This document shows positions 1-64,000 of a stretch of 64,000 nt of DNA, piece by piece (the stretch's first letter is position 1; the number at the start of each line of letters is the position of its first letter). A model generated the notes under the pieces. That model had not been told where the DNA came from, searched no databases, and saw nothing but the letters and a program-made list of their open reading frames with translations. This stretch comes from Candidatus Poribacteria bacterium. GTDB taxonomy: Bacteria > Poribacteria > WGA-4E > WGA-3G. The DNA lies in contig OY763324.1 of assembly GCA_963667365.1 (NCBI GenBank), positions 4,606,509 through 4,670,508 on the forward strand. Reading direction: 5' to 3'. The position numbers and the translations under genes are program-made.

Positions 1-703
1 AAACCTTTCCACTGGTTCACCGCATTCTACGGTATCCTCCAAGACGGTGGGTTTGATGTGATTATTGGTAATCCACCTTATGTGGGGTATAGTAAGGTTA
101 AAAAAGATTACAAGGTAATTGGATATGAAACCGAAAGCTGTGGAAATTTGTACACATTTATCATTGAAGGTGTTTTAAAACTTCTGAATTCAAATGGAAT
201 TTGTGGTATGATTATTCCCATCAGTGCCTTTTCCAATCGTAGTATGCAGGATTTCCAAAATTTTATAAAAAAATACCCAATTTTACACGTTTCAAATTTT
301 CATCAGCGCCCTGCCCAACTATTTGAAGGTGTCTTACAACGTTTGTCAATTTTTCTTATCAAAAATAGCAAGGAACAAAATGTAAAAATTTACACTACTT
401 CTGTTATAAGATGGCGTAATGAAGCAAGGGATATACTATTTGATAATTTAGTCTTCACTTTGTCATCACAATCTCATCAACAACATATTTTAAAGGTTGG
501 CAATAACCTTGAAAATTCAATACTCGAAAAATATCAGACACATAAAGAAATAAGATATTATCTATCACACAAAAATCAGAAGTTGATGAATATTATTGCT
601 TATCGCACAGCCGGTGGTGGTTATTGGTGGACTTTCCTTAACACTGAGTTCAAAACACAGTCACTAAGCAATAAAGTAGCTCACTTTGACAGTGTGTATG
701 ATG
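1..703 (+). pseudogene. N-terminal part (enters from upstream) of an N6-adenine DNA methyltransferase / type IIG-like RM enzyme, interrupted by an IS
   Basis: Frame 1 is open from nt 1 and reads ...FDVIIGNPPYV (NPPY catalytic motif IV of amino-MTases). The stop at 709-711 lies inside the IS left inverted repeat. Removing the IS restores an in-frame fusion with 1575..1944. Confidence 0.6.
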
Positions 704-1574
704 CTAGGTAGTGTTTACATTTGAAATGTTTTGACATTTTGCTGACATTTTGGTAGTCTGTATTCATGAACATCAAAAATACAGACAGATCCCAAGAACT
801 TCCGGTTGCTATTAGTGATGCAGCTTGGGAAAGTCTTTTACCATTTCTCCAAGCGTATCCAAACCTCTATGTAGGAGATGCAGAAGACTGTAGAAGGTTT
901 CTTTCCGCCCTTGTGTGGATAGCGAAAGAAGGAGCTACTTGGCGTGCTATACCAAAAGTCTACGGTTATTGGAACACAATCTATCGTAGGTTCAGTAGAT
1001 GGTGTGATACAGGTGTTTTTGTTGCGCTCCAAGAACATTTTCACGATGCTGGTGAGATTTCTGCTATTCTTATTGATAGCACGATGGTGCGTGCCCACTC
1101 CTGTGCAGCTGGTGCTCCCCAAAAAAAGGAGGACAAGACGCACAAGCACTCGGACGAACCCGGGGCGGATTTACCACGAAACTAAATCTATCTCTCAGCG
1201 ATAAATGGATACCTCTCAGATTTACTTTGACAAAGGGACACTGCAATGATATTACGCAAGCATCCGAACTGATTACAGGATATTCGTTTGAGTATGTTAT
1301 AGGAGATAAAGCCTATGACTCGGATGCGTTTATAGCGGAGATCGTTTCCAAAGATGCGATAGCTGTGATACCACCACGCAAAAATCGTATACAAACACGC
1401 ACTTATGACAAAGAGTTGTATAAACTCCGAAACATAATAGAGCGCTTCTTTCATAGACTCAAACAGTTTCGGCGTGTAGCAACACGCTATGATAAACTCG
1501 CAGTCCGATATCTTGGCTTTGTCCATTTCGTATCAATACTCATGACAATCTAAGAAAATGTAAACACTACCTAG
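704..1574 (+). mobile_element. IS5-family (IS427-group-like) insertion sequence, apparently intact
   Basis: Perfect 18-bp terminal inverted repeats ctaggtagtgtttacatt (704-721) and aatgtaaacactacctag (1557-1574), flanked by a TAG (or CTAG) direct repeat. Internal two-frame transposase. Confidence 0.8.
766..1553 (+). CDS. IS5-family DDE transposase (orfA 766..1185 fused to orfB by a -1 programmed frameshift at A7G, 1121-1128)
   Basis: orfA ...AAGAPQKKEDK; the -1 frame is open from 1122 and reads KKGGQDAQALGRTRGGFTTKL...GDKAYDSDAFIAE...YKLRNIIERFFHRLKQFRRVATRYDK, the typical IS427/IS5 DDE C-terminal signature. Confidence 0.75.
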
Positions 1575-1944
1575 AGTATTCATGGGTATTTTAAGTTCAA
1601 GCCTCTTTTGGTGGTATTATTTCATTAACTATGATTTGTTTAATTTGAAAGATTACATGATATTTTCTTTCAAGTTCAATTATCCTACAGATGAGTTTAT
1701 TGAAAAAGAATTAATCTGTCTTGCTGAAAACCTAGAACAGGAATTACTTGGAAATGCTATAAAGTACGAAATTAAGAGTAAAACAAGAGGAACCTCACAA
1801 ACTATTAAATATCAGAATTCTGAATCAAAACCAACGATTGACAAAATTGACCGGTTACTTGCCCAACACTACGGCTTCACAGACGAAGAATTAGACTTCA
1901 TCATAAACTACGACATCAAATATCGCATGGGACTCGGAAACTAA
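1575..1944 (+). pseudogene. C-terminal part of the IS-disrupted methyltransferase / RM gene
   Basis: Same frame as 1..703 once the 867-bp IS (a multiple of 3) is removed. C-terminus ...LAQHYGFTDEELDFIINYDIKYRMG resembles the C-terminal tail of type IIG / PglX-like enzymes. Confidence 0.5.
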
Positions 1945-2081
1945 AATCCATATCACTATCTATCTTTAGTCCCAGCAGAGCGAAAGGTTGAGTAACAGTA
2001 TCTAAATATCTATATTTTTCTTGATATTTCTATGGATTTATAGTATGCTATTAACCCAAGTTGCTCCCTATAAAATACTTT

Positions 2082-2411
2082 TTAATCCATAGGATTTCCT
2101 CTGAAAATCAATGGATATATCACAAATATGTTAGGACATTCACGATACAGTCGCAGGTTCATAATATATAAGGTTGTTTGAAACACTATTCGCAAATATC
2201 TAAATCCAATAATACGAAAGGTATTTATGCGATTGATACATACCCAGTCGCTGTGTGCGATAATATTCGGATCAGACAGTGTTGCATCTATCAGGGTAAA
2301 CAATGACGTGGTAGAATCGCAAGTAAACATCTGTATTCTTTTGGTCTCATAGCACATCTCATAGCCACCGAACCGGAGATATCTGGGTTGTGATAATCTA
2401 ATTCTTTGCAT
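2082..2411 (-). pseudogene. Fragment of an IS5-family transposase (internal DDE-domain piece)
   Basis: ...FTLIDATLSDPNIIAHS... resembles IS5 Ins5 TLVDATIIEAPSS. Lacks the N- and C-terminal parts; no IRs seen. Confidence 0.35.
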
Positions 2412-2562
2412 TGTTTTTTATATTTTTGAAAAATGATATTGAATGTTTTACAATAATCTGTTGATTTATAGGATTTTCGTGTTTTATCCTACCATATCTC
2501 ATCCTGTTACTCAAGCACGATTATGAACTTTTAGTCTTATCTAATCATACAGGACAATAAAA

Positions 2563-3855
2563 ATGAACAACATAACTCATATTCAAAATGACTTTAGTGA
2601 AAATATTGTTTGCGTAGATGGCAATATTCCAGTTGATCTACCAACAAAGGATGGAGACAGGTTTTTATTCATCAGTTACGATCAAAGTTGCCTAACACAT
2701 GGTTTGCACAAATACCCCGCCAAATTTTTCCCCGAGCTCCCTCGTTGGCTCATTAAACGTTATTCTCAGGAAAACGACTGGATACTTGATCCGTTTACTG
2801 GGAGCGGCACCACAAATGTTGAAGCTCTTCTCTTAAAACGCCACTCTGTAGGAATTGATGTTGATCCGTTTTCCAGATTCATTTCAACAGTAAAAGTAAC
2901 ACCTTTAGCGGTAAAAGAACTTCATTCCGCACAAAAACAACTTTTGGAGGCTATTTTTCACTATAGCTCTTCTCTCGTTACCGAAGCAGAATTACCCGAT
3001 TTCCCTTACAGAGATAACTGGTTCAATAAAAGCATCCTATTGGAGTTGACATACTTAAGAAAACAAATTCAATCCCTCGATACAAGCAATAAAGTGAAAG
3101 ACTTCTTCAAAGTCTGTCTGTCTTCTATAATCCGTTCTGTCTCTAATGCAGATAACAATTGCACTCGGACAGTAATACGGAAGAAATTGAATAAATTAGT
3201 TCGTCCCACTGATGCTTTAAACCGTTTTGTGAAAGCTCTCAACGTAAAAATTCCAAAAATGATGGAATTCTCCCAGAAATATCCAGCTAACATTACCATA
3301 GATTTTCCTTCAAATATGGAGGCAAGGGACATCAAATATAAGACGAATCACTTTCATTTAGCGTTAACTTCACCACCTTATGTCAATGCTGTTGACTATC
3401 CGAGAACCCACCAATTAGAAATGTATTGGCTCGGCTTTGCACAAGAATCATTACTCGCTCTAAAAAAACAGAATATCGGCACAGAAAGTGTTTCTGCCCT
3501 ACATTACAAGACCCTACACAATACAGGGGTACCAGAGGCTGATGAAGTTATAACAAACATCTTTAAGGTTGATCCGAGACGCGCTTACATCGCTTTTAAA
3601 TATTTAGACGATATGCGAAAAAACCTTATTGAAGTTCACAGAGTTTTGCACGAGGGGGGTAGATATATTGTTGTTGTTGGTAATAATCGAATTAGGGGAC
3701 ATTTATTTGAGAATTGGAAGTATCTCATATCCATCGCCAAAAACGTTGGTTTTGAAATTGAAACTTACTTCGGTTCTGAGATTATTAAGCACTTTATTAA
3801 AGTTCCTCGAGAACAACGTATCAACACCGACTGGATTCTCGTCCTCAAAAAATAA
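2563..3855 (+). CDS. DNA methyltransferase (N6-adenine / N4-cytosine, PF01555-like) of a type II RM system
   Basis: AdoMet-binding block ILDPFTGSGTTNVEALLLKRHSVGIDVD (aa 75-100), catalytic SPPY (aa 272-275), and ...HEGGRYIVVVGN. Confidence 0.75.
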   Translation: MNNITHIQNDFSENIVCVDGNIPVDLPTKDGDRFLFISYDQSCLTHGLHKYPAKFFPELPRWLIKRYSQENDWILDPFTGSGTTNVEALLLKRHSVGIDVDPFSRFISTVKVTPLAVKELHSAQKQLLEAIFHYSSSLVTEAELPDFPYRDNWFNKSILLELTYLRKQIQSLDTSNKVKDFFKVCLSSIIRSVSNADNNCTRTVIRKKLNKLVRPTDALNRFVKALNVKIPKMMEFSQKYPANITIDFPSNMEARDIKYKTNHFHLALTSPPYVNAVDYPRTHQLEMYWLGFAQESLLALKKQNIGTESVSALHYKTLHNTGVPEADEVITNIFKVDPRRAYIAFKYLDDMRKNLIEVHRVLHEGGRYIVVVGNNRIRGHLFENWKYLISIAKNVGFEIETYFGSEIIKHFIKVPREQRINTDWILVLKK

Positions 3856-3872
3856 GGAACGGAGGTAGATAC

Positions 3873-4382
3873 ATGGAAAATAGAGCTGCTTCGGGAAAAC
3901 AAGCCTCAGTAGATGGATTTGCCCACGAACATATAGCTGCTGCTATTTTGATGAAAAAATATCACCACGTCTCATTAATGGATGTTCCCTTATCGTCCTA
4001 CGACATGCTCATAGATCTTAAAAATACCAATAACAAGGAGCAAATAATTCGGGCACAAGTAAAAACAGCACGTAAGAGCATTCCATTTACAGGTGGCGGA
4101 CGGGGTGGCGTTGATAGAGAATACAGTTCGAACGTTAAGACTTATACGCATTCCACTGAAACTTCCGATGTTGTCATTGGCGTTCATCCAACAGCAGATA
4201 ATGCTTTTGTGCTCTATTTTGTTCCAACACTACTCATAGAAAAACTGGATCAGAAGAGCATCTCTATTCAAAAGGTAAAAGATTTGAAGGAAAATTATTA
4301 CATCTTAGAAAATTGCAAAAATGAGAAAATAGTAACCGAAAAATGTCAGGAATACGGTATTCTCCCAAAGCAAATACCTTAA
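3873..4382 (+). CDS. Putative small type II restriction endonuclease (PD-(D/E)xK-like)
   Basis: Starts 17 bp after the MTase stop, same strand. ...DMLIDL...IIRAQVKT fits a D...(D/E)xK core. 169 aa. RM genes are typically paired. Confidence 0.45.
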   Translation: MENRAASGKQASVDGFAHEHIAAAILMKKYHHVSLMDVPLSSYDMLIDLKNTNNKEQIIRAQVKTARKSIPFTGGGRGGVDREYSSNVKTYTHSTETSDVVIGVHPTADNAFVLYFVPTLLIEKLDQKSISIQKVKDLKENYYILENCKNEKIVTEKCQEYGILPKQIP

Positions 4383-4410
4383 TACGGTATTCTTCCAAAG
4401 CAAATACCCT
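4347..4410. repeat. Tandem 31-bp direct repeat, each unit a hairpin (ggtatt-N11-aatacc), spanning the REase stop codon
   Basis: gaatacggtattctcccaaagcaaatacct / taatacggtattcttccaaagcaaataccct. Two mismatches. Confidence 0.7.
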
Positions 4411-4559
4411 TGGTTTTCTAATCAGTCTCAAAATACGAAAGTTCACTTGAGGGAACATGCTCTCGCGGTCAAAAACGCCTCTGAGCTCTATACTGGTGGA
4501 TACTACGCTGAATCAAATCTAATAACGTACCACCCTTGCAGTCAAGAATTTCTGTAATG

Positions 4560-4853
4560 TCGGAGTTATGATGGAGGTCTATCAGAAAACAAGGTGTTTA
4601 CCACACCTTGCTGGGACACCTCAAAATGTCAGAGATGTTACCTGATAATATCTCTGACTCACGCCTCGTGAAAGAGAATGATAAATACTATCTCTGTGTT
4701 TCCTATACTGTGACAACTCCGAAGCGAAAGCCAAACGGAAGTGTTGTTGCTTTAGACCCTGGCGTGAGAACATTCCTCACATATTTTCATGAGCGTGATT
4801 TCGGATGGCTTGGACACCAGGCTATTAATATGAGTAACTTGCAAACCGTATAA
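4560..4853 (+). pseudogene. Degraded IS200/IS605-family TnpB (OrfB) remnant
   Basis: MEVYQKTRCLPHLAGTPQNV (4570-4632) resembles the TnpB N-terminus. In another frame, ...RLVKENDKYYLCVSYTVTTPKRKPNGSVVALDPGVRTFLTYF resembles the TnpB RuvC-I region (vGIDlGik). Total coding capacity is about 100 aa, against roughly 400 aa for an intact TnpB. Confidence 0.4.
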
Positions 4854-4987
4854 GAAGTGAAATACATAGTATCGCACGGATATATACAGGCCAATATCAT
4901 CGGTAGATTACCTATGCTGTTGATCTCCTACGCGAAACGTTTCCCACCCGCATAATCCGCAACGCAAACAAAAAAAATAAATATTTC

Positions 4988-5130
4988 TTGACTTACGATA
5001 ATTAACATGCTATAATATATCGTAAATAAAATTAACTTGACTTATCAATATTAGCATGCTATAATATATCATAAATAAAATTAACTTGACTTATCAATAT
5101 TAATATAGTATAATAACAAATAGTATAATA
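4988..5130 (+). promoter_or_regulatory. Three tandem 49-bp repeats, each a near-consensus sigma70 promoter (TTGACT-17 bp-TATAAT), plus a fourth -10-like tagtataat
   Basis: -35/-10 pairs at 4988-4993/5011-5016, 5037-5042/5060-5065 and 5086-5091/5109-5114. All point toward the gene at 5160. Confidence 0.7.
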
Positions 5131-5159
5131 ACAAACATCAAAAGGAACAATAAAATCAA

Positions 5160-5807
5160 ATGAAAAAAAGATTTATAGCAAGAGAAAAAGACGGAAACGT
5201 TATCATCGGCGGACACCACTCCGACAACGGAACTTTTATAACTTACAACGCAAACGAACCCACACAAGAAGAGGAATACGAAATCAGATACATCTACCAA
5301 CTCTTTTCAATACCAAACGTATACCACATTCACTTCTTCGACGAAGCTCAAGACGGCACCATATATGGACTCTCATTACCACCACAACCAGAATGGATCG
5401 TCAACATCGGATGGAACAACCTAACAATAACTGAAGCTATCGTCTGGACATGTCTTATCGCCTGCTATCACGAAAATAAAACCGCATGGGTACCACACAA
5501 CGATATTGATGAAGTACTAAAAGCATATAGAAGATCACCAGGATCACTCAAAATGACCATTAAAAAAATAAGACAAAAAATCGCAAATACAAAATGGCAC
5601 ATAGAGAACCTACGCAACGAAGGATACAGACTATCACAAATTGATAGGAAAGAGGCCGCAAAAAATGAATATATCAACGCAATAAAAAACGGATACCCCA
5701 AACACAAACTCGTAAATATTACCGCAGAGGCTACTGGAATATCACCACAACAGATACGAAGATGGGCAAAAAAATACCAATGGACAGATAACAAAAAGGA
5801 GAAATAG
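5160..5807 (+). CDS. Putative DNA-binding regulator (OmpR/CadC-type winged helix plus C-terminal HTH), lysine-rich
   Basis: ...SLKMTIKKIRQKIANTKWHIENLRNEGYRLSQI fits the trans_reg_C wHTH pattern. C-terminal ...ATGISPQQIRRWAKKYQW is HTH-like. Confidence 0.4.
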   Translation: MKKRFIAREKDGNVIIGGHHSDNGTFITYNANEPTQEEEYEIRYIYQLFSIPNVYHIHFFDEAQDGTIYGLSLPPQPEWIVNIGWNNLTITEAIVWTCLIACYHENKTAWVPHNDIDEVLKAYRRSPGSLKMTIKKIRQKIANTKWHIENLRNEGYRLSQIDRKEAAKNEYINAIKNGYPKHKLVNITAEATGISPQQIRRWAKKYQWTDNKKEK

Positions 5808-5810
5808 AAA

Positions 5811-6422
5811 ATGAATACGAAAAAACCTGCTATAGTCCCAAAAAAAGATAAAGACAGGTTTAATGTGGACACAAAATATCCTAACATACAAAAACATCAT
5901 TATCATATCTATATCAAACTCTGTGCAAAATACGGCATAGATAAACGAGGGATGCGACGCGTCAACACAGAAATGCTGAAAATATTAGGCATGACAGTAA
6001 CACCCGAAAATCGTGTTTGGTGCCGTAACAAATTCAGATCAGCAAACCCAACAAGTCCAAGATTTAAGCAAGAATATAAACCGTATTATAAAAATGAAAT
6101 CGTCACAGAATCGTCCATTTACCTATCCAGTGCAAAGTCCGCACTCGTCAATGACGAAGCACTGTTAGACGACTTTCTGGAGGAATACGAATTGGACGAT
6201 TGTGCAGACTTAATCGGCCAATTAACACCTTATGAAAAATCTAAATTCCTTATTGAACTTCTCAAATACCGTCCAGAAAATATTTCCAGTCAAGGACAAA
6301 TCTATATCCTCGCACAAGCACAAGCTGCCTCTCTCTCGACAGATGGTGATAGACACAGAGTCAGAGATAACACTGATGACGTTGAAGGACAGGATACACT
6401 TGATGGAACAGACAACGGATAA
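5811..6422 (+). CDS. Hypothetical protein (positional candidate for a small terminase or accessory subunit)
   Basis: ORF only. Its stop overlaps the downstream terminase-like gene. Confidence 0.3.
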   Translation: MNTKKPAIVPKKDKDRFNVDTKYPNIQKHHYHIYIKLCAKYGIDKRGMRRVNTEMLKILGMTVTPENRVWCRNKFRSANPTSPRFKQEYKPYYKNEIVTESSIYLSSAKSALVNDEALLDDFLEEYELDDCADLIGQLTPYEKSKFLIELLKYRPENISSQGQIYILAQAQAASLSTDGDRHRVRDNTDDVEGQDTLDGTDNG

Positions 6423-8100
6423 ACAGAAAATTCAAGCAATCTGCTTTTTAGATGTCGGGTGTTTCGCTTGGAAATACTTTGAAGAATACATCACCAGCGC
6501 ATTCGGTAAACATCACGAACCGATATTCACTGCTATTGGATTAGGTGAACGTGGCAAACGTGTCAATATACTTGCTCCACGCGGTAGTGCCAAAAGCACC
6601 TGCATGGCAATTATCTATCCATTGCATTGCATATTCTTTAAGTGGGCTTATGAAACACTCGGACTTGAACCTTTCAGTTTTATTGTTATTCTCTCTAAAT
6701 CACACACTATGGCAAAATCAAGAATACAAGACATCAAACGGAAGATAGAGACAGACACACGATTCAAACATCTCAAAGGTAAAGAAAGCTGGGGAGAAAC
6801 ACGTCTCATCACAAGCAACGATGTACTGCTCGTACCAAACTCACGCGGTGGACAGATACGCGGTTCTCTGTTCGGAGGACATAGACCCGACCTCATTATC
6901 TCGGATGACCTTGATGATCCTGAATCTGTGCGTAATCCTGATGTGCGTGCCAAAGACCAGTTGTGGTTTGACAGTGATTTAATGCGGGCTGGCAGTCTTG
7001 ACGGCACAACCAACTTCATCAATATAGACACGGTCAAGCATGCAGAAGCAACTGCAAACTTACTGCGGCAACGGGCAGGTTGGCGGACTCTCTTTTTTCG
7101 AGCAATAGAACATCCCGCTGATCTATGGCACCCAACAGCAGAGGAATCATGGAAACAATGGGAGAAGATATATACCAATCTGGAATTGGAAAATACAGAC
7201 CGTATAACACAAGCGGACGCATTCTACAATGAAAATAAGGAACAGATGACAGCAGGTGTCAAGGAATTGTGGCCGGAAGCAATTACATATCTGGATGTAC
7301 GGAAAGAAATCTGCGATGTTGGATACTTCCCTGTGCTGCGTGAATTACAGAATAGCACACACGACCCATCACAAGCACTCTTTGATATGGAGAACGCTAT
7401 GAGATTCACGTTGGCTAACAATGGCTTACTGCGTTCAGACAATCGTCTTGTCGCGTGGCAGGAGATCGCAGGTGTCACGATATTTTTGGACTGGGCAGGC
7501 GGTAAAGAAATCGCGGATAACTGCTTTGCTGCGTGTGTTGCAGTTGCTTGGGTGCCACTACCCGGCTCACGACAAGACCAAACTGATGCTATTATGGACG
7601 GTGTTCACGGCTACGTCATAGACGCGAACCTCGCACGTGTCGGTGCTACAGAACAGATGCGGATGATATTTGATATGATTGATAAGGTGCGTGCTGAGAT
7701 ACCGAAACGTGACATCAAAATCAGACTCGGTATTGAAGGCTTTGTTCAGGACACATGGAATGCACAAAAACAGGTGATTGAACAGGACTTTCGGAAAGAG
7801 AAGGACGCACGCAACGTTCGCGATTGTCCAACTATTGAATGGTTACCTCGACTCAAAAACAAATTTGATCGTATTGACGCATTACAACCGATAATCCGAA
7901 ACGGATGGCTCGCCTTCAGAAAAGGACTACACAACGAATTTTACAAGCAGATGAGTTTATATCCCACTGGGGACTTCCTTGACGCACCTGATGCGCTTGA
8001 AGGTGCATGTCAATTACGAGTGAGTCGTTTTGAATCTGAACGTAAACAACGTAAGGACGCTGCTCGCAGAAGAAATCAAAACTTCAAAGTACGCATTTAA
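6403..8100 (+). CDS. Phage terminase large subunit-like protein (ATPase plus RNaseH-fold nuclease). The ORF is open from 6232; likely start at 6403, 6376 or 6343.
   Basis: Walker A-like ILAPRGSAKST. Walker B / catalytic RPDLIISDDLDD. Nuclease-domain motifs IFLDWAGGKE and FLDAPDALEGA. Confidence 0.7.
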   Translation: MEQTTDKQKIQAICFLDVGCFAWKYFEEYITSAFGKHHEPIFTAIGLGERGKRVNILAPRGSAKSTCMAIIYPLHCIFFKWAYETLGLEPFSFIVILSKSHTMAKSRIQDIKRKIETDTRFKHLKGKESWGETRLITSNDVLLVPNSRGGQIRGSLFGGHRPDLIISDDLDDPESVRNPDVRAKDQLWFDSDLMRAGSLDGTTNFINIDTVKHAEATANLLRQRAGWRTLFFRAIEHPADLWHPTAEESWKQWEKIYTNLELENTDRITQADAFYNENKEQMTAGVKELWPEAITYLDVRKEICDVGYFPVLRELQNSTHDPSQALFDMENAMRFTLANNGLLRSDNRLVAWQEIAGVTIFLDWAGGKEIADNCFAACVAVAWVPLPGSRQDQTDAIMDGVHGYVIDANLARVGATEQMRMIFDMIDKVRAEIPKRDIKIRLGIEGFVQDTWNAQKQVIEQDFRKEKDARNVRDCPTIEWLPRLKNKFDRIDALQPIIRNGWLAFRKGLHNEFYKQMSLYPTGDFLDAPDALEGACQLRVSRFESERKQRKDAARRRNQNFKVRI

Positions 8101-8252
8101 TAGGGTTATATAATGCGACAACAAACCGAAATAAATGACATCTGATGATTTCAAGGGATTTGTGATATAACTATTAGAAAGACAATAATTTGATTTGTAC
8201 CTAAGTATGTTGTTTAGACGTTAAAACTGTAGAGTAATCTACCAAAATTGGT

Positions 8253-10211
8253 ATGAAAAATAAATGGAGTTATAGAATGCAGTTCAAAACGTTAGTCCTT
8301 ATCAGTGTTGTAGTAATTATATTAGGAATTGGGGTGGTTGCAGATGGTTCTTCTGGAATAGATCATCGTGATATTTTTGTTGGTGCAAGTGCAAGGGCAG
8401 TCGGTATGGGAAGTGCCTTCACCGCAGGTCCCTCAACTAATAACGGTTTTTTATGGAATCCTTCATCACTTGGATTTATGAATGGCTTGGAAGTCAATAT
8501 GGGAGGAATTCCGTTTTCTGGTGAACCCTCAGGACCAGATCAGGCATTTTCTTTTGCCGCGAGTCCCTATACACTCGGTTTAACAGATAAAAATGTAGGA
8601 AATCTCTCTTTAGCATCATGGTTCAATGGTTGGAACAATAGCAATAGTGAATCTACGCAGATTGTACTTTTAGGATATGGCTTGGCATTTGGTCCACAGA
8701 CATCAGCTGGTGCGAATATACGCTATTATCAGCACAACACACCGACAAGAACAAATTATCTTTGGAGCACTGATATAGGGATGCAGTTTACATATCCATT
8801 GGAAAAGGTTGGAGATTCAATTACGTTTGGTATGAATCTATCAGAATTAAGCAATGGAATTCGTGAAAATGGTGAACTAATTGAAAGTCTACCATTGGCA
8901 GCACGTTTCGGAACAACATATCGTCCTGACAGTGCAACTCTGTTATCTGCCGATGTTGCTATACGAGGACAAAATGATGCGAATTGGGGTGAAAGGCTTC
9001 GGTTACATTTTGGTGCAGAACGTTGGTTATTTAACAATCATCTCGGTATTCGCGTAGGATATACAGCACTAACTGCATCCGACAAATTTAGTGCTGGTCA
9101 ATGGACTCAAGGAATTAGTTTTCAAAACTCTTCTGGACAGTTAGATTATGCACATGTTCGTGGCGGTGATTTAGATCAAAGTCTGCATTGGATCTCAGCT
9201 ACATTACGTTGGGGTGGAAAAGATAGACAAATAACATTTTCTAAGCCTAAATCTTCTTCATCAAAACCTACAACCGAATCAAAAGGTAGAGATGATACAG
9301 AGACAATTCAACCGATCCTTATGCCGAAAACACTTGATGCAAATCCAGAAACTGATGTGAATAGAAGAGAATTACAACTTTCCAATAATGCTATTTCACC
9401 GAATAGTGATGGGGTAGCTGACAGCACCACATTCCAGTTTAGTGTAAGGGCAAATGATAAATGGCGATTAACACTTCGTGATGCATATACAGAACAGGTA
9501 TGGGAGAAAACTGGAACTGGCTCACTATCAGAGGGTGTGGTTTGGAATGGAATGGGAACATCTGGTAAATTAGTTCCTGATGGCGACTACGTCCTACAAT
9601 TACATATTATTGATTCTGAAGGCAATGCACATCTAAGGCATAGCAAAAAAGTCACGGTAGACCTGATTCCCTCTACGGTTGATGTATCCAAAAAAAGTTC
9701 TACAAGTGTCGGCATAAAGGTATTTGACATCAATCCTATAACTGAATGGAAACTTGATATATATGATGCAAGCAATACGTTAGTGGAAAATAGTGAGGGT
9801 AAAGGCTCCCCACCAGAGACGATAGTCCTAACAAAAGTTCCACAGTCAACCACAGCAAAATATCGATTCGCATTGACAGTCAAAGATATTGCTGGAAATC
9901 AGAGTATTCAACAAGCACAGCTACAATTCGGTAGTGGAAATGCTGATAGCAATACTCAGGTTGTAACTGATGAACCTAAGTTAACATTGATGGTCGGGTC
10001 CTTCGGTGAAAGACGCAATGCAAATATGTTGGCTGAGAATCTACGACGTTTATATCCGAATGAAACAGTGAAAATATATACTGCTACTGTGAATGGAGAT
10101 GCGATGCATAGGGTAACAATCGGAACGTTCGTTGAACGTTCGGAGGCATCTGGACTCATGCAACAAATTCAAGAATCGCAAGGTGTTGAACCTATATTGA
10201 TTACACCGTGA
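8253..10211 (+). CDS. Outer-membrane FadL/PorV-like beta-barrel protein with Ig-like middle region and C-terminal SPOR (peptidoglycan-binding) domain
   Basis: Signal/TM N-terminus. GASARAVGMGSAFTAG...WNPSSLG fits the FadL-family N-terminal pattern. C-terminal LMVGSFGERRNANMLAENLRRLYP...VTIGTF is SPOR-like. Confidence 0.5.
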   Translation: MKNKWSYRMQFKTLVLISVVVIILGIGVVADGSSGIDHRDIFVGASARAVGMGSAFTAGPSTNNGFLWNPSSLGFMNGLEVNMGGIPFSGEPSGPDQAFSFAASPYTLGLTDKNVGNLSLASWFNGWNNSNSESTQIVLLGYGLAFGPQTSAGANIRYYQHNTPTRTNYLWSTDIGMQFTYPLEKVGDSITFGMNLSELSNGIRENGELIESLPLAARFGTTYRPDSATLLSADVAIRGQNDANWGERLRLHFGAERWLFNNHLGIRVGYTALTASDKFSAGQWTQGISFQNSSGQLDYAHVRGGDLDQSLHWISATLRWGGKDRQITFSKPKSSSSKPTTESKGRDDTETIQPILMPKTLDANPETDVNRRELQLSNNAISPNSDGVADSTTFQFSVRANDKWRLTLRDAYTEQVWEKTGTGSLSEGVVWNGMGTSGKLVPDGDYVLQLHIIDSEGNAHLRHSKKVTVDLIPSTVDVSKKSSTSVGIKVFDINPITEWKLDIYDASNTLVENSEGKGSPPETIVLTKVPQSTTAKYRFALTVKDIAGNQSIQQAQLQFGSGNADSNTQVVTDEPKLTLMVGSFGERRNANMLAENLRRLYPNETVKIYTATVNGDAMHRVTIGTFVERSEASGLMQQIQESQGVEPILITP

Positions 10212-10237
10212 TAAGTGTTACGTGTCTATTGAATTCT

Positions 10238-11098
10238 CTACATCCTATAGAATTCTAATGCGTTCTGGTAGAAAAGACGGTTTTGCTCTGACTCTGATGC
10301 GTAATCAACAACCGAGAGAAGTGCCTCTAACCATTCATTATACGTTGCGGCTAAGGTGCAAACAGGCCAATCACTACCAAACATAAGACGGTCATAACCG
10401 AATACGTCAATAAGATGTCTTATATAAGGTTTTAATTCTTCAGATGTCCAGTTTTCACTTGCAGTTGTAACGATGCCAGACACCTTACAGTGAACATTAT
10501 CAAAGGCGGCGAGTTTGCGTATATGGGTTGCCCACGGCTCAAACTCTCCGTCTTTTATATTTGGACCTCCACAGTGGTTGACAGCGTGTGCTACATCAGG
10601 AGTGGCTTTTACCAATTCAATTGCTGCAGGAAGTTGATCATGTTTAGCACAGAGTTCGAAGGAGAGATTATATTTTGCTAATAATTTCACACCATTAATC
10701 AGTTCCGGACTTGCATAGAAATGATTGTCTGGATTATGCCATGCCATTCGACGTATTCCCATAACAAGGTCAAATGCTGCAAGTTGGTCAAGGATAGCGT
10801 CTACGTTTGGCTTTTCAAGTGGAGCAGCGGCAGCAATTGCCCCAATCATACCATCTGTTTCCGCAATCTGCGTTAACCATTCCACTTCTTGTACAACATG
10901 TGTTTCTGCGGGATCCCCTTCTACATGAACAGATTTCACAACGTTTATGTCACTGACCGCATCGCGATAATCTTGTGGTGTATATTGTTGTTTGAGGAGA
11001 TCAAATCCGTCTAACCATGGGTATTCCAAGTTGGATGTATCCCATAGGTGTTGGTGTGTGTCAATGATTTTATGCATATATGTCCTTTTCAAATTCAC
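10238..11098 (-). CDS. Amidohydrolase-2 family metal-dependent hydrolase
   Basis: N-terminal IDTHQHLW (metal-binding HxH). TIM-barrel amidohydrolase_2 length and motifs. Confidence 0.75.
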   Translation of the reverse strand: MNLKRTYMHKIIDTHQHLWDTSNLEYPWLDGFDLLKQQYTPQDYRDAVSDINVVKSVHVEGDPAETHVVQEVEWLTQIAETDGMIGAIAAAAPLEKPNVDAILDQLAAFDLVMGIRRMAWHNPDNHFYASPELINGVKLLAKYNLSFELCAKHDQLPAAIELVKATPDVAHAVNHCGGPNIKDGEFEPWATHIRKLAAFDNVHCKVSGIVTTASENWTSEELKPYIRHLIDVFGYDRLMFGSDWPVCTLAATYNEWLEALLSVVDYASESEQNRLFYQNALEFYRM

Positions 11099-11258
11099 AA
11101 AGATGAATAATACATGTCATTATTATATCAAACAAAATGTAAAGTCAAGATAAGCACTGACAGAAAACTATAAAAGCATCCGAACAAAGGTTTGTAAAAT
11201 CTGTATGTTTATGTTACTATATTATGTATAGAAATTCAACTATTGAAAAGGCTTATAG

Positions 11259-12050
11259 ATGTCTACACACCCCAATTCATTTCCTACCTATTTTGCCCTA
11301 TTCAAACTGACATTGCGTCAGTTATTCTGGGGTCGTCGAGGACTCCTGATGTTGGTTGGATGTGTTTTCCCACTTATCATCGCTATAATATTTAGATTCA
11401 CGGTAAGTGGAACAACAAGCGTCAATACTTTTATACCACATCTAACATTTTGGTTTTATGGGTTTTTGACGAATTTGTGTGCCATATTTTACGGTTCAGC
11501 CATTGTCTCTGATGAAATTGATGGCAGAGGATTGACATATCTGCAGATGCGACCAATACAAAAACCAATGCTATTGTTAACCAAATTCGCAGCCTACATG
11601 GTAGGTGCAGTTATCCTCTTAAGTATATCACATTTACTTCTGACAGGTATAGTACAGACACATCCAAAACTTAAGGATCGTTTGACAGTATTTGCAATGA
11701 GTTTTTTATACACTGGTTCATTGTCAATAGGTATGATAACATACGGGACATTTGCAGTGTTATTGTCCGTTAGGTTTAAGAATCCTGTGATATGGGGTTT
11801 GCTGTATGTGTTTGGCTGGGAGAAATTAACTGCATTGCCAGATTTGCCAACCGGAATCAAACGGATTGGACTCACGCATTACCTGATGACACTATTTCCA
11901 GATTACAAAATGCGCGGAGACTATCTTAATCATGCGTTAGGAAATACTCCGCCGGCATCATGGGTAGCAGTTGTAATTATCTGTATACTAACAGTAGGAG
12001 CAATGTGGATTGCTATCAGTATTTTTCGGGAGAGGGAGTATTTGATGTAG
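11259..12050 (+). CDS. Polytopic membrane protein, ABC-2-type permease-like
   Basis: Six predicted hydrophobic helices. No adjacent ATPase, so a transporter role is unproven. Confidence 0.35.
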   Translation: MSTHPNSFPTYFALFKLTLRQLFWGRRGLLMLVGCVFPLIIAIIFRFTVSGTTSVNTFIPHLTFWFYGFLTNLCAIFYGSAIVSDEIDGRGLTYLQMRPIQKPMLLLTKFAAYMVGAVILLSISHLLLTGIVQTHPKLKDRLTVFAMSFLYTGSLSIGMITYGTFAVLLSVRFKNPVIWGLLYVFGWEKLTALPDLPTGIKRIGLTHYLMTLFPDYKMRGDYLNHALGNTPPASWVAVVIICILTVGAMWIAISIFREREYLM

Positions 12051-12076
12051 GAGTTCATTCCTACAATTTGCCAACC

Positions 12077-13279
12077 TTATATTTTATCTGAAAGCACACG
12101 TGCAGTCTCGCGCGATACGATAAGTTCTTCATTCGTGGTTACGACAAGAATCTTTGTCCGACTATTCTCTGCTGATAGGTCAGTTTCTCCTGTTGATTTC
12201 TCATTTTTTTCCGTGTCTAAATAAATACCACACCATTCAAGTCCTTCACAGATTTTAGCCCGTGTCGTTGCACTTTTCTCTCCGATTCCACCCGCAAAAG
12301 CAATAACATCAACACCTCCAAGTGCTGCAATATAAGCCCCTATATACTTCTTTACCCCATAAACATAGGTTTCCAATGCCAAACGCGCAGTGTCGTTACC
12401 CGCTTCAATTGCCGATTCTACATCTCGCATATCTCCACTCGTGCCAGATATGCCTTTCACACCAGAATCCTCAATCAGTTGTCGTCGGATCTCATCAGTA
12501 GAGAATCCATCTTTGTCCATCAGATATAAGACAGCAAATGCATCTAAGTCACCACAACGCGTAGATTGAATCATACCGTATTGTGTTGATGCTCCCATAG
12601 AGGTATCTATAGATTTTCCGTCTTTGATTGCACATATAGAGGAGCTGCCACCGAGATGACAGGAGATTACGCGAAGTCCCTCACTGGTTTCACGACCAAG
12701 AATCTGTGGTACGCGTTCCGATATATAGCGATGTGATGCTCCGTGAAATCCATATTTGCGTATACCGTGTTGTTCTACCCAAAAGCGGGGAACACCGAAT
12801 TCGTAGGCATAATCAGGGATGGTTTGATGGAACCATGTCTCAAAAACTGCGACAAGTGGTGTAGTCGGAAGAAGTTCCTGAAAGGCACGAATAGATGCAA
12901 TATAGGCGGGATTATGCATCGGAGCAAGTGGTGTAGATGACTCCAATGCAGCAATTACGTCTTCCGTAATCCGTGCTGAACGCCAATATCCTTTGGCAAG
13001 AATGGTTTTGAATCCGACTCCATCCAATTCGTTTAGGTCTGTAAGACATCCAACTTCAGGATCGGTGATGAGTTGCATTGCGTGTGCAATCGCATCAATG
13101 TGTGATGGTGCATCAATTTCACCTTCCCGTGATGGTTTTCCCGGTACCGAATGTGTGAAGGCAGATGGTGAATTGCCGATACGTTCTACACCTCCCTTAA
13201 CAAGCGAGGTAGTTGTACCCATATCAAGGATCTGGTATTTGAATGATGTGCTTCCTACATTTGCACAGAGTATACGCAT
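12077..13279 (-). CDS. ackA: Acetate (propionate) kinase
   Basis: MRILCANVGSTSFKYQI N-terminus. ...GFHGASHRYISER. 400 aa. Confidence 0.85.
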   Translation of the reverse strand: MRILCANVGSTSFKYQILDMGTTTSLVKGGVERIGNSPSAFTHSVPGKPSREGEIDAPSHIDAIAHAMQLITDPEVGCLTDLNELDGVGFKTILAKGYWRSARITEDVIAALESSTPLAPMHNPAYIASIRAFQELLPTTPLVAVFETWFHQTIPDYAYEFGVPRFWVEQHGIRKYGFHGASHRYISERVPQILGRETSEGLRVISCHLGGSSSICAIKDGKSIDTSMGASTQYGMIQSTRCGDLDAFAVLYLMDKDGFSTDEIRRQLIEDSGVKGISGTSGDMRDVESAIEAGNDTARLALETYVYGVKKYIGAYIAALGGVDVIAFAGGIGEKSATTRAKICEGLEWCGIYLDTEKNEKSTGETDLSAENSRTKILVVTTNEELIVSRETARVLSDKI

Positions 13280-13315
13280 TCGTTTGGTTTCTTTTTGTTG
13301 AACGGATTAATGGAA

Positions 13316-13698
13316 TTATTCGTCTGCTTTTACAAGAGTTTGATAGTAGAGGGCTTGGCTGATTCTTGTTCCCTGCAAACGAAGTTCATCAAGTATTGGT
13401 TTGACTATCGGAATTACTCCTTAATCTCTTGAGCAAGTACGATGGTGGCACATTCACCTATATGTAGAGACTTTTGATTCTGAAGTTCTATCACTTGATT
13501 CAAGTCAGTCACTGAATGACAATGGATCCACTCTGCTGCTTCAACTTCTGCCGCTCCTTGTTTTCCTGCACCATCTACAACTACTTCAATGTAGACTTCT
13601 TCAGGGATAATAATTGAGTGGTAAACCTTCCGAAGCAGATCTAATTGACTAATTTTTGAAAGTTCAATCAAAGGTGTGCTATTTGTGACAATTTTCAT
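13316..13698 (-). pseudogene. DUF3368 (PIN-like) toxin, disrupted by frameshift and internal deletion
   Basis: ORF 13414..13698 encodes the N-terminal 94 aa (MKIVTNSTPLIELSKI...EVYIEVVVDGAG). A different frame, 13316..13420, encodes GVIPIVKPILDELRLQGTRISQALYYQTLVKADE, the typical DUF3368 C-terminus. Confidence 0.5.
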
Positions 13699-13987
13699 TG
13701 TGCTGGTTTTTTATAACTTCCAAAGCACTTTCTACTTCAGTTGATAATTCTTCTGCAGTCTGTTCAGCAAAGGGTGAAATTCCAGCAGCAGACATCAACT
13801 CTGAGAGATCCCATCTTGAAATGGAAAGCAGTTTTGCAGCTTTACCTGCACTGATATCACCTTGCCGAAGGAGTTCTAATACATAAGCTTCTTTTGCCTT
13901 GTATTCTGCATCAGATTTATGATGTAACAGTGCCTCGTCAATTGCAAGTGTGAATTGAACTTCGACTTGTGATTTATCCATACTCAT
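13679..13987 (-). CDS. UPF0175-family antitoxin (HTH)
   Basis: ...LELLRQGDISAGKAAKLLSISRWDLSELM. Overlaps the downstream DUF3368 gene by 20 bp, the canonical UPF0175/DUF3368 pairing. Confidence 0.65.
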   Translation of the reverse strand: MSMDKSQVEVQFTLAIDEALLHHKSDAEYKAKEAYVLELLRQGDISAGKAAKLLSISRWDLSELMSAAGISPFAEQTAEELSTEVESALEVIKNQHNENCHK

Positions 13988-14160
13988 AGTTTACTCACCT
14001 ATTGGGTATCTTGAGCGTTTTCCGTTCACTGGATAATTTAAAGAATCAATCTATTAAACATTTTAGCACATAATTCCCTACAATTCAACTCCTATAGAAT
14101 ACATTAAACAGGAAGGCGCGCTTACAAAGCGCGCCTGTTGAACAATACAACTGAAAAACA

Positions 14161-17100
14161 TTATTCCGCTTTCGGCAATGTTGGCAGTGTTAAACGTGGA
14201 CGGTCACCAAAATCGGGGAGTTCGGGTGGGTTTTCTTCCATTTCCTCAAGGAGGAGTTCTATTGCCTTATCAAGTTGTGGGTCACCCTCAGCAATGTAAT
14301 CCTGTGGACGGTAATCTACTTCAATGTCTGGATCAGTACCGTAGTTTTCAACACTCCAACCGACATCTTCGAACCAGAAAGAGTACTCAGGTTGTGTTGT
14401 GGAACCTCCATCTACAAACCCTTGATGTGGTGATATTCCGATGACACCACCCCAAGTTCGTTTACCGATTAACTTTCCTAACTTCATTAGCTTGAAACAG
14501 TGAGAGAATATATCACCATCAGAACCCGCATTTTCGTTGGTAACGGTTACCATTGGTCCTAACACAGATGCAGCAGGATATGGGTTCGGTGTACCCCATC
14601 GTGGATGGGCATATCCAATACGACGGCGAGACAACTTTTCTAAAATGAGTTGCGAGACATTACCTCCACCGTTATAACGTACATCAATGAGTAGACTGGG
14701 ATAACTAACTTCTGCCAAGTATCCCCGATGGAATTCCGCATATCCACGTCTTCCCATGTCAGGGATATGGACGTATCCTACCTTACCATCCGTTTTTTCG
14801 TGAACGTACTTTCGATTTTGTGCTACCCATTCACGATACCGTAACTCGCTTTCACCGCTAAGGGTTTTGATGGTGACAACGCGTTTCTCTCCATCTTTAG
14901 CATTTTTGAAGGTTGCTTGCACCTCTTGTCTACCCAGATTGACCAATAACTCACCTGGTGAGATATTTTGACTAACAGATTGCCCACCAATCGCAAGCAA
15001 TATGTCATTTTCTTGAACATTAATTCCGGGAGCGTTCAACGGAGAATCCCTTCTCTCATTCCAAGTATCTCCTCGAACTATGTGTGTAATACGATATCCG
15101 TTATTGTCTGGATCGTAGACATAATCAGCACCGAGAAATCCTTGTCCGTAGTTTGGCGAACTGCGGTAATCACCACCAGATTCATACGCATGTGATGTAC
15201 CCAGTTCTCCTTGCATTTCCCACATAAGGTCAGAAAATTCCGCACGGGTTGCTATCCTATCAAGTAATGGTAGATAACGTTGATATACGTTTTCCCAATC
15301 CACATCGGACATATTTTCTGTCCAGAAATAATCGCGCTGAAGTCGCCACGCTTCGCGATACATTTGTGCCCATTCTGCTGTTGGGATAACGGAGGGTCTG
15401 ATTCGGTTAATTTCTATCCAACCAGTATGACGATTAGAGCCTTTGTTCTCAGACTTTTGACCTTCTTCAACTTTTCTGCCAGCTTTTATAACACGCAACC
15501 GATTTCCTGTGCGATACACAAGAAACTTATTGTCTCGTGAGAGTTGGAAGTTATCAATATCTGAAACGAGAACTTCCTTCTTCTGTTCTTTGAAATCGTA
15601 AACATGGAGTTTACCTTTAGATCCTGAATCCTCTTCACCAGGTGAATTCTGGGTGTGTCTAACGGGAAAAGTAGTAAAAATCACTTTTCCCTCAATCCCA
15701 TCAATCTGTCCGTATCGTCCATGCGAATAGGGAAAAGCGACTATACGTTGTTCAATACCATCTAATTCAATATTAATCGGTTTTTTCTTTTTCTCTTCAG
15801 CTTTCTTTTTAGCATCTTCATCTTTCTCTGATGACTTGTCTTCAGAATCTTTGTCCTCTTTATCCTCTTTTTCTTTGTCTTTTTCATCTTCTGGTGATGG
15901 AGCAGCAGGCACAAATGGGTTGGGTAAATCCTTCTGCAAGGTCACCAACAGTGGACGTGTAGCGATAGGGAAACTAAGGTCAAAGTGTAACGCATCACCA
16001 ACAGGATCAAATTCCCGTTGGGAGAAAAAATATAGGTATTTTCCATCTGGATCCCATGCGGGTGCATAGTCTTTGAATTCAGGTTGTGTAACATACCAAG
16101 TTTCACCTGTTTCAACTTTACAAAGCTTAATTGATGAAGTAGTTTCTGTAGCAGGAAAACTATAGGCGATCCATTTACCATCTGGCGACCAATTTGCACC
16201 TTGGATGCGGTTGTATAGGCTTTTGTCAAGTACCCGCAGTTCTGAAGTTTCCAATTCTATATGGAGAAGTTCAAAACGGTGATTAACGATTAGGATCTGA
16301 TCTTTTAAGTTATCACCTTTAGGACATACGACCAGTTGTCGGACATGTCCTATATCCAATTCGTCAAGTCGACGTATCTCATCACTACCGTCGCAGGTAT
16401 GGATTTCTAACGCTTCCTCGCCATCTGTATCAGAGAGGGTAATGACACGTTTTCCATCGTTCAGCCATTGTGTCTTACGGTAGCGAGTACCGTTACGTTT
16501 ACCCTGTTGTAGAACGGCACCATCCCAATTTGCCATTGTGAATAGTTTTCCACGAGAAGTTAAGGCAAGAGATTGACCCTTAGGAGATGGTGCAAATTCC
16601 TGCAGATATTGCGAGGCACTTACAAATTTTCGTTGTCGTTGAATACGTGGACTGCGGAATTCAACATCAACTTTATAATTGTTATCATTTTCAATATCGT
16701 AGACCCATAGGTCAGCACCGGCATGGTAGACGATGCGTGTACCATCAGTTTGTGCTGATCTGCTATAATATGTTTCTTGATGTGTGTGACGTTGCATGTC
16801 TTCACCAGAAGTCAGACATGAGTAGATATTTCCAACACCTTCGTGATCTGAGATAAAATAGATACGTTCCCCTACCCACATCGGTGTAGTAAAATTACTA
16901 TCAACTGGAGTCAAAGGTTGAAATTGTCCATCACCCTCGTTGTCTAACCAGAGTTGACCTGCAGTTCCACCACGATAACGTTTCCATCGTGCGGGTTCAC
17001 GTGTCAACCTACCGAGTATAACACCACCATTACTGCCAAATGATATGTGGTTTGCTGGACCGTAGGGAAGTCGTTGTGGTTCTCCACCTTCTTGAGAAAT

Positions 17101-17445
17101 GCTCCATATCCACGCTCCGAATGCAGAACCAGCAGCACTGGAATATAGAATGTTTTCTCCATCTACATCCCACCCGACAATACTGGCATTGCTTCCTTGA
17201 TATGTAAGTCGTTTTGCTTCTCCTCCGAGTGCTGGCATGACGTATACTTCCGCTGGACCTTCTTCACGTCCAGCAAACGCGAGTAGTTCACCGTTTGGTG
17301 ATAGTTGTGGGGAACTTGTTGCACCAAGATTTGATGTGAGCCTACGTGCTACTCCACCAGTGATTGGGACTGTCCACAAATCATCCTCACATACAAATAC
17401 AATAGTTTCATTGGAAATAGTTGGGAATCGAAAATATCCTGACAT
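14161..17445 (-). CDS. tri: Tricorn protease homologue (beta-propellers plus PDZ plus S41-type peptidase)
   Basis: 1094 aa. IVFVCEDDLWTV and LIGKRTWGGVIGISP match Thermoplasma tricorn IIFVCCDDLWEH and LIGTRTWGGVVGITP. Acidic KE-rich insert at about aa 500-560. Confidence 0.85.
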   Translation of the reverse strand: MSGYFRFPTISNETIVFVCEDDLWTVPITGGVARRLTSNLGATSSPQLSPNGELLAFAGREEGPAEVYVMPALGGEAKRLTYQGSNASIVGWDVDGENILYSSAAGSAFGAWIWSISQEGGEPQRLPYGPANHISFGSNGGVILGRLTREPARWKRYRGGTAGQLWLDNEGDGQFQPLTPVDSNFTTPMWVGERIYFISDHEGVGNIYSCLTSGEDMQRHTHQETYYSRSAQTDGTRIVYHAGADLWVYDIENDNNYKVDVEFRSPRIQRQRKFVSASQYLQEFAPSPKGQSLALTSRGKLFTMANWDGAVLQQGKRNGTRYRKTQWLNDGKRVITLSDTDGEEALEIHTCDGSDEIRRLDELDIGHVRQLVVCPKGDNLKDQILIVNHRFELLHIELETSELRVLDKSLYNRIQGANWSPDGKWIAYSFPATETTSSIKLCKVETGETWYVTQPEFKDYAPAWDPDGKYLYFFSQREFDPVGDALHFDLSFPIATRPLLVTLQKDLPNPFVPAAPSPEDEKDKEKEDKEDKDSEDKSSEKDEDAKKKAEEKKKKPINIELDGIEQRIVAFPYSHGRYGQIDGIEGKVIFTTFPVRHTQNSPGEEDSGSKGKLHVYDFKEQKKEVLVSDIDNFQLSRDNKFLVYRTGNRLRVIKAGRKVEEGQKSENKGSNRHTGWIEINRIRPSVIPTAEWAQMYREAWRLQRDYFWTENMSDVDWENVYQRYLPLLDRIATRAEFSDLMWEMQGELGTSHAYESGGDYRSSPNYGQGFLGADYVYDPDNNGYRITHIVRGDTWNERRDSPLNAPGINVQENDILLAIGGQSVSQNISPGELLVNLGRQEVQATFKNAKDGEKRVVTIKTLSGESELRYREWVAQNRKYVHEKTDGKVGYVHIPDMGRRGYAEFHRGYLAEVSYPSLLIDVRYNGGGNVSQLILEKLSRRRIGYAHPRWGTPNPYPAASVLGPMVTVTNENAGSDGDIFSHCFKLMKLGKLIGKRTWGGVIGISPHQGFVDGGSTTQPEYSFWFEDVGWSVENYGTDPDIEVDYRPQDYIAEGDPQLDKAIELLLEEMEENPPELPDFGDRPRLTLPTLPKAE

Positions 17446-17710
17446 TCACACCTCCACGGATTGAGTTAGTAATAATTGAATAACATTTCCTATTATGTTA
17501 ATTTACTGTCGTTGTAGAAATAACATAGACACATTATTGTAAGAAAGGAAAAAGACTAAATGTAATAGGCGAGGCACCATATCACATCAAATGTATCAAA
17601 ACATTCAATGAGGACCTCGCCATACAGATTCAAGATTCAAGTCTAAGACAAGACACGCATATGGTCTTAGTTTATTGATAGCAATTGCAAACTTGGAGGA
17701 AGAGTATATT

Positions 17711-20704
17711 TCACTCTAATTTTGCCTGCTCTTCAGAACTTGATGGGTCTCCAAGCCAGAGTTCTACAGCCGGACTGCTTGCGATGCGTCTATTTCCAAC
17801 TGAAGCATTTATGACAAATGTATACGGTCTTGTCTGCTTATTTCCGGCGAACGGGTTTCGGCGTAGTTCGTTAGTACCGCTGGTAATAATGTTTGGTATA
17901 AGGGTTATTGTTGCCTCCGATTTACCTCTTCGGAGTACAGTGGTTTCTCGTTGGAGTCTCACTCCGAACGGTAATCCGACTACAGTTAGGTTCATGTTCT
18001 GTCGATTCCCATTACGTCTATTAACACTGACGGTAATATCAACCGGTCCATCTGGTGTTACTATAACTTCATTAGGGGTTGCAGATACGATGATGGGTGA
18101 GGACTCAGTAACACTCACAACCACGTTCTTGCGTTGTACAGTCTGATCATTATTCCGAATACGATATACCTGTATTGGGGTAGCTGCACGTCGTATCTTA
18201 TGTCCGGTTGCCGTATTCACAGTACCGACTACCTGAACGACGCTATGTGCCAAGTCCGCGTCTGCTGCAGCGGTCAGGGTTAGATACCCTTGGTTATTAC
18301 CACCTTCAGAAAGAATAGCACTCTGACTTGCTGTAATTCCTGGAGGTAGATTTTCAACTGAAAGTAGTATCGGTTCCGTAAACCCAACTCGACGTTGGAG
18401 TGTAACTTCCAACAACACTGTTCCACCCCGTCCAATGTTCGGATTGTCTGGTGTCACTGAAATAGCAAAGTCAGGAACGGTTGGACGTATGTCTAAGTGG
18501 TATACATAACCTGCTCCACCTTTACCAGATACATCTTCAACGCGAAGTGCATATTCCCCCGGACGTGCAAAACTGTAATCAATAATTGCATTTCGTCTGC
18601 CACCTCTACCAGCATTATTTCTTAATACCCGACCTTCCGCGCTTAACAATGTCAAGGAAGGACTCAGAGGAGAATTCAGTTTTTCTGCAGATAAATCGAT
18701 GGAATATCCACCGATATCTGCGAAAAATCCCCATGGACCGTATCCATTCGTAACCTTAACGAGAATTTTGTTCCTACCTTTTTTAACCGGTAATTCAATA
18801 ACGTCATCGCCTCGGTTTAAAGGTCTATGTACATATTTGCTGAAAATGAGTTTATCGTTTACCCATATCTTTATGGTGTCATCTGACCCAAGTGATAGGA
18901 TGTACTTCTGGTCCCGTTTAGATTGGAAGTAAGTTAGAGCATATCCAGTCACATCATCTTCTGGCACACTGGAAAAGACATTTTCGCCTCTACTGTTGGT
19001 TCTATACCATTTAATCCGTCTTCCCTCTTTTCCTACATATTCCTTCTTTAAATCAATTTCTATTTCAGGTGGGAAGACATTTTCATAACCTTTCTCGTCT
19101 GTGTTGTCAAATGGGTGAATCACCCACCAAGGACCGAGACGTGAACCTTCTTCAATAGTAAAGCGGTAATAGTCCACCTCTCCCGGTTTAGAAATACGTC
19201 CGCTGATCGCACCTGGGGTTGCGACTTGTTGTGAACTTTCAATCCGTTTGGCAATAAGCTGCCCCATCCGGACGACTTCTTCAGCGACAAAAGCGATGAT
19301 ACGATCCCGATCTGTGTCGGTAATATCAGCATTTTCTTTCCCTGCCATACGAGTGATGGTTGCTTCCCACTGTTCGGAGGTAAGTGCACGGTTTTCCGGT
19401 GAACGAAGCTCATGGCATGCTGTGCATTTACCTTGAAATAAAATTTCGGATTCAGCATTCTTAGCATGCTCTTCGTTTTCTTCAGCAATATCTGTGGCTT
19501 GGTTATCAGCATTTGCATCTACCGATTGTTCTACTTCCTCAGAATATTGGTTAGCGATAAATGGGAATATACCGTAAGAAGTACGTATGAGTGTTACCCC
19601 TGGCTGCTGATCACTCGGTAATTCAATTTCCAATTCAGTTTCTGGCAGATTTTCACCACCAATTGTGGTTTTAGTTTTAGTGCCAATTTTACCACCTGTT
19701 GGGTAAATATAGGTATTATATGGGACTACACCGATTATCAAACGGTATACAGAATCTGGATTTCCACGATAGAGTAGGTCTCGAATACGAAGGAAGTAAG
19801 TTCCATCATCAGGTAATGTATAGTCAATTAGTGGATCAAGACTAAAAAATCCGTTGCTGCGTGCAAGTTCCGTTCCTTGTGAATCAATTAAGGAGATAGT
19901 AGGATTAAAGAAGGTCTGGCTGATGTTGTTATATCTATATGCTTTTACATTGAAAACACATCGTTCTCCTTTTAATCCTTCAAAAGTGAAGTAATCTTCG
20001 TCACCACCTGAATTGATGACCCCATTGACAATGATCGGTAATTCAATATCAGATGCGGATTCGGTGTCGTTATTTGATTCAATCTCAACAGTATCAGGTA
20101 CATCTGTTACTTCAAAGGGCCATGCAGTAGAAGCACCGTTTTTACCAACGATACGAATTTCACGTACACCGATTTGGGCATCAGGTGCAATTTCTAACTC
20201 AACAGTCATGCCACCTGTTGCCTTCGCGGCAGATTTTAGGTAATGAACGATGTTTGTTTGATCGTCTTCACTGATTTCTGCACCTTTGTCCTGCACCATA
20301 CGTTTTACAACAGCTGTCCACTGTGTTCCTGTCATAGAACGATTGCTTGGGGAACGGAGTTCATGACACTGACCACAATTCGCTTCAAAAACAGGTTTAT
20401 GCGTTTCATCAACTTCCCCACCACCTGGATTGAGTTTTCCAGTGATGCCAGGGTCACCTTCAACAATAAGTGTATGCGCACCGTCTAAATCTGAACCTTG
20501 TATTTTTACCTCAACCGTTTTTCCAACTTGTGCTCCTGCGGGAAAAAGAGAATTTAGACGTGGAGTGGCTTGAGCAAACACAGTAATAGGCGCACACATT
20601 GAAACAAGGAACATCAATAGCAGAATCTGTTGTACTCTTAACATTGAAATGAAGTTGAATTGTTGATTATTACAGAATAAAATAAACTTATTTCGTACCC
20701 ACAT
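17711..20704 (-). CDS. Secreted Planctomycete-type cytochrome c (PSCyt) domain protein with Ig-like domains
   Basis: Signal peptide. Two CxxCH motifs (CGQCHELRS, CTACHELRS), each followed by ...W...RM. Confidence 0.6.
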   Translation of the reverse strand: MWVRNKFILFCNNQQFNFISMLRVQQILLLMFLVSMCAPITVFAQATPRLNSLFPAGAQVGKTVEVKIQGSDLDGAHTLIVEGDPGITGKLNPGGGEVDETHKPVFEANCGQCHELRSPSNRSMTGTQWTAVVKRMVQDKGAEISEDDQTNIVHYLKSAAKATGGMTVELEIAPDAQIGVREIRIVGKNGASTAWPFEVTDVPDTVEIESNNDTESASDIELPIIVNGVINSGGDEDYFTFEGLKGERCVFNVKAYRYNNISQTFFNPTISLIDSQGTELARSNGFFSLDPLIDYTLPDDGTYFLRIRDLLYRGNPDSVYRLIIGVVPYNTYIYPTGGKIGTKTKTTIGGENLPETELEIELPSDQQPGVTLIRTSYGIFPFIANQYSEEVEQSVDANADNQATDIAEENEEHAKNAESEILFQGKCTACHELRSPENRALTSEQWEATITRMAGKENADITDTDRDRIIAFVAEEVVRMGQLIAKRIESSQQVATPGAISGRISKPGEVDYYRFTIEEGSRLGPWWVIHPFDNTDEKGYENVFPPEIEIDLKKEYVGKEGRRIKWYRTNSRGENVFSSVPEDDVTGYALTYFQSKRDQKYILSLGSDDTIKIWVNDKLIFSKYVHRPLNRGDDVIELPVKKGRNKILVKVTNGYGPWGFFADIGGYSIDLSAEKLNSPLSPSLTLLSAEGRVLRNNAGRGGRRNAIIDYSFARPGEYALRVEDVSGKGGAGYVYHLDIRPTVPDFAISVTPDNPNIGRGGTVLLEVTLQRRVGFTEPILLSVENLPPGITASQSAILSEGGNNQGYLTLTAAADADLAHSVVQVVGTVNTATGHKIRRAATPIQVYRIRNNDQTVQRKNVVVSVTESSPIIVSATPNEVIVTPDGPVDITVSVNRRNGNRQNMNLTVVGLPFGVRLQRETTVLRRGKSEATITLIPNIITSGTNELRRNPFAGNKQTRPYTFVINASVGNRRIASSPAVELWLGDPSSSEEQAKLE

Positions 20705-20762
20705 TGAATGTTACCTCCACAATGTTCGGAAATTGATTTCAAACTCCTACCACTATACTCCA

Positions 20763-21815
20763 TTAGAATTCGTGGGTTAATCTATTGTTTTGGATATTCC
20801 AGATTCGGACTTTTCCATCACGGCTACCAGCTGCAACACGATTCCCATCTCGACTTATTTTTACCGCGTAAACAGCATCTGTAGGTTCATTAAAAGTTCT
20901 GCGTCTGTTTCCAGATAGAATATCCCAAATTATCACGGATGAATCTGCACTCCCGGATGCGATAACTTCTTGATTATTCCATACGCCGCAATCTACACTA
21001 TAAACAGGACCTTGATGTCCATTAAAAGTGCGATCTGCAGAACCTCGTGTATTACCATTGTTGTCTTGTGTTACTCGCCAAGATCTGACTGTGTTATCTG
21101 CAGAACCGGAAACAATTAGGTTTGATCGTGTTCCATACGCAAGGGAATAGACAGAATCATCATTGCCATCAAAACTAACAAGGACCGTATAGTCATCAGG
21201 ATTCCACACTTTTAGTGTCTTATCTTCACTGCCAGTTACGAAATAATTTCCGTTCGGATGGTATAGTGCACAGAGTACTCTGCCCACGTGTTGTGTTAAC
21301 CATTTTGCCTGATCGTCTAAAGGTGTATCATCATCAAGATTTTCTAAATCGATGACAGCACTAAATTCGTCCATACTGGCAGTGAGTAATTTTGCATTAT
21401 CAGGACTGATAGCGATAGATTCAATTGTATCGGCATGAATCTCAAATGTATTGATGAGTTCTTCTGTAGCGACATTCCACATACGAATTTCACCACTACG
21501 TGCTGCCTGACCACCGCCTGCATACAACAATCTACCATCAGATGAAAACTTCAGACATCTGACTCGACCAGCGTGTGGTTCGTATGCATGGATCATTTCC
21601 TTTGACTCTAAATCCCAGAGTTCAACCCACTGATATTTACCGACTGCCAGTGTTTTTCCATCTGGACTAAATTCAAGTGCCCAGATAGGAGATAACGCCA
21701 CAGCTCTTTCTTGTGATTTTTCGTCTGCTTGTATAATAATATTCCCAATCAGAGAAATAAGAAAAAGCAATAGGATTGATAAGAAGGAAAGAATTTTTTT
21801 ATTACGGTTTTTCAT
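20763..21815 (-). CDS. Secreted WD40 beta-propeller repeat protein
   Basis: Signal peptide. Repeated ...SGSADNTVRSW / GSRDGKVRIW WD motifs. Confidence 0.7.
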   Translation of the reverse strand: MKNRNKKILSFLSILLLFLISLIGNIIIQADEKSQERAVALSPIWALEFSPDGKTLAVGKYQWVELWDLESKEMIHAYEPHAGRVRCLKFSSDGRLLYAGGGQAARSGEIRMWNVATEELINTFEIHADTIESIAISPDNAKLLTASMDEFSAVIDLENLDDDTPLDDQAKWLTQHVGRVLCALYHPNGNYFVTGSEDKTLKVWNPDDYTVLVSFDGNDDSVYSLAYGTRSNLIVSGSADNTVRSWRVTQDNNGNTRGSADRTFNGHQGPVYSVDCGVWNNQEVIASGSADSSVIIWDILSGNRRRTFNEPTDAVYAVKISRDGNRVAAGSRDGKVRIWNIQNNRLTHEF

Positions 21816-22031
21816 TTGTCAATTCTATTTGTAATAACGAGGGTGGGTCATTATGATGAGAAAATAGGGAAGGATTGTAGTAGGAGATACAGTGAAATCT
21901 GCTACAACAAGTTACCCAATGTTATCCGATGTTCAGACAACAAAAACGTCCCAGCCTCTGTTAGCAGCAGATAGCGTGAGATCAACGGACAACTGTTGAT
22001 CTCGCGCAATATGATAGAGTGCGTTTTCTGA

Positions 22032-23345
22032 CTAAGCCAAGACACCCCGGATTGGTCGTCCGCCTCGTGAAAGGACAATACGGACACCATCAGGAGATTC
22101 AATGCTCTGATTGTAATCAATACCGAGACTCTGATAGATGGTTGCTGACAAGTCTTCAGGTTTGACAGGTGTCTCGGCAGGTTCCATTCCAAAGGGATCG
22201 GATGCACCAACAACTTGTCCACCTTCGACTCCTCCACCTGCTAACATAATAGAGAAAACACGTGGATGATGGTCACGTCCACCGTTTCGGTTGATGACAG
22301 GAGTTCTACCGAATTCACCCATAGCAACTACGAGTGTGCTGTCAAGTAAGCCACGTTCTGAGAGATCATTAATCAGTGTAGCCATTGTCTGGTCAAATGC
22401 ATTGAGTTTCCCCGGCAAAAATGAGAAAATATTGTTGTGGTTATCCCAACCGCCATTACTGACAGTGACAAAGTTAACCCCAGCTTCAACAAGTCTTCGT
22501 GCAAGGAGACAACTTTGACCAAATGTGTCACGTCGATACGCCTCGCGTGTATTTTTGGGTTCCTTTGACAGGTCAAATGCCGCGCGAGCGTCCTCTGAAC
22601 TCATTAGATTGTAAGCTGCATTATAGAAGTCATCCATGGCTTCAACCCTTGGATTCCCTGCCTCATATTTCTTAAATGCGTTATCAACAGCTTGACGCAG
22701 GTCCTTTCGGTCTTCGACGCGTTCATAAGAGACCTCTCTTGGAGGTTCTAAATCTCGGACTTTGAAATTATTACTCGCTGGGTTACCATCCGGCGAAAAC
22801 GGGTCAAGTGATGCTCCTAAGAATCCTCCACCTGCGTAAGCGACTGGTGAGGGAATAGCGATATAAGGTGGCAAAGCACTCCGTTGTTCTTTGAGTTCGG
22901 CGACAACAGCACCATGACCAGGAACAGCAAATCCGGGCAATGGTTGATAACCTGTAATCATATAATGTGTTCCCCGTTCATGTGCAGCTTCGGGAGATGT
23001 CATAGAACGTATGATACAGAGTTTATCAGTTTGTTTTGCAAGCCTTGGCATATGTTCACTAATTTGTATACCGTTGACATTTGTCGGAATAGGTTTAAAC
23101 AGACCACGGATCTCTTCAGGTGCATTGGGTTTAAGATCCCACATATCAAGATGACTTGGACCTCCACCTAACCAAACAAGAATAACAGATTTGGCAGATG
23201 CTGGGTTAGCAGTTGGTTTTGCATACGCTTTTAATCGGAAAAAGTCTGTAAGACCGAACCCAAAAAGACCAAGGACACCAGCCTTAATAAGATCTCTGCG
23301 ATAAAATCCTTCGCAGTCTGTATTTGTGCAGTTTCTTTCGGGCAT
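22032..23345 (-). CDS. DUF1501 family protein (sulfatase-like, Tat-secreted), the usual partner of PSCyt/DUF1549-DUF1553 proteins in Planctomycetes/Verrucomicrobia
   Basis: Twin-arginine signal RRDLIKAGVLGL. ...GGWDNHNN...GEFGRTP...GRDHH motifs. Confidence 0.7.
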   Translation of the reverse strand: MPERNCTNTDCEGFYRRDLIKAGVLGLFGFGLTDFFRLKAYAKPTANPASAKSVILVWLGGGPSHLDMWDLKPNAPEEIRGLFKPIPTNVNGIQISEHMPRLAKQTDKLCIIRSMTSPEAAHERGTHYMITGYQPLPGFAVPGHGAVVAELKEQRSALPPYIAIPSPVAYAGGGFLGASLDPFSPDGNPASNNFKVRDLEPPREVSYERVEDRKDLRQAVDNAFKKYEAGNPRVEAMDDFYNAAYNLMSSEDARAAFDLSKEPKNTREAYRRDTFGQSCLLARRLVEAGVNFVTVSNGGWDNHNNIFSFLPGKLNAFDQTMATLINDLSERGLLDSTLVVAMGEFGRTPVINRNGGRDHHPRVFSIMLAGGGVEGGQVVGASDPFGMEPAETPVKPEDLSATIYQSLGIDYNQSIESPDGVRIVLSRGGRPIRGVLA

Positions 23346-23661
23346 AGTTGTTCTCCTAAAATTGGTTAGCAGTTATCTCATAATTCTAAAAACTATCAAC
23401 ACTCATGAGATATATTCCAATATGTTGGATGTCTATATGTCAAGATGACCGTTGACAAGTTGAACATTCATTTCACTAACATTGTTGCTTATTATATCGG
23501 AGGGTTTTACCTTGGTGATATGCGAAATATGGAACGAAAACCATCCTAACCGCACTTCAAGATATCAGATTGATTAATTATATCGTATTAAAAGGTGTAT
23601 GTCAAGGGAAAATGACACAAATCAAAGTCATGTTATTTATACTGTTTCTTAGGAATTATTT

Positions 23662-25122
23662 CTACATTCTTTGACGAAGTCTTAGTGCTCTGAGCCATCT
23701 TTGTGCTTTAGGAACTGAAGTATCAAATGGTTCTTTCATTTCATAACATTCAGTTTGTCCAGCATAAATGTGGTGCCAGTCAACTATACACGGCATTTTC
23801 TGTTTTTTTAGGTTTCGCATTAGATACCCGCGGACTCTTGCACGAGTATCACGAGGAGCATTGCTAATTGCATGACTAATTTGGTCATCAGTGATTACAC
23901 GTCTGATACATCCTTCACTTTGAAGTGCATAGAATATTCCGTTATCAGGATCAATATTGTGATATTCTAAATCGAGACTTTTGAGCCATGGGTCGTCCCA
24001 TGTCAGTTCCTCTTCAGTTATTAGTGCCTCAAGAAACCACTTTTTTGCCGCCCAATCAAGGCGAGTTGTAAGGCGGGTCCAATCTACTTCAAGGTCATTA
24101 AGTACAGTTTCCCATTCCGTGATGACCCATTGTGCCGTTTCATCAGGGTTGGTTATTACCTCTTGTACAAAGTTTAGGTACTCTCGCTGAATGTCAATAG
24201 CAGATACCGTTCTGCCGTTTTGCAGATCAACCTGCCATTCAAGGGTGGTATCCCGTGAGATATGTTTGATAGCAGCAATGGGATCCATAAGTTCAAGGTT
24301 AGGAATAGGTAGTTTTTCACCATGAATGTCAAAATGTTTCTCAATTGCATCAAGTACAAGTGCAGTTGTGCCTACCTTGAGTGCCGTCGCATACTCCGAC
24401 ATGTTAGAGTCCCCGACAAGTAGATGAAGTCTGCGGTATTTTGTATAGTCGCTAAGCGGTTCGTCCCGAGTATTGATAATCGCGCGGCTAAACTGAATCC
24501 ATTCATAGATTTCAGTGACGATATGATCCGCCCTTTGTGATATTTGGTAACCGAGAAAGTCGTCAACACTGTATTGTCCATCTCCAAATTCAAGGATGTC
24601 ATCGTACCCACCTACTCTACCAGCACCTGCGAAAATTTGCCGCGTTACGAAAAACGGAAGGAGAGTAGGAATAACGATTCTATAGAAAGGAACATCTCGT
24701 CGCGCCTGAAAGTTTTCATGGCAACCAAATGTAGCACCTGTAAAATGATCTATGTTATTTTTGTAAAAGGCTACGTGAGAGGACCGACCGGTATCTTGTA
24801 GAATTGCTGTTATGACGTGTTCAATGGCTTTATCATAAGCTATAAGGTCAAAAAGGTTGGCACATTCTGGTGTGGCATATTCAAGATGTCCCATATCAAT
24901 GTAGAGTCTGCCACCATTGAAGAGAAAACCACCATTACCTGGAGGTTCGCCCCAATCACGATAGTGGAGATCGGGAATACCGAGTTGAACTTCTTTGAAA
25001 ACATAGTCCCTAACGTTCGCAGCAACACCTTCAGGGGATACCTTTATACGCTGTGTTTGCATTGTCTGCGGCTGAATCATGCATCCAAATTCAGTTTCGA
25101 TTCCCATTATTCTGTAAGTCAC
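23662..25122 (-). CDS. pafA: Pup (UBact) ligase PafA
   Basis: MTYRIMGIETEFG N-terminus of the PafA/Dop carboxylate-amine ligase family. No Dop-loop insertion. Positioned downstream of prcA. Confidence 0.8.
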   Translation of the reverse strand: MTYRIMGIETEFGCMIQPQTMQTQRIKVSPEGVAANVRDYVFKEVQLGIPDLHYRDWGEPPGNGGFLFNGGRLYIDMGHLEYATPECANLFDLIAYDKAIEHVITAILQDTGRSSHVAFYKNNIDHFTGATFGCHENFQARRDVPFYRIVIPTLLPFFVTRQIFAGAGRVGGYDDILEFGDGQYSVDDFLGYQISQRADHIVTEIYEWIQFSRAIINTRDEPLSDYTKYRRLHLLVGDSNMSEYATALKVGTTALVLDAIEKHFDIHGEKLPIPNLELMDPIAAIKHISRDTTLEWQVDLQNGRTVSAIDIQREYLNFVQEVITNPDETAQWVITEWETVLNDLEVDWTRLTTRLDWAAKKWFLEALITEEELTWDDPWLKSLDLEYHNIDPDNGIFYALQSEGCIRRVITDDQISHAISNAPRDTRARVRGYLMRNLKKQKMPCIVDWHHIYAGQTECYEMKEPFDTSVPKAQRWLRALRLRQRM

Positions 25123-25171
25123 GGATTTGTTCCTTTATTGGATAGTTGGAATCATCCATCGGTTGCCATTA

Positions 25172-25939
25172 TCATTTTTCGGTAAAAGCCTTAATTTCAT
25201 CTTGAGTTAGAATACGGAATTTAGTGTCTGAAGGTAGCGTATCATCTAATATACCTACTTCTATTTCTCCATCCTCCAATTCTGTCTTTATGATGTCATC
25301 TATCTGTTCGTCCGTTACTTCTGCATCATCTTCTGCTTCTTCAAAACGTTGACTTAATAATCTGCCAACTGCCCATGTTTTGAGTCCTAACTGTAACGCA
25401 ACGGTAAAACTTCGATCCGAATCAGTTTCTGTTGCCGCAAGGTAGTCTTGCATAGCATTTTCGATTTCCATGGTTCCACCAATCACTGCTGACTCATGGT
25501 GGATGTTGACATTTCCATCGTAGTTAATATGTGTAAATTGTGACGTAGCATCTCCATCGCCAATTTCAACAAGGAGCATTTTGATAATGTATGCCTCACC
25601 AGCAATTGCTTCAAATGCCTGTTTGAAGGTGTGTGCCAATACATAATGAGTTAATCGATGTAAATTCACATCTTCAGTGGCACTTTGAAATGCTTGGACG
25701 CTTGCAGTATCTGTAACAAGCATTCGAAGACGTTCAATGTCGGCAGGGTGACCGATAGCAGAGAGGGCAATTCTGTCATGAACTTCAAATATTTTCTGTG
25801 CACCTTTCGTAACAGTTAAAAGGAGGCTGCCTTTTTCATAAGGTAATCCGACGACAGGACTACCGAGTCTAAGTTGGTCTTCAATATAGTCGCGCCGGTC
25901 CTGAATTGCTTCAATCCAACGATACGGCAGATCACGCAT
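25172..25939 (-). CDS. prcA: Proteasome alpha subunit (ORF open from 25960; likely start MRDLPY at 25939, overlapping the prcB stop as TAATG)
   Basis: ...YRWIEAIQDRRDYIEDQLRLGSPVVGL alpha-type N-terminus. Acidic C-terminal tail. Confidence 0.8.
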   Translation of the reverse strand: MRDLPYRWIEAIQDRRDYIEDQLRLGSPVVGLPYEKGSLLLTVTKGAQKIFEVHDRIALSAIGHPADIERLRMLVTDTASVQAFQSATEDVNLHRLTHYVLAHTFKQAFEAIAGEAYIIKMLLVEIGDGDATSQFTHINYDGNVNIHHESAVIGGTMEIENAMQDYLAATETDSDRSFTVALQLGLKTWAVGRLLSQRFEEAEDDAEVTDEQIDDIIKTELEDGEIEVGILDDTLPSDTKFRILTQDEIKAFTEK

Positions 25940-26820
25940 TATGTAGCCTCCACATAACAATCTTTTAAGAATTCATCGGTGAGAGTTTCTACTCCCTGTT
26001 GTGTAATGGTTTTGACAGTAGGAAATATTTCGGCTTTTGCGTTGTATCCGCTGGTTGCCGCATCATATTCGCTTGCTGTATCAAGCAGTCGTAGGATAGT
26101 GATGGTTGCCAGTCGTTGATCCATATCCTCTAATCGAGTATCACCCCATCGATCAATATAACGTAATACCCCTCGGATCCATATTGAACCCGAACCTGTC
26201 GTAGCAAAGTCTACATTCTCAAAGTGTGCGCCGAGTGCATCGTAGAAGTAAATTTTCCCACCGTTCTCAGATTCATCTTTTTGTGGAGTATACAAAGCAA
26301 AGATTGGGATTACCGCGCCGATGCCTTGCATTGCCATTGGCAGATTATCACGTATAAGACGTGAAAGCGTTCGGAGTTTACCTTCAACACTCAATTCCTG
26401 AAGTTGGCTTCGTCTGAAATATTGGAATGAGTGTTTTAAGACACGTGCTATCTCATAAGCCATTGCAGGTGCACCAGAGATAGCAAGAACAGAATGCGTA
26501 TCAATTGGTAAGACTTTCTCAGCACGGTCATGAACAACGGAAGTTCCAGCAGTTGCGCGCCGATCTCCTGCGATGATAATTCCATCTTGATATCGCACAG
26601 CAACAACCGTCGTGGCTTCCGGTATTTCCAGTGTAGAGCCAGGAGTTTGTTCCCCTTGGGAGAGAAACTGATTAGTATCGCGCAACGGTTTTTTGCCGAC
26701 ACTAAAAAGGTCATGCTTTGCGATCATTTCAACTTCTGATGTGTTGAAGGCGACTTCAGTATCATCTGGCAAGGTGGCTGAATGTTTTAATAAACTGAGA
26801 AAGTCACCTTTATGGTTCAT
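25939..26820 (-). CDS. prcB: Proteasome beta subunit with propeptide
   Basis: Propeptide followed by ...ATTVVAVRYQDGIIIAGDRRAT (N-terminal Thr nucleophile after processing). Confidence 0.8.
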   Translation of the reverse strand: MNHKGDFLSLLKHSATLPDDTEVAFNTSEVEMIAKHDLFSVGKKPLRDTNQFLSQGEQTPGSTLEIPEATTVVAVRYQDGIIIAGDRRATAGTSVVHDRAEKVLPIDTHSVLAISGAPAMAYEIARVLKHSFQYFRRSQLQELSVEGKLRTLSRLIRDNLPMAMQGIGAVIPIFALYTPQKDESENGGKIYFYDALGAHFENVDFATTGSGSIWIRGVLRYIDRWGDTRLEDMDQRLATITILRLLDTASEYDAATSGYNAKAEIFPTVKTITQQGVETLTDEFLKDCYVEAT

Positions 26821-27017
26821 TATTCCCCCGTTCTTTGTCGGTACCGCCGGGATTGGTCTTTGTCAACGCGGCGCATACGTTTTAACAGTTCTTGTGTATC
26901 CGGTCTGTTGACATCGGGACGTTTCGGTGCGTTACTATCGTCTCCACCATCATCGGGTTCAACTGGTTTTACCGGTCTTTGTTTACGTTCGGGGAAAAAG
27001 GCAGTCTGGTCTTTCAT
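26820..27017 (-). CDS. pup: Pup-like small protein modifier (UBact-like): 65 aa, disordered, C-terminus ...RQRTGE
   Basis: Sits in the canonical pup slot between dop and prcB. Stop overlaps the prcB ATG by 1 nt (ATAATG). Low-complexity charged sequence ending in Gly-Glu. Confidence 0.6.
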   Translation of the reverse strand: MKDQTAFFPERKQRPVKPVEPDDGGDDSNAPKRPDVNRPDTQELLKRMRRVDKDQSRRYRQRTGE

Positions 27018-27071
27018 TTGAAATATCTCCTTAATCTACTATACGGAAGCAGTTTGCATTACAAACCGTGG

Positions 27072-28589
27072 TTAACTCAAGCCAAGTTTTTCAACAAGGG
27101 TTTGTGGGTTAGGGGACAGGTCAAGTGCTTCATTATATTTTCGTGCGATTTTAGCGTCTGCAAGAGAGTTCATATTGATTGTAACAGGTTTACCATTGAT
27201 GTCAAAGGTAATGCTATCCCATTGAACAGTTTTGATTGAATCTTCAAACTTATTGAGAGATTTTCCTCGAAAATAAGCACGTGTGTCCAATGGAGGCGTA
27301 TGTATAGCGTGTTGGATCTGTTCGTCTGTTATAACACGTTTCATTTGTAAACCATAAAATAAACCCTCATCCATATCAATGTTATGGTATTCCAAATCAA
27401 TGCTCTGTAGCCATGGATCATCCCATGCAATATCTTCAGATTCAACGAAGGTTTCCAACAACCACTTTTTTGCTACCCAATCAAGTCGATCAGTAAGCGT
27501 CATGGGATCAGTTTCAAGTGTGTTGAGTGTTTCTTCCCACTGTGTCAAGACCCAATCAGTATCTCCATTTTGATGAGCGAGATGTTTCTGGGCGAGTGCA
27601 AGATACTCACGTTGATGGTCAATTGCACTCATCATTTTACCATCAACTTTTTGTAACATCCAGCGATAGGTTTGGTCATGAGAAATCACTTTGATAGTAT
27701 CAATGGGGTTAGCAATTGCAATATTCTTAGGAATAAGCCGTTGTTCAATAAGATCAATAACAAGAGCAGTAGTTCCGACCTTGAGTGCCGTTGCGTATTC
27801 GGACATGTTTGCATCCCCGACGATTCCGTGAAGCCTTCGGTATGTCGCTGGGTCCGCGTGTGGTTCGTCACGGGTATTGACAATCGGACGTTTGTGCATC
27901 GTATCCACACTCGCTTCAACATGAAAGAAATCAGAACGTTGGGTGAGTTGGAAATGTCCTGGTGTTGCAAGTCCTGCCTCGGTTTCTATACCTATCTTAC
28001 CTGACCCAGCAAAAATTTGTCTTGTCACAAAAAACGGTAGGATACATGCCTTGAGATAATCAAACGGAACTTCTCGCGCCATAAGATAGTTATCGTGACA
28101 ACCGTAACTATGTCCATAAAAATCTGTATTGTTTTTATATAGGAGAACACGTTGTCCAAGTTCTTGACTACGTCGTTCAGCACATTTGTAAAGTATACGT
28201 TCACCTGCTTTGTCATGTGCCACGAGATCAAATAGACTTTGACATTCTGGTGTGGAATATTCCGGATGTGCATGGTCATTGTAAAGACGTGCACCGTTAA
28301 TTAGGATACGGTCACTCTTTATTTCCCGGAAGGATCGTCCTGGTTCTTTAGCAAATCGTTCGCGATCTCGTTTTTCTTCCTCAACTTCGTCTGGGTGGTT
28401 ATTTAGATGTTCTGCGCGGAATCCGCGTTCATCCCGAAAGGGGTCTTCACCATCATAGTCCCATTGAGGCAAGAAAGGATCACGCCGATAGTTTTTTATG
28501 AGTTCAATGGATTCCTTAACGGGATCAATCTGTTCTGCATTTTCAAGTGTGATTCCGTATTCGGTTTCGATTCCAAAAAGTCTGTGCAT
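27072..28589 (-). CDS. dop: Depupylase/deamidase Dop
   Basis: MHRLFGIETEYG N-terminus, plus a roughly 40-aa acidic Dop-loop insertion (...DYDGEDPFRDERGFRAEHLNNHPDEVEEEKRDRERF). Upstream of pup. Confidence 0.8.
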   Translation of the reverse strand: MHRLFGIETEYGITLENAEQIDPVKESIELIKNYRRDPFLPQWDYDGEDPFRDERGFRAEHLNNHPDEVEEEKRDRERFAKEPGRSFREIKSDRILINGARLYNDHAHPEYSTPECQSLFDLVAHDKAGERILYKCAERRSQELGQRVLLYKNNTDFYGHSYGCHDNYLMAREVPFDYLKACILPFFVTRQIFAGSGKIGIETEAGLATPGHFQLTQRSDFFHVEASVDTMHKRPIVNTRDEPHADPATYRRLHGIVGDANMSEYATALKVGTTALVIDLIEQRLIPKNIAIANPIDTIKVISHDQTYRWMLQKVDGKMMSAIDHQREYLALAQKHLAHQNGDTDWVLTQWEETLNTLETDPMTLTDRLDWVAKKWLLETFVESEDIAWDDPWLQSIDLEYHNIDMDEGLFYGLQMKRVITDEQIQHAIHTPPLDTRAYFRGKSLNKFEDSIKTVQWDSITFDINGKPVTINMNSLADAKIARKYNEALDLSPNPQTLVEKLGLS

Positions 28590-28650
28590 TATTTATGTCT
28601 TTCTACGGTATGTAAGACAGATGTATAAGGTATAAAATTAAAATAAAGAA

Positions 28651-30477
28651 CTATATCACCGGACTCGGTGTTTTTCGCTGTTCCCTCTTTTCAGATAGAA
28701 TAGGCGTGACTTTGACAACATTCACAGGATCGTAATCTAAGAGTTTTAACCAATCCTCTGTAGCTTCCGTCGGTGGGAAAATATCGTTTTCGCTAAATTC
28801 TGCATTGAGTGCATCTATCAGGTCATCTGAAGATATACCTGTCTGCGTTTCGGGAGAAGCAATAGCACGTTTCATAGCAGTTTCTTTTGCTCTTTGAACA
28901 ATAGACTCAATAATCGCACCACTGCAGAGATGACCACGGTAAAGTATGTCACGTCTTCCGCTGCGGAGAGCAACTTCAAGGAATCGATTTTCTGATGTCT
29001 CACGGAACATTTCATCTACAACTTGTGTAATCAAATTATCTATGACTTCCTTATCTGCGGTATCTCCTGTTTCAGATTCAATGGGTAGGTCTTGAGTAAG
29101 GTAGATACTAAATATATCCTTGGCTGCATCTTTATTGGGACGTGTGACTTTAATTTTTCTATCAATTCTTCCGGGACGCAAAATGGCAGGATCAATTAAG
29201 TCTGGTCGGTTTGTTGCCAGAATGATGACTACTTCCTGTAATGGCTCAATACCATCCATTTCTGCACAGAACATTGGCACGAGTGTGTTAGAAATACTGT
29301 GTGATCGCATAGCGCGACGTGTGCCTAAAATAGATTCCGCTTCATCAATAAAGACAAACGCAAGTTTACCCTCAGCACGTTTTTCGCGTGCAGAAAGAAA
29401 GATTTCTCTGACTTTCCGTTCCGATTCACCCAACCACATATTGAGTATTTCGGGACCTTTAATGTGAAGAAATGCTCCTTCAATCTCTTCACCAGACTCT
29501 GTCTTGAGACGTTCTGTTAAGTTATAGGCGGTGGCTTTTCCGATGAGTGTTTTACCACATCCTGGAGGACCGTGGAGGAGAAATCCTTTTGGGACAGTAT
29601 ATTGAAACTTTTTAAAGAGTTCAGGATGTAGAATCGGCTGCTCAATTGTATCTTTTATTCGTTGAATAGTTTCGTCAAGACCACCTATTTTCGACCATGG
29701 TATTGGTGGCACAGCTTCAAGTGCATAGTCGTTCCGTTCTTTTGAAGCAATACGTTCAAGTGCAACTTTTAAACTGGAATCAAGCCGTACTTCGTCACCC
29801 GTCTTTAACTTTACATCAACTAAGTCAGCAGCACGTTCAATTATAACAGATTGTAGACTCGGTTCTGACCCAACACGCAACCTGCCATCTGATAGTACAT
29901 CTGCAATTTTGGCAATTGGTCCCGATTCGTTATAACCAAGTTCACCAACTACGACGAAGGCTTCATTCAGAAGGACACTAACACCTGTTTTTAAGTTTTC
30001 TTTTTCCAGTTGTGGGTCAATATTGGCATAGTATTCTGACCCGCCTACGGTAACGCGCGCTGTATCGTCTTGAGGGACTGCAAGGAGAGTTCCAATGCGA
30101 TTTGCTGGTGCTGTCAGTTTTTCAATTTGTTCATCCATCTCATCGCGTATACGCTCTGCTTCCTGGACTATGGCTCGAACTCTTTGTCGGAACTCACCTT
30201 CATCGTTAATGATAGACCGACGTAATTCAATCAGCAAACGTCGTCTTCGGTCTTCCACAGGAGTTTCTGAGATGATTTGGTGAATCAGATGTAAGGAATA
30301 GCCGGAACTCGCCTCATCTCCAACGATCTCATCTTCTTCCGGTTCCAACTCCTCCTCGTCATCAAAAAAAAGTTTCTGATCGTCCGGACCTATGTCAGCA
30401 TTGCTACGGTTTTTCTTATCGTACATTTTGTACGTCTCCTCAGACAGAATGGGTGACTTTACGATAAAGTTTACCAC
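28651..30477 (-). CDS. mpa: Proteasome-associated AAA+ ATPase (Mpa/ARC). Likely start MYDKKNRSN at 30426.
   Basis: Coiled-coil N-terminus, OB region, AAA module GPPGCGKTL...VFIDEAESIL. First gene of the pup-proteasome operon. Confidence 0.85.
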   Translation of the reverse strand: MVNFIVKSPILSEETYKMYDKKNRSNADIGPDDQKLFFDDEEELEPEEDEIVGDEASSGYSLHLIHQIISETPVEDRRRRLLIELRRSIINDEGEFRQRVRAIVQEAERIRDEMDEQIEKLTAPANRIGTLLAVPQDDTARVTVGGSEYYANIDPQLEKENLKTGVSVLLNEAFVVVGELGYNESGPIAKIADVLSDGRLRVGSEPSLQSVIIERAADLVDVKLKTGDEVRLDSSLKVALERIASKERNDYALEAVPPIPWSKIGGLDETIQRIKDTIEQPILHPELFKKFQYTVPKGFLLHGPPGCGKTLIGKATAYNLTERLKTESGEEIEGAFLHIKGPEILNMWLGESERKVREIFLSAREKRAEGKLAFVFIDEAESILGTRRAMRSHSISNTLVPMFCAEMDGIEPLQEVVIILATNRPDLIDPAILRPGRIDRKIKVTRPNKDAAKDIFSIYLTQDLPIESETGDTADKEVIDNLITQVVDEMFRETSENRFLEVALRSGRRDILYRGHLCSGAIIESIVQRAKETAMKRAIASPETQTGISSDDLIDALNAEFSENDIFPPTEATEDWLKLLDYDPVNVVKVTPILSEKREQRKTPSPVI

Positions 30478-30678
30478 ATTTCTAACTTAATTTGCGAATC
30501 TTTTCACCATTTGCAATTATCTTAACAGATTAAGGTTTATAGATAGATATTGCTTAAATGTTGTCTTAATTGTGGTAATTGTTATTATTTTAGCATATTT
30601 TGCAGATAGTTGCAAGTTAAAATATAGTGAGTTTCAATAGCATTTTCTGTCTACTGTCATTTATATCTCTGATAGATT

Positions 30679-30700
30679 TAAACAAACTCGAGTTTGTTTA
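30679..30700. promoter_or_regulatory. Perfect 22-bp palindrome taaacaaactcgagtttgttta about 200 bp upstream of mpa
   Basis: 11-bp arms, no spacer. In the AT-rich leader of the proteasome operon. Confidence 0.4.
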
Positions 30701-31123
30701 GTTTACCATGCAATTTATTACAAGACAAGTAAATAAGGTATATTAAACTATGATCAGTAGATGCAGGTCTTTATGTGATTAGGGAATTGGATAGGCACAA
30801 TTAAACAACGAATCGGTAGAATATGGATTGAGTCAATGAACTCCGCTGAATTTTAATGTATTAATGAAACATTTAACGGAGATATCGTGTTTAGGTTAGT
30901 CGTATCTGTCAATGCTTATTCGGCACGTTCACCCGTAGTTCCAGAACATTGAATAAGACTTAGGTTGACATTAACAAATTGACTATCTATATTCTGACTT
31001 AGCAAGAAATTAAATCAAGCATTATCTAATGCAGAAATAGAATAAATATGAGTAGTAAAATATGAGACTATTAGAAGAAAATCAAGATTTGTTTGGGATG
31101 ATAATAATAGGTAGGTGTGTTGA

Positions 31124-34100
31124 TTAGGTAGACTTCGGTGACAGATTAGTTTGTTCGGAATTTTGACTCTTACCTATCGAATCCTTCGACGGAGTAGAAT
31201 AAACACCTCGTTGTACACGAACAATTTCTCCTCTTTCTATAAGACGTTTAAGTTCATTTTTTATTGCCTCCGGATTTCCTTCAATAGACTTAACAAATTC
31301 TGCAGTCTTTTTATCACTTTCATCAAGAAGAGATAATATTTGAGTTCTAAAGGGTACACGCAACGGTGCACCACCCCTAAGTTTTTTTAAATAACGGTTC
31401 GCTTGTCTTGAAGAACACCCCAAAATATGTTCAACTTTTTCTCGGTCAGATCTTCCAGTAAGATTATCCCGTTCCGTTTCAAAATGTTGACGGGTAGCAA
31501 TTACCTCAGGAAGTTTGTCAAGTCCACCAGCCACCTCAAAATCTTCCCAGTCAAATAGGAGTGTATTGACATTATCTGTAATACCAGGAAGTTCTATACC
31601 AGACATCAAAACGACAGTTTTATCAGATAGATGATACAATCCTATGCGATTGATAATTGATCTAAGTATAGCGGCAATATTCTGTTCATAAATAGATTGT
31701 AACCTATCATCCTTATAAAGTCCCGTCTCTAAATCCTTCTCATAAAGGAGTGGTTGTCTATCATTTCCAAAGTATTTTTGTGCTTGCCGCCAAATCATAC
31801 TTTGTGGTGGGTGGGGCGCACCGACAATCCAAATGACTTGAACTTTTTCAAGAATTGTCTCCCATCCTGTAACATTTATTGAATGACGTAGAAAATGTAC
31901 GTTGTCTGTGTCTACAATTTCTGACATCTGGTTGTATGTTGCAACCTCAGAGATAATTGCATGTGAAACACTCGTATCTTTGTTGATTTCAGCAAAGATT
32001 CCAGCAAGAAATCTGAGACCTGTTTCCCTAACTCCAACCACATCCCAGTTACCGTTGTATGCTAATATCGTTTCACGTGCATATATACCTGTCCGAATTT
32101 GAAAGATCTGATTTCCTTTATGAAACGATTGATTTTCAATGTGTCTTACCTCTGAGACTTCGTATGGAAAAGTCCTGCGGAGATGTTCACCCGTGATTGA
32201 TCTGGTTGTCACTAAAAGACGTTTGATGGTTGGATGTAGTGCTGGTGGCACCCAGAACTCAAAAACTTGTTTATCCCACTGAACTCGTGTATCTTCATCT
32301 CGAGTGTAATATTCAAAGAAACGAATTAATTCATGCCATTTCGTCCAGTTAGGATTAGAACAGACAGTCGGAAAATCGTTTATATCCTCAACTGTTTCTG
32401 TTTTTAAAATACCAAGTTGGATTGCTTTTTCCATATCCACAGGTATTTTCATATATTCGTTTACAATATAAGATTTAGGTAGGAAAAAAGACAGATTTTT
32501 CGCCTTTAGAATATCTGCCGCCTTATCATCTATCGGAATATATGCTTCCACACCTCCCTCAAACTCAATTGTAAATTGTGCTAATTCTTGTGCTGTATCA
32601 GGATCAACATATCCCCGCTCAATGACCTTGGATTGCACATTTATTGCACACATTTGTTTTATGATCTCTTTTTCCTGCAGTCGAAATGCGTGTACCACTG
32701 AACGGATACGTCGAACGGAATCATCATCAAACCTTCCATTGAATTCTAAGGCATTTAGTAAGAAGTTGGCAAAGTTACCTAAAGAGTCTCCACGCCAGTT
32801 CTGTATCCATTCCTTCAATAAATCCACTGACAATTCACACCTGATAAAGTTTGCTTGAGAATTCAATACTCCCGAAATATAAGTTCGTTTTGAATTGTCC
32901 ATTTGTCCAAAGATTTCTGTCATCACTGCTGAGTATTGTGGATTATAAAATAGTCCCGGAAAAGACATAATTATAGTATTCTCTTTTTGTAATTTTTCAT
33001 ACTGAGCCAAAAACCCGTGTTGTTGACATTCCGTGTAGACAGGACACTGTGGACAGATACTTTTGTTGGGATCTCCCCCTTTTTTTTCCAGCGTGTCGCA
33101 ACGGTCTGCGTCTATGCAGACATTTCCAAATTTAAATGTGTTAGCTATTCGTTCATCAAGAGGTATATCTTTTACCTGTTCCCATAGGTAGTTCCGTTGT
33201 TTCAATATCCCAAAAGATGTTAGGTTATATTTATGTGAAAGTTGATCTACTACTGTAGCAAATGTATGTTTAGGCACATTCAAACATAGAGGGGTTTTAT
33301 TGTGGAGAAAAGAGGTAATATCACAGATTCCATCCATATCTGTATCAATTATCAGTCCGAGAACGCGTGTCCCTCCCTCAAAAATCTTCTTCAACTGGTT
33401 AACATCTTTTTTAAATGTTTTATAGGACTGTATCAAATGTTTCTTTTCACCCAGTATTGGAGCAGGACGTTTTATCTTCAATGGACTAATTTTTCCTTGC
33501 CGAACACTCAGGACATCTTCTGATAACAGGGGACCGGTAGTAGGTAGTATTCCGGTGTCATTCCAGACTTCTGTTATTGGAGTAGTTTCAATTGGTAAAC
33601 CGAAGCCGGGAGCAGATGCGCGTATCCACACTGTTCCTTCGCGCTCCCATAGTAATACATCCGTGTTACGATCTTTATTTTCTTGGTATGTCCACTGGTG
33701 AAATTCGTTATTTTCTCTTATATAAGAAAAACCACGCCGAATAAATGCTTCTCTTGCGAGATCAAGCCTATGTGTCCCAAGTGATAATGGCACAGCAGTA
33801 GGTGTTTTATTATCATCATCTTTTATTAGTAGGATGGCTGGTTCATCTTCTTCAGTTGTGTCGGGTTCATGAAGAATATCGCGTAGGATATTAATTGGTG
33901 CAAAGAGAATATCGCTTGAAATAATAGGTGGGTCCAAAAGATTTCCCATGAGAATCTCATAACGCGCATCCCAACGACTGTGTCCTCGATCTCCCAAAAT
34001 TTCAAGGTACACGGACCTTTTATCTGAAGTGTGTTTACAAATATACGACCTTTCCGTTTCAGTTTCTGAATGCAGATAATCTGGTATTCGGCAGGAAAAT

Positions 34101-34588
34101 CGTATCCCACCAGATTTTGTCAATGTTAAGAGTGGATTCACGACATAATTAACCAGTGCTTCGATACAGGTGATAAATGCATCTGGCGCGGCACATAGGG
34201 CTTCATAGTTAAAATTGATGTCATGCCATCGTGCCCCGTAGCGTTCGGAAGGAATACCGGTAAACACTTGAATTCCCCAAGATTCACTCCACCGACGGGG
34301 ATCCCAACTTTCTGTTACCTGACGAGTTGTAAATCGCTGATTCCATTTATTCATATCTAAAGTTCTGGGAGCTCTGTCGTTTTCTGGAGCACGTCCTATC
34401 GGCATAAAAGATATGTGTGCATCCTCAAGTGTATGGAGCGGTACAGATTGTCCGTACGCACAATGGACAGTATACTCATACGAAATACCTTTATTGTATG
34501 CAGCGGGTTTTATTGATGTCTGACGTTGCCGAAGTGGATTATTGTGTCGTTCGTGACAACGTTCAATAAGTCTTATTAAATTTTTCAT
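31124..34588 (-). CDS. Giant orphan protein (1154 aa): possible AEP primase-polymerase-like N-terminus, Cys-rich Zn-ribbon, C-terminal winged HTH (AbiEi-like)
   Basis: ...GIQVFTGIPSERYGARWHDINF, ...LTKSGGIRFSCRIP and ...EILGDRGH loosely resemble PrimPol motifs I-III. CDADRCDTLEKKGGDPNKSICPQCPVYTEC. C-terminal ...RLIERGEIVRVQRGVYSTP. No Walker A motif. Sits in an AT-rich island. Confidence 0.5.
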   Translation of the reverse strand: MKNLIRLIERCHERHNNPLRQRQTSIKPAAYNKGISYEYTVHCAYGQSVPLHTLEDAHISFMPIGRAPENDRAPRTLDMNKWNQRFTTRQVTESWDPRRWSESWGIQVFTGIPSERYGARWHDINFNYEALCAAPDAFITCIEALVNYVVNPLLTLTKSGGIRFSCRIPDYLHSETETERSYICKHTSDKRSVYLEILGDRGHSRWDARYEILMGNLLDPPIISSDILFAPINILRDILHEPDTTEEDEPAILLIKDDDNKTPTAVPLSLGTHRLDLAREAFIRRGFSYIRENNEFHQWTYQENKDRNTDVLLWEREGTVWIRASAPGFGLPIETTPITEVWNDTGILPTTGPLLSEDVLSVRQGKISPLKIKRPAPILGEKKHLIQSYKTFKKDVNQLKKIFEGGTRVLGLIIDTDMDGICDITSFLHNKTPLCLNVPKHTFATVVDQLSHKYNLTSFGILKQRNYLWEQVKDIPLDERIANTFKFGNVCIDADRCDTLEKKGGDPNKSICPQCPVYTECQQHGFLAQYEKLQKENTIIMSFPGLFYNPQYSAVMTEIFGQMDNSKRTYISGVLNSQANFIRCELSVDLLKEWIQNWRGDSLGNFANFLLNALEFNGRFDDDSVRRIRSVVHAFRLQEKEIIKQMCAINVQSKVIERGYVDPDTAQELAQFTIEFEGGVEAYIPIDDKAADILKAKNLSFFLPKSYIVNEYMKIPVDMEKAIQLGILKTETVEDINDFPTVCSNPNWTKWHELIRFFEYYTRDEDTRVQWDKQVFEFWVPPALHPTIKRLLVTTRSITGEHLRRTFPYEVSEVRHIENQSFHKGNQIFQIRTGIYARETILAYNGNWDVVGVRETGLRFLAGIFAEINKDTSVSHAIISEVATYNQMSEIVDTDNVHFLRHSINVTGWETILEKVQVIWIVGAPHPPQSMIWRQAQKYFGNDRQPLLYEKDLETGLYKDDRLQSIYEQNIAAILRSIINRIGLYHLSDKTVVLMSGIELPGITDNVNTLLFDWEDFEVAGGLDKLPEVIATRQHFETERDNLTGRSDREKVEHILGCSSRQANRYLKKLRGGAPLRVPFRTQILSLLDESDKKTAEFVKSIEGNPEAIKNELKRLIERGEIVRVQRGVYSTPSKDSIGKSQNSEQTNLSPKST

Positions 34589-34785
34589 AGTGTCATATTT
34601 GATTATATTAGTTTAAATTATGTGTCGGTGGAGAATTTCGATTCTGATATTTAATTATGAAAGCGGATTGTTTTGCTAAAGTATCACAGCATTACATTAT
34701 TTGTCAAGTATTATTAAATAACCCAAGTTGCTACTTATTGGATTTTCAACGTTATCGTGCTCTTAACATGGGATATTTAATCTTT

Positions 34786-34860
34786 TGCTCCATCGGAGGG
34801 ATATGTTTATAGCACGCATATACCGTCATTCTTCCGCTCCATCGGAGCGATATGTGGAAA
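34786..34860. repeat. Two copies of a roughly 22-bp direct repeat (gctccatcggagggatatgt / gctccatcggagcgatatgt), each with a ctcc..ggag hairpin, 200-270 bp upstream of the giant ORF
   Basis: Copies at 34787-34807 and 34837-34857. Confidence 0.55.
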
Positions 34861-35190
34861 TCGTTACCGTAATGGATAGATTTTTGTCTTAGATTTACCG
34901 TGAGTTAGGTATAAGCAACTTTGGGAATCGGTAAATATGCACTGCAAAATGACTTTGTTATAGTGCCTGTTAAATCTTGTAAAGTTTTGAGTCAATCCTG
35001 ATAAAATTAGTCATAAATAGCCTATAAACCCAATGGTGATAAGGGATTGTAGCAAATTCCCAAATTCCTACAATTCCGATTGACTCAAAAAACTCAAAAG
35101 TATGACATTGTAAATTCGGCAAATAAATATGAAATCCTGCATGTCTGCTAAACCGAACTCACGTTAAATATAGTGATTCCACAATTAATT

Positions 35191-35220
35191 TTGACAAGAC
35201 CTACTTTATTATAGTATAAT
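35191..35220 (+). promoter_or_regulatory. Candidate sigma70 promoter of the rplM-rpsI operon (TTGACA-18-TATAAT)
   Basis: TTGACA at 35191-35196, TATAAT at 35215-35220, about 55 bp upstream of rplM. Confidence 0.45.
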
Positions 35221-35275
35221 ACATTAATGCATTTGAGTATATAACTAATGGAAATGTCAACATTTACCAAAAAGG

Positions 35276-35722
35276 TTGAGAATTATGGTATTAAAAACAA
35301 AAACCTATTTCCCTAAATCCGAAAAACAGATTAAGTGGTACATCGTAGATGCAGATGGACAGGTGCTCGGACGATTAGCATCCCGTATTGCACAAGTACT
35401 GAGAGGAAAACACGACCCGAGTTTTACACCTCACGCGGATTTAGGTTATCGTGTTGCTGTGATTAACGCTGAAAAGGTCGTTGTCACTGGTAATAAGGCA
35501 GAGCAAAAAACTTATTTCCGACATAGCGGTTATCCTGGTGGTGATAGGTATCGAACTTACAATGAACAGATGGAACGCAATCCAGAATATATTATTACAT
35601 CTGCTGTCAAAGGGATGGTTCCAAAAAATAGTCTCGGTGCTAAATTAATGAACGGTTTAAAAGTATACACTGGAACGAACCACCCTCACCAGGCACAAGA
35701 ACCGGAAGTCTTAACATTTTAA
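35276..35722 (+). CDS. rplM: 50S ribosomal protein L13
   Basis: ...KWYIVDADGQVLGRLASRIAQVLRGKHDPSFTPH...VINAEKV. Confidence 0.95.
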   Translation: MRIMVLKTKTYFPKSEKQIKWYIVDADGQVLGRLASRIAQVLRGKHDPSFTPHADLGYRVAVINAEKVVVTGNKAEQKTYFRHSGYPGGDRYRTYNEQMERNPEYIITSAVKGMVPKNSLGAKLMNGLKVYTGTNHPHQAQEPEVLTF

Positions 35723-35737
35723 CAGTTGAGGAAATAT

Positions 35738-36133
35738 ATGGCTATAGAACAATTTTGGGGAACAGGAAGACGTAAAACATCAGTAGCGCGCGTCCGAATT
35801 ATTCCAGGGGGTGAAGGCGATATCATCGTCAACAAGAAACCTATTGAGGATTATTTTGATCGTTCTGACCACGTACAGGAAGCGCGACGTCCGATTGAAC
35901 ACGTTGAACGGTCTGGTGAATTTGCTATCCATGTGAATGTCCGTGGTGGTGGTAATACCGGTCAAGCGGGTGCAATCTCACACGGTCTCGCACGAGCACT
36001 CGTCAAAGCAGATGAATCGCTAAAGCCTACTTTGAAAAAGGGCGGATTTTTAACACGTGACTCGCGTATGGTAGAACGCAAAAAATACGGACAAAAAGGT
36101 GCACGGGCACGGTTCCAATTCTCCAAACGGTAA
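35738..36133 (+). CDS. rpsI: 30S ribosomal protein S9 (tool ORF from 35726; ATG at 35738 with a GAGG RBS)
   Basis: ...GTGRRKTSVARVRI...GGGNTGQAGAISHGLARAL...KKYGQKGARARFQFSKR. Confidence 0.95.
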   Translation: MAIEQFWGTGRRKTSVARVRIIPGGEGDIIVNKKPIEDYFDRSDHVQEARRPIEHVERSGEFAIHVNVRGGGNTGQAGAISHGLARALVKADESLKPTLKKGGFLTRDSRMVERKKYGQKGARARFQFSKR

Positions 36134-36186
36134 TCTTTTCTTGCGTCCAGTCCAATTGACGCTACTTTGTGGTAATTCTGTATTAA

Positions 36187-37476
<1,290 letters not shown>

Positions 37477-37584
37477 GTGTATTGACCCAAACATCCCTCC
37501 ATCACATTTTTCATTCATTCAATAATTTTGCAATTTAACTTGACATTTGTCAAAAAACGTTGTATCATAATATTTTGTGATTTT

Positions 37585-37657
37585 GAGCCGTTAGCTCAGC
37601 AGGTAGAGCATCTGACTTTTAATCAGGTGGTCACAGGTTCGATTCCTGTACGGCTCA
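37585..37657 (+). tRNA. tRNA-Lys (anticodon TTT)
   Basis: Cloverleaf: acceptor gagccgt/acggctc, anticodon loop cTTTTaa, T-arm GGTTCGATTCC. CCA not encoded. Confidence 0.85.
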
Positions 37658-37668
37658 CCTTAATATGC

Positions 37669-37743
37669 GCCCCCGTCGTCTAGCCTGGCCAAGGACACCG
37701 CCCTTTCACGGCGGCGACACGAGTTCAAATCTCGTCGGGGGTA
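37669..37743 (+). tRNA. tRNA-Glu (anticodon TTC)
   Basis: gcccccgTCGTCTAGCCTGGCCAAGGACACCGCCCTTTCACGGCGG...GAGTTCAAATCTCGTcgggggtA, close to E. coli tRNA-Glu. Confidence 0.85.
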
Positions 37744-37752
37744 TTTTTCATG

Positions 37753-37795
37753 AAGAGACCCAACCCATCTGCTGTGGGTTGGGTCTCTTGTTTAT
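37753..37795 (+). terminator. Rho-independent terminator after the tRNA pair
   Basis: 15-bp perfect stem aagagacccaaccca / tgggttgggtctctt, loop tctgctg, then a T-rich tract. Confidence 0.7.
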
Positions 37796-37852
37796 CAATA
37801 AACACTTATACTTAAACAATTACTATTGATTCATTGGCAGTATCGGTAAGTC

Positions 37853-38311
37853 TCAATCCGCAGCCTCTGCCAGTTCCAATAATATTGGGGACTCAACACG
37901 AATAGCGTCTTTGATGCAAACTTCCTCACATAGTAGACAACCTACACACTCTGTCGGTTTCACCAGTTCGCAGATACCAAAGAAACTATCAGCGTGTTCC
38001 TTTGTTGCAGGGTCTGTTATTTCAAGACATTCCCATGGACAGATTTGTACACAGAAATCACATCCAGAGCATAGTTCCTCATAAATTACAGCGATGGGTC
38101 TATGTTTAGGACGTGGGATAAACTTACACACTTTACCGAATTGGTCTCGGATAGCTTCCACAGGACATACCATCCCGCATGCACTACAATCAATACATAC
38201 ACCCGGGTCTATGATGTGTAATTTATTTCGATCACCAGTAATCGCGTCAACCGGACAGTTATCTAAACACTGTACACACCCGATACATTCATCAGTGATG
38301 TAATATGCCAT
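37853..38311 (-). CDS. Iron-sulfur protein with four CxxCxxCxxxCP [4Fe-4S] motifs
   Basis: CIGCVQCLDNCP, CIDCSACGMVCP, CSGCDFCVQICP, CVGCLLCEEVCI. Confidence 0.8.
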   Translation of the reverse strand: MAYYITDECIGCVQCLDNCPVDAITGDRNKLHIIDPGVCIDCSACGMVCPVEAIRDQFGKVCKFIPRPKHRPIAVIYEELCSGCDFCVQICPWECLEITDPATKEHADSFFGICELVKPTECVGCLLCEEVCIKDAIRVESPILLELAEAAD

Positions 38312-38335
38312 TTTAGTTCCCTCAATTTGATTTAT

Positions 38336-40744
38336 TTATGATAATCCAAGATGTGTCGCAACCTGTTCGTCCAATTTCGCAGCCCATTCTTCAGGTGAAT
38401 GCACCTTTCCATATCGTGACATCACAATCTTTCCCTGTTTATCAATTAACACGAATGCAGGAACTTTCTGCCATGGATTTATACCAAATAGCTTGAAAAG
38501 TGGACCGTTGTAATCATCACCATCAAGTATATGTTGTCCTTTGCAGTTTTCTTCATGGATACGATCTCTTAATTCATCGTTTGATCCACCATAAATGCAA
38601 ATACTGATAATATCAAATCCTCTTGTATGATATTTATCATATATTGTATAAATATTCGATTGTAATTCACCCGAGGAACAAAAATATAGCAGTACAACAT
38701 TTCCTCGCTGTGTTTCAGGACAAACATGCTCTCCATATACATCAACAGCTGAGAAATCAGGAACCATGCTACCTACCCGTGATGTTTCCGTCCAACTCAC
38801 GATTTGTCCTAATCTATCTTGTCTATTGTCAACAGAAATTATTTTACCTTCTCGGTCAATGAGCCACTGAGAAGGAACAGAGTTTATACCAAAATACTTT
38901 GCAACCTTAGTTTTCCAGACTTCTCCATCAAAGATGTGGGACCACGGAATTTCATGTTCCTCAATATATTCACGTAGTTCTGCTTCGTTTTCATCCAGGC
39001 TTACACCGATGACTTCAAATCCGGTCTTGTGATGGGTCTCGTATACTTTTTTGACATACGGTATTTCTGGTGTGCAGAAACGACACCATTTAGAACAGAA
39101 ATTGAGAAGTACCATTTTCCCTTGATAGTCTGAGAACGATATCGGTTTACCCTCAAGTGTCACAGCGGTAAAGTCAGGTAGTTGTCGTCCAACCCATGCT
39201 GTTTGTGCCCATCTGTATTCAGAGTGGGGTTCCCATGGGTATTTTTGTGCTAATTCGGTTTCCCCCAAAGTTTCATAAATATCACCGAGTCCGCGTAATG
39301 CGTACCATTCGTCAGGTTCGTGTGTCAGCCGTTCCTGAAATACCTGTAACATCTGAACTATCAAAGTTTTACACTTACCTATCAATTCAGAGTTACCATC
39401 AGGATTTTTCATAAGATACCGATAGATGTGGCACGGAGTTCTGCCTAATTCATTATATAGTCTTGTTAACCAGTGATGCAAATCAGATTCGTCTGGATGT
39501 TGTGCCCTTCGATACAATTCTTCAAGTGCTAATAACGTCTTTTCATATAATGGGTCATCACGATTATATAAACTTTTGGCATACAGACTAATTGTGTGAT
39601 AGCAAACTTCTGCATCGTTAGATAACAATTCCATTGCTTGTTCAAGGTATGGAACATCACTGTCTCCTACAATGATTGACAACACCTTCGCTGCTGCACC
39701 GTTGTTCGGCATCTTTTCATACACATCTTCAGTGAATTCTTGGAGTTCCAACAGCATTGCTTGGGGTAACCGCGGAACGTACTCAGCGAGTTCCGATGGT
39801 AATGTTGTACGTCCGTCAATAACTCCATCTTCAAGTTTCATTTTAAAATACTTCAGAAGTTGTTCTTGAATTTTCTGAGTAAGTCTCCATCTGCGGTCTG
39901 AAAGTCCATGGTTTTCAAGAGAATCGAGAAAAGTATCCCAAAAATTAGGGTTTTCGTGTGATAGATCGTCTGTTTTCAATTGGGATTCTGATTCTTGATG
40001 TAATTCTTTTTGAAATGCTGCTTGTTCCTCTATAAGCAAGTCTATACATTTCTTAACCAAGACATTACTTTTCTCTATTTTTCTTTGACACATCTTAAAT
40101 AGAGTTGGATTTTCTGCATCTACCTTGAGTTCCTTAATAATTTCCTTGAGTTTAGCATATACAGCATAAGGCGTTTTCAATCCTTCATAGGCAATCTTAG
40201 CATCCTGATACCGAACGGTTGCCCCCTCTTGTTTTGCCCACGTGTATAGGTTTTCGAGTGAAGTTAGGACTCTTTCTTGCCAGTCTATATCCGATTCATA
40301 AATAACATAACAACATCGGTATCTGTCTATTACAAGTAAATTCATTCCTGGATCTTCAGGTACCAACCGCATACCGTTTTCAATATGCGATAGATATTGA
40401 GAGTCACCTTCCGCACATGCAACAATTGCTAAAATAATTGCCGCAGCACCGTTATTAGGATCTGTTTTTAAAAAACTTTCTGCTAACACTCTTAGTTTTG
40501 GCAACATCTCTTTTTGAAATCGCCAAAAGTAATCGTGCAACCCAGGTGGAAGTGCAGTTTGTCCATCCGTGACACCTACTTCAATCTTTTCTTTAAGGTA
40601 GGTAAGGAGATTTTCCTGCATCTCCTCATCCAACTCTAATTCACCAGTACCTGCAGAAAACCCGAAGTTGCGGAGAGAGTTCAAGAAAGTATACCAGAAA
40701 TCTGTGGAATCAAATTTCTCTATCATATTTGTTTTCCTATTCAC
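38336..40744 (-). CDS. Large cytoplasmic protein, paralog A: duplicated novel N-terminal module plus two thioredoxin-fold (TlpA/redoxin-like) domains
   Basis: Repeated module KFDSTDFWYTFLNSL...LELDEEMQENLL / NPNFWDTFLDSLENHG. Redoxin domain with WCRFC (CxxC). Second redoxin-like domain has a single Cys. Confidence 0.5.
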   Translation of the reverse strand: MNRKTNMIEKFDSTDFWYTFLNSLRNFGFSAGTGELELDEEMQENLLTYLKEKIEVGVTDGQTALPPGLHDYFWRFQKEMLPKLRVLAESFLKTDPNNGAAAIILAIVACAEGDSQYLSHIENGMRLVPEDPGMNLLVIDRYRCCYVIYESDIDWQERVLTSLENLYTWAKQEGATVRYQDAKIAYEGLKTPYAVYAKLKEIIKELKVDAENPTLFKMCQRKIEKSNVLVKKCIDLLIEEQAAFQKELHQESESQLKTDDLSHENPNFWDTFLDSLENHGLSDRRWRLTQKIQEQLLKYFKMKLEDGVIDGRTTLPSELAEYVPRLPQAMLLELQEFTEDVYEKMPNNGAAAKVLSIIVGDSDVPYLEQAMELLSNDAEVCYHTISLYAKSLYNRDDPLYEKTLLALEELYRRAQHPDESDLHHWLTRLYNELGRTPCHIYRYLMKNPDGNSELIGKCKTLIVQMLQVFQERLTHEPDEWYALRGLGDIYETLGETELAQKYPWEPHSEYRWAQTAWVGRQLPDFTAVTLEGKPISFSDYQGKMVLLNFCSKWCRFCTPEIPYVKKVYETHHKTGFEVIGVSLDENEAELREYIEEHEIPWSHIFDGEVWKTKVAKYFGINSVPSQWLIDREGKIISVDNRQDRLGQIVSWTETSRVGSMVPDFSAVDVYGEHVCPETQRGNVVLLYFCSSGELQSNIYTIYDKYHTRGFDIISICIYGGSNDELRDRIHEENCKGQHILDGDDYNGPLFKLFGINPWQKVPAFVLIDKQGKIVMSRYGKVHSPEEWAAKLDEQVATHLGLS

Positions 40745-40769
40745 TGTTTTGTGAAAGTATATGAATTAT

Positions 40770-43181
40770 CTATATGTGCGCTGACACAAGCTCATCTATC
40801 CTCACAGCCCACGCTTCAAGTGAATGTACCTTCTCATAACGTGCATCAATGACCTTACCATCAGCATCAATCAGAATGAAGGCAGGTAGTTTAACTTTTC
40901 GAAATCCTGAACTCGATCCAAATCCGGACTGCTCCACCAGAGAACATTGCAGTCCATCTTCATCAGCATAGACATAGTGTCCTTTATGGTTTTCTTTGCG
41001 TACTACTTTGTGCAAAGCTTCTTCGTCCCTCCAGCCACCAATATTGAAACCAATTACCTCAAATCCATTGTTGTGATGCTTCTTGTATAGTGTGTCAATG
41101 AGTGCGAGTTCAGGTTCACGATTTATGTAACCAAAATGGACTAAAACAACTTTTCCTCGAAATGCAGCTGCAGATATAGAATTGCCATCTATATCAACTG
41201 CAGTAAAATCGGGAATAACGTTGCCAATACGTGTAGTTTCTGTCCACTTCACAAGTTGTCCAAGATGTTCTCCTCTTGTATGAACAGAAAGAATCGTTCC
41301 ATCCCTGTCAATTAACCACTGTGAAGGAACTATGTAAATAGAGAAAAACTGTGCAAGTTCGCTTTTCCATCCTTTTCCATCAAATATGTGGTGCCACGGG
41401 ATCTCATGTTCCTCTATATATTCGCTTAGTTCCTTTTCGTTCTCATCCAAACTCACACCAATTACCTCTAATCCATTGTGGTGATGTTCCTCATATACCT
41501 GTTTGAGATACGGAATTTCTGAATCACAGAAACCACACCACTTCGCACAAAAATTTAGCACCAACATTTTACCACGGTAATCTGAAACAGATATAGGAGT
41601 GCCATCAATAGCAACCGTTGAAAAATTGGGAATTTGCTTTCCAACCCATGCTGCCTGATCCCATCTGTATTCAGGATGGGGTTCCCAAGGGTATTCTTGT
41701 GCTAATACAGTTTCACCTAATACTTCATAGACATCCCCAAGTCCGCGTAATGCATACCAATCGTCTGGTTCGACATTAAGTTGATGCTTAAATGCATGTT
41801 GCATTTGCTCAATCAAGGTTTGACACCTTTCAATCAGTTCTGCATTTGCTTCAGGATTTTTCATCAGATTCCGATATATATGGCATGGTGTTCTACCTAC
41901 GTTCCTATACAGTTTTGACATCCAACTTGTTAATTTCGCTTCATCTTTGTGCTCCGCTCTTTCAAACATTCTCTCAAGAGCAGTAAGTGTTAGTTTGAAC
42001 AATGGATCGTAATGTTTATCATAATGTCTAAGTGCATAAAAGCAGGTTTCAGCATCTTTGGGTGCCAACATCATAGATTGTTCAAGGAATATAAGGTCAC
42101 TATCCGAATTTACATTTCGGATACGTTTACCCTCCCATACTATGCTTGCTAATATTTTCATTGCAGCACCGTTTTTTGGTTGTGTTTCAAGCACCTCTTC
42201 AGCGAATTCACGGAGTTCCAAATGCATCACTTCTGGAAATTCTGAAATATGTTCATGAAGATCCGTTGGTAATATTGTTCTTCCGTCAACCACACCTGCT
42301 GCAATCGTAGCTTCAAGGTAATCAAGAAGTTGCTCTTGGTCCTTCTCAGTAAGTCTTCTTGGAGGTGCATTTTTACGATTTTCAAGCGATTTTAGAAATG
42401 CATCCCATATATCGGTATGATCAGATATTTCATCAACTAAATCTTGTTGGTCCTCCGATTGTTGTCCTGTATACTTCCGAAATGCAGCCTTCTCCATGGG
42501 AACCAAATCTCGACACTTCTTTATTAGGGAATTACATATCTCAATTTCCGTACTACTTTTATCAGAACCTGATGAATTTTGTAGGTCTCTGAGTCTGTCT
42601 TTGAGTTGTTTATAAACTGTATAAGGCGTAACTCTATGCTGCAAATAGAATGACCTAGCCTCCTGATAACGAGCAGTGTCCTCTTGTTGTTTAGCCCATG
42701 TATATAAGTTTTCAAGTGACCTAACAACTTTCTCGTGTCGCTCAAATTCAACGTTAAAATATTGACTTTTTCTGTATTTATCAATCACAACCAAATTCAT
42801 ACACGGATCATTCGGTACCAACGCCATTGACTCATCCACCTGTGGATCATTATTAGCATCCCAGTCTGAAATTTCTACAATTGTGCGAAGTAAGGATGCT
42901 GTGCCGTTTTGTGGATCAGATTGAAGAAAACTATCAGTTAATTCCCGTGTTTTTGGTAACATCTCTTTTGGAATCCGCCAATAGTAATTATGTAGTCCAG
43001 GAGGAAGTGCTGTTTCACCATTCGTAACATCTTCATCAATCTTTTCTTTGAGATAGGCAAGGAATTTATCCTGCATCTCCTCATCCATCTCCAATTCACC
43101 TATTCCATAAGAGAGTCCTTCGTTATATAGAGAGTTAATGAATGTATACCAGAATTCTGTTGAGTCATATTTATCAGCCAT
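40770..43181 (-). CDS. Paralog B of the 38336..40744 protein (803 aa, same architecture, CxxC = WCGFC)
   Basis: Collinear similarity over the full length (MADKYDSTEFWYTFINSL..., ...FCAKWCGFCDSEIPYLKQVYEEH...). Confidence 0.5.
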   Translation of the reverse strand: MADKYDSTEFWYTFINSLYNEGLSYGIGELEMDEEMQDKFLAYLKEKIDEDVTNGETALPPGLHNYYWRIPKEMLPKTRELTDSFLQSDPQNGTASLLRTIVEISDWDANNDPQVDESMALVPNDPCMNLVVIDKYRKSQYFNVEFERHEKVVRSLENLYTWAKQQEDTARYQEARSFYLQHRVTPYTVYKQLKDRLRDLQNSSGSDKSSTEIEICNSLIKKCRDLVPMEKAAFRKYTGQQSEDQQDLVDEISDHTDIWDAFLKSLENRKNAPPRRLTEKDQEQLLDYLEATIAAGVVDGRTILPTDLHEHISEFPEVMHLELREFAEEVLETQPKNGAAMKILASIVWEGKRIRNVNSDSDLIFLEQSMMLAPKDAETCFYALRHYDKHYDPLFKLTLTALERMFERAEHKDEAKLTSWMSKLYRNVGRTPCHIYRNLMKNPEANAELIERCQTLIEQMQHAFKHQLNVEPDDWYALRGLGDVYEVLGETVLAQEYPWEPHPEYRWDQAAWVGKQIPNFSTVAIDGTPISVSDYRGKMLVLNFCAKWCGFCDSEIPYLKQVYEEHHHNGLEVIGVSLDENEKELSEYIEEHEIPWHHIFDGKGWKSELAQFFSIYIVPSQWLIDRDGTILSVHTRGEHLGQLVKWTETTRIGNVIPDFTAVDIDGNSISAAAFRGKVVLVHFGYINREPELALIDTLYKKHHNNGFEVIGFNIGGWRDEEALHKVVRKENHKGHYVYADEDGLQCSLVEQSGFGSSSGFRKVKLPAFILIDADGKVIDARYEKVHSLEAWAVRIDELVSAHI

Positions 43182-43270
43182 TTTTTCTTTCCTTGAATTG
43201 TGTTAGAATAGTGAAGTACTCCAGATTTAAGTGAGAAAACAAAGGTTAACTGTGGTAGTTAATGAAAAAT

Positions 43271-43576
43271 TTATAGATGTTTTGTAAGTAGTTCTTCGAG
43301 TTTCGCACACCAAGATTCTCGTGAGTGTATCTGTCCGTATCGAGACATTAATACTTTTCCATCTTTACCTATCAGCACAAATGCTGGATGAAAACGACCA
43401 AATCCAATGCCAAATTGCTGTGCCAACGGACCATCCCAGCCATCACCATCAAAGAGGACTTTGTCCTGCATCTCTTCGTCCATCTCCAATTTACCTCTGC
43501 CCGATGCGAGTCCAAAGTTATTAAGTGAGTTTAGAAACTTGTACCAGAAATCTGTAGAATCGTATTTGTCTCTCAT
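43271..43576 (-). pseudogene. Internally deleted third copy of the paralog family (N-terminal 40 aa fused to C-terminal 60 aa)
   Basis: MRDKYDSTDFWYKFLNSLNNFGLASGRGKLEMDEEMQDK matches paralog N-termini. ...FHPAFVLIGKDGKVLMSRYGQIHSRESWCAKLEELLTKHL matches their C-termini. Confidence 0.6.
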
Positions 43577-43610
43577 AATGTACTCCGCGGCGTGTATTGT
43601 TTAGATAAAA

Positions 43611-44342
43611 CTAAATAATATTTCCATTTTTGTCCACATAGACGACTTCCCATCCCTCAGGTTCTATCCCATTGTTTTGAAGGTCAGCTTTCTGTTCTTC
43701 AGAAAGTTTCGGTTCAGAGTTCCGATTCTTGCTCGATTTAATCTCGTACTCGGAGTCAATTTTGCATACGTACATTCTCCCTGGGACAGAGGGAAGCGCA
43801 TTTTCACCAATCACTGTCCAGTCTTCTATTTCGGGATTGTCGCGCCTTGCTTCTTGGATTAGTTGATATTGACTAATCTCCTTATCAATGTATACTGATT
43901 GTTCAAATTCATCTGCATCATGGTCTACAAGGTACTCATTTGAAAACACATTAATGCGTATGTCAAGATATTCCTCATAATCCTTGTAATCTTCTATACT
44001 CACACCTTTATCAAGTAGCATTTGAATCCATTCGTGGCGTGGGTATTTGGCATCTACATCTCCCAATGTATATTCAATGATGCGTTTATTTCCAGTGTGT
44101 TTGTCAGTCTTAAAGGAAAAATATTCTGGTTTTGAGATTTCTATTTCACAATATTCCTGAAATGAAATGGTTTTGTCAATGAACATCTTTTTAGTTAACT
44201 CAACACGTGGATGTTTAGTAGATTCATCTAATGTCCTAACTTCTGCAGAAGAAGTTGGCTTAGAGTTAGGTTTTTGAGAATTGTATTCTGTATCATACGC
44301 TTCCATTAGAGATTCAACGGTTTGGATTCTGGTATTTTGCAT
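43611..44342 (-). CDS. Hypothetical acidic protein
   Basis: ORF only. No recognisable motif. Confidence 0.3.
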   Translation of the reverse strand: MQNTRIQTVESLMEAYDTEYNSQKPNSKPTSSAEVRTLDESTKHPRVELTKKMFIDKTISFQEYCEIEISKPEYFSFKTDKHTGNKRIIEYTLGDVDAKYPRHEWIQMLLDKGVSIEDYKDYEEYLDIRINVFSNEYLVDHDADEFEQSVYIDKEISQYQLIQEARRDNPEIEDWTVIGENALPSVPGRMYVCKIDSEYEIKSSKNRNSEPKLSEEQKADLQNNGIEPEGWEVVYVDKNGNII

Positions 44343-45117
44343 GGTCTTTCTCCTGTGTGATATATTTATCTTGTGTAAGTCGGGAGAATAAGTAGAACCC
44401 TATTTACACAATATTTTTCCTCAAACTACATGACACTTATAATTTTCAAATCATCAAAAGCTTGTCCATCTTGGTCAGTGATACGTAAAATATATGTCGA
44501 TGCACCTTCCTCATTACATATCTTAACGAGGATACTATTTTTATCTGCTTTAAGGAGCACAGGAATAGTGTATTTATCAAGTTTTGCTGCATAGGTTTTG
44601 GTATGTGAGAATACCTCTTTACCATTTAACCATATTTTCCCTTGGTCATCACTATCAAATAAGGGTACGTCGGATGAGTTCAGAATCGTTGTGTTTCATT
44701 TTGCACCTCTTGGAGCAGATGGTTTCATAATTTGTGACGCGTTTTAGAGCAGAATTGGGTGCATATTTTTCAACAATCTTAGGAATTACATCATCTTGCT
44801 ATGAATTTCTTTGAGGAAAAGTATAATAGTTTTATAATATTTAGAGGCGATCTAAAATAAAGGACTCTCTTAGAAGTGTTGCAAACTTAGTATTGGACTG
44901 GATTTATGAGGTATTGATGATATAGGCAAGAATTACTGACTCTAAAGTTTTTGGTGTGACAGTCTAAACTGAGATTCTGATAAATGCAAGGGTATTGTCT
45001 AACGATTGAATTGCACAGTTCTTGGATTTAAAACTTGTGCATGAAGCAGTGTATACTCCAGTAATCGTTAGGCAACACCCTAAGTATGTTGACTGGTTGG
45101 TAGTCAACCAGTGCTAT

Positions 45118-45381
45118 TTACTCAAAATAATCAGCATTAATTTCTATGAAATGTTCCCATTCTTCAGGTACATCTTCTTCCATGAAGATAGCCTCAACGG
45201 GACATTCCGGTTCACACACACCACAATCAATGCATTCTTCTGGATCAATGTAGAGCATTTCTACTTCTTCAAAGTCGTCTGGCGCATCTGTTGGGTGCGG
45301 GTGAATGCAATCTACAGGACACACATCAACACAAGAACTGTCTTTTTCGTCAATGCAAGGTTCGCAAATTACATATGTCAT
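45118..45381 (-). CDS. fdxA: 7Fe-type (FdxA-like, [3Fe-4S][4Fe-4S]) ferredoxin, copy 1
   Basis: MTYVICEPCIDEKDSSCVDVCPVDCIHP...DPEECIDCGVCEPECPVEAIF. Confidence 0.85.
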   Translation of the reverse strand: MTYVICEPCIDEKDSSCVDVCPVDCIHPHPTDAPDDFEEVEMLYIDPEECIDCGVCEPECPVEAIFMEEDVPEEWEHFIEINADYFE

Positions 45382-45421
45382 GGTAATACTCCTTTCATTT
45401 GTTTATTCAATAGTAATAAAT

Positions 45422-45700
45422 TTAAACACTGGGTTGTTCATTGAAAAAATCAGCGTTAATTTGTATGTAATGCTCCCATTCTACGGGAACATCTTCTTCA
45501 AAATAAATAGCCTCAACGGGACATTCGGGTTCACATACGCCACATTCAATACATGTTTCAGGATCAATGAAAAGTTGATTTACACCTTCATAATCATTGG
45601 ATTCATCACTCGGATTTGGTCGTATGGAATCACATGGGCAAATATCAACACAGACACTGTCTTTTACATCAACACAAGGCTCACAAATTACATAAGTCAT
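45422..45700 (-). CDS. fdxA: 7Fe-type ferredoxin, copy 2
   Basis: MTYVICEPCVDVKDSVCVDICPCDSIRP...CIECGVCEPECPVEAIY. Confidence 0.85.
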   Translation of the reverse strand: MTYVICEPCVDVKDSVCVDICPCDSIRPNPSDESNDYEGVNQLFIDPETCIECGVCEPECPVEAIYFEEDVPVEWEHYIQINADFFNEQPSV

Positions 45701-45755
45701 TTCTTTATCTACCTTTTATTATATCCATTTTTTCTAATTTGTCAATTATTGTTTT

Positions 45756-46019
45756 TTATTCGAAATATTCTGCATTTATTTCTATGAAGTGTTCCCATTC
45801 ATCTGGGACATCATCATCCAAGAATATGGCTTCAACGGGACATACCGGAACGCATGCAGCACAGTCTATACATTCTTCAGGGTCAATATAGAGCATTTCC
45901 ACTTCTTCAAATTCATCTGGGTCTACATCCTGCATTGGGTGAATACATTCCACTGGACATATATCCACACAAGCACTGTCTTTTATATCAATACATGGTT
46001 CGCAAATTACATAGGTCAT
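45756..46019 (-). CDS. fdxA: 7Fe-type ferredoxin, copy 3
   Basis: MTYVICEPCIDIKDSACVDICPVECIHP...CIDCAACVPVCPVEAIF. Confidence 0.85.
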   Translation of the reverse strand: MTYVICEPCIDIKDSACVDICPVECIHPMQDVDPDEFEEVEMLYIDPEECIDCAACVPVCPVEAIFLDDDVPDEWEHFIEINAEYFE

Positions 46020-46120
46020 TGTTTTACTCCATAATGCCTGTTTCGTATCATTGGATTATCAGTAGTTATTGACACTGCAGTTGTATATGTAGTGTGACTG
46101 CTAACTATATAAAACCGTCT

Positions 46121-46864
46121 TCAAATAATCGGCAGGGCAGTATTCACTTGAGCAGATTTCCAGTGAATCTTTGGGTTTGGCACGTCATCTGAATAACTAT
46201 ATCCGCCTTGGACATAGCGTATACCTACCATAATCTCTAATCGATATGTTAATTCCTTCGCCTCAGCGATATCTATTTCGTCGTCTTGATTTTTATTTAG
46301 ATCAAAACCCTGATGGATTAATTTCACTTGTAATCCATGTCCAATTAATGAATCTGATAAGAGTTTTGCCAATAATTCAGCATCCGAAAACGATAGTTCG
46401 TCACCATCTTCCTTATTCCGCAAACTAAAACCGTTATGCCTAACTGAAACGTTTAATCCTTCGTTTTTAACCAATGATTCCAGTAATGTCATATCCTCAT
46501 CATGGTAAACAATACCTTCATTTGCAATAATCTTTAATGTATAGCCGCGATCAATAACATTCAAAGGTAGTGTCCGTTCAGCGATTAGTGATTTTAATAT
46601 ATCTCTTATTTCAGGTGTGCGATGTGTTTCTAAAGCGAGACAGTTTATCGCATCCTCCATAATTGGTGCAGTTCTCCCGACAGAAATAGAATGGCTCTTG
46701 CCACATCCGTTCATCCACTGCTTTATTACCTTCTTCATGGCTTCTTGTGTTTCTCTAAAAGCATTGTCACTAACCAATTGTGGACCTCTGTTGGAAGCAT
46801 TTATAGGTAGTTTGTGTTCCTCAATTAAAGTGTCAAGTAATTCTTTTACATCATTCGGTGTCAT
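46121..46864 (-). CDS. Repeat protein (4 x about 55-aa L..LI.E..L...GF.L modules), paralog 1; candidate soluble anti-sigma or partner of the ECF sigma
   Basis: Internal repeats. Paralogous to 46923..47663. Co-oriented immediately downstream of the ECF sigma. Confidence 0.3.
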   Translation of the reverse strand: MTPNDVKELLDTLIEEHKLPINASNRGPQLVSDNAFRETQEAMKKVIKQWMNGCGKSHSISVGRTAPIMEDAINCLALETHRTPEIRDILKSLIAERTLPLNVIDRGYTLKIIANEGIVYHDEDMTLLESLVKNEGLNVSVRHNGFSLRNKEDGDELSFSDAELLAKLLSDSLIGHGLQVKLIHQGFDLNKNQDDEIDIAEAKELTYRLEIMVGIRYVQGGYSYSDDVPNPKIHWKSAQVNTALPII

Positions 46865-46922
46865 GTTTCATCCTCCTTCTATATGAGAAACGGATCTGAT
46901 CTACTGTTCAATAGTCTACAAT

Positions 46923-47663
46923 TCACCTTCTTGGAAACCGCCACAGAGAGATACATATACTGGCACTTTTTAATGCAGTTTCGGATTCTTCATCATCGGA
47001 ATGTAAGTAATTGTACGAATTTAGCACATAGTTGATACCTAAGGTATCATCTATCTTTTTTGCAATCTCTTTTATCTGTGCAAGGTGCATGTCCCCATCC
47101 TGCGTTTTCTCTAAGCTGAAACCACGATGAAACATTTTCGCCTTTATATGCTTTTCTCTTAGTGTTGTTTCAAGACTATCTGTTACCCTTTTTAATTGGG
47201 AAGATGGCACCTCAACTTCTGATGGTTTCTCTAACCTAAAACCACCGTGTAATATTTTTACAGGATAGCGCGTTGAATCATCTTCTGCTAAGGTAATCAA
47301 TCTAAAACCTTGATCGGTGAAACGGATCGCCATATTCTGTTCCGTTATGATAGATTTAATAAGTGCTTCAACATCTATAGATTCCAACAATTCTATTACA
47401 GCCGACTCAACATTTGATTTGGTGTAGAATTCCATAATATCTGATCGAACAGGTGAACGAGAATGTATGTTTCCATCTGTGTTCCATTGATGAATCACAT
47501 CTTTGATGCGTGATTCCATAACGGTATCCAATGATCGAAAATTCTGGTTGGGTGCTATATCAACAACTTCAATCGGAAGTCCCTTCTCTATAATCAAGGT
47601 CTTTAGCAACTCCTTGACATCATTCGGTGTCATCTGTGTTCTCCTTTTAATGTTAGAATGCAT
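46923..47663 (-). CDS. Repeat protein paralog 2
   Basis: MTPNDVKELLKTLIIEKGLPIEV... shared N-terminus and module structure with 46121..46864. Confidence 0.3.
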   Translation of the reverse strand: MHSNIKRRTQMTPNDVKELLKTLIIEKGLPIEVVDIAPNQNFRSLDTVMESRIKDVIHQWNTDGNIHSRSPVRSDIMEFYTKSNVESAVIELLESIDVEALIKSIITEQNMAIRFTDQGFRLITLAEDDSTRYPVKILHGGFRLEKPSEVEVPSSQLKRVTDSLETTLREKHIKAKMFHRGFSLEKTQDGDMHLAQIKEIAKKIDDTLGINYVLNSYNYLHSDDEESETALKSASICISLWRFPRR

Positions 47664-47688
47664 ATCAATTGAAAAGGTTACATAATTA

Positions 47689-48339
47689 TTAGTTCTTGCT
47701 AGAATTTCCCATTTTTTTTGTATTATCTTGTTTCATAAATATGTTGTCGAATTCACCGGGATATTCAGCCTTCATCCATGCAAGAACCTTTTTCTTAGCA
47801 CGATGCAATCGAACTTTAGTCGCTGACAATGATATTTTTAGCGTGTCGGCTATTTTTTCCAACTTCATTTTAGGATTTGCAAGTTTCTGTTCAAATACTT
47901 GCTGTTCAGAAATAGGTAACCGTTGTGCCAGAGCATAAACGATCTCCATCTGTTCTTTCGCTATGATGCGATAAATAGGGGAACGATGTTCAAGATCTAC
48001 CAAATATGCCTCTGGATTTCCTTCGAGTGATCCTATTTCGAGTTTTCTCTGATCTTCTCGGAAGTATGCAGCAATGAGTTGATGCGCTATACTGAAAAGC
48101 CAACTGGAAAAACTCTTGGGATTCCGTAGAGTACTGAGATTTTGATGAACCTTAATAAATGTCTCTTGAACAAGATCTTGTGCGGTTTCCCAATTTCCAA
48201 CACGTCGATAGAAAAAACTGAGGAGTGGACCTTCGTACCGGTGATACAGAATCTCAAATGTCCCATCATCAGTGACATCTATATTTTGATTAATCAATTC
48301 CTCATCACGAAACTCATCCATTAGAAACACCTTTATCAA
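47689..48339 (-). CDS. ECF-type RNA polymerase sigma factor (sigma-70 regions 2 and 4)
   Basis: ...AQDLVQETFIKVHQNL (region 2) and ...LEKIADTLKISLSATKVRLHRAKKKV (region 4 HTH). Confidence 0.8.
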   Translation of the reverse strand: MIKVFLMDEFRDEELINQNIDVTDDGTFEILYHRYEGPLLSFFYRRVGNWETAQDLVQETFIKVHQNLSTLRNPKSFSSWLFSIAHQLIAAYFREDQRKLEIGSLEGNPEAYLVDLEHRSPIYRIIAKEQMEIVYALAQRLPISEQQVFEQKLANPKMKLEKIADTLKISLSATKVRLHRAKKKVLAWMKAEYPGEFDNIFMKQDNTKKMGNSSKN

Positions 48340-48738
48340 TTGATTGGATATAGGTAACTACCTTTTCCTGGAGGTCTTGTGCAACCTCCTGTTTACCGTT
48401 TTCATCCCGTCAACTCCTAATAAGAAAGTCATTCCATACATCCATACCGTGGTCTTTCATCCTATTTTTTCCTATATTATGTTTGCAATTCATCGGTATA
48501 TGTTTAGTATTGTTCATTTGAAATTAGTTTAAAAGGTAAGAATGTGTATCAATGAAAAAGGTTACATAAAAGATATGCTCAGGTTGGGAAGTGTGTCTGA
48601 ATGGAAATTCTTTTTATGCACATTATGTAGTATTTCAAGGACATTAGCAAGTTTTCTGAAGAAAAGCGATTACTATGATAACTAAAAATTAGAAAAGTGT
48701 AATAAGATAATTTCTAAAAATTTGGAGAAATATAATCC

Positions 48739-49296
48739 ATGCTCAAGAATTTAGTAAAGATAACCTGTGTGTTTGCGTTATTGGTATGTTTTGTCGGATG
48801 CGGCGATGTTGATAAGTACCAGGTGTCACCTATAGATTATTCTGCAATTAATAGTGTTCTAAAACGTTGGCGCGAAGGCTATGAAACAGAAGATGTAGAG
48901 ACCTATATGAGTGCATACTGGTCACAAGGTTTTCGGTACGTTTCAGATATGGGGACAGACGGTGATAAAACTGATGATGTAGTGTTTGATGATATACGTA
49001 TCGAACGGGATTCAGCAACCTATGTTTTTAGTAGATATCAGGATATTGAAATTGAACTTTCAATACCACCAGAAATAAAATTATATAACGATGGAACTCA
49101 TGCCGAAGTACGAAATCACTACCGTATCCAAGGTTTTGTGGCAGATGGCGAAGCACTTGAAGGTGGTTACACAGGTTGGTTTGCAGAAGGTGACAACCTG
49201 TTTATCTTTGAAAAAAGAGACGAAATATGGCGTATCGTCGAATGGCATGACGAAGCTTTCAATGATGATGAAATCCGCGCTGCTAATAATCTATAG
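48739..49296 (+). CDS. Lipoprotein, NTF2/SnoaL-like fold (paralog 1)
   Basis: Lipobox LLVCFVGCG. ...VLKRWREGYETEDVETYMSAYWSQGF. Confidence 0.4.
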   Translation: MLKNLVKITCVFALLVCFVGCGDVDKYQVSPIDYSAINSVLKRWREGYETEDVETYMSAYWSQGFRYVSDMGTDGDKTDDVVFDDIRIERDSATYVFSRYQDIEIELSIPPEIKLYNDGTHAEVRNHYRIQGFVADGEALEGGYTGWFAEGDNLFIFEKRDEIWRIVEWHDEAFNDDEIRAANNL

Positions 49297-49406
49297 TTTA
49301 TTATAGTTTGGACAACTTTTTACATCCATGATAAAATGTTCAAACTATATATAACTATTACTGCCTTCCTGGTTTATGAAATAACAGCGTTGGAGGGAAC
49401 ATCAAT

Positions 49407-50021
49407 ATGTTCCAAATATTTATAAAGATATTCGGATTTATTACATTATTGACTTTTTTTGTTGCTTGTAGTGTTGAACTTGATATGGTGGATGAAAAAC
49501 CGGTTGAAGTGCAACAAGTGCCACCTGAGGATATTTTGGGTATCAACGATGTCTTAAAACGGTGGCAAGAAGGATTTGAAATTGGGGATATTGATACCTA
49601 TATTGACACATATTGGTCAGAAGGTTTCCGATACGTTTCAGATATGGGGACAGAAGGGGATAAAACTGATGATCTTGAATTTGATGATATAAGAGAAGAA
49701 CGCGATTCAGCAACTAAAGTGTTTAGCCAATTTCAAGATATAAAGATAGAACTCACTATGCCACCGGTTATCACAATAAATGATGAATATACTCAAGCCG
49801 AAGTGCGAAATCACTACCAAATTCAAGGGTATGTTGCAGATGGCGAAGCTTTTGAAGGTGAATATACAGGATGGTTCGCAGAAGGTGATAACGTGTATAT
49901 GTTTGAAAAACGAGATGGAGAATGGCGTATCACAGAATGGCATGACGAAGCCTTACATGCAGAAGAAATTCAGATTGAAAATAATCAGTTGTTGCCTATA
50001 GTTTGGTCGACTTTAAAGTAG
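49407..50021 (+). CDS. Lipoprotein, NTF2/SnoaL-like fold (paralog 2)
   Basis: Lipobox FFVACS. Strong similarity to 48739..49296 (...YRIQGFVADGEALEGGYTGWFAEGDN... versus ...YQIQGYVADGEAFEGEYTGWFAEGDN). Confidence 0.4.
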   Translation: MFQIFIKIFGFITLLTFFVACSVELDMVDEKPVEVQQVPPEDILGINDVLKRWQEGFEIGDIDTYIDTYWSEGFRYVSDMGTEGDKTDDLEFDDIREERDSATKVFSQFQDIKIELTMPPVITINDEYTQAEVRNHYQIQGYVADGEAFEGEYTGWFAEGDNVYMFEKRDGEWRITEWHDEALHAEEIQIENNQLLPIVWSTLK

Positions 50022-50057
50022 GAAGGGAAAATTGACAACGCATTAATTACGCCAAAT

Positions 50058-50100
50058 GGTATCTCATGATGTCATGAGATACCATGGTTCTTTTCCTCAT
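50058..50100 (+). terminator. Stem-loop (12-15-bp inverted repeat ggtatctcatga..tcatgagatacc) plus T-tract; candidate intrinsic terminator
   Basis: Located 37 bp after the 49407..50021 stop, followed by ggttcttttcctcatttt. Confidence 0.5.
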
Positions 50101-50166
50101 TTTGGTTATGGTTTAAATACCTTGTGTTCAGTAACTACGTTTTGAAATCATTGGGTTTGTCTTGGT

Positions 50167-50283
50167 TGGGAATGGAGATAGTGTCGTGAATGCATGGGTA
50201 GACTCATTTAAGATTTCAGGACCATATCTCAATGTATCCGCAAAAGCAAAGCTTGCAACAACATGGGGACAACTCAAGCAATA
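50167..50283 (+). pseudogene. C-terminal remnant of a third member of the 52466/53905 paralog family
   Basis: Translates ...GNGDSVVNAWVDSFKISGPYLNVSAKAKLATTWGQLKQ*, matching ...AWVEKITISGIPVSPIRKATTIWGQLKQE. No upstream ORF. Confidence 0.5.
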
Positions 50284-50302
50284 GTAATGAATAACTAAGT
50301 AA

Positions 50303-52441
50303 GTGTTTAATACTATTGTTTACAGGAAGGTGCTAAATTGGATGCACAATGCAGTACTTACCTATTCTATTCTGTTTTTGATTCTCTTATCTGTATCCAT
50401 AGGATTCTGTCAAACACAAGAGGTGTTTGGCACAATTCAGGGGCAGGTAACAGACAAACATAACAACCCACTCTCCGATTACGTCATTTCAGTCGTATCA
50501 CAAACAGACAACATAACATACTCCGCTAAAACCAATTCTGGTGGACAGTTTACAATTACGAATCTTCCCGTTGGCACTTGGGTTTTAATAGTTCAGCATT
50601 TCAGTACGTTACTTGCTCAACGTGAAATTACAGTTGAAAAAGAAACCGAAGTTGAAACCAATTTCGTGATTAAAGGGACAGGTGTTATCTCAGGTTTTTT
50701 GCTTGATTCTATTAGCAATCTACCGCTACCAATATCAGGTGAAATACAGGTTGGACTCCTCTCACATGACGTGGAACGGATAGAAAGTATTTTTCGTGGC
50801 AAGGTATCTAACGGGTGTTTTGAAGTTAATAATCTGTTATCGGGACACTATGTAATTATAGATGCTTTTGATGGTTATGTTTTTGCAAAGAATGATTCTC
50901 CAGTCGTGACGGTTTATCCGGAAGGTCATGTCGGTGGTGTGGAGGTATTCTTAAAACGTGGAGCGTATCTTCACGGACGATTTGTTGATGCAGATAATGG
51001 AAATATAATTCCAGGAGTATTCATTAGTGCTGCATCAGAAAAAAGCAATGGTATCTATGCTGATGGTGAGTTAACGTATGAAACAGAGACAGAAACAAAA
51101 GGTGAATTCCAAATCTCAATACCAAACGACTCTGAGACCTATTATGCATTTACACTAATCGCATCACATCCACAGTATCAAACCCAACGTTGGCGGTGGG
51201 AAATGTCACCTGACAAAGATATCTATGCATTAGGTGAATTATCCTTAGAGCCGTTTCTATCCTTGCATGGTAAAGTTGTTTCTTTTAACTCACACCAAAC
51301 AGTTGCTGGATTAAAAGTTCAGTTAAAAATGCACCATAAGTCTACCGACTTTTTCCGTGGTGCAGCACAACTTGAACACACCGTTTACACTGACGTTGAC
51401 GGTGATTTTCTCTTCACTGAACTCCATCCTATTGAATACAGTTTGACAATTTCCCAGAATGATGTTATTATTGGATTCTTAGAGTTAGTAAACCCGCATA
51501 ACAAAAAACTGCTTAAAATCCACTTACAAGAACTGAAAAAGTTATTCGGTACGGTTGTTGATACACAACATCGTCCTATTGCAAATGCTAAAATCTACGC
51601 ATCACGTCAGAACGAAAATCCTCACGGTCACGACGCAATCCTTTCCATGACGCAGACAGATGTCAACGGAACTTTCCAAATGCTGCTATTAGATACGAAG
51701 CCACATCTGCTATCCGTTGAAGTTACCAAAGAAGGTTTTCTTTCAAGGGTATATCCAACAGTTGAGATAGGGAATAATCCACTGGTTGTTCCTCTTCATG
51801 AAGGTATAGTTATCCAAGGGCGCGTTATACATCCAAATGATCACCCATCAGATGGGTATTATGAAGTTAAAATTTTTCCTACAGATACAAGAATGGAAGC
51901 AACACTTAATCCACTGTCATTGATAAGACCCATTCTATCAAGACGTTTTCCTGTGACTGAACAGACTTTTGTTTTGGAAGGACTTTTTGAGGAGAAGTAT
52001 TCTCTGTTTATCACGGGACCTGGAATCGCTGCAACTGGAATTGAAGTCAATGCAACACCAATAAGTGAAGAAGTGCTTATCGTAGCAGACAAACAGGCAG
52101 TGGGGATAAACGGACAAGTGCTTTGGGCAGATACCGGGGAACCAGTACATAACGCTATAGTATCCCGCTCTTGGTATCCGTGGGAATTGAGTCGTTACGA
52201 TATGTCGCTGACCTTAGATCGCTTTGAAACCGATACAGATTCTCAAGGGAATTTTGCATTTACAAATTTGACACAAGGACGTTATATGTTACAGGTTCGT
52301 GTTGTCAGGACAGAATATGTAAAAGAATCTGAAAGCTATCAACGTAATCATATACAGAAAAAAGTTATTATCCCCACTTGTAGCAATACTACATATCGTA
52401 TTTTTTTGGGAAAATCGGACGGTACACCTTTTGTAAGGTAG
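50303..52441 (+). CDS. Secreted protein with multiple carboxypeptidase-regulatory-like (CarboxypepD_reg / transthyretin-like) beta-sandwich repeats
   Basis: Signal peptide. Recurrent G.I.G.V.D....P...v motifs (e.g. VFGTIQGQVTDKHNNPLSDYVISVV). Confidence 0.5.
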   Translation: MFNTIVYRKVLNWMHNAVLTYSILFLILLSVSIGFCQTQEVFGTIQGQVTDKHNNPLSDYVISVVSQTDNITYSAKTNSGGQFTITNLPVGTWVLIVQHFSTLLAQREITVEKETEVETNFVIKGTGVISGFLLDSISNLPLPISGEIQVGLLSHDVERIESIFRGKVSNGCFEVNNLLSGHYVIIDAFDGYVFAKNDSPVVTVYPEGHVGGVEVFLKRGAYLHGRFVDADNGNIIPGVFISAASEKSNGIYADGELTYETETETKGEFQISIPNDSETYYAFTLIASHPQYQTQRWRWEMSPDKDIYALGELSLEPFLSLHGKVVSFNSHQTVAGLKVQLKMHHKSTDFFRGAAQLEHTVYTDVDGDFLFTELHPIEYSLTISQNDVIIGFLELVNPHNKKLLKIHLQELKKLFGTVVDTQHRPIANAKIYASRQNENPHGHDAILSMTQTDVNGTFQMLLLDTKPHLLSVEVTKEGFLSRVYPTVEIGNNPLVVPLHEGIVIQGRVIHPNDHPSDGYYEVKIFPTDTRMEATLNPLSLIRPILSRRFPVTEQTFVLEGLFEEKYSLFITGPGIAATGIEVNATPISEEVLIVADKQAVGINGQVLWADTGEPVHNAIVSRSWYPWELSRYDMSLTLDRFETDTDSQGNFAFTNLTQGRYMLQVRVVRTEYVKESESYQRNHIQKKVIIPTCSNTTYRIFLGKSDGTPFVR

Positions 52442-52465
52442 TAGGCATACTTCCTATTCCGTTGA

Positions 52466-53167
52466 GTGATAAACGACATGAGATATATATCATACGGATT
52501 GAGATTATTTATCACGTTTCTCGTATTCTTCATTTTTCAATCAACGGTGGATGCTGTTACGTGGGTAGATGACTTTGATCAGGAGGTAGAAGATAACTGG
52601 CAACTACAAGGAAACGATTCTGAGTGGCGTATTGAGGAAGGCTTTCTTAGAGCAAAAATTCAGACACAAAAACAGTGGCAAACCATATTTGAACTCTACA
52701 AATTTAATGCATATCCTGGACCTTACAATAATATAAAAATACATATTGAAAACCTCGGTGGAACTGATGTCCGATTCGGTATTGCCATAGGTAAACATTT
52801 CCTGAAGGATGATGGGGATTTGGATGAAGTAGGATATTATCTATTCTTCACAACCGATATGCAAGCATCACGCAATGGCAAAGTCTTTCTCGGTCCCGGA
52901 AAACGTTGGCATACGGATGCCCTCAATGAGATGGAGTTACTTTTTGACAGGGGCAGATTTCAGTTGTATGGTAATGGGGAATCTCGTTTGGATTTTCTTG
53001 ACGCGAACCTAACACAAATTGATATAATCAGTTTTGTCCTCGTCGGCTATGTAACTGATGTTGCAAGCACAGGCAAAGCTTGGGTAGAAAAGATAACTAT
53101 TTCTGGAATCCCGGTTTCACCAATACGTAAAGCTACGACAATCTGGGGACAACTGAAGCAGGAATAG
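52466..53167 (+). CDS. Secreted DUF1080/LamG-like fold protein (paralog 1)
   Basis: Signal peptide. ...WVDDFDQEVEDNWQLQGNDSEWRIEEGFLRA. Confidence 0.35.
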   Translation: MINDMRYISYGLRLFITFLVFFIFQSTVDAVTWVDDFDQEVEDNWQLQGNDSEWRIEEGFLRAKIQTQKQWQTIFELYKFNAYPGPYNNIKIHIENLGGTDVRFGIAIGKHFLKDDGDLDEVGYYLFFTTDMQASRNGKVFLGPGKRWHTDALNEMELLFDRGRFQLYGNGESRLDFLDANLTQIDIISFVLVGYVTDVASTGKAWVEKITISGIPVSPIRKATTIWGQLKQE

Positions 53168-53179
53168 ATAATAGATTCT

Positions 53180-53923
53180 ATGTTACGGAAAAATTTAGAT
53201 CTGATTTTTGATGTATTTTTATTGATAACAGTTGTAGGCGTTGCATTTTGGTGTACTTATGCTAAGGCAAAGTTGCGTCCAAGTGAGAGTGCAGAACCTG
53301 CTGCATCGGGAGCATACTATAGAACTCCCGGCAAAAATAGTAAATGGTTTGGTCCTGAGGTGAACTCATTAACACTTTGTGAGGGTGTGCATAACCCGTA
53401 TAATAATAGAGGGTTTTTTGATATTGTAGAAACTATAGAGAACGCTGTCGTTTCTAAATCTAAAATTGATGGCGCATTACATTGGTATCGACGACAGAAA
53501 TGGGGTTTTGCTAACGACGAAACACCATGGGGCACAAATGTCTCTTACATTACGCTCCGCAATGACCTTGGATGGAGTGAAATTAATCGTGGAACTGGAA
53601 CTACTGGATACCCATGGAGTGGGATAGAACGACATTGGCGAGACGGTCATATTATACGCGCACAAGCCTCCGTGATGGGATGGCGACAATATGCTCGTGG
53701 AAGAGCGCGGTGGATTTGTCCAATGTATTACAAAACTGGAGGTTGGCAAGGAGAAAGTCTTGAGGTACATTGTAAAACACTCAGAACATGGTTTCCACCT
53801 GACTGGAACGTCATGACACAGAAAGATCGCGATTTCGGTACTCCAGTTGAGCGGAGTCCTGGGGTAATCAGTCGCAAAGGGAAACGAACAAATCGGTGGT
53901 ATGATTGTTTACGACTCAATTGA
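53180..53923 (+). CDS. Hypothetical membrane-anchored protein
   Basis: N-terminal TM helix. Trp/Arg-rich. No motif recognised. Confidence 0.3.
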   Translation: MLRKNLDLIFDVFLLITVVGVAFWCTYAKAKLRPSESAEPAASGAYYRTPGKNSKWFGPEVNSLTLCEGVHNPYNNRGFFDIVETIENAVVSKSKIDGALHWYRRQKWGFANDETPWGTNVSYITLRNDLGWSEINRGTGTTGYPWSGIERHWRDGHIIRAQASVMGWRQYARGRARWICPMYYKTGGWQGESLEVHCKTLRTWFPPDWNVMTQKDRDFGTPVERSPGVISRKGKRTNRWYDCLRLN

Positions 53924-54645
53924 AAACCAAATATAATAATAGGTTGATGCGGATTATTTATATATATATTATCCTTATTATTTCTATAACATGTTTTATC
54001 CTCCCTACATTTTCGGAAACTTGGTATGATGATTTTGATTCCGAAAATCCAGATGCTTGGCACATCGTAGGAAACGATGATGTCTGGAAAGTTGCCGACG
54101 GATTTTTACGCGTTGGTGTAAATCGGGATTGGGAAGTTAATTACGATCTATATCAACTCATTGCATTTCCTACACCATACCGTGACTTTAGCATTAGAAT
54201 CAACAACATCGGTGTTGATAAAATACGTCTCGGTTTCTGTGTTGGACGACATTTTCCTGATACATCTGGAGAAGACCCATTTTTCTACGTATTTTTTACA
54301 GATGAAATAAGAGCGCGAAGGTTTGATGGCAAGGGGAGTAGTCATCCATTTCATAGTAGGTTGTCACGTGAACCGCGTTTGCGTTGGAACACAGACGAAT
54401 TGACAGTGATGGAGATACATTTTAACTCTGGACTCTTTCTCGTATTTGCTGATGGTGAATTCCGTGCAAAATTCCAAGATCGAAACTTCAATCGTGTGGA
54501 AATTCTTGGATTCGTAGTAGAAGGAATCAATATAGCAAACCAGTGGATTGGTGAAGGATGGGTTGATTCCTTCACGATATCTGGTTTAAATGTGTCTTCA
54601 AATGAAAAAGCAACCTCAACTTGGGCGGATATAAAGGACAGATAA
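53905..54645 (+). CDS. Secreted DUF1080/LamG-like fold protein (paralog 2)
   Basis: ...TWYDDFDSENPDAWHIVGNDDVWKVADGFLRVG. Collinear with 52466..53167. Confidence 0.35.
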   Translation: MFTTQLKTKYNNRLMRIIYIYIILIISITCFILPTFSETWYDDFDSENPDAWHIVGNDDVWKVADGFLRVGVNRDWEVNYDLYQLIAFPTPYRDFSIRINNIGVDKIRLGFCVGRHFPDTSGEDPFFYVFFTDEIRARRFDGKGSSHPFHSRLSREPRLRWNTDELTVMEIHFNSGLFLVFADGEFRAKFQDRNFNRVEILGFVVEGINIANQWIGEGWVDSFTISGLNVSSNEKATSTWADIKDR

Positions 54646-55151
54646 TGAATAGTCCACAAAAACCTCATGCTGGGAGTATTCATTCCAGATTTGATCGTAT
54701 CACACAAACGCAATTATTGAAGGAATTGCTTTTTGTATGTATATGGATTGGATTTGGTACTTTAACGCTTTGGGGAGGAGACATATTTGGATTTCTTTCT
54801 TTTTCCCACAATACCCCCACAAACACTACTCTACAAGTTGAATTCCCTCATGTTTATGATATATGGAAACGAGGAGAGGGAGTTTTCGTGGATACGCGAC
54901 CTGCAACCTACTTTAAGAGGGGACATATTCCGGGTGCAGTAAATGTTCCTATCAATCGTGTTACACAACATTTAAATGTCCTACCAACAAATAAAGAAAC
55001 CCCATTGATAACGTATTGCGGAAGTATTGCATGCCCAAACTCCTATCAATTGATGCATGTGCTGTTAGGAGAAGGTTACCTAAACGTCCGTTATTTTCCG
55101 CGTGGATTGAAAGGTTGGCAGACGTTAGGATATCCATTGGAAACAGAATGA
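54621..55151 (+). CDS. Rhodanese-domain sulfurtransferase (membrane-anchored)
   Basis: ...ATYFKRGHIPGAVNVPI... active-site loop YCGSIACPNS. Confidence 0.7.
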   Translation: MGGYKGQIMNSPQKPHAGSIHSRFDRITQTQLLKELLFVCIWIGFGTLTLWGGDIFGFLSFSHNTPTNTTLQVEFPHVYDIWKRGEGVFVDTRPATYFKRGHIPGAVNVPINRVTQHLNVLPTNKETPLITYCGSIACPNSYQLMHVLLGEGYLNVRYFPRGLKGWQTLGYPLETE

Positions 55152-55648
55152 CCATTTCATCGCTATTGATAACGGTACTAAGAATAGTTCTTGGGTCAAT
55201 TCTGCTGATTGCGGGTGTTACTAAACTCGCGAATTTTGGAGCATTTATTTATGATGTTGCAGGTTACCAGATGTTACCCTCATATCTCATCAAACCAACA
55301 TGTTATATTTTGGTTTCTACAGAGATAACATTAGGAACAGCGTTATGTTTTGGGTATTTTTCGCGGGGAGCAGGTTTGCTTTCTGCCTTACTATTCTTGA
55401 TATTTTCGGTTGCGTTAGCAAATGTGTTGTTACGTGAACTTCCTCTATCGGATTGCGGTTGTGGTAATTATCTATTTAGTCTTTTAGATTATTTAGGTCT
55501 TTCGGTTTCTACAACACCTAATTGGAAGATGATATTTGTAGACATTCTGTTGGCAATTGTTTGTATAGGGGTAGTTTTTTCACCACAACAGGGATATGGT
55601 CTGGATTCACTAATTCGGTATGCAAGAGGAAATGATCCAACGGGTTAG
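55148..55648 (+). CDS. DoxX/MauE-family membrane protein (start ATG at 55148 overlaps the rhodanese stop as ATGA)
   Basis: MTISSLLITVLRIVLGSILLIAGVTKL (MauE/DoxX signature). Four TM helices. CGC motif. Confidence 0.6.
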   Translation: MTISSLLITVLRIVLGSILLIAGVTKLANFGAFIYDVAGYQMLPSYLIKPTCYILVSTEITLGTALCFGYFSRGAGLLSALLFLIFSVALANVLLRELPLSDCGCGNYLFSLLDYLGLSVSTTPNWKMIFVDILLAIVCIGVVFSPQQGYGLDSLIRYARGNDPTG

Positions 55649-55690
55649 CAGGATTGAAGTATAGAATATAAGACTTTCATAAAGATGTCT

Positions 55691-56419
55691 TCACGAATCG
55701 CTGCAGATCGCATTTGCACGTAATTTCTCATAATATGGCAAACATTCCGATAAGACACCTTCTAACATCTTCGGAAACGGTTCCTGTTTCGGGTGATAAG
55801 GAGTAAAACCCTCACTCCGATGCACATTATGATACCAATGCGGAGCCCAAACACCATCAGAAGAATTTCCACCACTTTGCCATGACAGCATTGACTCTTC
55901 GAACGGAAGACCTAATTGATTACACAGTCTTGACAGGACACGTTTCGGTGCTAACAACAACTCACGTGCATCCAATACAGGTGGTGATTGTCCAAATTTG
56001 CGTAACTCCGAGAACAATTCTGCTTGTGTCTTCAACCCAGTATCTTTCAAAGATGGTATCCCGATGACTTTTGTTAAGGATGGCAACATCTCTTTCGGAT
56101 CTCGGATTAGCAAGATATTCACCGTTTTCTGCATGAAAGATCTGTCTATATCCACAAGGTGGTGTGCCATTTGTTTCATAAATAATACCGGTTTAGCACA
56201 AGGACCGAGGATAACATCACGGATTACGGCAGCACCATCTGTCTGCATTGATTCCATAATCTCTTTTCGACCTGGGTGGACGGCACCCGTTACATACAGG
56301 TAATGCGCGTATAAAGGTTCATCTATTATTTCCGTATCGCTTCGTTGTCCGAAGGCGTACATTAGTGCTGTAGATATGTTCCGTGGTCCAGACCAGAGAC
56401 AGATTCGTTGTGTATGCAT
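55691..56419 (-). CDS. Sulfotransferase-family protein
   Basis: P-loop-like LWSGPRNISTALMYAF (PAPS 5'-phosphate-binding-like) and overall size. Confidence 0.4.
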   Translation of the reverse strand: MHTQRICLWSGPRNISTALMYAFGQRSDTEIIDEPLYAHYLYVTGAVHPGRKEIMESMQTDGAAVIRDVILGPCAKPVLFMKQMAHHLVDIDRSFMQKTVNILLIRDPKEMLPSLTKVIGIPSLKDTGLKTQAELFSELRKFGQSPPVLDARELLLAPKRVLSRLCNQLGLPFEESMLSWQSGGNSSDGVWAPHWYHNVHRSEGFTPYHPKQEPFPKMLEGVLSECLPYYEKLRANAICSDS

Positions 56420-56588
56420 GTTAATTCCTTACTGTTCATAGTATACTGTTTACCGTTTATAGTGTCAAGTGCTAAGAAAATTCCATAGTCAGACAAGAGA
56501 CCAAAGTATATTCTACAAAACCTATACTAACGTGAGTTCGGTTTAGCAGACATACAGGATTAGATATCTTTTAGCCGAATTCATAAAG

Positions 56589-57656
56589 TTGCTTATACCG
56601 AACCCACTTTATACTATAAACATGTTAAATATGTCAAGACGCACTATCATCACAACAATCATCATTCCTTGCATGCTGATATCGGGATTAATTATCTTCT
56701 TAATCAATAATCAACAAGAATTACAGGGAGAATTAATACTCTCCCAAACACGTCTGGACTTTGGTACTATTCCAGAATGGAAAGGAAAGATAACGAAAAC
56801 TGTTTTGGGACAGAACACTGGTAATAAACCTATCAATATATCCAGAATTCAAACAGGTAGTAGTTATGCCGAAGTTGATGGTCCAACTACCATTCCACCA
56901 GAATCAGAAAGCACATTCAAGGTAACCCTACACCCACAATTCCTACCTACGGATACGACTTCCACAACTGCTAGATTATTCACTGACAGCATTAAGACTC
57001 CTCAAGTATACTTGACAATTGTTGCAACAGTAAAGCGGTTTGCAACCCTGAGTGCTGAGGTATGTGATTTTGGTGAAATTCACACTGAGACATCGTATGA
57101 AAAGCATGTCAAACTGTTTGTCAACGAACCTTTAAACAAACAAGAAATCAAACTTCTTCCTACTTCACATAATATGTTGAAATGGAAGATTGCACCTGAT
57201 GAAAATACAGATTGTTATATACTCACGATTCGATTGCATGCTACAAATAACGACAAGAAAAATGGTAAGCTATTTTCTGACCTGTTAACGATTGCTTTTC
57301 CAAATGATCGGACATTGACATTACCGATTGTAGCTAAATATATAGAACATATAATTGCCATACCTGAAAGTCTCACCTATGGTACAGTAAATACTGGGAC
57401 AATACCCTCACTGAGATTCACGATCAATGCGAAATCTGCATTTAAGGTTTTGAGCATTCAGTCACCAGACTATTTACGGGTTGTGGAGACTACAAATCCT
57501 AACGGAACGAAGGAAGATACATCAGTTTTCGGTAAGCAGTTCGAAGTGTCTTGGGATGTATCAAAATCACCTATTCTGATGCGAGAATTGATTAACATCA
57601 GTACCACAATTTCATCTATAAGCATTCCCATTTACGGCTATATCAGCACAGATTAA
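56589..57656 (+). CDS. DUF1573-like (Ig/PapD-like fold) membrane-anchored protein
   Basis: N-terminal TM. ...LDFGTIPEWKGKITKTVLGQNTGNKPINISRI. Confidence 0.4.
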   Translation: MLIPNPLYTINMLNMSRRTIITTIIIPCMLISGLIIFLINNQQELQGELILSQTRLDFGTIPEWKGKITKTVLGQNTGNKPINISRIQTGSSYAEVDGPTTIPPESESTFKVTLHPQFLPTDTTSTTARLFTDSIKTPQVYLTIVATVKRFATLSAEVCDFGEIHTETSYEKHVKLFVNEPLNKQEIKLLPTSHNMLKWKIAPDENTDCYILTIRLHATNNDKKNGKLFSDLLTIAFPNDRTLTLPIVAKYIEHIIAIPESLTYGTVNTGTIPSLRFTINAKSAFKVLSIQSPDYLRVVETTNPNGTKEDTSVFGKQFEVSWDVSKSPILMRELINISTTISSISIPIYGYISTD

Positions 57657-57798
57657 CCTACAAGTCCATTTTCTACACAGGGTAGTGAGTAGCAATATCA
57701 TCAGATAACAGTTTGTCAAATTGTATTTTTTTACGTTGTGTGAAACAGACAGGAAGGAAATATGTCTGCTAATTTATAAGGTGAATGGGTTAATATTA

Positions 57799-57948
57799 CT
57801 ACTGTTTTTCTATAAGTCTACCGACGAAAAAGACAATCACACCGAGTGCCAAGAAACCCATCTCAACACCCATTGCTTTTGTTTCACTATATCCGTATGG
57901 ATTGATAAGTCCTAAATACAGAGCAGCACCTAAACATGCTATACCCAT
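57799..57948 (-). CDS. Possible small two-helix membrane protein (49 aa from ATG; GTG/TTG extensions possible)
   Basis: MGIACLGAALYLGLINPYGYSETKAMGVEMGFLALGVIVFFVGRLIEKQ. Hydrophobic. Not in the ORF track. Confidence 0.2.
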   Translation of the reverse strand: MGIACLGAALYLGLINPYGYSETKAMGVEMGFLALGVIVFFVGRLIEKQ

Positions 57949-58056
57949 TAATTCCAATGTCTTGCCAATATAATACACCTGACACCCAGTTGATTTGAGG
58001 ACAATCCCGCATATTCCAAGGAATGGTGTGTACGTCGGGATTGTCCGAATATGTTA

Positions 58057-58761
58057 TTAGTAAAGTCTCTTAATTTGCCCCCATCGGATCAATTTCTGTT
58101 GTGCATTTGGATTAATCTTTGCTGTGAAAACGATATCTGGAATCCAATGATTCTGCTCAGTATAACCAAGTGGTGCCCAAGCGATTTTATTTTGTAGATG
58201 ACCGTTATCAACATCATCATAGGACAGACTAAAACCGATTGTATTACCTTTCTTTGCAATGTCACCAAGTCTAAAACTCAGTTCACAGGTTTGTCCATCA
58301 TTTCCCCATGCTACCGATGTTAATGGTGATTTTAGGACAGATTCCTCACTTCCAACAGGTATTTCATATCGGTGAAGTTCATCCTTACTTTGGGTATGGT
58401 ACTCGTCAATATGGAGGACAAGTCGATCTTCTCTAAATAGTTTAGATTGATATTTTTCAATTTGATCATCTTGTATTTTTACAGCGACATAAAGGAACCC
58501 GCTTCGCCAGACCGCTTTGAAGGATCCGGTAAAATCATAGGACTCCTGCCACTCCTGTCCCGCAACGATTTCTTGTTTGAATTTAGCTGGTAGTACATCA
58601 TCCCATACTGGATCATCAAGATAACCGTCAACGATAGGTGCAACAGGAACAAGTTCCGCGTTATATTGAAAATTTTCAAGTTTTTCGTCAATTACATGTC
58701 CTATAGCATAGGACACCAATGTCAACAAAATTACACCAATCAAAAGAATCTGTTTACGCAC
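58057..58761 (-). CDS. Secreted carbohydrate-binding family 9-like (DOMON-like) domain protein
   Basis: Signal peptide. ...PIVDGYLDDPVWDDV..., the hallmark motif of CBM9-like domains. Confidence 0.45.
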   Translation of the reverse strand: MRKQILLIGVILLTLVSYAIGHVIDEKLENFQYNAELVPVAPIVDGYLDDPVWDDVLPAKFKQEIVAGQEWQESYDFTGSFKAVWRSGFLYVAVKIQDDQIEKYQSKLFREDRLVLHIDEYHTQSKDELHRYEIPVGSEESVLKSPLTSVAWGNDGQTCELSFRLGDIAKKGNTIGFSLSYDDVDNGHLQNKIAWAPLGYTEQNHWIPDIVFTAKINPNAQQKLIRWGQIKRLY

Positions 58762-58898
58762 TATAGGATTCCTCCTTGGACATGATTGGAATTAGTATAT
58801 CATAGCCAATTTATTGTTGTCAACTTTATTTTATTCTTGGTGTTTAAACTAATATAGATACAACGCAACTAAAAGTGTAGGACGACATAACATTGATT

Positions 58899-59020
58899 CT
58901 CTGTAGGAGCAGCCTTTGGTACCGATCCAATAAATACCAAAAAGCGCATTTGGAGTTGAGTCGGAGTCGCTCCTACAGAGTGAAAAATCACATTTTAATG
59001 TGATTTCTCCAATGCGGAGA
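58899..59020. repeat. Cluster of hairpins in the ftsH upstream region: 12-bp inverted repeat ctctgtaggagc / gctcctacagag (58899-58910 / 58969-58980), 22-bp palindrome aaatcacatt-tt-aatgtgattt (58985-59006), 5-bp stem tctcc/ggaga
   Basis: Read directly from the sequence. Confidence 0.6.
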
Positions 59021-59378
59021 AACATATAATCAGAGTTCAGTATAATTACTTACAGGTATATGAACTTTCATATCTTCTAATTCAGTATGTACAAAATTTT
59101 CAACTTCATCTTACAGTTACGGAATTAGAAATTACTTGATATTTAGCATTAGAATGTGTCTTGGACAGGATTTTTTTCAAATTCAGTTGATATTCTGCTC
59201 AAAGTGTGTTATAATTTGCTCATAAGGACACTAATATATCAACAAACAGACATAAGAGAAACAAGTTAATATTTACAATGATTACGCGTTCTCAATATGA
59301 GTGCCTATCTTGGATGCTTGCCAAATTCTGCAGCATCGTAATAAGTCCATTACATTTTTAATATAGAAAACGAGGCGA

Positions 59379-61280
59379 TTGGTTGTGAACAAGAACACAA
59401 AAAACATGCTCGTGTGGTTTATTTTGGGTTTGGTCGTTGTAGTCGCTATCTACCAAATTATCAATCGAAGCGACCAAGTATACGAGATGGCAACATCCGA
59501 TTTTCATAGTTACATCGCGATGGATAAAAACCCATTTGAAGGATATCTTATTCTTGATGATGAAACGGTTGAAGGTAAGTTTCATGAATTTTTCATACCA
59601 AATATAATCAAAGAACATACTACAGAGAATATGATGTTCCCCGATAAATGGAAGGGTGAATTTAAGACAAGTCGTGACACTAACGAAGATTATGATTTAC
59701 AAGAAAAATTGGATTCAAAAGGTATTGGCTATAGAATAAAACCCAGATCAAATTTTCCAGATTGGTTACTTGTATTTGGTACTACTGTAGTTCCTTTGTT
59801 AATTTTCTTAGGTTTGATGATTTTCCTTTCCCGGCAGATGCAAGGTAGTGGTAACCGCGCGCTCTCATTCGGCAAAAGTCGTGCAAAACTACATACTGAA
59901 ACAGAAAAGAAGGTAACGTTTGAAGATGTCGCAGGGGTTGACGAAGCTAAAGATGCGCTTGAAGAGATCATCCAATTTCTCAAAGCACCAAAAAAGTTTG
60001 AACGTCTCGGTGGCACAATTCCAAAAGGTGTGTTGTTAGTCGGTCCTCCTGGAACTGGCAAAACAATGTTGGCACAAGCTGTTGCTGGCGAAGCAGATGT
60101 CCCATTTTTTAGTATCAGCGGTTCCGATTTTGTTGAAATGTTTGTTGGTGTAGGTGCTTCAAGGGTTCGTGACCTCTTTGAAACAGGAAAGAAAAACGCG
60201 CCGTGTATTATTTTCATTGATGAACTGGATGCAGTTGGTCGTCATCGTGGTGCAGGTATCGGTGGTGGACATGACGAGAGAGAACAGACGCTAAACGCGT
60301 TGCTCGTTCAGATGCAAGGATTTGAGGCATCTGAGGGTGTTATTCTGATCGCAGCCACCAACCGACCAGATGTCCTTGACCCGGCACTATTACGACCGGG
60401 AAGATTTGATCGTCAGATCATCGTAGATCTCCCAGATGTACGTGGAAGACAAGCTATTCTCGGTGTACATACCAAAGAACCATATAAACTTTGCGATGAT
60501 GTCAACTTAGAGATTTTAGCTAAAGCAACTCCCGGCTTTTCGGGAGCAGACCTGAAAAATATGGCTAACGAAGCGGCACTACTCGCCGCAAGACAAGATA
60601 AAGATACGATTGATATGAGCTGCTTTGACGAGGCTAAAGATCGTGTGATGATGGGACCTGAACGGCGCAGCTTAGTGATTAGTGATGAAGAGAGACGCAT
60701 TACTGCTTATCACGAAGCAGGACATGCCCTTATGTTACACTTTGTACCTGAAAGCGATCCTAATTATAAATGTACTATTGTGCCACGTGGTAGAGCACTC
60801 GGTGTAACAGCTAAACTCCCACTTGAAGAACGTCACAATCTCAACAAAAAAGGACTCCTTGCACATATTATATTTGCTTTGGGTGGTCGTGTCGCAGAGG
60901 AAATCATCTTCAACGAGCAAACAACCGGTGCACAAAACGATTTTGAACAAGCAACACATCTTGCACGTAGAATGGTAACACAATGGGGAATGAGTCCGTT
61001 GGGACCGTTGACCTTCGGTAGAAGAGACGAACAAGTTTTTCTTGGCAAAGAATTAGCAGTACATCAAGACTATAGCGAAGAAACCGCCATAGCAATTGAT
61101 AAAGCAGTATACGACATCGTAATGGAATGTTACGAAAGGGCGAGAGAGATTATAGAGACTAACCTTGAAGGTTTGAAAATGTTGGCAGATGCCTTGTTAG
61201 AACGTGAAACACTAATTACAGAAGAAATAGAAGATATTCTCGGACCCCGGCCACAGTTGCCTGCGAAATCCCTCACATGA
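59379..61280 (+). CDS. ftsH: ATP-dependent zinc metalloprotease FtsH (TTG at 59379 per ORF track; GTG 59385 or ATG 59406 possible)
   Basis: Two TM helices. AAA module [11 protein letters not shown]...IIFIDELDA. Zn site HEAGHAL. Confidence 0.95.
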
Positions 61281-62122
61281 ACTGCAGAGGAAAACAACTC
61301 GATATTGGCAGTAGCACCCATATCATGGGTGTATTGAACGTTACTCCAGATTCATTTTCGGATGGTGGTGTTTACTTAGACCTTGATAAAGCTGTGTTGC
61401 ATGCCAAAACTATGGTTGCAGATGGAGCCACTATTATAGACATCGGTGGGGAATCGTCTCGACCAGGATCAGATCCTGTTTCAGCAGAAGTAGAAGTACA
61501 TAGGGTTTTACCGGTAATAAATGCTCTCGTTTCTGAAAAATTGGATGTATTACTTTCCATAGATACTACAAAAGCGGTTGTAGCGAAACAAGCACTTGAA
61601 GCAGGGGCACACATTATCAATGACATTACAGCACTACGCGGAGATACTGCGATGGTACAGGTCGCTGCAGAGATGGAAGCGGGTGTAATATTGATGCACA
61701 TGAAGGGAACACCGCGCACGATGCAACGTGCACCACAATACAATGATGTTGTAAAAGATGTATACGCAGAATTAGAGACTTGGATAGGTAATGCAACACG
61801 ACACGGCATTGCCCCTGACCGAGTTATTATTGACCCAGGCATCGGATTTGGTAAAACGACAAAACAGAATCTACAGATTTTAAAACACCTTGACATATTT
61901 AGAAGTCTAAACAAACCGATATTAATTGGCACATCACGCAAATCCTTTATTGGCAACCTGTTAGATGTCCCTGTAACCGAAAGGGTTGAAGGCACTCTGG
62001 CAACGGTGTGTTGGTCGATCGCACAGGGAGTAGATATTGTACGTGTTCATGATGTTAAAGCTACAACTCGTGCTGTGCGAATGACAGATGCCCTTTATCG
62101 TTATAGTGAAACCGACCTATAA
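61277..62122 (+). CDS. folP: Dihydropteroate synthase
   Basis: ...[16 protein letters not shown]...[10 protein letters not shown]... 4-nt overlap with ftsH (conserved ftsH-folP synteny). Confidence 0.9.
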
Positions 62123-62128
62123 AAACAG

Positions 62129-62521
62129 ATGCTTCAACAACAGATTCAAGGAATAGGTATAGATATTATTGAGGTAGAACGTATTAGACAACTTTCCCTT
62201 CGATGGGGAAGTAGGTTTGAACAACGCGTCTATACTGCTCAGGAACTTGCCTATTGTGGAGAAACGTCATCCCGTTATGGTAGGCTTGCGGCACGGTTCG
62301 CAGCAAAAGAAGCAACATTAAAAGCGCTTGGTACCGGTTTAACAGTTGGTATGTATTGGCAGGATGTGGAGATATGTGCTGATACTGCAGGCAAACCATC
62401 GCTCATATTACACGGTAAAGTTAGACAATATGCATCAGAAATCGGTGTAGTTAGTTCCTATGTGAGTCTTTCACATGCCGTAGAATATGCAATAGCACAA
62501 GTGACCCTCTGTTGCACTTAG
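62129..62521 (+). CDS. acpS: Holo-[acyl-carrier-protein] synthase
   Basis: GIGIDIIEVERIR...AARFAAKEA..KALG. 130 aa. Confidence 0.85.
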   Translation: MLQQQIQGIGIDIIEVERIRQLSLRWGSRFEQRVYTAQELAYCGETSSRYGRLAARFAAKEATLKALGTGLTVGMYWQDVEICADTAGKPSLILHGKVRQYASEIGVVSSYVSLSHAVEYAIAQVTLCCT

Positions 62522-62628
62522 GAAATACAACACTCCTACATACATAACACCTCCAATCACATTTTCAATATCATACACATGCTTACATTCATGTAAGAGT
62601 TTTTGACTATATATAGGAGTAAGTAAAA

Positions 62629-63783
62629 GTGATTAGTAGTTTAGATTATATTCTCAAATGTAAATCGTCCATTCAACACTATATTATAATGTCCTTATTT
62701 TCCATAATCGTCCTTATATTCTGTTTTTCCACATCACTTGTCGCTGCATCTGAAACACAAACAACAGCGGATGCAGATAGGTTTCTCAATCAATTGCACG
62801 GTGCTGAATATCGTGGTATGGGTGGAAGTTTTGTTGGTACTACTGGTGGTGCTAATTCTCTGGGAAACAATCCTGCTGGTATCATGTCTACTGAGGGAAA
62901 CCGATTTGTATTTCACTTTTCTCGTTTCCCACGGACAATTGCTCTTCTATCAAAACCGAATTTCAACACCACTTATGAGGACTTTAGTCGGTATGAACAA
63001 CTTGCCTCTGGAATAGAAACACTTAATTTGATATTTCCTATGGGGAAAATTGGCACTTTAGCAACAGGTTTCTCCATAGCACACGAAGGACCTTTTCGAC
63101 GCGTAAACCATGAAGGTAAAGCTCTGAACAATTTCCCAGAAAACAATCTTGCCATTGGATTCGGTTACGGTGTAAGTATCTTCGGTGGCACTGTTGTTGG
63201 AATTGATGCGAAGTGGATCCGTTCTAAGGTTACAGATGATTCACAGCAAGAGCATTTTGGTCGTGGATATGCATATAATGTTGGAGTTATTCAACAAATC
63301 GGTAAGACCTTTCAAGCAGGCATAGTCGTACGCAATTTAAGTAATGGATTGTCATTCGTAGATCCTTCCATTCCTGATAAAATAAACCGTAATGTTATAG
63401 CAGGTATTGCGTATCAACTTGATATGTCCGACACAACATTTCGTTTAGGTTTAGATGTACACCCTCCCTTTAACGATGGTGTTAGAACTAATATTGGTGT
63501 TGAGATTTGGTATAAAAACCGCATTGGTGGAAGAATTGGATTTCTTAGAGATACAGAAAGACGTTATGCATCTGTATATGTATTGGAAGATGCAGCATTT
63601 GAAAAAGAAGAACGGACATGGAAAGCTGAAGGTCTATGTATCGGAATTGGTGTGCGTTTCGGAAACATAACCCTTAATACTGCATATACACCACAGTTTA
63701 AACCGACTGGGTCGGATGATGAACGTATACGCATTGTGCAGGGTACGTCTGTTTACACTTTTTCAATCGGACAAGATTATTGA
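62629..63783 (+). CDS. FadL/PorV-like outer-membrane beta-barrel protein (paralogous to the N-terminal domain of 8253..10211)
   Basis: Signal/TM. ...GAEYRGMGGSFVGTTGGANSLGNNPAGI parallels ARAVGMGSAFTAG...WNPSSLG. C-terminal aromatic residue. Confidence 0.45.
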   Translation: MISSLDYILKCKSSIQHYIIMSLFSIIVLIFCFSTSLVAASETQTTADADRFLNQLHGAEYRGMGGSFVGTTGGANSLGNNPAGIMSTEGNRFVFHFSRFPRTIALLSKPNFNTTYEDFSRYEQLASGIETLNLIFPMGKIGTLATGFSIAHEGPFRRVNHEGKALNNFPENNLAIGFGYGVSIFGGTVVGIDAKWIRSKVTDDSQQEHFGRGYAYNVGVIQQIGKTFQAGIVVRNLSNGLSFVDPSIPDKINRNVIAGIAYQLDMSDTTFRLGLDVHPPFNDGVRTNIGVEIWYKNRIGGRIGFLRDTERRYASVYVLEDAAFEKEERTWKAEGLCIGIGVRFGNITLNTAYTPQFKPTGSDDERIRIVQGTSVYTFSIGQDY

Positions 63784-63893
63784 AAAAATTGTATGTATTG
63801 ATATTGTATCATGAACGTATATTTTAAATGCGTACTCACTTAGGGATGTATGAGTTCTTTATATGAATTACGTATGAAGGTCTCTAAATGTAA

Positions 63894-64000
63894 ATGATGT
63901 CAGATGAATACAACACAATAGTTGGTATTGCATCAGCCAAACATGTTGTAAAGAAATCTCGTTTTTTTGGCGAAGCAACTGCAATAGATAATCGTGAAGA
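63894..64000 (+). CDS. yigZ: IMPACT/YigZ-family protein, 5' partial (runs off the window)
   Basis: MMSDEYNTIVGIASAKHVVKKSRFFGEATAIDNRE fits the YigZ N-terminus (...I.KSRF.a.a). Confidence 0.45.
   Translation, partial: MMSDEYNTIVGIASAKHVVKKSRFFGEATAIDNRE

Follow-up and report, generated by a model that had tools for sequence, protein, structure and literature searches.

A tandem array of predicted near-consensus promoters upstream of an orphan terminase cassette in Candidatus Poribacteria

The Locus and Its Genes

The locus lies in a 64,000-nucleotide stretch of Candidatus Poribacteria DNA, analysed as a whole and referred to below as the window, with positions counted from its first letter. 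It comprises a tandem array of 49-bp repeats that bear promoter-like hexamers, followed by a gene for a lysine-rich regulator (g1), a gene of no recognised family (g2) and a gene for the large terminase (TerL). The sequence-only reading had placed the array ahead of a lysine-rich regulator and terminase module, and this placement is correct: the array is directly upstream of the genes for the lysine-rich HTH protein and the terminase, and on the same strand. The features from the upstream RM gene to the end of TerL are as follows.

58–1944, + strand: remains of a type IIG (MmeI-like) RM gene, in two parts (58–711 and 1582–1944) split by an IS5 transposase fragment (766–1185)
About 1989–4901, strand not applicable: 2.9-kb insertion relative to loci L007 and L008, separating the RM remnant from the array (junction AAAGGT ... 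GGTAGATT)
Content of the 2.9-kb insertion: a DNA methyltransferase (N6/N4) gene at 2563–3855, a 169-aa ORF (phrog_5018) and a TnpB/OrfB fragment at 4608–4853
4902–4974, + strand: conserved non-coding leader, common to the RM-linked copies L007 and L008 (blastn identity 90–94% from 4902 onward)
4975–5121, + strand: tandem array of three 49-bp units (A, B and C), 83% A+T
5142–5147, + strand: Shine-Dalgarno-like AAGGAA, 13 nt before the ATG of g1
5160–5807, + strand: g1, a lysine-rich winged-helix/HTH regulator of 215 aa
5811–6422, + strand: g2, 203 aa, with an acidic C-terminal tail and no family match
6376–8100, + strand: TerL (large terminase), with an uncertain start codon (6232, 6376 or 6403)

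In L007 and L008, the RM gene is intact and lies directly upstream of the array (5650–8934 and 6049–8979, respectively). PADLOC matched only the neighbouring RM and methyltransferase genes, and returned no match for g1, g2 or TerL. A 30-bp tandem repeat (4351–4408) is also found inside the 2.9-kb insertion.

The cassette ends exactly at the stop codon of TerL, where the homology between its copies also stops, and the genes that follow in the window are host genes encoding an SPOR/Ig-like protein, an amidohydrolase, an ABC permease and acetate kinase. The named members of the 90%-identity cluster to which this acetate kinase belongs are Candidatus Poribacteria, which makes a poribacterial host most likely. 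Genes for a portal, capsid, tail or integrase are all absent from the vicinity of the window cassette, and TerL is the sole phage-type match there besides the methyltransferase and the transposase. Within 10 kb of the cassettes in the window, L007, L008 and L009, no integrase, replication, att, structural or capsid-redirecting genes were found, and a search for direct-repeat boundaries at the cassettes gave none. Proteins encoded downstream in the other loci likewise had no head, tail or portal match, and produced only two weak matches to PHROGs that have no assigned function. A prophage remnant was considered as a candidate and rejected, because every copy terminates with the stop codon of TerL and the downstream genes are unrelated to one another and not of phage type. 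The attribution of the array to a phage early region is not upheld: the cassette is chromosomal, flanked by host genes, preceded by RM remains and closed by the TerL stop codon, with none of the portal, capsid, tail or integrase genes nearby, and the related phage contigs lack the array, g1 and g2 in the parts examined.

Sequence of the 49-bp Array

The observation of three tandem promoter sequences of the form TTGACT-17 bp-TATAAT with a 49-bp period was confirmed by TRF, by a repeat search and by a promoter scan. TRF reported a 49-bp period with 2.9 copies (4975–5115), and also a 15-bp unit with 2.1 copies (5105–5135). The repeat search placed the units at 4975–5023, 5024–5072 and 5073–5121, the second and third being 80% and 67% identical to the first, and the promoter scan matched each unit to the consensus at 11/12 positions, with 5/6 in the −35 hexamer and 6/6 in the −10 hexamer. 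As the units are copies of one another, the array represents a single consensus promoter that was tandemly duplicated, not three independent events. The predicted promoter elements are listed below.

4988–5016, + strand: P1, TTGACT-17-TATAAT with a TG extended −10; predicted start site about 5024, inferred 5′ untranslated leader of about 136 nt
5037–5065, + strand: P2, TTGACT-17-TATAAT with a TG extended −10; predicted start site about 5073
5086–5114, + strand: P3, TTGACT-17-TATAAT without TG; predicted start site about 5122
5100–5129, + strand: P4, a weak candidate, TTAATA-18-TATAAT (10/12, poor −35); predicted start site about 5137
5105–5134, + strand: 15-bp tandem duplication (ATAGTATAATAACAA twice), yielding a fourth TATAAT at 5124–5129

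The fourth tagtataat that the sequence-only reading had noted is thus present at 5124–5129, but it derives from the separate 15-bp duplication and is served by a poor −35 element (TTAATA, 18-bp spacer); the duplication is specific to the window, being missing from all other array loci. With the start sites predicted for P1 to P4, transcripts would begin 136, 87, 38 and 23 nt before g1. The 14–22 bp upstream of the hexamers are A/T-rich (AAATAAAATTAAC), and a TG dinucleotide precedes the −10 box of P1 and P2 but not of P3. Across the 64-kb window, the pattern TTGAC-N18-TATAAT occurs four times against an expected 0.08, and three of the four occurrences are inside the array. A conserved operator palindrome was also considered (TAGCATGCTA in units A and B), and was rejected since it is not kept in the other units.

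The hexamers can be compared with those used by the host. The promoter of a tRNA-Lys/tRNA-Glu operon in the window reads TTGACA-17-TATCAT (37540–37568), and TTGACA-17-TATAAT occurs at 23577–23605 on the − strand, in an intergenic region about 230 nt upstream of a 437-aa host ORF. From these two host promoters (n = 2), the host RNA polymerase appears to use an E. coli-type consensus.

Conservation and Spread of the Units in Related Loci

The same array stands directly upstream of g1 in five further loci (L001, L002, L007, L008 and L009); L007, L008 and L009 are complete, L001 is degraded and L002 is a short contig. A second Poribacteria genome, of 6.4 Mb, holds several copies of the cassette. 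The number of units is two in L001, L002 and L009, three in the window and L008, and eight in L007. The A–B–C order of units is common to the window and L008, which belong to two different genomes, and the arrays of these two loci, leader included, are 91% identical in nucleotide sequence. In L007, a 180-bp MITE was inserted just 3′ of a −10 box, and two units together with the MITE were then duplicated, producing a higher-order repeat of 277 bp in 3.4 copies. Small local duplications also differ, with 10 bp duplicated in L008 and 15 bp in the window.

Over the 20 units of the six loci, the −35 hexamer TTGACT and the 17-bp spacer are kept in 20/20, and the −10 hexamer TATAAT in 17/20. The exceptions, one TGTAAT and two CATAAT, coincide exactly with the L007 units that have a MITE, and not a gene or another unit, next to them on the 3′ side. 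When these MITE-adjacent units are set aside, the 12 hexamer columns of the remaining 17 units are all invariant, whereas 15 of the 31 other columns vary (Fisher P = 0.003); when all 20 units are counted, the figures are 2/12 and 15/31 (P = 0.085), and non-consensus cells amount to 3/240 in the hexamers and 72/620 elsewhere. The description of the units as near-consensus sigma70-type promoters is upheld at the level of sequence, as the core sequence features of strong promoters are present, and both hexamers and their spacing are kept through 20 units in six loci. Since the units share a common descent within a young block and represent few independent events, this conservation is supportive and not decisive, and the perfect hexamers could partly reflect recency (dS < 0.1 for the array and g1) and not selection.

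These comparisons bear on the proposal that only the gene-proximal promoter matters, the additional units being neutral by-products of slippage or unequal crossing-over in A/T-rich DNA. The differing copy number of two, three or eight, the last reached in L007 through the 277-bp higher-order duplication, is also the outcome expected of neutral slippage, and the small locus-specific duplications noted above and the youth of the block (g1 dS 0.02–0.09) point in the same direction. Against neutrality, perfect hexamers and the 17-bp spacing persist in the distal units even as their spacers and flanks diverge, degraded −10 boxes occur only in units that a MITE has cut off from the operon, and the A–B–C arrangement is common to two genomes. 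On this balance, neutral extra units are an unlikely explanation of the array.

Two MITE families are inserted in or beside the arrays. The first is about 180 bp long, with terminal inverted repeats AACCYAAGTTGCCACC ... GGTAGCAACT; it occurs in L007 (9140–9320, 9418–9598 and 9697–9875), in L008 (12856–13010) and also at 2055 and 34722 of the window. The full insertions in L007 and L008 lie directly 3′ of TATAATAA, in one case after a −10 box and in the other after the TerL stop codon. The second, MITE-like element (CAGGACGGACGCATTCCCCCCGC ... TGCGTCTGTCCTG) has numerous copies in the 6.4-Mb genome, and in both L001 and L009 it borders the array in place of unit A; its sites include 9340–9470 and 9730–9860 in L001, 9344–9860 and several others in L009, and 6611–6813 in L016. 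The g1 gene of L001 is interrupted in frame by yet another element, of 135 bp, giving a 260-aa protein (P0003).

Such MITE-rich surroundings are what would favour regarding the 49-bp repeat itself as a dispersed genomic satellite or MITE-like element, present at this site by chance and without any role as a promoter. The distribution of the unit speaks strongly against this. No further copy was found in the 64-kb window at up to three mismatches, and all known arrays are directly upstream of g1. Degenerate unit patterns gave three isolated single matches in 185,579 species genomes, one in IMG/VR and nine in a metagenome collection, and no arrays in any of them; the chance single matches fell in unrelated organisms and samples (Gracilibacteria, Peribacteria, Tenericutes, gut and TARA contigs). 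Rfam returned nothing for the window array at E ≤ 1, and for the L007 array only AfaR at E ≤ 1 (score 19.6 bits, gathering cut-off 100; E = 0.92), which is a chance match. The repeat is thus not the common satellite that the sequence-only reading had entertained as a counter-explanation, and a dispersed element without promoter function is highly improbable.

The Regulator g1 and the Protein g2

The g1 protein is modelled as an N-terminal β domain, an OmpR/ToxR-like winged helix (residues ~78–160) and a C-terminal three-helix HTH (162–213) of the HTH_28/Terminase_5 type. Pfam matches to Trans_reg_C and HTH_28 are below threshold (Trans_reg_C at 19.1 bits against a cut-off of 26.2). An AF2 model from three sequences was too poor (pLDDT 56), and the model used was built on a 20-sequence alignment (pLDDT 75), in which three helices and a β hairpin are formed at residues 90–160. 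The best Foldseek domain matches of this model are the DNA-binding domains of SaeR, CssR, TcpP, ToxR and PmrA, with probabilities of 0.85–0.98 and all E-values above 0.001. A PDB sequence search with g1 gave no meaningful match.

The family is small, with 20 homologous proteins found by HMMER among 1.84 billion representatives and three clusters in a search of 5.8 billion proteins. Remote homologs either carry Trans_reg_C domains or are small proteins with the C-terminal HTH and weak HTH_28 or Terminase_5 matches. The closest homolog outside the cassettes, 39% identical, is encoded on an integrase-bearing circular element of 14 kb, where its gene stands first opposite a gene of the MerR type; no tandem array is present on this element. 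This element of about 14 kb (L012/L013/L014), assembled as a dimer, carries genes for a tyrosine recombinase, the MerR-like protein, RuvC and a 1010-aa protein, and the g1 homolog is the first gene of its rightward operon.

The g2 gene occupies the position that TerS has in related phages. Two very different alleles of g2 exist, that of the window being divergent, with 25–29% identity to the g2 of L007–L009; the two are related to each other only weakly (hhalign E = 0.002). Neither allele showed any relationship to phage TerS by hhalign, and the window g2 had no homolog in the search of 5.8 billion proteins.

The association of array, regulator and terminase raises the alternative that the 49-bp repeats are mainly protein-binding sites, either operators for g1 or a pac-type recognition site for the terminase, in which the promoter hexamers are embedded. 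Repeated binding motifs for the small terminase are known from the R sites of lambda cosB and from pac sites, and OmpR-type domains typically bind tandem direct repeats. The array shares with the cosB and pac systems the placement of direct repeats beside terminase genes, with a winged-helix/HTH protein encoded alongside; it is immediately upstream of the terminase genes, it has been passed on together with g1 in one block of high conservation, and the C-terminal HTH family of g1 gives weak Terminase_5/HTH_28 matches. The two differ in that the conserved positions of the array are RNA polymerase hexamers, and in that the cassette lineage has no detectable TerS homolog, g2 being without homology to the TerS of related phages. 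The invariant positions are moreover exactly the two hexamers and their spacing, with no separate motif; other units do not keep the GCATGC palindrome of A and B, and 49 bp does not correspond to a whole number of helical turns. A primarily binding-site function is accordingly held to be quite unlikely, and it is compatible with the promoter explanation, not exclusive of it.

The Terminase and Related Phages

TerL matches phrog_38 over residues 63–610 (E = 5e-54); it has no Pfam match, two NCBIfam matches below their cut-offs and no meaningful match in a PDB sequence search. The motifs PRGSAKST, LIISDDLDD, FLDWAGG, IEGF and DAPDALEG have the same sequence in phage TerLs, and the Walker A and Walker B motifs of the ATPase and the acidic nuclease motifs are all intact, from which the enzyme is predicted to be catalytically intact. 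The dN/dS ratio of TerL between cassette copies is 0.05–0.07, indicating that the genes downstream of the array are under selection, which for TerL would be strong purifying selection.

TerL has 315 homologs, many of which are on contigs of 39–46 kb. On two phage contigs, L010 (TerL 86% identical) and L011 (72% identical), the gene order is TerS, TerL, portal, and g1, g2 and the array are absent from the parts of these contigs that were examined. A blastn search with positions 4900–8150 against 50,697 phage records gave no match, and scanning viral contigs with the g1 and TerL proteins as seeds found nothing. In a neighbour-joining tree of TerL, computed with no bootstrap, the TerL of the phage contig L010 falls within the cassette clade, and the chromosomal TerLs interleave with those of contigs of about 40 kb. 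The TerLs of the cassettes would thus appear to track phage diversity. On L010, a contig of about 46 kb, an Acb2/Tad1-like gene (13291–13659; anti-CBASS/Thoeris sponge) adjoins the portal gene.

The history of the promoter–regulator block is distinct from that of the terminase. For the same pairs of cassette copies, dS is 0.02–0.09 in g1 and 0.5–1.6 in TerL, a difference of tenfold or more between 4902–5861 and 6450–8100, and between the window and L008 the nucleotide identity is 96% in g1 and 80.5% in TerL. The block of high identity, about 0.9 kb, covers approximately 4902–5861, that is, the array and g1, and the last 140–170 bp of the RM gene also belong to it. This gap in dS suggests that a constant promoter–regulator block was recently spread or homogenised, as by gene conversion, over terminase genes that had diverged far more deeply. 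As to base composition, g1 has a GC content of 34% and TerL of 42–46%, and the segment 5001–6000 of the window has an AT skew of 0.38, an extreme excess of A over T; both would fit an origin of g1 separate from that of TerL.

A Model for Array Function

The reading preferred here, to which a probability of roughly 0.7 is given, is that the array consists of functional and very strong promoters of the housekeeping sigma factor, which arose by duplication of one 49-bp unit and drive a g1–g2–TerL operon that g1 itself probably autoregulates. It is well supported by the sequence and by comparison among loci, and is unproven. Each unit would consist of an A/T-rich upstream stretch, TTGACT, a 17-bp spacer, an optional TG and TATAAT, would have been multiplied by tandem duplication, and would recruit the housekeeping holoenzyme to begin transcription at the predicted start sites. 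With 49 bp between these sites, RNA polymerases could occupy neighbouring units, and polymerases arriving from upstream would collide with those sitting downstream; given such collisions at a 49-bp pitch, output should rise with copy number, but less than proportionally. The g1 protein, co-inherited with the array as a near-identical block, probably binds the repeats and would in this way autoregulate the operon.

Several known systems can be set beside this model. The A1, A2 and A3 promoters of T7, which stand at the left end of the phage genome with about 125 bp between them, have no sequence relationship to one another and drive early host-takeover genes, while packaging genes are late genes in phages. 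The likening of the array to T7 A1–A3 is apt insofar as several strong, near-consensus and co-directional promoters for host RNA polymerase precede one phage-type operon; it is inapt in that the array is made of homologous 49-bp repeats, lies on a bacterial and not a phage chromosome, and precedes a regulator and packaging genes. The suggestion that the array serves as a sink that titrates RNA polymerase is not supported. The rrn P1–P2 promoters are a further case of tandem promoters. Closer in geometry are the closely spaced tandem promoters of E. coli, both native and synthetic, which are likewise co-directional, with start sites more than 35 bp apart; at such distances the promoters do not occlude one another, polymerases collide with the polymerase on the downstream promoter, and output falls between that of one promoter and the sum, so that a tandem pair yields one to two times the output of a single promoter (PMC8830795; PMC11339919). 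An additive output reduced by collisions is what would be expected of the array as well. The E. coli pairs are usually dissimilar, of ordinary strength and often differently regulated, whereas the array has three to four near-identical, near-consensus units that were duplicated and whose copy number varies between paralogous loci.

If functional, the array is a clean natural case of near-consensus promoters that vary in copy number at a 49-bp pitch. It would be of use both as a strong-promoter part and in work on how promoters interfere, and it offers an initial view of the promoters of a phylum that is uncultured.

The Orphan Terminase Cassette

The context of the array matters more than the array itself. 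Intact phage TerLs without virion genes are found in several copies per genome behind a shared, homogenised block, and this orphan, multi-copy terminase module with its predicted strong promoters, for which no described counterpart was found, is the more unusual finding of the two. A literature search on orphan or host-encoded terminases, in Poribacteria or as defence, returned nothing relevant. As a tentative and, at present, doubtful proposal, the array may be the expression switch of an undescribed chromosomal element, namely a minimal, strongly expressed, multi-copy "orphan terminase" cassette, often RM-adjacent, in which a constant promoter–regulator block has been recombined onto TerL genes that track those of phages of about 40 kb now infecting the host, and that acts on phage packaging or in-situ packaging. 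As a defence, it could hinder the packaging of phage DNA; alternatively, it could initiate the in-situ packaging of adjacent host DNA in phage capsids, in the manner of satellite-like or GTA-like lateral transduction. The Poribacteria that carry the cassettes are uncultured and sponge-associated, and if the cassettes do act on phage packaging or gene transfer, they would represent a new kind of phage–host interaction module in sponge symbionts.

The systems for comparison are the packaging modules of PICI, cf-PICI and PICMI elements and the in-situ packaging of lateral transduction. With phage satellites, the cassette shares phage-derived terminase genes that reside in the chromosome outside a complete prophage, its TerL being 86% identical to that of a co-occurring phage. 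In contrast to satellites, it is without integrase, replication and att features within 10 kb, it has TerL and not only TerS, it ends at the TerL stop codon, and it is present in several copies per genome, often beside RM genes.

Two other, more distant chromosomal orphan terminase cassettes of Poribacteria, L015 and L016, are both without a tandem array. L015 consists of a 204-aa gene and TerL beside a type III RM system. L016 encodes a 159-aa protein, then a bona fide TerS and then TerL, and its 159-aa protein resembles the winged helix of g1 by eye, though not by BLAST or profile comparison. Since L015, L016 and the 14-kb element that carries the g1 homolog have no tandem array, the array is not required for such cassettes.

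Downstream of the cassette in L007, three to four tandem gene pairs, each of a 54-aa ORF and a 269–297-aa ORF without family matches, occupy 14529–18668. In L016, at 7382–7439 between the 159-aa gene and TerS, a single TTGATT-17-TATAAT is immediately followed by a terminator-like hairpin with an 11-bp stem, and this promoter–hairpin arrangement may constitute an attenuator.

What the first reader, a model, noticed from the sequence alone, without database searches (positions are those of the whole stretch)
5160..8100. Orphan low-GC module: wHTH regulator, unknown protein and terminase-large-subunit-like ATPase/nuclease, with no capsid, portal or integrase
The TerL-like protein has an intact ATPase (RGSAKST, LIISDDLDD) and an intact nuclease (IFLDWAGG, LDAPDALEGA), so it looks functional. 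Within this 64-kb window it sits alone inside an RM/IS defence island, behind a triple promoter, with two lysine-rich partner proteins of unknown function. One of those has an OmpR-type wHTH plus an HTH. Candidate interpretations are a phage-satellite-like packaging hijacker remnant, or a terminase-derived nuclease recruited as an anti-phage effector. A defence role for such a module is not established as far as I know.
Basis: partly seen in the sequence, partly recalled or inferred. Interest (0 to 1): 0.75.

Follow-up and report, generated by a model that had tools for sequence, protein, structure and literature searches.

The report
Stand-alone phage terminase operon in Poribacteria
A sponge-symbiont (Poribacteria) chromosome carries an intact small-plus-large phage terminase pair with no other phage genes, and the same stripped-down pair recurs across Poribacteria genomes, often in anti-phage islands and with signs of selection, so it looks like a retained tool rather than phage debris.

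Summary
The three ORFs, the TerL motifs and the triple promoter are real. TerL (6403-8100) matches phage large terminases (PHROG 38, E 5e-54) and is 86% identical to the TerL of a 45.7-kb phage contig, where a portal gene follows it. ORF2 (5811-6422) belongs to a divergent family that occupies the small-terminase slot in complete phages of this lineage, so it is TerS by position, not by fold. ORF1 is lineage-restricted, multicopy in one genome and evolving near-neutrally; its wHTH/HTH hits are below threshold. "Low GC" holds only for the promoter block.

No portal, capsid or integrase was found: none in the ORFs profile-scanned out to about 25 kb, and no homologue of the related phages' proteins anywhere in the window. 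The window is not a one-off. All 12 chromosomal Poribacteria loci examined carry terS-terL without a portal. Catalytic residues are conserved, dN/dS is 0.13-0.18 between syntenic orthologues, and 8 of the 12 lie beside RM, CBASS, TIR or candidate defence genes. Many have a consensus promoter followed by a terminator ahead of terS.

Best reading (inferred, about 0.4): a phage-derived terminase kept by the host that interferes with, or hijacks, packaging by related phages. An inert remnant remains a serious rival for this particular copy.

The parts
4975..5121 (+). Three tandem 49-nt repeats, each a near-consensus sigma-70 promoter (TTGACT-17-TATAAT; -35 hexamers at 4988, 5037 and 5086). A fourth, weaker site lies at 5100.
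   Evidence: the repeat finder family D1; promoter scan, 11/12 matches three times; two of the units are conserved at 92% in L001.
5160..5807 (+). ORF1, 215 aa. A lineage-restricted putative DNA-binding protein with a beta-rich N-terminal part, a weak wHTH-like stretch (aa 123-158) and an HTH (aa 188-207). Function unknown; possibly a regulator acting on the promoter repeats.
   Evidence: Only sub-threshold Pfam/PHROG hits. Word-based search found two relatives plus itself. At least 5 paralogues in one 6.4-Mb genome, two carrying a repeat insertion at the same site. pN/pS 0.75 against L001, not different from 1. AF2 pLDDT 56.
5811..6422 (+). ORF2, 203 aa. A small terminase (TerS) of a divergent family marked by the motif NRxW..NKFRxANP. 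It has its own SD (AAGGAG, 7 nt before the ATG) and an acidic C-terminal tail, and its stop overlaps the TerL start by 20 nt.
   Evidence: 17 relatives by full phmmer. hhalign to the genes upstream of TerL in other loci: probability 95.7%, E 1e-8. The same family lies directly upstream of TerL, with a portal downstream, in phage contig L173 (E 6e-23) and phage region L174 (E 1e-49). AF2 model has a confident helical N-domain plus a long helix. No PHROG, Pfam, PDB or BFVD match.
6403..8100 (+). Large terminase (TerL), 565 aa from ATG 6403. Alternative start at 6376; the longest ORF runs from 6232.
   Evidence: PHROG 38, E 5e-54. Weak T7-type TerL NCBIfam hit. 162 homologues; 86% identity to the TerL of phage contig L002 and 87% to chromosomal P0001. 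Cultured relatives are Mu-like phages at 25-29%.
6580..6600 (+). Walker A motif (RGSAKST; K64).
   Evidence: Read from the sequence. K64 and S65 are invariant in 30 homologues; K64 is conserved in the chromosomal copies.
6892..6918 (+). Walker B motif (LIISDDLDD; D168, D169).
7480..7503 (+). First acidic motif of the nuclease domain (IFLDWAGG; D363).
7978..8007 (+). C-terminal acidic motif of the nuclease domain (LDAPDALEGA; D527, D530).
58..1944 (+). Context: a type IIG restriction-modification gene (58-711 and 1582-1944) split by an IS5-family element (766-1553).
   Evidence: PADLOC REase_MTase_IIG, E 1e-33 and 9e-22; NCBIfam transpos_IS5_3.
2563..4382 (+). Context: a type II DNA methyltransferase (2563-3855) plus an adjacent 169-aa ORF with no family hit (3873-4382), possibly its endonuclease.
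   Evidence: Pfam N6_N4_Mtase, E 3e-20; PADLOC MTase_II, E 3e-75.
4608..4853 (+). Context: a possible TnpB/OrfB_IS605 fragment just upstream of the cassette's left edge.
   Evidence: Weak Pfam OrfB_IS605 hit, E 0.009, 16.6 bits against a cut-off of 30.5.
8253..10211 (+). Context: the first host gene after the cassette (SPOR-domain envelope protein). Homology to L001 stops at 8102, two bases past the TerL stop.
   Evidence: Pfam SPOR, E 3e-10; blastn boundaries.

Best explanation
Shown: 4975-8100 is an intact, strongly promoted operon that encodes a lineage-specific DNA-binding protein, a small terminase and a large terminase. The terminase pair comes from a family of roughly 42-kb Poribacteria podophages with a P22-like portal. 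It sits in the host chromosome with no other phage gene nearby. It belongs to a recurrent class of orphan terS-terL pairs in Poribacteria chromosomes.

Inferred: the pair is retained because it works. When a related phage infects, the host-encoded holoenzyme performs ordinary terminase chemistry. TerS recognises DNA, and TerL cuts and docks on the phage's procapsid portal. The specificity subunit differs from the phage's own, so phage DNA is cut at the wrong time, or procapsids are diverted from phage genomes. Either way the burst is reduced. This is packaging interference, or capsid piracy, without a satellite genome.

In most sister loci expression appears to be gated by a consensus promoter followed by a terminator. 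In this window that gate is replaced by three tandem promoters plus ORF1, which may act as the regulator.
For: Identity. TerL matches PHROG 38 at E 5e-54. It is 86% identical to the TerL of phage contig L002, where a portal follows it. ORF2 belongs to the family in the TerS slot of phage L173 and phage region L174. The HTH-type and ANP-type TerS share the acidic C-terminal tail ELDNAF.RAE.

Orphan state. No portal lies within 10 kb in W, L001, L010, L003-L009, L176 or L177, which is 12 of 12 loci. Phage contigs L002, L092, L173 and L174/175 all have a portal within 1.5 kb.

Selection. dN/dS is 0.127 (L003-L004), 0.175 (L006-L008) and 0.177 (L006-L007) for TerL at syntenic sites, and 0.21-0.31 for TerS. 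The catalytic K and D residues are conserved in nearly all chromosomal copies. At least 6 TerL paralogues occur in one genome.

Recurrent capture. Chromosomal TerLs are interleaved with those of phage-size contigs in at least 8 lineages.

Defence neighbourhood. 8 of the 12 loci adjoin RM, CBASS, TIR or QatC genes or the PADLOC candidate PDC-M54A, and a ninth (L005) adjoins only a DUF2806 protein.

Swappable specificity subunit. W and L001 share 92% nt identity through ORF1 and 81% through TerL, but their terS genes are non-homologous at the DNA level.

Gating. A promoter followed by a terminator precedes terS in L003/4/5/9, L176, L010, L006 and L007, and is absent upstream of terS in the phage contigs.

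Background. Terminase and portal genes are normally lost preferentially from incomplete prophages (PMC7744054).
Against: There is no functional or expression data. No PADLOC, Pfam or defence-family match exists.

The low dN/dS could partly reflect selection in phages before capture, or allele exchange with phages. TerL dS is lower than that of the flanking host genes (0.57 against 1.0-1.4; 0.36 against 0.55-0.59), and TerL trees mix phage and chromosomal copies.

Defence islands also collect mobile-element debris, so association is weak evidence. Three or four loci (L010, L177, arguably L005, and L091 unscanned) are not in clear defence contexts. Some copies are damaged: L009 is IS-split, P0050 is truncated and P0149 carries D169G.

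This window lacks the promoter-terminator leader seen elsewhere, and its ORF1 evolves near-neutrally. Sequence upstream of the window could not be read.
Confidence: 0.4

Rival explanations
1. Inert leftover. This copy is simply the last surviving piece of a degraded prophage or an abortive phage-DNA integration. It is not yet mutated and has no role for the host. The recurrence reflects a mechanistic bias (for example terS-terL lying next to the pac end of packaged DNA) plus frequent re-seeding from abundant phages.
For: W TerL is as close to a phage TerL (86%) as to the nearest chromosomal copy (87%), which suggests recent capture. Flanks contain IS5, a possible TnpB fragment and disrupted RM genes, typical of a junkyard. 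ORF1 is near-neutral and is disrupted in sister copies. Some orphan copies are visibly decaying: L009 is IS-split, P0050 is truncated and P0149 carries D169G.
Against: All 12 chromosomal loci keep exactly terS-terL, and the homology between W and L001 ends at the TerL stop. Syntenic orthologues diverged to dS 0.36-0.9 yet remain intact with dN/dS 0.13-0.18. New host-type promoters and leaders were acquired that the phages lack. Terminases are normally among the first genes lost from cryptic prophages (PMC7744054).
Confidence: 0.25
2. Gene-transfer launch pad. The chromosomal terminase recognises a pac site in or near its own terS and uses procapsids of an infecting or resident phage to package the adjacent chromosome headful by headful. 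This would resemble lateral transduction or a minimal GTA/PICI-like module and would spread neighbouring genes such as defence islands. Any interference with the phage is a by-product.
For: It requires only normal terminase activity. TerL is close enough to phage TerLs to plausibly dock on their portals. In L006-L008, defence genes lie immediately downstream in the packaging direction. Phage- and PICI-mediated lateral transduction of defence systems has been described (PMC12829572, abstract). The cassette is multicopy in one genome.
Against: In W, L003 and L004 the defence genes lie upstream, and ordinary metabolic genes lie downstream of TerL. No pac site was identified. There is no integrase, att site or replication module, and no evidence of packaged host DNA.
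Confidence: 0.17
3. Dispersed phage-derived machine. The terminase serves a domesticated particle (GTA-like or defective prophage) whose portal, capsid and tail genes lie at other chromosomal loci.
For: Purifying selection and intact catalytic sites fit a packaging role. Known GTAs have scattered loci (own knowledge, RcGTA).
Against: No phage structural homologue was found anywhere in the 64-kb window or in 20-kb neighbourhoods of the 12 loci. Several diverged terminase copies per genome are not expected for a single particle. I could not scan whole genomes.
Confidence: 0.1
4. Self-propagating element. The roughly 3.1-kb cassette is itself mobile, and the RNase-H-fold TerL nuclease or ORF1 (which has transposase-like HTH hits) drives its copying within the genome.
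For: There are 4-6 diverged copies of TerL and at least 5 of ORF1 in one genome. The cassette has sharp edges (4975 and 8102 against L001). ORF1 gives weak HTH_Tnp_1, HTH_28 and transposase-PHROG hits.
Against: No terminal inverted repeats or target-site duplications flank the window copy. Copies in the 6.4-Mb genome are flanked by a genome-wide 100-nt repeat that could mediate ordinary recombination. Two copies share the same ORF1-disrupting insertion, so duplication did not need ORF1. No terminase is known to transpose DNA.
Confidence: 0.04

Closest known systems
Phage terminase holoenzyme (TerS + TerL) of pac-type tailed phages, here a Poribacteria podophage lineage with a P22-like portal; most similar cultured examples are Mu-like phages
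   Same: TerL has the Walker A and B motifs and the acidic nuclease motifs, and matches PHROG 38. terS overlaps terL. It is 86% identical to the TerL of a complete roughly 45-kb phage contig.
   Different: No portal, capsid, tail, lysis or integrase genes are nearby. It is driven by host-type consensus promoters instead of sitting inside a long late operon.
Phage satellites that redirect packaging (SaPI/PICI TerS, E. coli PICI Rpp, cf-PICIs) - own knowledge
   Same: They are chromosomal and carry phage-derived packaging-specificity genes that exploit a helper phage's capsids and lower its yield.
   Different: Classical PICIs carry an integrase, att sites, a replication module and a repressor, and usually encode only TerS or a TerS-binding protein. 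cf-PICIs carry a full capsid module. Here the pair is terS plus terL, with none of the island functions.
Cryptic-prophage terminase remnants (for example the E. coli nohA/nohD TerS-like genes) - own knowledge
   Same: Isolated terminase genes left in a bacterial chromosome.
   Different: Those are sporadic, often truncated, and embedded in recognisable prophage remains. Here the same two-gene unit recurs in at least 8 lineages, is intact, and shows dN/dS of 0.13-0.18 at syntenic sites.
Lambdoid late-operon control (strong PR' promoter, short leader, tR' terminator, Q antitermination) - own knowledge
   Same: Sister loci (L003/4/5/9, L176, L010, L006, L007) have a consensus promoter, a short leader and a strong intrinsic terminator directly ahead of terS.
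   Different: No Q-like factor or qut site was identified. The leaders are not homologous to each other or to any Rfam family. The window copy has no terminator at all.
Lateral transduction and gene transfer agents
   Same: In situ packaging of chromosomal DNA by a resident terminase.
   Different: Those rely on a full prophage or a full structural gene cluster in the same genome. None is seen here.

Membership tests
Large terminase subunit (TerL) | Significant match to a curated TerL profile | tested here: met
   PHROG 38 'terminase large subunit', E 5e-54, covering aa 63-610 of the 622-aa ORF. Pfam gave no Terminase_* hit. NCBIfam gave only weak T7-type and psiM2 hits below cut-off.
Large terminase subunit (TerL) | N-terminal ASCE ATPase with Walker A lysine and Walker B acidic pair | tested here: met
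   RGSAKST (K64) and LIISDD (D168, D169) are present and invariant in 30 homologues.
Large terminase subunit (TerL) | C-terminal RNase-H-fold nuclease with catalytic acidic residues | tested here: inconclusive
   D363, D450, D527 and D530 are invariant. The fold itself was not modelled, and no PDB sequence match was found.
Large terminase subunit (TerL) | Encoded next to portal and head genes | tested here: not met
   Not met in the window. Met in relatives L002, L092, L173 and L174.
Small terminase subunit (TerS), for ORF2 | Gene directly upstream of, and overlapping, terL, with homologues in that slot in complete phages | tested here: met
   A 20-nt overlap with TerL. Family members lie upstream of TerL with a portal downstream in L173 and L174. 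hhalign probability 95.7% to the upstream genes of five other loci.
Small terminase subunit (TerS), for ORF2 | Match to a known TerS profile or solved TerS structure | tested here: not met
   No Pfam, PHROG or NCBIfam hit for ORF2 or any of 14 family members. No PDB profile hit. Foldseek against PDB and BFVD found nothing with E below 0.001.
Small terminase subunit (TerS), for ORF2 | N-terminal helical DNA-binding domain, long oligomerisation helix, and C-terminal TerL-binding tail | tested here: inconclusive
   AF2 gives helices 28-74 and a long helix 87-125 with pLDDT above 90, plus a disordered acidic tail. This is compatible but not diagnostic.
Intact or recognisable prophage | Contiguous portal, capsid, tail, lysis and integrase genes | tested here: not met
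   Upstream 5 kb holds RM and IS genes. The ORFs scanned between 8.2 and 25.1 kb are host genes. There are no homologues of the related phages' proteins in the 64 kb. Sequence before window position 1 was not available.
PICI / phage satellite | Integrase, att sites, replication module and helper-responsive repressor | tested here: not met
   None was found among the ORFs scanned in the window or in the gene tables of L001 and L010. att sites were not identifiable.
Known anti-phage defence systems (PADLOC-DB 2.0) | Match of any of the three proteins to a defence-system model | tested here: not met
   0 families for ORF1, ORF2 and TerL.
OmpR/PhoB-type winged-helix regulators, for ORF1 | Trans_reg_C domain above Pfam's gathering score | tested here: not met
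   19.1 bits against a cut-off of 26.2, covering only the last 39 profile positions. The AF2 model is too poor to judge (pLDDT 56).
Gene transfer agent | Head-tail structural cluster under host control in the same genome | not testable with these tools
   Only 64 kb of this genome and 20-kb pieces of the others could be read. Nothing structural was seen in them.

The most novel reading that the evidence does not exclude
Poribacteria maintain a family of domesticated terminase holoenzymes. TerL is the conserved ATPase-nuclease engine and TerS is a swappable specificity subunit. The pairs have been captured repeatedly from their own podophages, multiplied to several copies per genome, parked in defence islands and kept silent behind promoter-terminator leaders until infection. 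On this reading they would form a previously undescribed class of anti-phage system, or capsid-piracy system, that turns the phage's own packaging enzyme against it.
Probability: 0.3. Interest if true: 0.85.

Novelty: new variant of a known kind. Interest (0 to 1): 0.66.

Why it matters
Terminases are viewed as purely viral genes and are used as phage markers. In decaying prophages they are normally among the first genes to disappear. A bacterial phylum that repeatedly captures, keeps and multiplies only the terS-terL pair would add a new kind of domesticated phage part. The pairs show signs of selection, have their own promoters and leaders, and often sit among RM, CBASS and TIR systems. That would suggest a defence or gene-transfer principle based on sabotaging or pirating genome packaging. 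On a practical level, TerL-based prophage calls in sponge-symbiont genomes would over-count prophages. The case is directly testable with virome read mapping and terminase biochemistry, although the hosts are uncultured.

Tried and rejected
1. Stop-codon read-through fusing ORF1 and ORF2 (same frame, one TAG between them). Rejected: ORF2 has its own AAGGAG SD 7 nt upstream of its ATG, and L001 keeps the same junction.

2. ORF1's C-terminal HTH as a displaced N-terminus of an HTH-type TerS (weak phrog_1889 hit). hhalign against the HTH-type TerS alignment gave probability 0.2%, so this is not supported.

3. Structure-based identification. The ORF2 model (pLDDT 73) gave no significant PDB or BFVD match. 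The ORF1 model (pLDDT 56) was too poor to search.

4. Sequence and profile searches of PDB with TerL, the TerL alignment, the ORF2 alignment and the ORF1 alignment found nothing.

5. Rfam on the cassette and on six sister loci found nothing.

6. Reading beyond the window's left end through exact-protein look-ups of ORF2, ORF1 and the MTase: not on record.

7. IMG/VR and the metagenome-contig collection held only TerL relatives of 38% identity or less, and no ORF1 or ORF2 relatives.

8. Terminal inverted repeats or target duplications around the window cassette: none.

9. My first ORF1 dN/dS of 2.5 came from the N-terminal 134 codons only. The whole ORF gives pN/pS 0.75, not different from 1. 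One intermediate run was mis-framed and is discarded.

10. My regular-expression motif count across 126 TerLs was too strict for divergent members. I replaced it with an alignment-based check.

11. Literature searches for orphan or domesticated terminases as defence, or in Poribacteria, found nothing on point.


Full report
**What is in the window**

The + strand between 4975 and 8100 carries one compact operon.
- Three tandem 49-nt repeats (4975-5121) each contain TTGACT-17-TATAAT, an 11/12 match to the sigma-70 consensus. The region has 20 promoter-like sites against 11.3 +/- 3.2 in shuffles.
- They are followed by ORF1 (5160-5807, 215 aa), ORF2 (5811-6422, 203 aa) and a long ORF (6232-8100).
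- Homologues of the long ORF are 556-588 aa. An AGGA lies 8 nt before ATG 6403. The real TerL start is therefore most likely 6403, or 6376, which overlaps the ORF2 stop by 20 nt.
- ORF1 and ORF2 share a reading frame and are separated by a single TAG. ORF2 nevertheless has its own AAGGAG Shine-Dalgarno sequence, so they are separate genes.

The 'low-GC' label is only partly right. The promoter block is 18% GC. ORF1 and ORF2 are 38.8 and 38.7%, against a window mean of 40.0%, and TerL is 45.1%. The unusual feature is strong A-richness of the coding strand.

**Identity of the three proteins**

TerL matches PHROG 38 'terminase large subunit' at E 5e-54. Pfam finds nothing, and NCBIfam gives only weak T7-type hits. 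K64, D168, D169, D363, D450, D527 and D530 are invariant in an alignment of 30 homologues. Among cultured phages the nearest relatives are Mu-like phages at 25-29% identity.

ORF2 found only itself in the word-based search, but a full phmmer search found 17 relatives of 160-198 aa. They share the motif NRxW..NKFRxANP.
- A profile of this family matches the genes directly upstream of TerL in five other loci (hhalign probability 95.7%, E 1e-8).
- The same family occupies the slot between a giant upstream gene and TerL, with a P22-type portal downstream, in the 45.7-kb phage contig L173 and in phage region L174/L175 (E 6e-23 and 1e-49).
- In phages L002 and L092 and in orphan locus L010, that slot holds a classical HTH-type TerS instead (phrog_4102, E 9e-6 and 3e-5).
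- The two types share the acidic tail ELDNAF.RAE.

ORF2 is therefore this lineage's small terminase by position and family. No known TerS profile or fold matched it.

ORF1 gives only sub-threshold hits: Trans_reg_C at 19.1 bits against a 26.2 cut-off, and HTH_28 at 18.6 against 25. Its AF2 model is unusable at pLDDT 56.

**Is it an orphan?**

Upstream lie a type IIG RM gene split by an IS5, a type II methyltransferase with a small partner ORF, and a possible TnpB fragment. Downstream, the SPOR-domain protein at 8253 and the ten ORFs scanned between 10.2 and 25.1 kb are host genes: amidohydrolase, acetate kinase, tricorn protease, Pup ligase and others. Proteins of the related phages hit nothing else in the 64 kb. 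I could not read sequence to the left of the window.

**Where the terminase comes from**

TerL has 162 homologues, nearly all from sponge-associated metagenomes. Many sit on contigs of 38-49 kb. Three such contigs (L002, L092, L173) show terS-terL followed by a portal, as does a phage region on 192-kb and 61-kb Poribacteria contigs (L174/L175). Two of the contigs also carry GIY-YIG homing endonucleases or an Acb2/Tad1-like gene. Window TerL is 86% identical to that of L002.

**The comparative result**

Every chromosomal Poribacteria locus I could read is an orphan. These are the window, L001 and L010 (both in one 6.4-Mb genome), L003-L009 (GTDB representative genomes), L176 and L177. That makes 12 of 12 loci with terS-terL and no portal within 10 kb. 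L091, an 11-kb contig, looks the same.
- In an NJ tree the chromosomal TerLs fall in at least 8 places among TerLs from phage-size contigs. This indicates repeated capture, with some clades that look vertically inherited.
- L003 and L004 share downstream synteny (glyA, folC, ilvD) but have different defence genes upstream.
- L006, L007 and L008 are also syntenic.

At these syntenic sites TerL has dN/dS 0.127, 0.175 and 0.177, and TerS has 0.21-0.31. Two caveats apply. TerL dS is lower than that of the flanking host genes (0.57 against 1.0-1.4), which leaves room for allele exchange. Some copies are damaged: L009 is IS-split, P0050 is truncated and P0149 carries D169G.

A published survey found terminase and portal genes to be preferentially lost from incomplete prophages (PMC7744054). 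The pattern seen here runs against that default.

**Neighbourhoods**

Eight of the 12 loci adjoin defence genes:
- the window: type IIG and type II RM;
- L001: SNF2/PLD, MTase and CfrBI;
- L003: PADLOC candidate PDC-M54A (E 2e-200) and an Hma-like helicase;
- L004: type IIG RM, a CBASS cyclase with Cap15, and a TIR-TPR protein;
- L006, and by homology L007 and L008: a type IIG RM and DUF2806, with a QatC-TIR protein as well in L006;
- L176: type III RM.

L009 was judged only by reading its ORFs, which look like type I RM subunits. L005 adjoins only a DUF2806 protein. L010 and L177 sit among metabolic genes or ORFs without Pfam hits.

**Regulatory architecture**

In L003, L004, L005 and L009 a perfect TTGACA-17-TATAAT promoter is followed by a conserved 30-bp hairpin with a U-run about 45 nt before terS. 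The hairpin has z-scores of -2.3 to -3.8, and 5 of its pairs show compensatory changes among three sequences. L176 has two tandem terminators just before the terS SD. L010, L006 and L007 also have a promoter followed by a terminator. The phage contigs have no promoter upstream of terS. This resembles antitermination-gated phage late operons, but that is a resemblance from my own knowledge, not a test. Rfam has no match.

The window and L001 are built differently: three (respectively two) tandem promoters plus ORF1, and no terminator.

**The cassette in this window is a mosaic**

Against L001 the window is 92% identical from 5024 to 5848 (promoters, ORF1 and the first 12 codons of terS). It is non-homologous from 5849 to 6451, and 81% identical from 6452 to 8102. 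Homology ends two bases after the TerL stop.
- TerL dS between the two is 1.28 (dN/dS 0.07). ORF1 pS is only 0.07, with pN/pS 0.75, not different from 1.
- ORF1 has at least 5 paralogues in the 6.4-Mb genome, two of them with a repeat insertion at the same codon.
- TerL has at least 6 paralogues there, four of them 89-97% identical to each other.

The conserved functional unit is therefore terS-terL, with terS as the variable module. ORF1 with its promoters is a recent, lineage-specific add-on that may be dispensable.

**Interpretation**

Shown: this is an intact, promoter-equipped, phage-derived terS-terL operon that stands alone, and it belongs to a recurrent class in Poribacteria.

Inferred: the pair is retained for a function exerted during phage infection. 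The mechanism needing fewest assumptions is ordinary terminase activity with a specificity different from the invader's. The result would be mistimed cutting of phage DNA, or diversion of procapsids (confidence about 0.4).

Rivals:
- an inert remnant, for this particular copy (0.25);
- a launch pad for helper-dependent packaging of adjacent chromosome (0.17);
- a component of a dispersed GTA-like machine (0.10);
- a self-propagating element (0.04).

Nothing here tests activity or expression.

**Novelty**

No PADLOC model and no paper in the searched library describes orphan terminase pairs as a retained host module. I rate it a new variant of a known kind (domesticated or satellite-like phage packaging genes). 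It has a realistic chance of being a new defence or piracy principle.

Noticed in passing
L003:9256-9445, L004:9180-9445, L005:9271-9454, L009:9155-9344: A conserved leader lies ahead of orphan terS genes. It has a perfect TTGACA-17-TATAAT promoter, an invariant AGTTCGGAATT just downstream, a 30-bp hairpin with 5 compensatory pairs, and a U-run. L004 has the terminator module duplicated. There is no Rfam match. It could be an antitermination switch or a small RNA.
   Followed up: partly
L176:9290-9427: Two nearly identical tandem intrinsic terminators (GCGGTGGCACGCATGG...GCGTGCTATTTTTTTT) lie immediately before the SD of the terS-like gene of another orphan pair.
   Followed up: no
L001:9089-9258 and L004:9355-9410: A short repeat containing GTAGGAGGGAACTCCGATTCCCGA (MITE/REP-like) interrupts ORF1 in L001. 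The same insertion site is seen in paralogues P0124 and P0144. The repeat also occurs twice in the L004 terS leader, in a different genome.
   Followed up: partly
L010:8604-8835 and 11766-11890; L001:8365-8491 and many other sites: The 6.4-Mb Poribacteria genome is peppered with a roughly 100-125-nt repeat (ACGCATTCCCCCCGCTTGCGGGGGGTTAGGGGGGTAAAATAGG...). It directly flanks both sides of the L010 terminase cassette and could mediate its duplication.
   Followed up: partly
window 58-1944: A type IIG restriction-modification gene is split by an IS5-family insertion (766-1553). The transposase itself is in two ORFs (766-1185 and 1227-1553).
   Followed up: partly
window 5001-6000: There is extreme strand asymmetry (AT skew 0.38; ORF1 is 43.7% A and 17.6% T on the coding strand). 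It is far above anything else in the 64 kb and is unexplained.
   Followed up: no
window 13414-13987 (- strand): A small two-gene pair of 102 aa (UPF0175 antitoxin-like) and 94 aa, overlapping by 20 nt. It is probably a toxin-antitoxin module.
   Followed up: no
L002:9488-9981: In the 45.7-kb phage contig the HTH-type TerS is split into an 80-aa HTH ORF and a 113-aa ORF in another frame. This could be a programmed frameshift or an assembly error.
   Followed up: no
L002:13291-13659 and L092:719-1357, 4651-5268: The related phages carry an Acb2/Tad1-hairpin protein (an anti-CBASS/Thoeris sponge family) right after the portal, and two GIY-YIG/NUMOD3 homing endonucleases. These are signs of an arms race with the CBASS and TIR systems found beside the orphan terminases.
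   Followed up: no
L003 vs L004, positions 1-9400: Two genomes share terS-terL-glyA-folC-ilvD synteny but carry entirely different defence cargo upstream: PDC-M54A plus an Hma-like helicase in one, and type IIG RM, CBASS and TIR-TPR in the other. The terminase pair therefore marks the fixed edge of a variable defence hotspot.
   Followed up: partly
protein P0149 (6.4-Mb genome): One of four TerL paralogues has Walker B D169G while it is otherwise full length. It may be an ATPase-dead copy.
   Followed up: no

Follow-up and report, generated by a model that had tools for sequence, protein, structure and literature searches.

Does a tricorn protease gene lying 6 kb from a bacterial proteasome operon mark a conserved route from proteasome to tricorn? 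An earlier note on this DNA proposed such a route from the gene order in the window, which is the whole stretch of 64,000 nucleotides analyzed here and comes from a Candidatus Poribacteria chromosome, a sponge-associated-type bacterium. To our knowledge, little has been established about what becomes of peptides once the bacterial proteasome has made them, and we know of no experimental characterization of UBact systems. A conserved tricorn-proteasome cluster would have offered a testable handle on post-proteasomal peptides. A literature search found no paper tying together UBact, Poribacteria and tricorn.

The UBact operon, the exported trio and the tricorn gene

All genes from mpa through tricorn lie on the minus strand. 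The proteasome operon comprises, in the direction of transcription:

28651..30477, minus strand: mpa/arc-like proteasomal AAA ATPase, 608 aa (Pfam AAA, Prot_ATP_ID_OB_N, Prot_ATP_ID_OB_C)
27072..28589, minus strand: Dop-like Pup_ligase-family protein, 505 aa (Pfam Pup_ligase, 2.5e-164)
26820..27017, minus strand: UBact modifier, 65 aa, C-terminus RQRTGE (Pfam UBact PF20513, E 3.7e-18)
25939..26820, minus strand: prcB, 20S proteasome beta subunit, 293 aa (Pfam Proteasome, 2.5e-21; top NCBIfam match 20S_bact_beta)
25172..25960, minus strand: prcA, 20S proteasome alpha subunit, 262 aa (Pfam Proteasome, 5.7e-05; NCBIfam 20S_bact_alpha, 6.2e-17)
23662..25122, minus strand: PafA-like UBact ligase of 486 aa, closing the operon (Pfam Pup_ligase, 4.3e-139)

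Inspection of these genes indicates that the set described earlier as a complete pup-proteasome operon is indeed all present: two paralogues of the Pup-ligase family, both subunits (alpha and beta) of the 20S particle and an AAA ATPase of Mpa type, as in UBact-proteasome operons. Its modifier is nevertheless UBact and not Pup: the 65-aa protein matches the UBact family of small disordered modifiers, has the C-terminal Gly-Glu of that family and scores 74.6 bits against NCBIfam NF033388 (ubiq_like_UBact), above the cutoff of 35. The listed order pafA-prcA-prcB-pup-dop-mpa also required correction, as transcription runs mpa-dop-UBact-prcB-prcA-pafA, an arrangement kept in 80/80 Poribacteria loci (best 80 of 587) and in non-poribacterial loci. 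In NCBIfam, mpa matches pup_AAA best, its 454.6 bits falling short of the 504.75 set for the actinobacterial equivalog, and the Dop-like protein matches depupylase_Dop best, scoring 483 bits where the cutoff is 492. The PafA label rests on gene order because NCBIfam gives a near-tie for this protein (PafA 370 bits versus Dop 366 bits). Clustering at 50% identity places the UBact-type PafAs in a single cluster.

Between pafA and tricorn lie three further genes and several predicted signals:

23577..23605, minus strand: predicted sigma-70 promoter TTGACA-17-TATAAT upstream of DUF1501 (12/12 consensus positions)
22032..23345, minus strand: DUF1501 protein, 437 aa, Tat-type signal RRDLIK...AYA (Pfam DUF1501, 1.4e-114; N-terminus by eye)
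20763..21815, minus strand: WD40 beta-propeller protein, 350 aa, hydrophobic N-terminal signal/anchor (Pfam WD40, 6.7e-54; N-terminus inspected)
17711..20704, minus strand: exported c-type cytochrome-like protein, 997 aa, signal-like N-terminus (CXXCH at residues 110 and 427)
17561..17626, minus strand: predicted hairpin with U-rich tract in the gap between the cytochrome gene and tricorn (-25.6 kcal/mol, z -4.4)

The DUF1501 and WD40 assignments made earlier were reproduced. The third protein, then called PSCyt, gave weak cytochrome-c and PPC matches in Pfam and no match to the PSCyt or PSD families at E <= 1e-3. Export signals are predicted for all three trio proteins, and tricorn has no signal peptide. 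From pafA through DUF1501, WD40 and cytochrome to tricorn, the intergenic gaps measure 316, 216, 58 and 265 bp. The promoter, as TTGAC-N17-ATATAAT, is kept among relatives, including two loci (L167 and L169) whose trio no longer follows pafA. None of 200 shuffles was as stable as the hairpin before tricorn, its GGCGAGG...CCTCGCC arms are kept in relatives, and it is likely a terminator or attenuator. An Rfam search of 13000-31500 returned no match. These gaps and predicted signals argue against a single transcription unit from pafA through tricorn, and the DUF1501, WD40 and c-type cytochrome proteins, with their export signals, do not belong to one pathway with their flanking genes. Judged from these sequence predictions, the UBact operon, the trio and tricorn are not one operon.

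Tricorn and its surroundings are as follows:

14161..17445, minus strand: tricorn protease homologue, 1094 aa, no signal peptide (Tricorn_C1 8.5e-26, PDZ_Tricorn 1.1e-22, Peptidase_S41 2.9e-23)
15778..15903, minus strand: KE/D-rich low-complexity insert, residues about 515-556, second propeller (between the two HMMER stretches aligned with 1K32)
14521..14523, minus strand: codon of catalytic Ser975, equivalent to T. acidophilum Ser965 (alignment of NENAGSDGD with NEYAGSDGD)
14114..14136, minus strand: intrinsic-terminator-like hairpin 3' of tricorn (10-bp stem, 7 GC pairs)
12077..13279, minus strand: acetate kinase (ackA), downstream neighbor of tricorn (Pfam Acetate_kinase, 2.9e-112)

The reported size, strand and position of tricorn were confirmed, with 6,216 bp separating the pafA stop from the tricorn start. 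So was its description as a bona fide tricorn with PDZ and S41 catalytic serine regions. The protein matches Thermoplasma acidophilum tricorn (1K32, 1N6D) end to end at E 8e-178, the collinear HMMER alignment with 1K32 covering residues 7-514 and 571-1078 in two stretches. Its domains follow the tricorn order of beta-propeller, beta-propeller, C1, PDZ and C2 (S41); PD40 was also matched in Pfam, and for close homologues there are precomputed matches to Tricorn_N and Tricorn_2nd. Ser975/Asp976, Ser751/His752 and Glu1033 align with Ser965/Asp966, Ser745/His746 and Glu1023 of 1K32, and Ser975, His752, Ser751 and Glu1033 are invariant across 11 Poribacteria tricorn sequences. We take Ser965/His746 with Ser745 and Glu1023 to be the catalytic set in T. 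acidophilum numbering. The basic pair Arg131-Arg132 of archaeal tricorn, presumably the anchor of the substrate C-terminus, has no counterpart, as the 7-residue 1K32 loop 'tgrrmft' falls opposite a gap when this protein is aligned with 1K32; this lowers confidence in an identical carboxypeptidase specificity and leaves homology unaffected. The published tricorn profile G-S-X-G-D-X(15,25)-R-T-W-G-G (PMC3511314) is matched from residue 974: GSDGDIFSHCFKLMKLGKLIGKRTWGG. On these features the protein is a bona fide tricorn homologue and is probably cytosolic. AlphaFold, given 11 close sequences, produced a monomer model of poor quality (mean pLDDT 47.5). The KE-rich stretch quoted earlier was located as listed and proved to be lineage-wide, occurring in every Poribacteria tricorn compared with variable length and sequence. 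Since it is present phylum-wide irrespective of tricorn-proteasome adjacency, the insert is not tied to that adjacency.

Tricorn-proteasome adjacency among relatives

To follow the gene order through the phylum, 80 Poribacteria species genomes with a UBact operon (the best 80 of 587) were surveyed by a scan of genome contigs, with tricorn scored as absent when not within 10 kb of pafA. Tricorn was present in 13, absent in 54 and unjudgeable in 13. The neighborhood survey that the earlier note had called for cuts both ways: adjacency recurs in 13 species across three PafA clades, and it is missing from 54 of the 67 assessable species (best 80 of 587), which is not a conserved adjacency. Lack of co-localization in related genomes, named in advance as the sign of a fortuitous arrangement, is largely what was found. 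The trio follows pafA in 43 of the surveyed species genomes (best 80 of 587). That is to say, the UBact operon is linked far more tightly to the exported DUF1501-WD40-cytochrome unit than to tricorn.

PafA identities among the adjacent genomes extend down to 63%. This layout is shared by L001, L006, L008, L010, L012, L013, L017, L025, L041 and L166; L065-L067, with a PafA identity of 67-68%, have it too. On a single-protein, neighbor-joining, midpoint-rooted PafA tree, the adjacent state is found in a single clade A genome and, within clades B and C, on basal branches; the Fitch minimum is 9 changes. Two named genes would fall within 10 kb on one side in a ~5 Mb genome with an estimated chance of roughly 0.2%; the recurrence of adjacency in relatives reflects shared ancestry and not independent events. 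Recurrence over three clades at such PafA identities could also reflect weak selection in place of pure inheritance.

Remnants of an older order are seen in several loci. Tricorn follows pafA directly in L077, pafA-tricorn-ackA is found in L063, and pafA-ackA in L081-L083; L167 and L169 still hold trio and tricorn together, split from pafA, and about 30 species (best 80 of 587) have pafA and trio without tricorn. This pattern fits an ancestral order of pafA, trio, tricorn and ackA that would have been broken at least seven times. Beyond the breaks the neighbors are housekeeping genes of unrelated function (NuoF, SecDF, GT9, a sigma factor), and DDE transposases lie near the breaks in L007 and L167. 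That clade B loci without tricorn contain only big insertions was rejected for the loci examined, where housekeeping genes follow pafA. The pafA-tricorn gap in L077 is just 213 bp, which could mean co-transcription and counts against separate units. In both L063 and L077 the tricorn gene is frameshifted.

On three complete chromosomes, the UBact operon and tricorn lie about 3.7 Mb (OZ253447.1), 0.86 Mb (OY282383.1) and 3.6 Mb (OZ242310.1) apart, as taken from locus coordinates of identical-length records. As a synteny control we used ackA, which lies 3' of tricorn in L002, L166, L174 and L063 and directly 3' of pafA in L081-L083; tricorn retains ackA downstream about as often as it retains the proteasome. 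With non-poribacterial PafA queries, tricorn was found beside the operon in 0 of 82 Pup-ligase loci (824 kb in total) from a metagenome scan, two of which are Poribacteria-like and only 10 of which are operon loci with at least 7 kb downstream.

Poribacteria often carry a second, classical Pup operon (GGQ-ending Pup) that shares a chromosome with the UBact operon, its PafA only 36% identical to the UBact-operon PafA of the window. In L169 tricorn lies 6.4 kb from this Pup operon, an oddity if tricorn position is meaningless. A general link of tricorn to the classical Pup operon was rejected, as it was seen in L169 only and the Pup operon of L170-L173 has another conserved context without tricorn.

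Readings of the gene order

We consider it probable that three separate transcription units stand side by side through shared ancestry, their adjacency not detectably selected. The first, mpa-dop-UBact-prcB-prcA-pafA, would tag cytosolic proteins with UBact and then degrade them; the second, the trio on its own promoter, would yield the exported Tat-signal DUF1501, WD40 and c-type cytochrome proteins; the third would be the tricorn gene by itself, a monocistronic unit whose peptidase is cytosolic. They would adjoin because pafA, trio, tricorn and ackA formed an old Poribacteria order, already present in the ancestors of at least the two larger PafA clades, which may have decayed repeatedly by rearrangement, at times beside transposases. 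Tricorn would most likely act as a general cytosolic oligopeptide trimmer downstream of ATP-dependent proteases, including the UBact and Pup proteasomes, a role that we infer from the Thermoplasma paradigm. Its position beside the operon is under no detectable selection.

The adjacency had been taken as a conserved proteasome-to-tricorn module, and selection could indeed have kept tricorn near the UBact operon as a dedicated peptidase for proteasome products, with proximity aiding co-regulation or co-inheritance. Both are cytosolic proteolytic machines, the tricorn catalytic residues are intact, and tricorn works after the proteasome in the Thermoplasma paradigm (PMC3511314); the 13 adjacent species in three clades (best 80 of 587), the L077 arrangement and the second co-localization in L169 also agree with such a cluster. 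It is made unlikely by the loss of adjacency in 54/67 assessable species (best 80 of 587) through at least seven apparently independent breaks, by loci megabases apart on three chromosomes, by the lack of any case among the 82 loci (824 kb) from non-poribacterial queries, by a predicted promoter and hairpin and exported proteins between pafA and tricorn, by the tricorn-free context of the Pup operon in L170-L173 and by the similar retention of ackA.

A variant would make the ancestral pafA-trio-tricorn order the relic of a true pairing, with tricorn as the UBact proteasome's dedicated post-proteasomal peptidase and the phylum-specific KE loop serving in docking or gating. We hold this to be quite improbable; if true, Poribacteria would have an archaeal-style proteasome-tricorn cascade beside a second, Pup-based proteasome. 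A functional tie of tricorn to the trio, for example in turnover or maturation of its components, would account for L167 and L169 keeping trio and tricorn after loss of the pafA linkage, but is very doubtful given that the trio has export signals and tricorn none, that about 30 species (best 80 of 587) have pafA and trio without tricorn while L077 and L063 have tricorn without the trio, and that a conserved hairpin separates them. A one-off accident of a single genome, suggested by the functionally unrelated intervening genes and the many close relatives without adjacency, is refuted by the recurrence of the layout in the ten loci from L001 to L166 and in L065-L067, and we give it almost no credence.

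Under the favored reading of three inherited units, the adjacency is an old, often-broken gene order and therefore says little on the joint working of the two proteases; as a decaying historical neighborhood, the linkage is unfit as guilt-by-association evidence. The proteasome-to-tricorn route is plausible on biochemical grounds, to which adjacency adds little. Poribacteria generally have an intact cytosolic tricorn and a UBact proteasome, often with a second Pup proteasome, and are a reasonable Gram-negative lineage for testing the Thermoplasma model. That a single chromosome carries both a UBact and a Pup operon merits separate attention.

Comparison with known systems

The operon resembles UBact operons of Gram-negative phyla (PF20513, NF033388) in the C-terminal Glu of UBact and in gene order, which is identical in the Latescibacteria-like L164 and L165 and in metagenome loci. 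Among the loci compared, the DUF1501-WD40-cytochrome trio follows the UBact operon in Poribacteria only, and then tricorn in a minority. Actinobacterial-type Pup-proteasome systems share homologous enzymes and operon logic, whereas the window operon has the UBact paralogue and enzymes below the actinobacterial equivalog cutoffs. The Streptomyces tricorn gene, we assume, does not adjoin the proteasome operon. As far as the account in PMC3511314 goes, the Streptomyces coelicolor tricorn homologue (Tamura et al. 2001) is likewise a bacterial tricorn alongside a 20S proteasome with Pup-type tagging, in another phylum and with Pup in place of UBact.

The closest known protein is T. acidophilum tricorn (PDB 1K32, 1N6D; MEROPS family S41), which shares the two N-terminal propellers, the C1, PDZ and S41 domains, the lack of a signal peptide, the Ser/His/Ser/Glu catalytic residues and the GGG oxyanion-region motif. 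In contrast, in the alignment of the two the short Arg131-Arg132 loop belongs to the T. acidophilum protein only, and the acidic/lysine-rich second-propeller loop, with about 35-40 extra residues, to the Poribacteria tricorn only.

Gene content and predicted expression of the region

ORF listing combined with Pfam and NCBIfam scans of the window reveals ten minus-strand genes in an uninterrupted series from mpa to tricorn, as the earlier note had described. Its naming of the operon and of one intervening gene has to be revised. Pup was rejected as the identity of the modifier, which ends in RQRTGE and belongs to the UBact family (PF20513, E 3.7e-18; NF033388 above its cutoff). The profile scan likewise found no PSCyt or PSD family in the 997-aa protein, where it returned weak cytochrome-c matches alongside two CXXCH motifs. 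The lineage belongs to Candidatus Poribacteria, going by how close homologues are named.

Features of the region, genes assigned by Pfam/NCBIfam
28651-30477 (-), mpa, proteasomal AAA ATPase
27072-28589 (-), Dop-like Pup_ligase
26820-27017 (-), modifier, 65 aa
25939-26820 (-), prcB
25172-25960 (-), prcA
23662-25122 (-), PafA-like Pup_ligase
22032-23345 (-), DUF1501
20763-21815 (-), WD40
17711-20704 (-), c-type cytochrome, 997 aa (weak matches, CXXCH motifs)
17561-17626 (-), hairpin then U-rich tract between cytochrome gene and tricorn (free energy -25.6 kcal/mol, z -4.4)
14161-17445 (-), tricorn, 1094 aa

Promoters, terminators and signal peptides were predicted from sequence. A perfect TTGACA-17-TATAAT promoter is predicted between pafA and DUF1501; the motif is kept in relatives and travels with the trio (DUF1501, WD40 and cytochrome genes) in loci L167 and L169, where pafA is missing. 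The trio forms a unit with its own conserved consensus promoter (17711-23605, minus strand; surveyed in L004-L083). The hairpin upstream of tricorn, with arms GGCGAGG...CCTCGCC, is conserved in many Poribacteria and matches nothing in Rfam; it may act as a terminator or attenuator, or may represent a repeat element. DUF1501 carries a predicted twin-arginine signal (RRDLIK), and the WD40 and cytochrome proteins have predicted Sec-type hydrophobic N-termini, so that the three intervening products would be exported, in contrast to the predicted cytosolic proteasome and tricorn.

Several other features were observed in the window. A 1154-aa ORF 5' of mpa (31124-34588, minus strand) has a weak AbiEi or DUF6088 match at its C-terminus and is ~63% conserved at the equivalent position in L009, L013 and L017. 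Two tandem paralogues of ~800 aa each (38336-43181, minus strand) place an AhpC/TSA-redoxin domain near residues 515-640, preceded by a long, uncharacterised N-terminal part. Restriction-modification type DNA-methylase genes (an Eco57I-family fragment and N6_N4_Mtase) occupy the left window end (58-3855, plus strand), a stretch of lower GC (~37%).

The tricorn homologue

The window protein is a bona fide tricorn homologue, as had been claimed. It satisfies the published profile GSxGD-x(15-25)-RTWGG (PMC3511314) at residue 974 and aligns over its full length with Thermoplasma acidophilum tricorn (1K32/1N6D, E 8e-178), the KE-rich segment splitting the alignment into two stretches. In this alignment, Ser975/Asp976, Ser751/His752 and Glu1033 correspond to Ser965/Asp966, Ser745/His746 and Glu1023 of the archaeal enzyme, and these catalytic-site residues are invariant across the Poribacteria tricorns compared. 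The protein is probably cytosolic, since no signal peptide is predicted at its N-terminus and the archaeal enzyme can be aligned from residue 7 on. Structure prediction with AlphaFold, based on 11 close sequences, gave a model of too low quality for use (mean pLDDT 47.5).

The short loop carrying Arg131-Arg132 in T. acidophilum tricorn is, in contrast, deleted in the Poribacteria enzyme, around residues 85-90. These arginines anchor the substrate C-terminus, and recognition of substrate ends may therefore differ in Poribacteria. The KE/D-rich insert (residues ~515-556), proposed earlier as a lineage-specific addition, is indeed present in all Poribacteria tricorns examined, with variable length and sequence, but it is not tied to the adjacency: it occurs with and without the proteasome as neighbor.

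Adjacency of tricorn and the UBact operon

We scanned PafA-centred loci, one genome per species, with 10-kb flanks, and compared them with the window's proteins by tblastn, where absence means not within 10 kb. Among these 80 Poribacteria loci (the best 80 of 587), all contain the six-gene UBact operon and 43 carry the trio 3' of pafA, whereas tricorn lies within 10 kb of pafA in 13, does not in 54 and was not assessable in 13. The trio is linked to the operon far more tightly than tricorn, and the adjacency is not generally conserved across the phylum.

On a midpoint-rooted neighbor-joining tree of PafA alone, genomes with the adjacency are spread over all three major clades: eight in clade B, which includes the window, four on basal branches of clade C, and one in clade A, with a pafA-tricorn gap of 213 bp. 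The Fitch minimum is nine state changes. Gene orders pafA-tricorn-ackA (ackA, acetate kinase; L063) and pafA-ackA (L081-L083), together with ~30 species that have pafA and the trio only, resemble relics of a single ancestral arrangement (pafA, trio, tricorn, ackA). Clade B genomes lacking tricorn have unrelated housekeeping genes 3' of pafA (NuoF, SecDF, a GT9 glycosyltransferase or a sigma factor), with a DDE transposase in addition in one. DDE transposase genes flank the trio-tricorn block or lie 3' of pafA in L167 (1-2218, 15988-17265) and L007 (15530-16849), genomes in which the pafA-tricorn linkage is broken, which points to IS-mediated rearrangement between pafA and DUF1501. Among relatives, the insert between these two genes varies in size from 0.09 to 6.7 kb. 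The tricorn genes closest to pafA (L063, 13056-16306; L077, 11617-14848) have no trio in between, and each carries one frameshift, at which the tblastn match breaks into two contiguous segments that differ in frame; this may reflect (long-read) assembly error or a pseudogene.

Tricorn-centred views are similarly mixed. The window's layout recurs around tricorns P0011 (83% identical) and P0002 (87%). P0015 and P0008 (83-84%) retain trio and tricorn with pafA gone, with transposases close by at P0015, and in four others (P0030, P0116, P0019, P0088; 73-79%) an ABC transporter takes the place of the window's upstream neighbors. On the three chromosomes where both loci could be placed, tricorn and the UBact operon are ~3.7 Mb (OZ253447.1), ~0.86 Mb (OY282383.1) and ~3.6 Mb (OZ242310.1) apart. 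As a control, tricorn retains ackA on its downstream side about as often as it retains the proteasome as a neighbor (window, L166, L002, L174, L063). The interval between tricorn and ackA appears to be a hotspot for insertions: it holds two small overlapping ORFs in the window (13414-13987, minus strand), one of the UPF0175 family, that resemble a toxin-antitoxin pair, and other small cassettes in relatives (HicAB in L169, TGT in L166, an HTH protein in L174).

Beyond Poribacteria, UBact-type PafAs of non-poribacterial origin served as seeds for a metagenome scan, which together with one look-up yielded 82 loci (824 kb). L099 and L119 look poribacterial, their PafA sharing at least 58% identity with that of the window, and they were excluded from operon counts. 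Proteasome genes lie beside pafA in 30 loci, and Latescibacteria-like loci show the same operon followed by unrelated opposite-strand genes. The adjacency was not recovered in this set, with no tricorn match at E <= 1e-3 in the 82 loci, a thin coverage in which only 10 of the 30 operon loci extend at least 7 kb downstream.

Origin of the adjacency and relation to known proteasome systems

The adjacency is real and predates this genome; it is also labile, limited to one phylum and not operonic. It probably represents inherited synteny in decay. That selection keeps tricorn near the UBact operon is unlikely given this lability, even though the adjacency recurs in three PafA clades, the pafA-tricorn spacing in L077 is 213 bp and the arrangement in L169 is odd. 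Decaying synteny also bears on the degradation route from proteasome to tricorn that the earlier note had read from the gene order. Such a route remains plausible in Poribacteria, whose cells contain both machines, each of them intact and cytosolic, but the labile, non-operonic adjacency lends it little support. Proteasome-to-tricorn processing is the accepted model for Thermoplasma, and tricorn is known from proteasome-bearing Streptomyces (PMC3511314); the Poribacteria gene neighborhood adds little to the Thermoplasma model.

Inspection of L169 reveals a second, non-orthologous proteasome operon of the classical Pup type (19707-23285, minus strand), whose Pup ends in YIQRGGQ and scores above the TIGR03687 cutoff, and whose PafA shares only 36% identity with the UBact-type PafA of the window. 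This Pup-type operon is widespread in Poribacteria, usually as LolA...RecA-mpa-dop-pup-prcB-prcA-pafA-PPDK without tricorn (L170-L173, 3984-11362). Judged by identical record length, UBact (L024) and Pup-type (L170) operons share one chromosome of 4,252,156 bp, and three more chromosomes match for both (5,626,040, 5,943,281 and 6,345,663 bp). The presence of two complete modifier-proteasome systems in a single genome may be previously undescribed.

Follow-up and report, generated by a model that had tools for sequence, protein, structure and literature searches.

What kind of protein is encoded by the large gene that stands between the ribosomal protein and proteasome genes of a Candidatus Poribacteria chromosome, and how did it come to be there? 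The window analyzed here, a stretch of 64,000 nucleotides, carries the gene as a single intact ORF of 1154 aa (31124-34588, minus strand). Gene-free DNA flanks the ORF on both sides (30478-31123, 646 bp, and 34589-35275, 687 bp) and contains no other ORF of at least 60 aa. The ORF stands between a UBact/Pup-ligase-like/proteasomal-ATPase/proteasome operon and the genes of L13, S9 and PurA, with the proteasomal ATPase and ribosomal protein L13 as the immediate neighbors. An initial annotation of the window correctly identified the lone ORF, its gene-free flanks and its neighbors, and interpreted the gene as an orphan within a compositionally distinct, AT-rich island.

31124..34588, minus strand: complete ORF of 1154 aa (ORF list), belonging to a multi-paralogue family recovered only from Poribacteria
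34680..34707, minus strand: likely promoter, TTGACA-16-(TG)GATACT, with the ATG about 90 nt downstream (consensus scan; consensus match only)
34781..34855, unstranded: 26-nt direct repeat in two copies 49 nt apart, upstream of the promoter, with the palindrome CTCC-ATC-GGAG in each; only two matches in 64 kb

A native gene of a vertically inherited family

The GC content is 0.392 for the ORF and 0.399 for the window on average, and the AT-rich part of the proposed island consists of intergenic DNA only (GC 0.30-0.32); moreover, 5.7% of windows of that size reach the AT-richness of the whole island. Of 37 genes, only one has codon usage closer to the window mean than the ORF, whose GC3 falls at the 19th percentile and whose tetranucleotide distance lies within about 1 SD. 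The composition of the ORF is native. Nor is the protein an orphan: a cutoff of E<=1e-3 yields 1249 homologues, among which the best 120 are mostly full-length, and 371 family loci were found in species-representative genomes. All 80 loci retained from these 371 come from Ca. Poribacteria, as does every other family locus that is named. The notion of an orphan in an AT-rich island is thus an artefact of reading a single window without databases.

Poribacterial genomes encode several ancient paralogues that share about 50% identity with each other and sometimes form tandem arrays, and gene context differs from one paralogue lineage to the next. Within the lineage of the window gene, orthologues at 63% identity likewise have rplM-rpsI-purA on one side and the UBact-proteasome operon on the other, and the flanks purA-rpsI-rplM and Mpa are common to the orthologues L003-L005. 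The dN/dS ratio in this lineage is 0.19-0.21, and the window gene is kept by purifying selection. The family is vertically inherited and uncharacterized, and its members recovered to date all come from sponge-associated Poribacteria; the few of its proteins that databases name are entered as ‘hypothetical protein’, and the literature searched yielded no description of it.

These observations bear on the suggestion that the gene is the decaying remnant of an element that integrated recently, a former replication initiator whose AT-rich flanks would be left over from the element's origin or ends. A primase-helicase-wHTH architecture, as described below, is typical of mobile-element Rep proteins, and the gene-free gaps upstream of family members are unusually long (median 547 nt vs 81 nt, p = 2e-26). 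However, the 1154-codon ORF is intact and under a dN/dS of about 0.2, in other species its orthologues are found at the same locus, and its codon usage and k-mers are native. No integrase, att site, TIR or flanking direct or inverted terminal repeat was found at the window locus, and no tRNA adjoins the ORF, the nearest lying 3 kb away beyond purA. The distal flanks are likewise unconserved: upstream DNA is not shared among paralogues and, beyond -300, not even among close orthologues, and no iterons are common to the paralogues. Recent integration is therefore very improbable and largely refuted, and the idea of an integrated element survives only as distant ancestry.

The initial annotation also credited both flanks with palindromes and repeats. 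The upstream flank contains one 26-nt repeat pair, each copy of which includes CTCCATCGGAG, and the downstream flank contains no repeat above threshold. The repeat is absent upstream of all other family loci and is unique to the window; the pair is possibly an operator. The k-mers common to paralogue upstream regions amount to just a sigma-70-type promoter, and paralogues carry TTGACT-N17-TATAAT 100-270 nt upstream (consensus match only). Rfam models applied to 29.5-36.5 kb return only a sub-threshold chance snoRNA match. The flanks were also considered as the site of a hidden RNA, of iterons or of a CRISPR-like array; this was rejected, as repeats are minimal and the upstream DNA is unconserved.

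Domains and motifs of the protein

Searches of the full protein against Pfam, NCBIfam, PHROGs and PADLOC identify the C-terminal wHTH as the sole match, and PDB returns no sequence match to the single protein, the full profile or the N-terminal profile. Folds and family-wide conservation delineate the following elements.

33869..34588, minus strand: AEP (prim-pol)-fold domain at the N-terminus, ending near aa 240 (aa 1 to ~240; assigned by fold)
33554..33862, minus strand: acidic disordered linker (aa 243-264), then a small alpha/beta domain (aa 270-345) (AF2 pLDDT and secondary structure)
31559..33406, minus strand: XPD/Rad3/DinG-like SF2 helicase-fold core, catalytically degenerate, aa ~395-1010
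33326..33352, minus strand: remnant of motif I/Walker A, IIDTDMDGI (aa 413-421), by comparison with ATPase-intact paralogues
33026..33118, minus strand: Cys cluster C491-x5-C497-x14-C512-x2-C515-x5-C521, between motifs I and II
32861..32884, minus strand: remnant of motif II/Walker B, TYISGVLN (position aa 572-575), by comparison with intact paralogues
31535..31555, minus strand: FDWEDFE, a near-invariant motif where the core meets the C-terminal DNA-binding module (no variation in F, D, W and D; E1015 kept in 87/89)
31184..31456, minus strand: HTH (aa ~1045-1075) and AbiEi-like winged helix (aa ~1078-1135)

The core comprises two RecA-like motor domains with an XPD-type overall fold and gives no sequence match to Pfam DEAD_2 or Helicase_C_2, NCBIfam or PDB. 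Motif counts given here refer to 89 locus-derived members, with a separate set of 79 database members where stated. ATPase-intact paralogues carry a Walker A motif (I)AETGAGK[S/T/N] and a Walker B motif LCI[IV]DE[VA], and a distant relative, P0183, aligns at Walker A as ADTGVGKD (hhalign). The two motifs co-vary, both being present in 15 members and neither in 57, the window copy included. The initial annotation rightly found no helicase P-loop in the window protein and missed the Walker A and B motifs of its paralogues and distant relatives.

In the Cys cluster, 86 of the 89 members keep all four of C491, C512, C515 and C521, the other three lacking the domain, and C497 is replaced in three family members. 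By this conservation, the ligands are probably the four cysteines C491, C512, C515 and C521 (C-x20-C-x2-C-x5-C), and the cluster probably marks a 4Fe-4S (or Zn) domain. Its position matches that of the FeS domain of XPD/DinG. The initial annotation's ‘Zn-ribbon’ thus pointed to a genuine cluster, yet it misquoted the spacing as C-x3-C where the protein has C-x5-C...C-x2-C-x5-C, and it overlooked that this is the place of the 4Fe-4S domain in XPD/DinG-type helicases. A weak Pfam WhiB match covers aa 508-526.

At the C-terminus, the AbiEi-like wHTH first proposed from the sequence was a sound call. The last ~40 aa (…GEIVRVQRGVY) match AbiEi_4 at 21.6 bits, below the Pfam threshold of 25, and NCBIfam TAA_AbiEi at 11.5 bits against a cut-off of 150; the PADLOC match likewise covers only the 40-aa wHTH. 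AbiEi proteins combine an N-terminal AbiEi_4 wHTH with an AbiEi C-terminal domain in about 200-300 aa. The window protein resembles AbiEi of the AbiE type IV toxin-antitoxin system in the winged helix of these last ~40 residues. It differs in lacking the AbiEi C-terminal domain and a neighboring AbiEii nucleotidyltransferase, and in being about five times longer.

The N-terminal domain is modeled with the mixed alpha/beta fold of the AEP catalytic core, and the AEP assignment is one of fold only. The segments WHDIN (aa 121-125), SGGIRF (159-164) and GDRGH (199-203) noted initially are present, as are the Cys cluster and IVRVQRGVY. Motif I reads ARWHDINF (aa 119-126), that is DxN (D123, N125) and not DxD/E, so that one of the two metal-binding acidic residues expected there is missing. 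Asn occupies this second position throughout the window orthologue lineage; the 89 locus-derived members have D in 34, N in 20, E in 16 and H in 16, with Q and I also occurring, and the 79 database members have D, N, E, H, V or I. Motif II, SGGIR in the window protein and SGG[LI]R in the family, carries an invariant Arg163 where His is expected, a substitution that to our knowledge is not documented in AEPs. In BT4734-like AEPs, a Lys of motif II replaces the nucleotide-binding His (PMC11724360). Motif III, RWDARYE, places W206-D207 on a beta-strand in the expected hD/E arrangement, the register being inferred from the model.

No Pfam AEP family matches the N-terminal domain by sequence, and PF08800 and PF08707 give no match to the window protein even at E<=1; hhalign of its N-terminal profile against the N-termini of P0183 and a second distant relative, P0209, gives a probability of 0.3%; and the N-terminal profile search recovers the same family only. 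AF2 modeled the N-terminus poorly when given it by itself (pLDDT 48.6), and that model was left unused. The small alpha/beta domain lies at the place of PriCT-2 in distant relatives (PriCT_2 in P0183 and P0209).

Could the protein nevertheless be a working enzyme, either a repair or damage-tolerance primase-polymerase or a nucleotide-independent DNA processor that uses its helicase-like body as a DNA clamp? D123, R163, R167 and R209 are invariant across the 89 members, ATPase-dead ones included, and D207 and E211 are each found in 87 of the 89. Because D123 is invariant and D207/E211 are near-invariant, residual metal-dependent chemistry in the AEP domain is possible. AEPs are, moreover, versatile repair polymerases (PMC11724360). 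Against an active polymerase, mutations of the motif I acidic residues abolish polymerase activity in characterized AEPs (PMC11724360), whereas the second of these residues is Asn in the whole window lineage and varies across the family, and the domain lacks a sequence match to any catalytic AEP family. We regard a still-active enzyme as decidedly unlikely.

Relation to primase-helicases of mobile elements

Distant relatives point to the origin of this architecture. P0183 and P0209 combine BT4734-like_N, PriCT_2 and AbiEi_4 domains (E 1e-21 and 1e-12 to 1e-16 for the PF08800 and PF08707 models), and the profile of the family aligns to P0183 with a probability of 100% over 753 columns (hhalign). 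P0183 also gives a weak ResIII/DEAD match. The order Walker A, Cys cluster, Walker B holds in 16 of the 20 distant relatives checked. P0156 lies among small hypothetical ORFs together with transposases and with genes of virus or plasmid type (STIV_B116-like, RHH), and an AAA_25 gene is found near P0183, which is suggestive of a mobile-element location; tblastn against plasmid and phage collections found no matches, and IMG/VR none for the family or for two distant relatives. We infer an ancestor that joined a BT4734-like AEP with PriCT, an XPD/DinG-type SF2 helicase, a four-Cys cluster, probably 4Fe-4S, lying between motifs I and II, and an HTH/wHTH of the origin-binding type.

Primase-helicases of mobile elements and viruses, such as pRN1 ORF904 and phage or giant-virus proteins with a prim-pol and a remote SF2/UL9-like ‘origin-binding’ helicase, combine AEP, PriCT/Zn-binding, helicase and winged-helix modules (Kazlauskas et al. 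2018, PMC5862659). The window protein follows the same order of AEP fold, helicase fold and C-terminal winged helix, and its distant relatives have Pfam AEP and PriCT-2 domains. In contrast to these proteins, the helicase of the family is XPD/DinG-like with a Cys cluster, and not SF3, MCM or DUF3987; the window gene is chromosomal, vertical, multi-paralogous, recovered only from Poribacteria and free of mobile-element context; and the window copy lacks Walker A and B and has DxN as motif I.

Two further comparisons place the modules. BT4734-like (VirE_N/VirEN; PF08800 + PF08707) AEPs share with the window protein a basic residue at the motif II His, Lys against Arg163, and distant relatives with the same helicase core carry genuine PF08800 and PF08707 at the same N-terminal position; the window N-terminus differs in having no PF08800 sequence match, another alpha/beta domain in the place of PriCT-2, and a degenerate motif I. 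With XPD/Rad3/DinG 4Fe-4S helicases, including the DinG of type IV-A CRISPR systems, the family shares a four-Cys cluster between motifs I and II and, in the relatives of the window protein, TGxGK and [IV]DE motifs. The window protein has 8-11% sequence identity to them and no Pfam sequence match, however; the Cys spacing of the family is WhiB-like, and its core is fused to an AEP domain and a wHTH, in the window copy without the ATPase motifs. A combination of an AEP primase with an XPD/DinG-type, cluster-bearing helicase was not found described in the literature searched.

A probable domesticated paralogue and its possible roles

On this basis, we consider it moderately probable that the window gene encodes a domesticated, non-motor DNA-binding paralogue of a mobile-element primase-helicase. 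An ancestral replication protein would have become fixed in the Poribacteria chromosome and diversified into several ancient paralogues per genome, some keeping Walker A and B and many without them. The window copy no longer has the lysine of Walker A, the acidic pair of Walker B or the second acidic position of AEP motif I; it retains its fold, the metal cluster, the FDWEDFE motif and the two DNA-binding helices. Its wHTH pair may recognize duplex DNA, and the dead XPD-like core with the metal-cluster domain may grip ssDNA or forked DNA or serve as an interaction scaffold. The protein may work with or regulate its ATPase-competent paralogues. This might take place in a DNA transaction specific to Poribacteria, for example in replication or repair, in keeping related elements under control or in regulating transcription.

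The novel regulator proposed initially is compatible with this reading. If primarily a transcription factor, the protein would repress or activate through its wHTH, control its own gene and use its large N-terminal body as a sensor, for example through a redox-sensing Fe-S cluster as in WhiB. Two C-terminal HTH/wHTH units, a strong promoter of its own (consensus match) with the palindrome-containing repeat pair upstream, the WhiB-like Cys spacing and the weak WhiB match are in keeping with such a role. Yet the repeat is unique to the window, no operator-like motif is common to the paralogues, and the conserved primase and helicase folds, at ~1,000 aa, go far beyond what known sensors need. The idea, which we hold as possible but doubtful, overlaps with a domesticated DNA-binding paralogue rather than excluding it.

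The single-protein defence system proposed initially found no specific support. Alone or in a team of paralogues, the protein would sense invading phage or plasmid DNA through its wHTH and helicase-like core and block replication. Its AbiEi-like wHTH, the occurrence of BT4734-like AEPs in defence loci (PMC11724360) and the expansion, diversification and tandem arrays of the paralogues speak for such a function, as does an SNF2-like gene that adjoins other paralogues in 19 loci and matches helicase parts of ZorD, DpdE and DrmD. That neighbor is convergent, though, and matches generic helicase regions only; PADLOC defines no system from the SNF2/VWA neighbors of other paralogues beyond generic SNF2 similarity, and in the window protein matches the wHTH only, with no AbiEii-like partner gene. 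A place between ribosomal and proteasome genes held at 63% identity, vertical inheritance, native composition, the loss of both ATPase motifs and a dN/dS of about 0.2 with no sign of an arms race also argue against defence, which we judge unlikely.

Around the domesticated paralogue, a broader and rather speculative scenario can be drawn, to which we give little weight. Phylum-wide capture, followed by expansion to ~5-10 chromosomal paralogues, might have produced a new machine for DNA transactions or against replicons in which competent and ‘dead’ members act together; pseudo-helicases could, for instance, be decoys or adaptors and recognize the replication origins of related elements. One lineage would be produced via programmed UGA recoding, and the 0.5-0.9 kb of AT-rich gene-free DNA beside each copy throughout the family might be a functional partner, origin-like or silenced, and not a mere spacer.

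These analyses provide a domain-level description for an unnamed family of >1,200 large proteins, which appears to be a signature of Poribacteria, uncultivated symbionts of sponges. Its paralogues form a natural series from ATPase-intact to ATPase-dead members, nearly all of which keep the metal cluster, and may thus be useful for understanding the role of motor-less pseudo-helicases and of their Fe-S domains.

Genomic setting and inheritance of the family gene

The family gene occupies a position between a proteasome operon and ribosomal protein genes, with the following features around it.

26820-27017: UBact (PF20513, not Pup; Pfam)
27072-28589: Pup-ligase homologue (Pfam)
28651-30477: proteasomal AAA ATPase with OB domains (Pfam)
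30478-31123: gene-free flank, 646 bp
31124-34588, minus strand: family ORF, 1154 aa, ATG start (ORF list)
34589-35275: gene-free flank, 687 bp, the long gap upstream of the family gene

Neither flank contains an ORF of 60 aa or more. Pfam places proteasome subunit(s) on the same side as UBact, the Pup-ligase homologue and the AAA ATPase, and ribosomal proteins L13 and S9 and adenylosuccinate synthetase on the opposite side; the closest tRNAs lie at 37585-37743, on the far side of purA. The adjoining operon (25172-30477) encodes a bacterial UBact-proteasome system, here in a genome of Poribacteria type. Elsewhere in the window, the adjacent minus-strand ORFs 38336-40744 (802 aa) and 40770-43181 (803 aa) seem to be tandem paralogues; the former has thioredoxin-like CxxC motifs (..WCRFC..). 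Cumulative GC skew is lowest near 48 kb (about 47.7-48.7 kb), and the same point marks a strand change among the large ORFs, most of which lie on the minus strand at 14-48 kb and on the plus strand at 48.7-64 kb; this change could be replication-related or merely a matter of operon layout.

The initial annotation described an orphan gene in a compositionally distinct AT-rich island, and neither description holds. The ORF has a GC content of 0.392, compared with 0.399 on average for the window. In codon usage it ranks second of 37 genes for closeness to the window average, its GC3 falls at the 19th percentile, and its tetranucleotide distance is 0.166 versus 0.148 +/- 0.018 for other chunks. 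AT-richness is confined to the two intergenic stretches (GC 0.32 and 0.30), and 5.7% of equal-sized windows are as low as or lower than the 4.8-kb block as a whole (GC 0.369). Nor is the protein an orphan: among 5.8 billion proteins searched, 1249 are homologous to it at E<=1e-3. Its 120 best matches are mostly full-length with 49-68% identity, and the few that are named read 'hypothetical protein [Candidatus Poribacteria bacterium]'.

Relatives are encoded at 371 loci in species-representative genomes. The 80 loci retained all come from Poribacteria, many genomes supplying several; OY282374.1 alone carries at least nine, four of them in a tandem array. Since paralogues share only about 50% identity, the expansion is old. 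Three orthologues (L003-L005, 63% identity) sit between purA-rpsI-rplM and an Mpa-like ATPase, the very arrangement seen in the window, and dN/dS in this orthologue lineage is 0.19-0.21, unsaturated pairs included. The conserved position and this dN/dS together identify the gene as vertically inherited, selected and chromosomal. Tandem arrays at L049, L055 and L076 hold up to four members, two shortened (~770 aa) and two full-length.

Fold, catalytic motifs and Cys cluster

An AlphaFold2 model built from 79 homologues (mean pLDDT 79, pTM 0.75) was searched with Foldseek. Its PDB matches include XPD (E 1.5e-10) and DinG (E 2e-7). Among viral models, the matches are phage bifunctional primase/polymerases (E 6e-8 to 3e-5), together with giant-virus 'replication origin-binding protein', 'helicase-primase' and 'Primase C-terminal 2' proteins. 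At the sequence level, detection is limited to the last wHTH (Pfam AbiEi_4, 21.6 bits, below the cut-off of 25; PADLOC AbiEi, E 2e-7). The domain intuition of the initial annotation, a primase-like N-terminus and an AbiEi-like wHTH, was good, and the motifs it quoted are found in the protein.

A motif census of 89 family members gives the following counts for the ATPase motifs.

Table. Helicase motifs I and II among 89 family members
Walker A (AETGAGK[S/T/N]) and Walker B (I[IV]DE) both intact: 15
Only one of the two present: 17
Both absent: 57

The window protein reads IIDTDMDGI at Walker A and YISGVL at Walker B and therefore has neither motif; Walker A is gone throughout its orthologue lineage. 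In the primase domain, AEP motif I of this lineage is WHDIN, its second acidic position varying across the family, while D123, R163, D207 and E211 are essentially invariant. Judged by its sequence, the window copy is catalytically degenerate. Paralogues with an intact ATPase site include P0033 and P0063; another such paralogue, P0088 (L089 20700-22049), lies about 7 kb from dnaA in a single genome, which may be coincidence.

Four cysteines (C491, C512, C515, C521) are invariant in 86 of the 89 members. In the remaining three, which are 976-aa paralogues, the segment is missing altogether. C497 tolerates replacement. Members of this 976-aa subtype are the downstream genes at L023, L029 and L042. 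The spacing of the cluster equals the WhiB-type 4Fe-4S signature, and residues 508-526 give a weak Pfam WhiB match. The cluster is probably an Fe-S site, with Zn as the alternative.

When 1.84 billion cluster representatives were searched with a profile, 636 clusters were recovered, among them proteins of 1,150-1,450 aa that align to the core alone. Two of these distant relatives, P0183 and P0209, carry N-terminal Pfam BT4734-like_N (E about 1e-21) and PriCT_2 domains and an AbiEi_4-like C-terminus, and hhalign aligns the family to P0183 over 753 columns with a probability of 100%. In 16 of 20 distant relatives checked, Walker A (xTGxGK[T/D/N]), C-x19/20-C-x2-C-x5-C and Walker B ([IVM]DE) follow in this order. 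XPD and DinG have a metal cluster inserted between helicase motifs I and II, and the distant relatives resemble them in placing the Cys cluster between Walker A and Walker B. BT4734-like proteins are listed as an AEP family, and mobile-element primases usually run from AEP through a PriCT or Zn-binding domain and a helicase to a winged helix (PMC5862659). The hallmark of BT4734-like AEPs is replacement of the motif II His by Lys (PMC11724360), whereas the Poribacteria family has an invariant Arg there. The surroundings of P0156, another distant relative (small unannotated ORFs, STIV_B116-like and RHH genes, transposases), and of P0183 (a nearby AAA_25 gene and further unannotated ORFs) look mobile-element-like, although no match was obtained in the plasmid and phage collections, nor in IMG/VR for the family or two distant relatives. 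From these relatives, we infer that the family descends from mobile-element primase-helicase replication proteins.

Upstream gaps and a conserved in-frame TGA

Long, AT-rich gene-free stretches upstream are a general property of family genes. Across 70 loci the upstream gap has a median of 547 nt versus 81 nt for the remaining gaps of these loci (Mann-Whitney p = 2e-26), and 60% of upstream gaps exceed 500 nt versus 7% of the others; those of P0183 and P0156 also measure 500-620 nt. Their distal parts show no conservation, even between close orthologues, and the sole shared feature is a strong predicted TTGACT-N17-TATAAT promoter. The palindromes and repeats initially attributed to both flanks reduce to one notable 26-nt repeat upstream, in two direct copies 49 nt apart (34781-34806 and 34830-34855), each containing the palindrome CTCCATCGGAG (CTCC-ATC-GGAG); no repeat in the downstream flank passes the threshold. 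This pair, the only two matches in the 64-kb window, has the divergent promoters of rplM and the family gene on either side and may be a local operator; the motif was not found upstream of any related locus, orthologous loci included.

One sister paralogue lineage conserves an in-frame TGA (CGC TGA AAA CC) at 12 loci in at least nine genomes (L007-L010, L013, L017, L019, L036, L045 and L046, at about 7366-7368 in locus coordinates; L022 and L038). At exactly this position, which corresponds to about residue 462 in the window copy (window about 33203-33205), the other paralogues encode Trp (..R-W-K-P-R..). Located 13 nt further downstream is a perfect 7-bp hairpin (UACCUGU-GGGA-GCAGGU[G/A]), whose synonymous codons are fixed in the TGA lineage alone (mean dG -9.5 versus -5.1). 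Gene callers list the 455-aa N-terminal half as a protein of its own (e.g. P0139, 83 members). The stop lies within motor domain 1, after Walker A and before the Cys cluster, and this position speaks for UGA read-through or recoding (Trp or Sec) rather than for two distinct proteins.

Proposed role of the window protein

With neither the Walker A lysine nor the acidic residues of Walker B, the window protein should be unable to act as a translocating helicase, and its DxN motif I makes polymerisation unlikely. Selection has kept the fold, the metal cluster, the HTH-plus-wHTH module and, at the junction, a near-invariant FDWEDFE motif. A non-motor DNA-binding protein is the most economical reading; it would act on its own, as a regulator or sensor, or in concert with ATPase-competent paralogues of the same genome. 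A role in defence, one of the initial suggestions, would draw on the AbiEi-like match, but that PADLOC match is restricted to the wHTH, the locus has no AbiEii partner gene, synteny is conserved, composition is native and dN/dS is modest; defence is not supported.

Gene context gives no further functional clue, because each paralogue lineage has different neighbours, all of them ordinary chromosomal genes. At 19 loci of another lineage (L001 13426-21468; e.g. L011-L016, L018, L020, L023-L025), the family gene is followed by a conserved convergent set comprising an SNF2-family helicase (~600 aa) and a VWA protein (324 aa), joined in about nine loci by a ~1365-aa protein without a Pfam match and at L001 by an extra 296-aa protein; PADLOC finds in this set generic SNF2 similarity alone (helicase parts of ZorD, DpdE and DrmD).

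The family is new and uncharacterised, and its known kind is that of mobile-element primase-helicase replication proteins. What sets it apart is the joining of an AEP to an XPD-like cluster-helicase, its fixation and expansion across a whole phylum, and the presence of pseudoenzyme members, the window gene being one of them.
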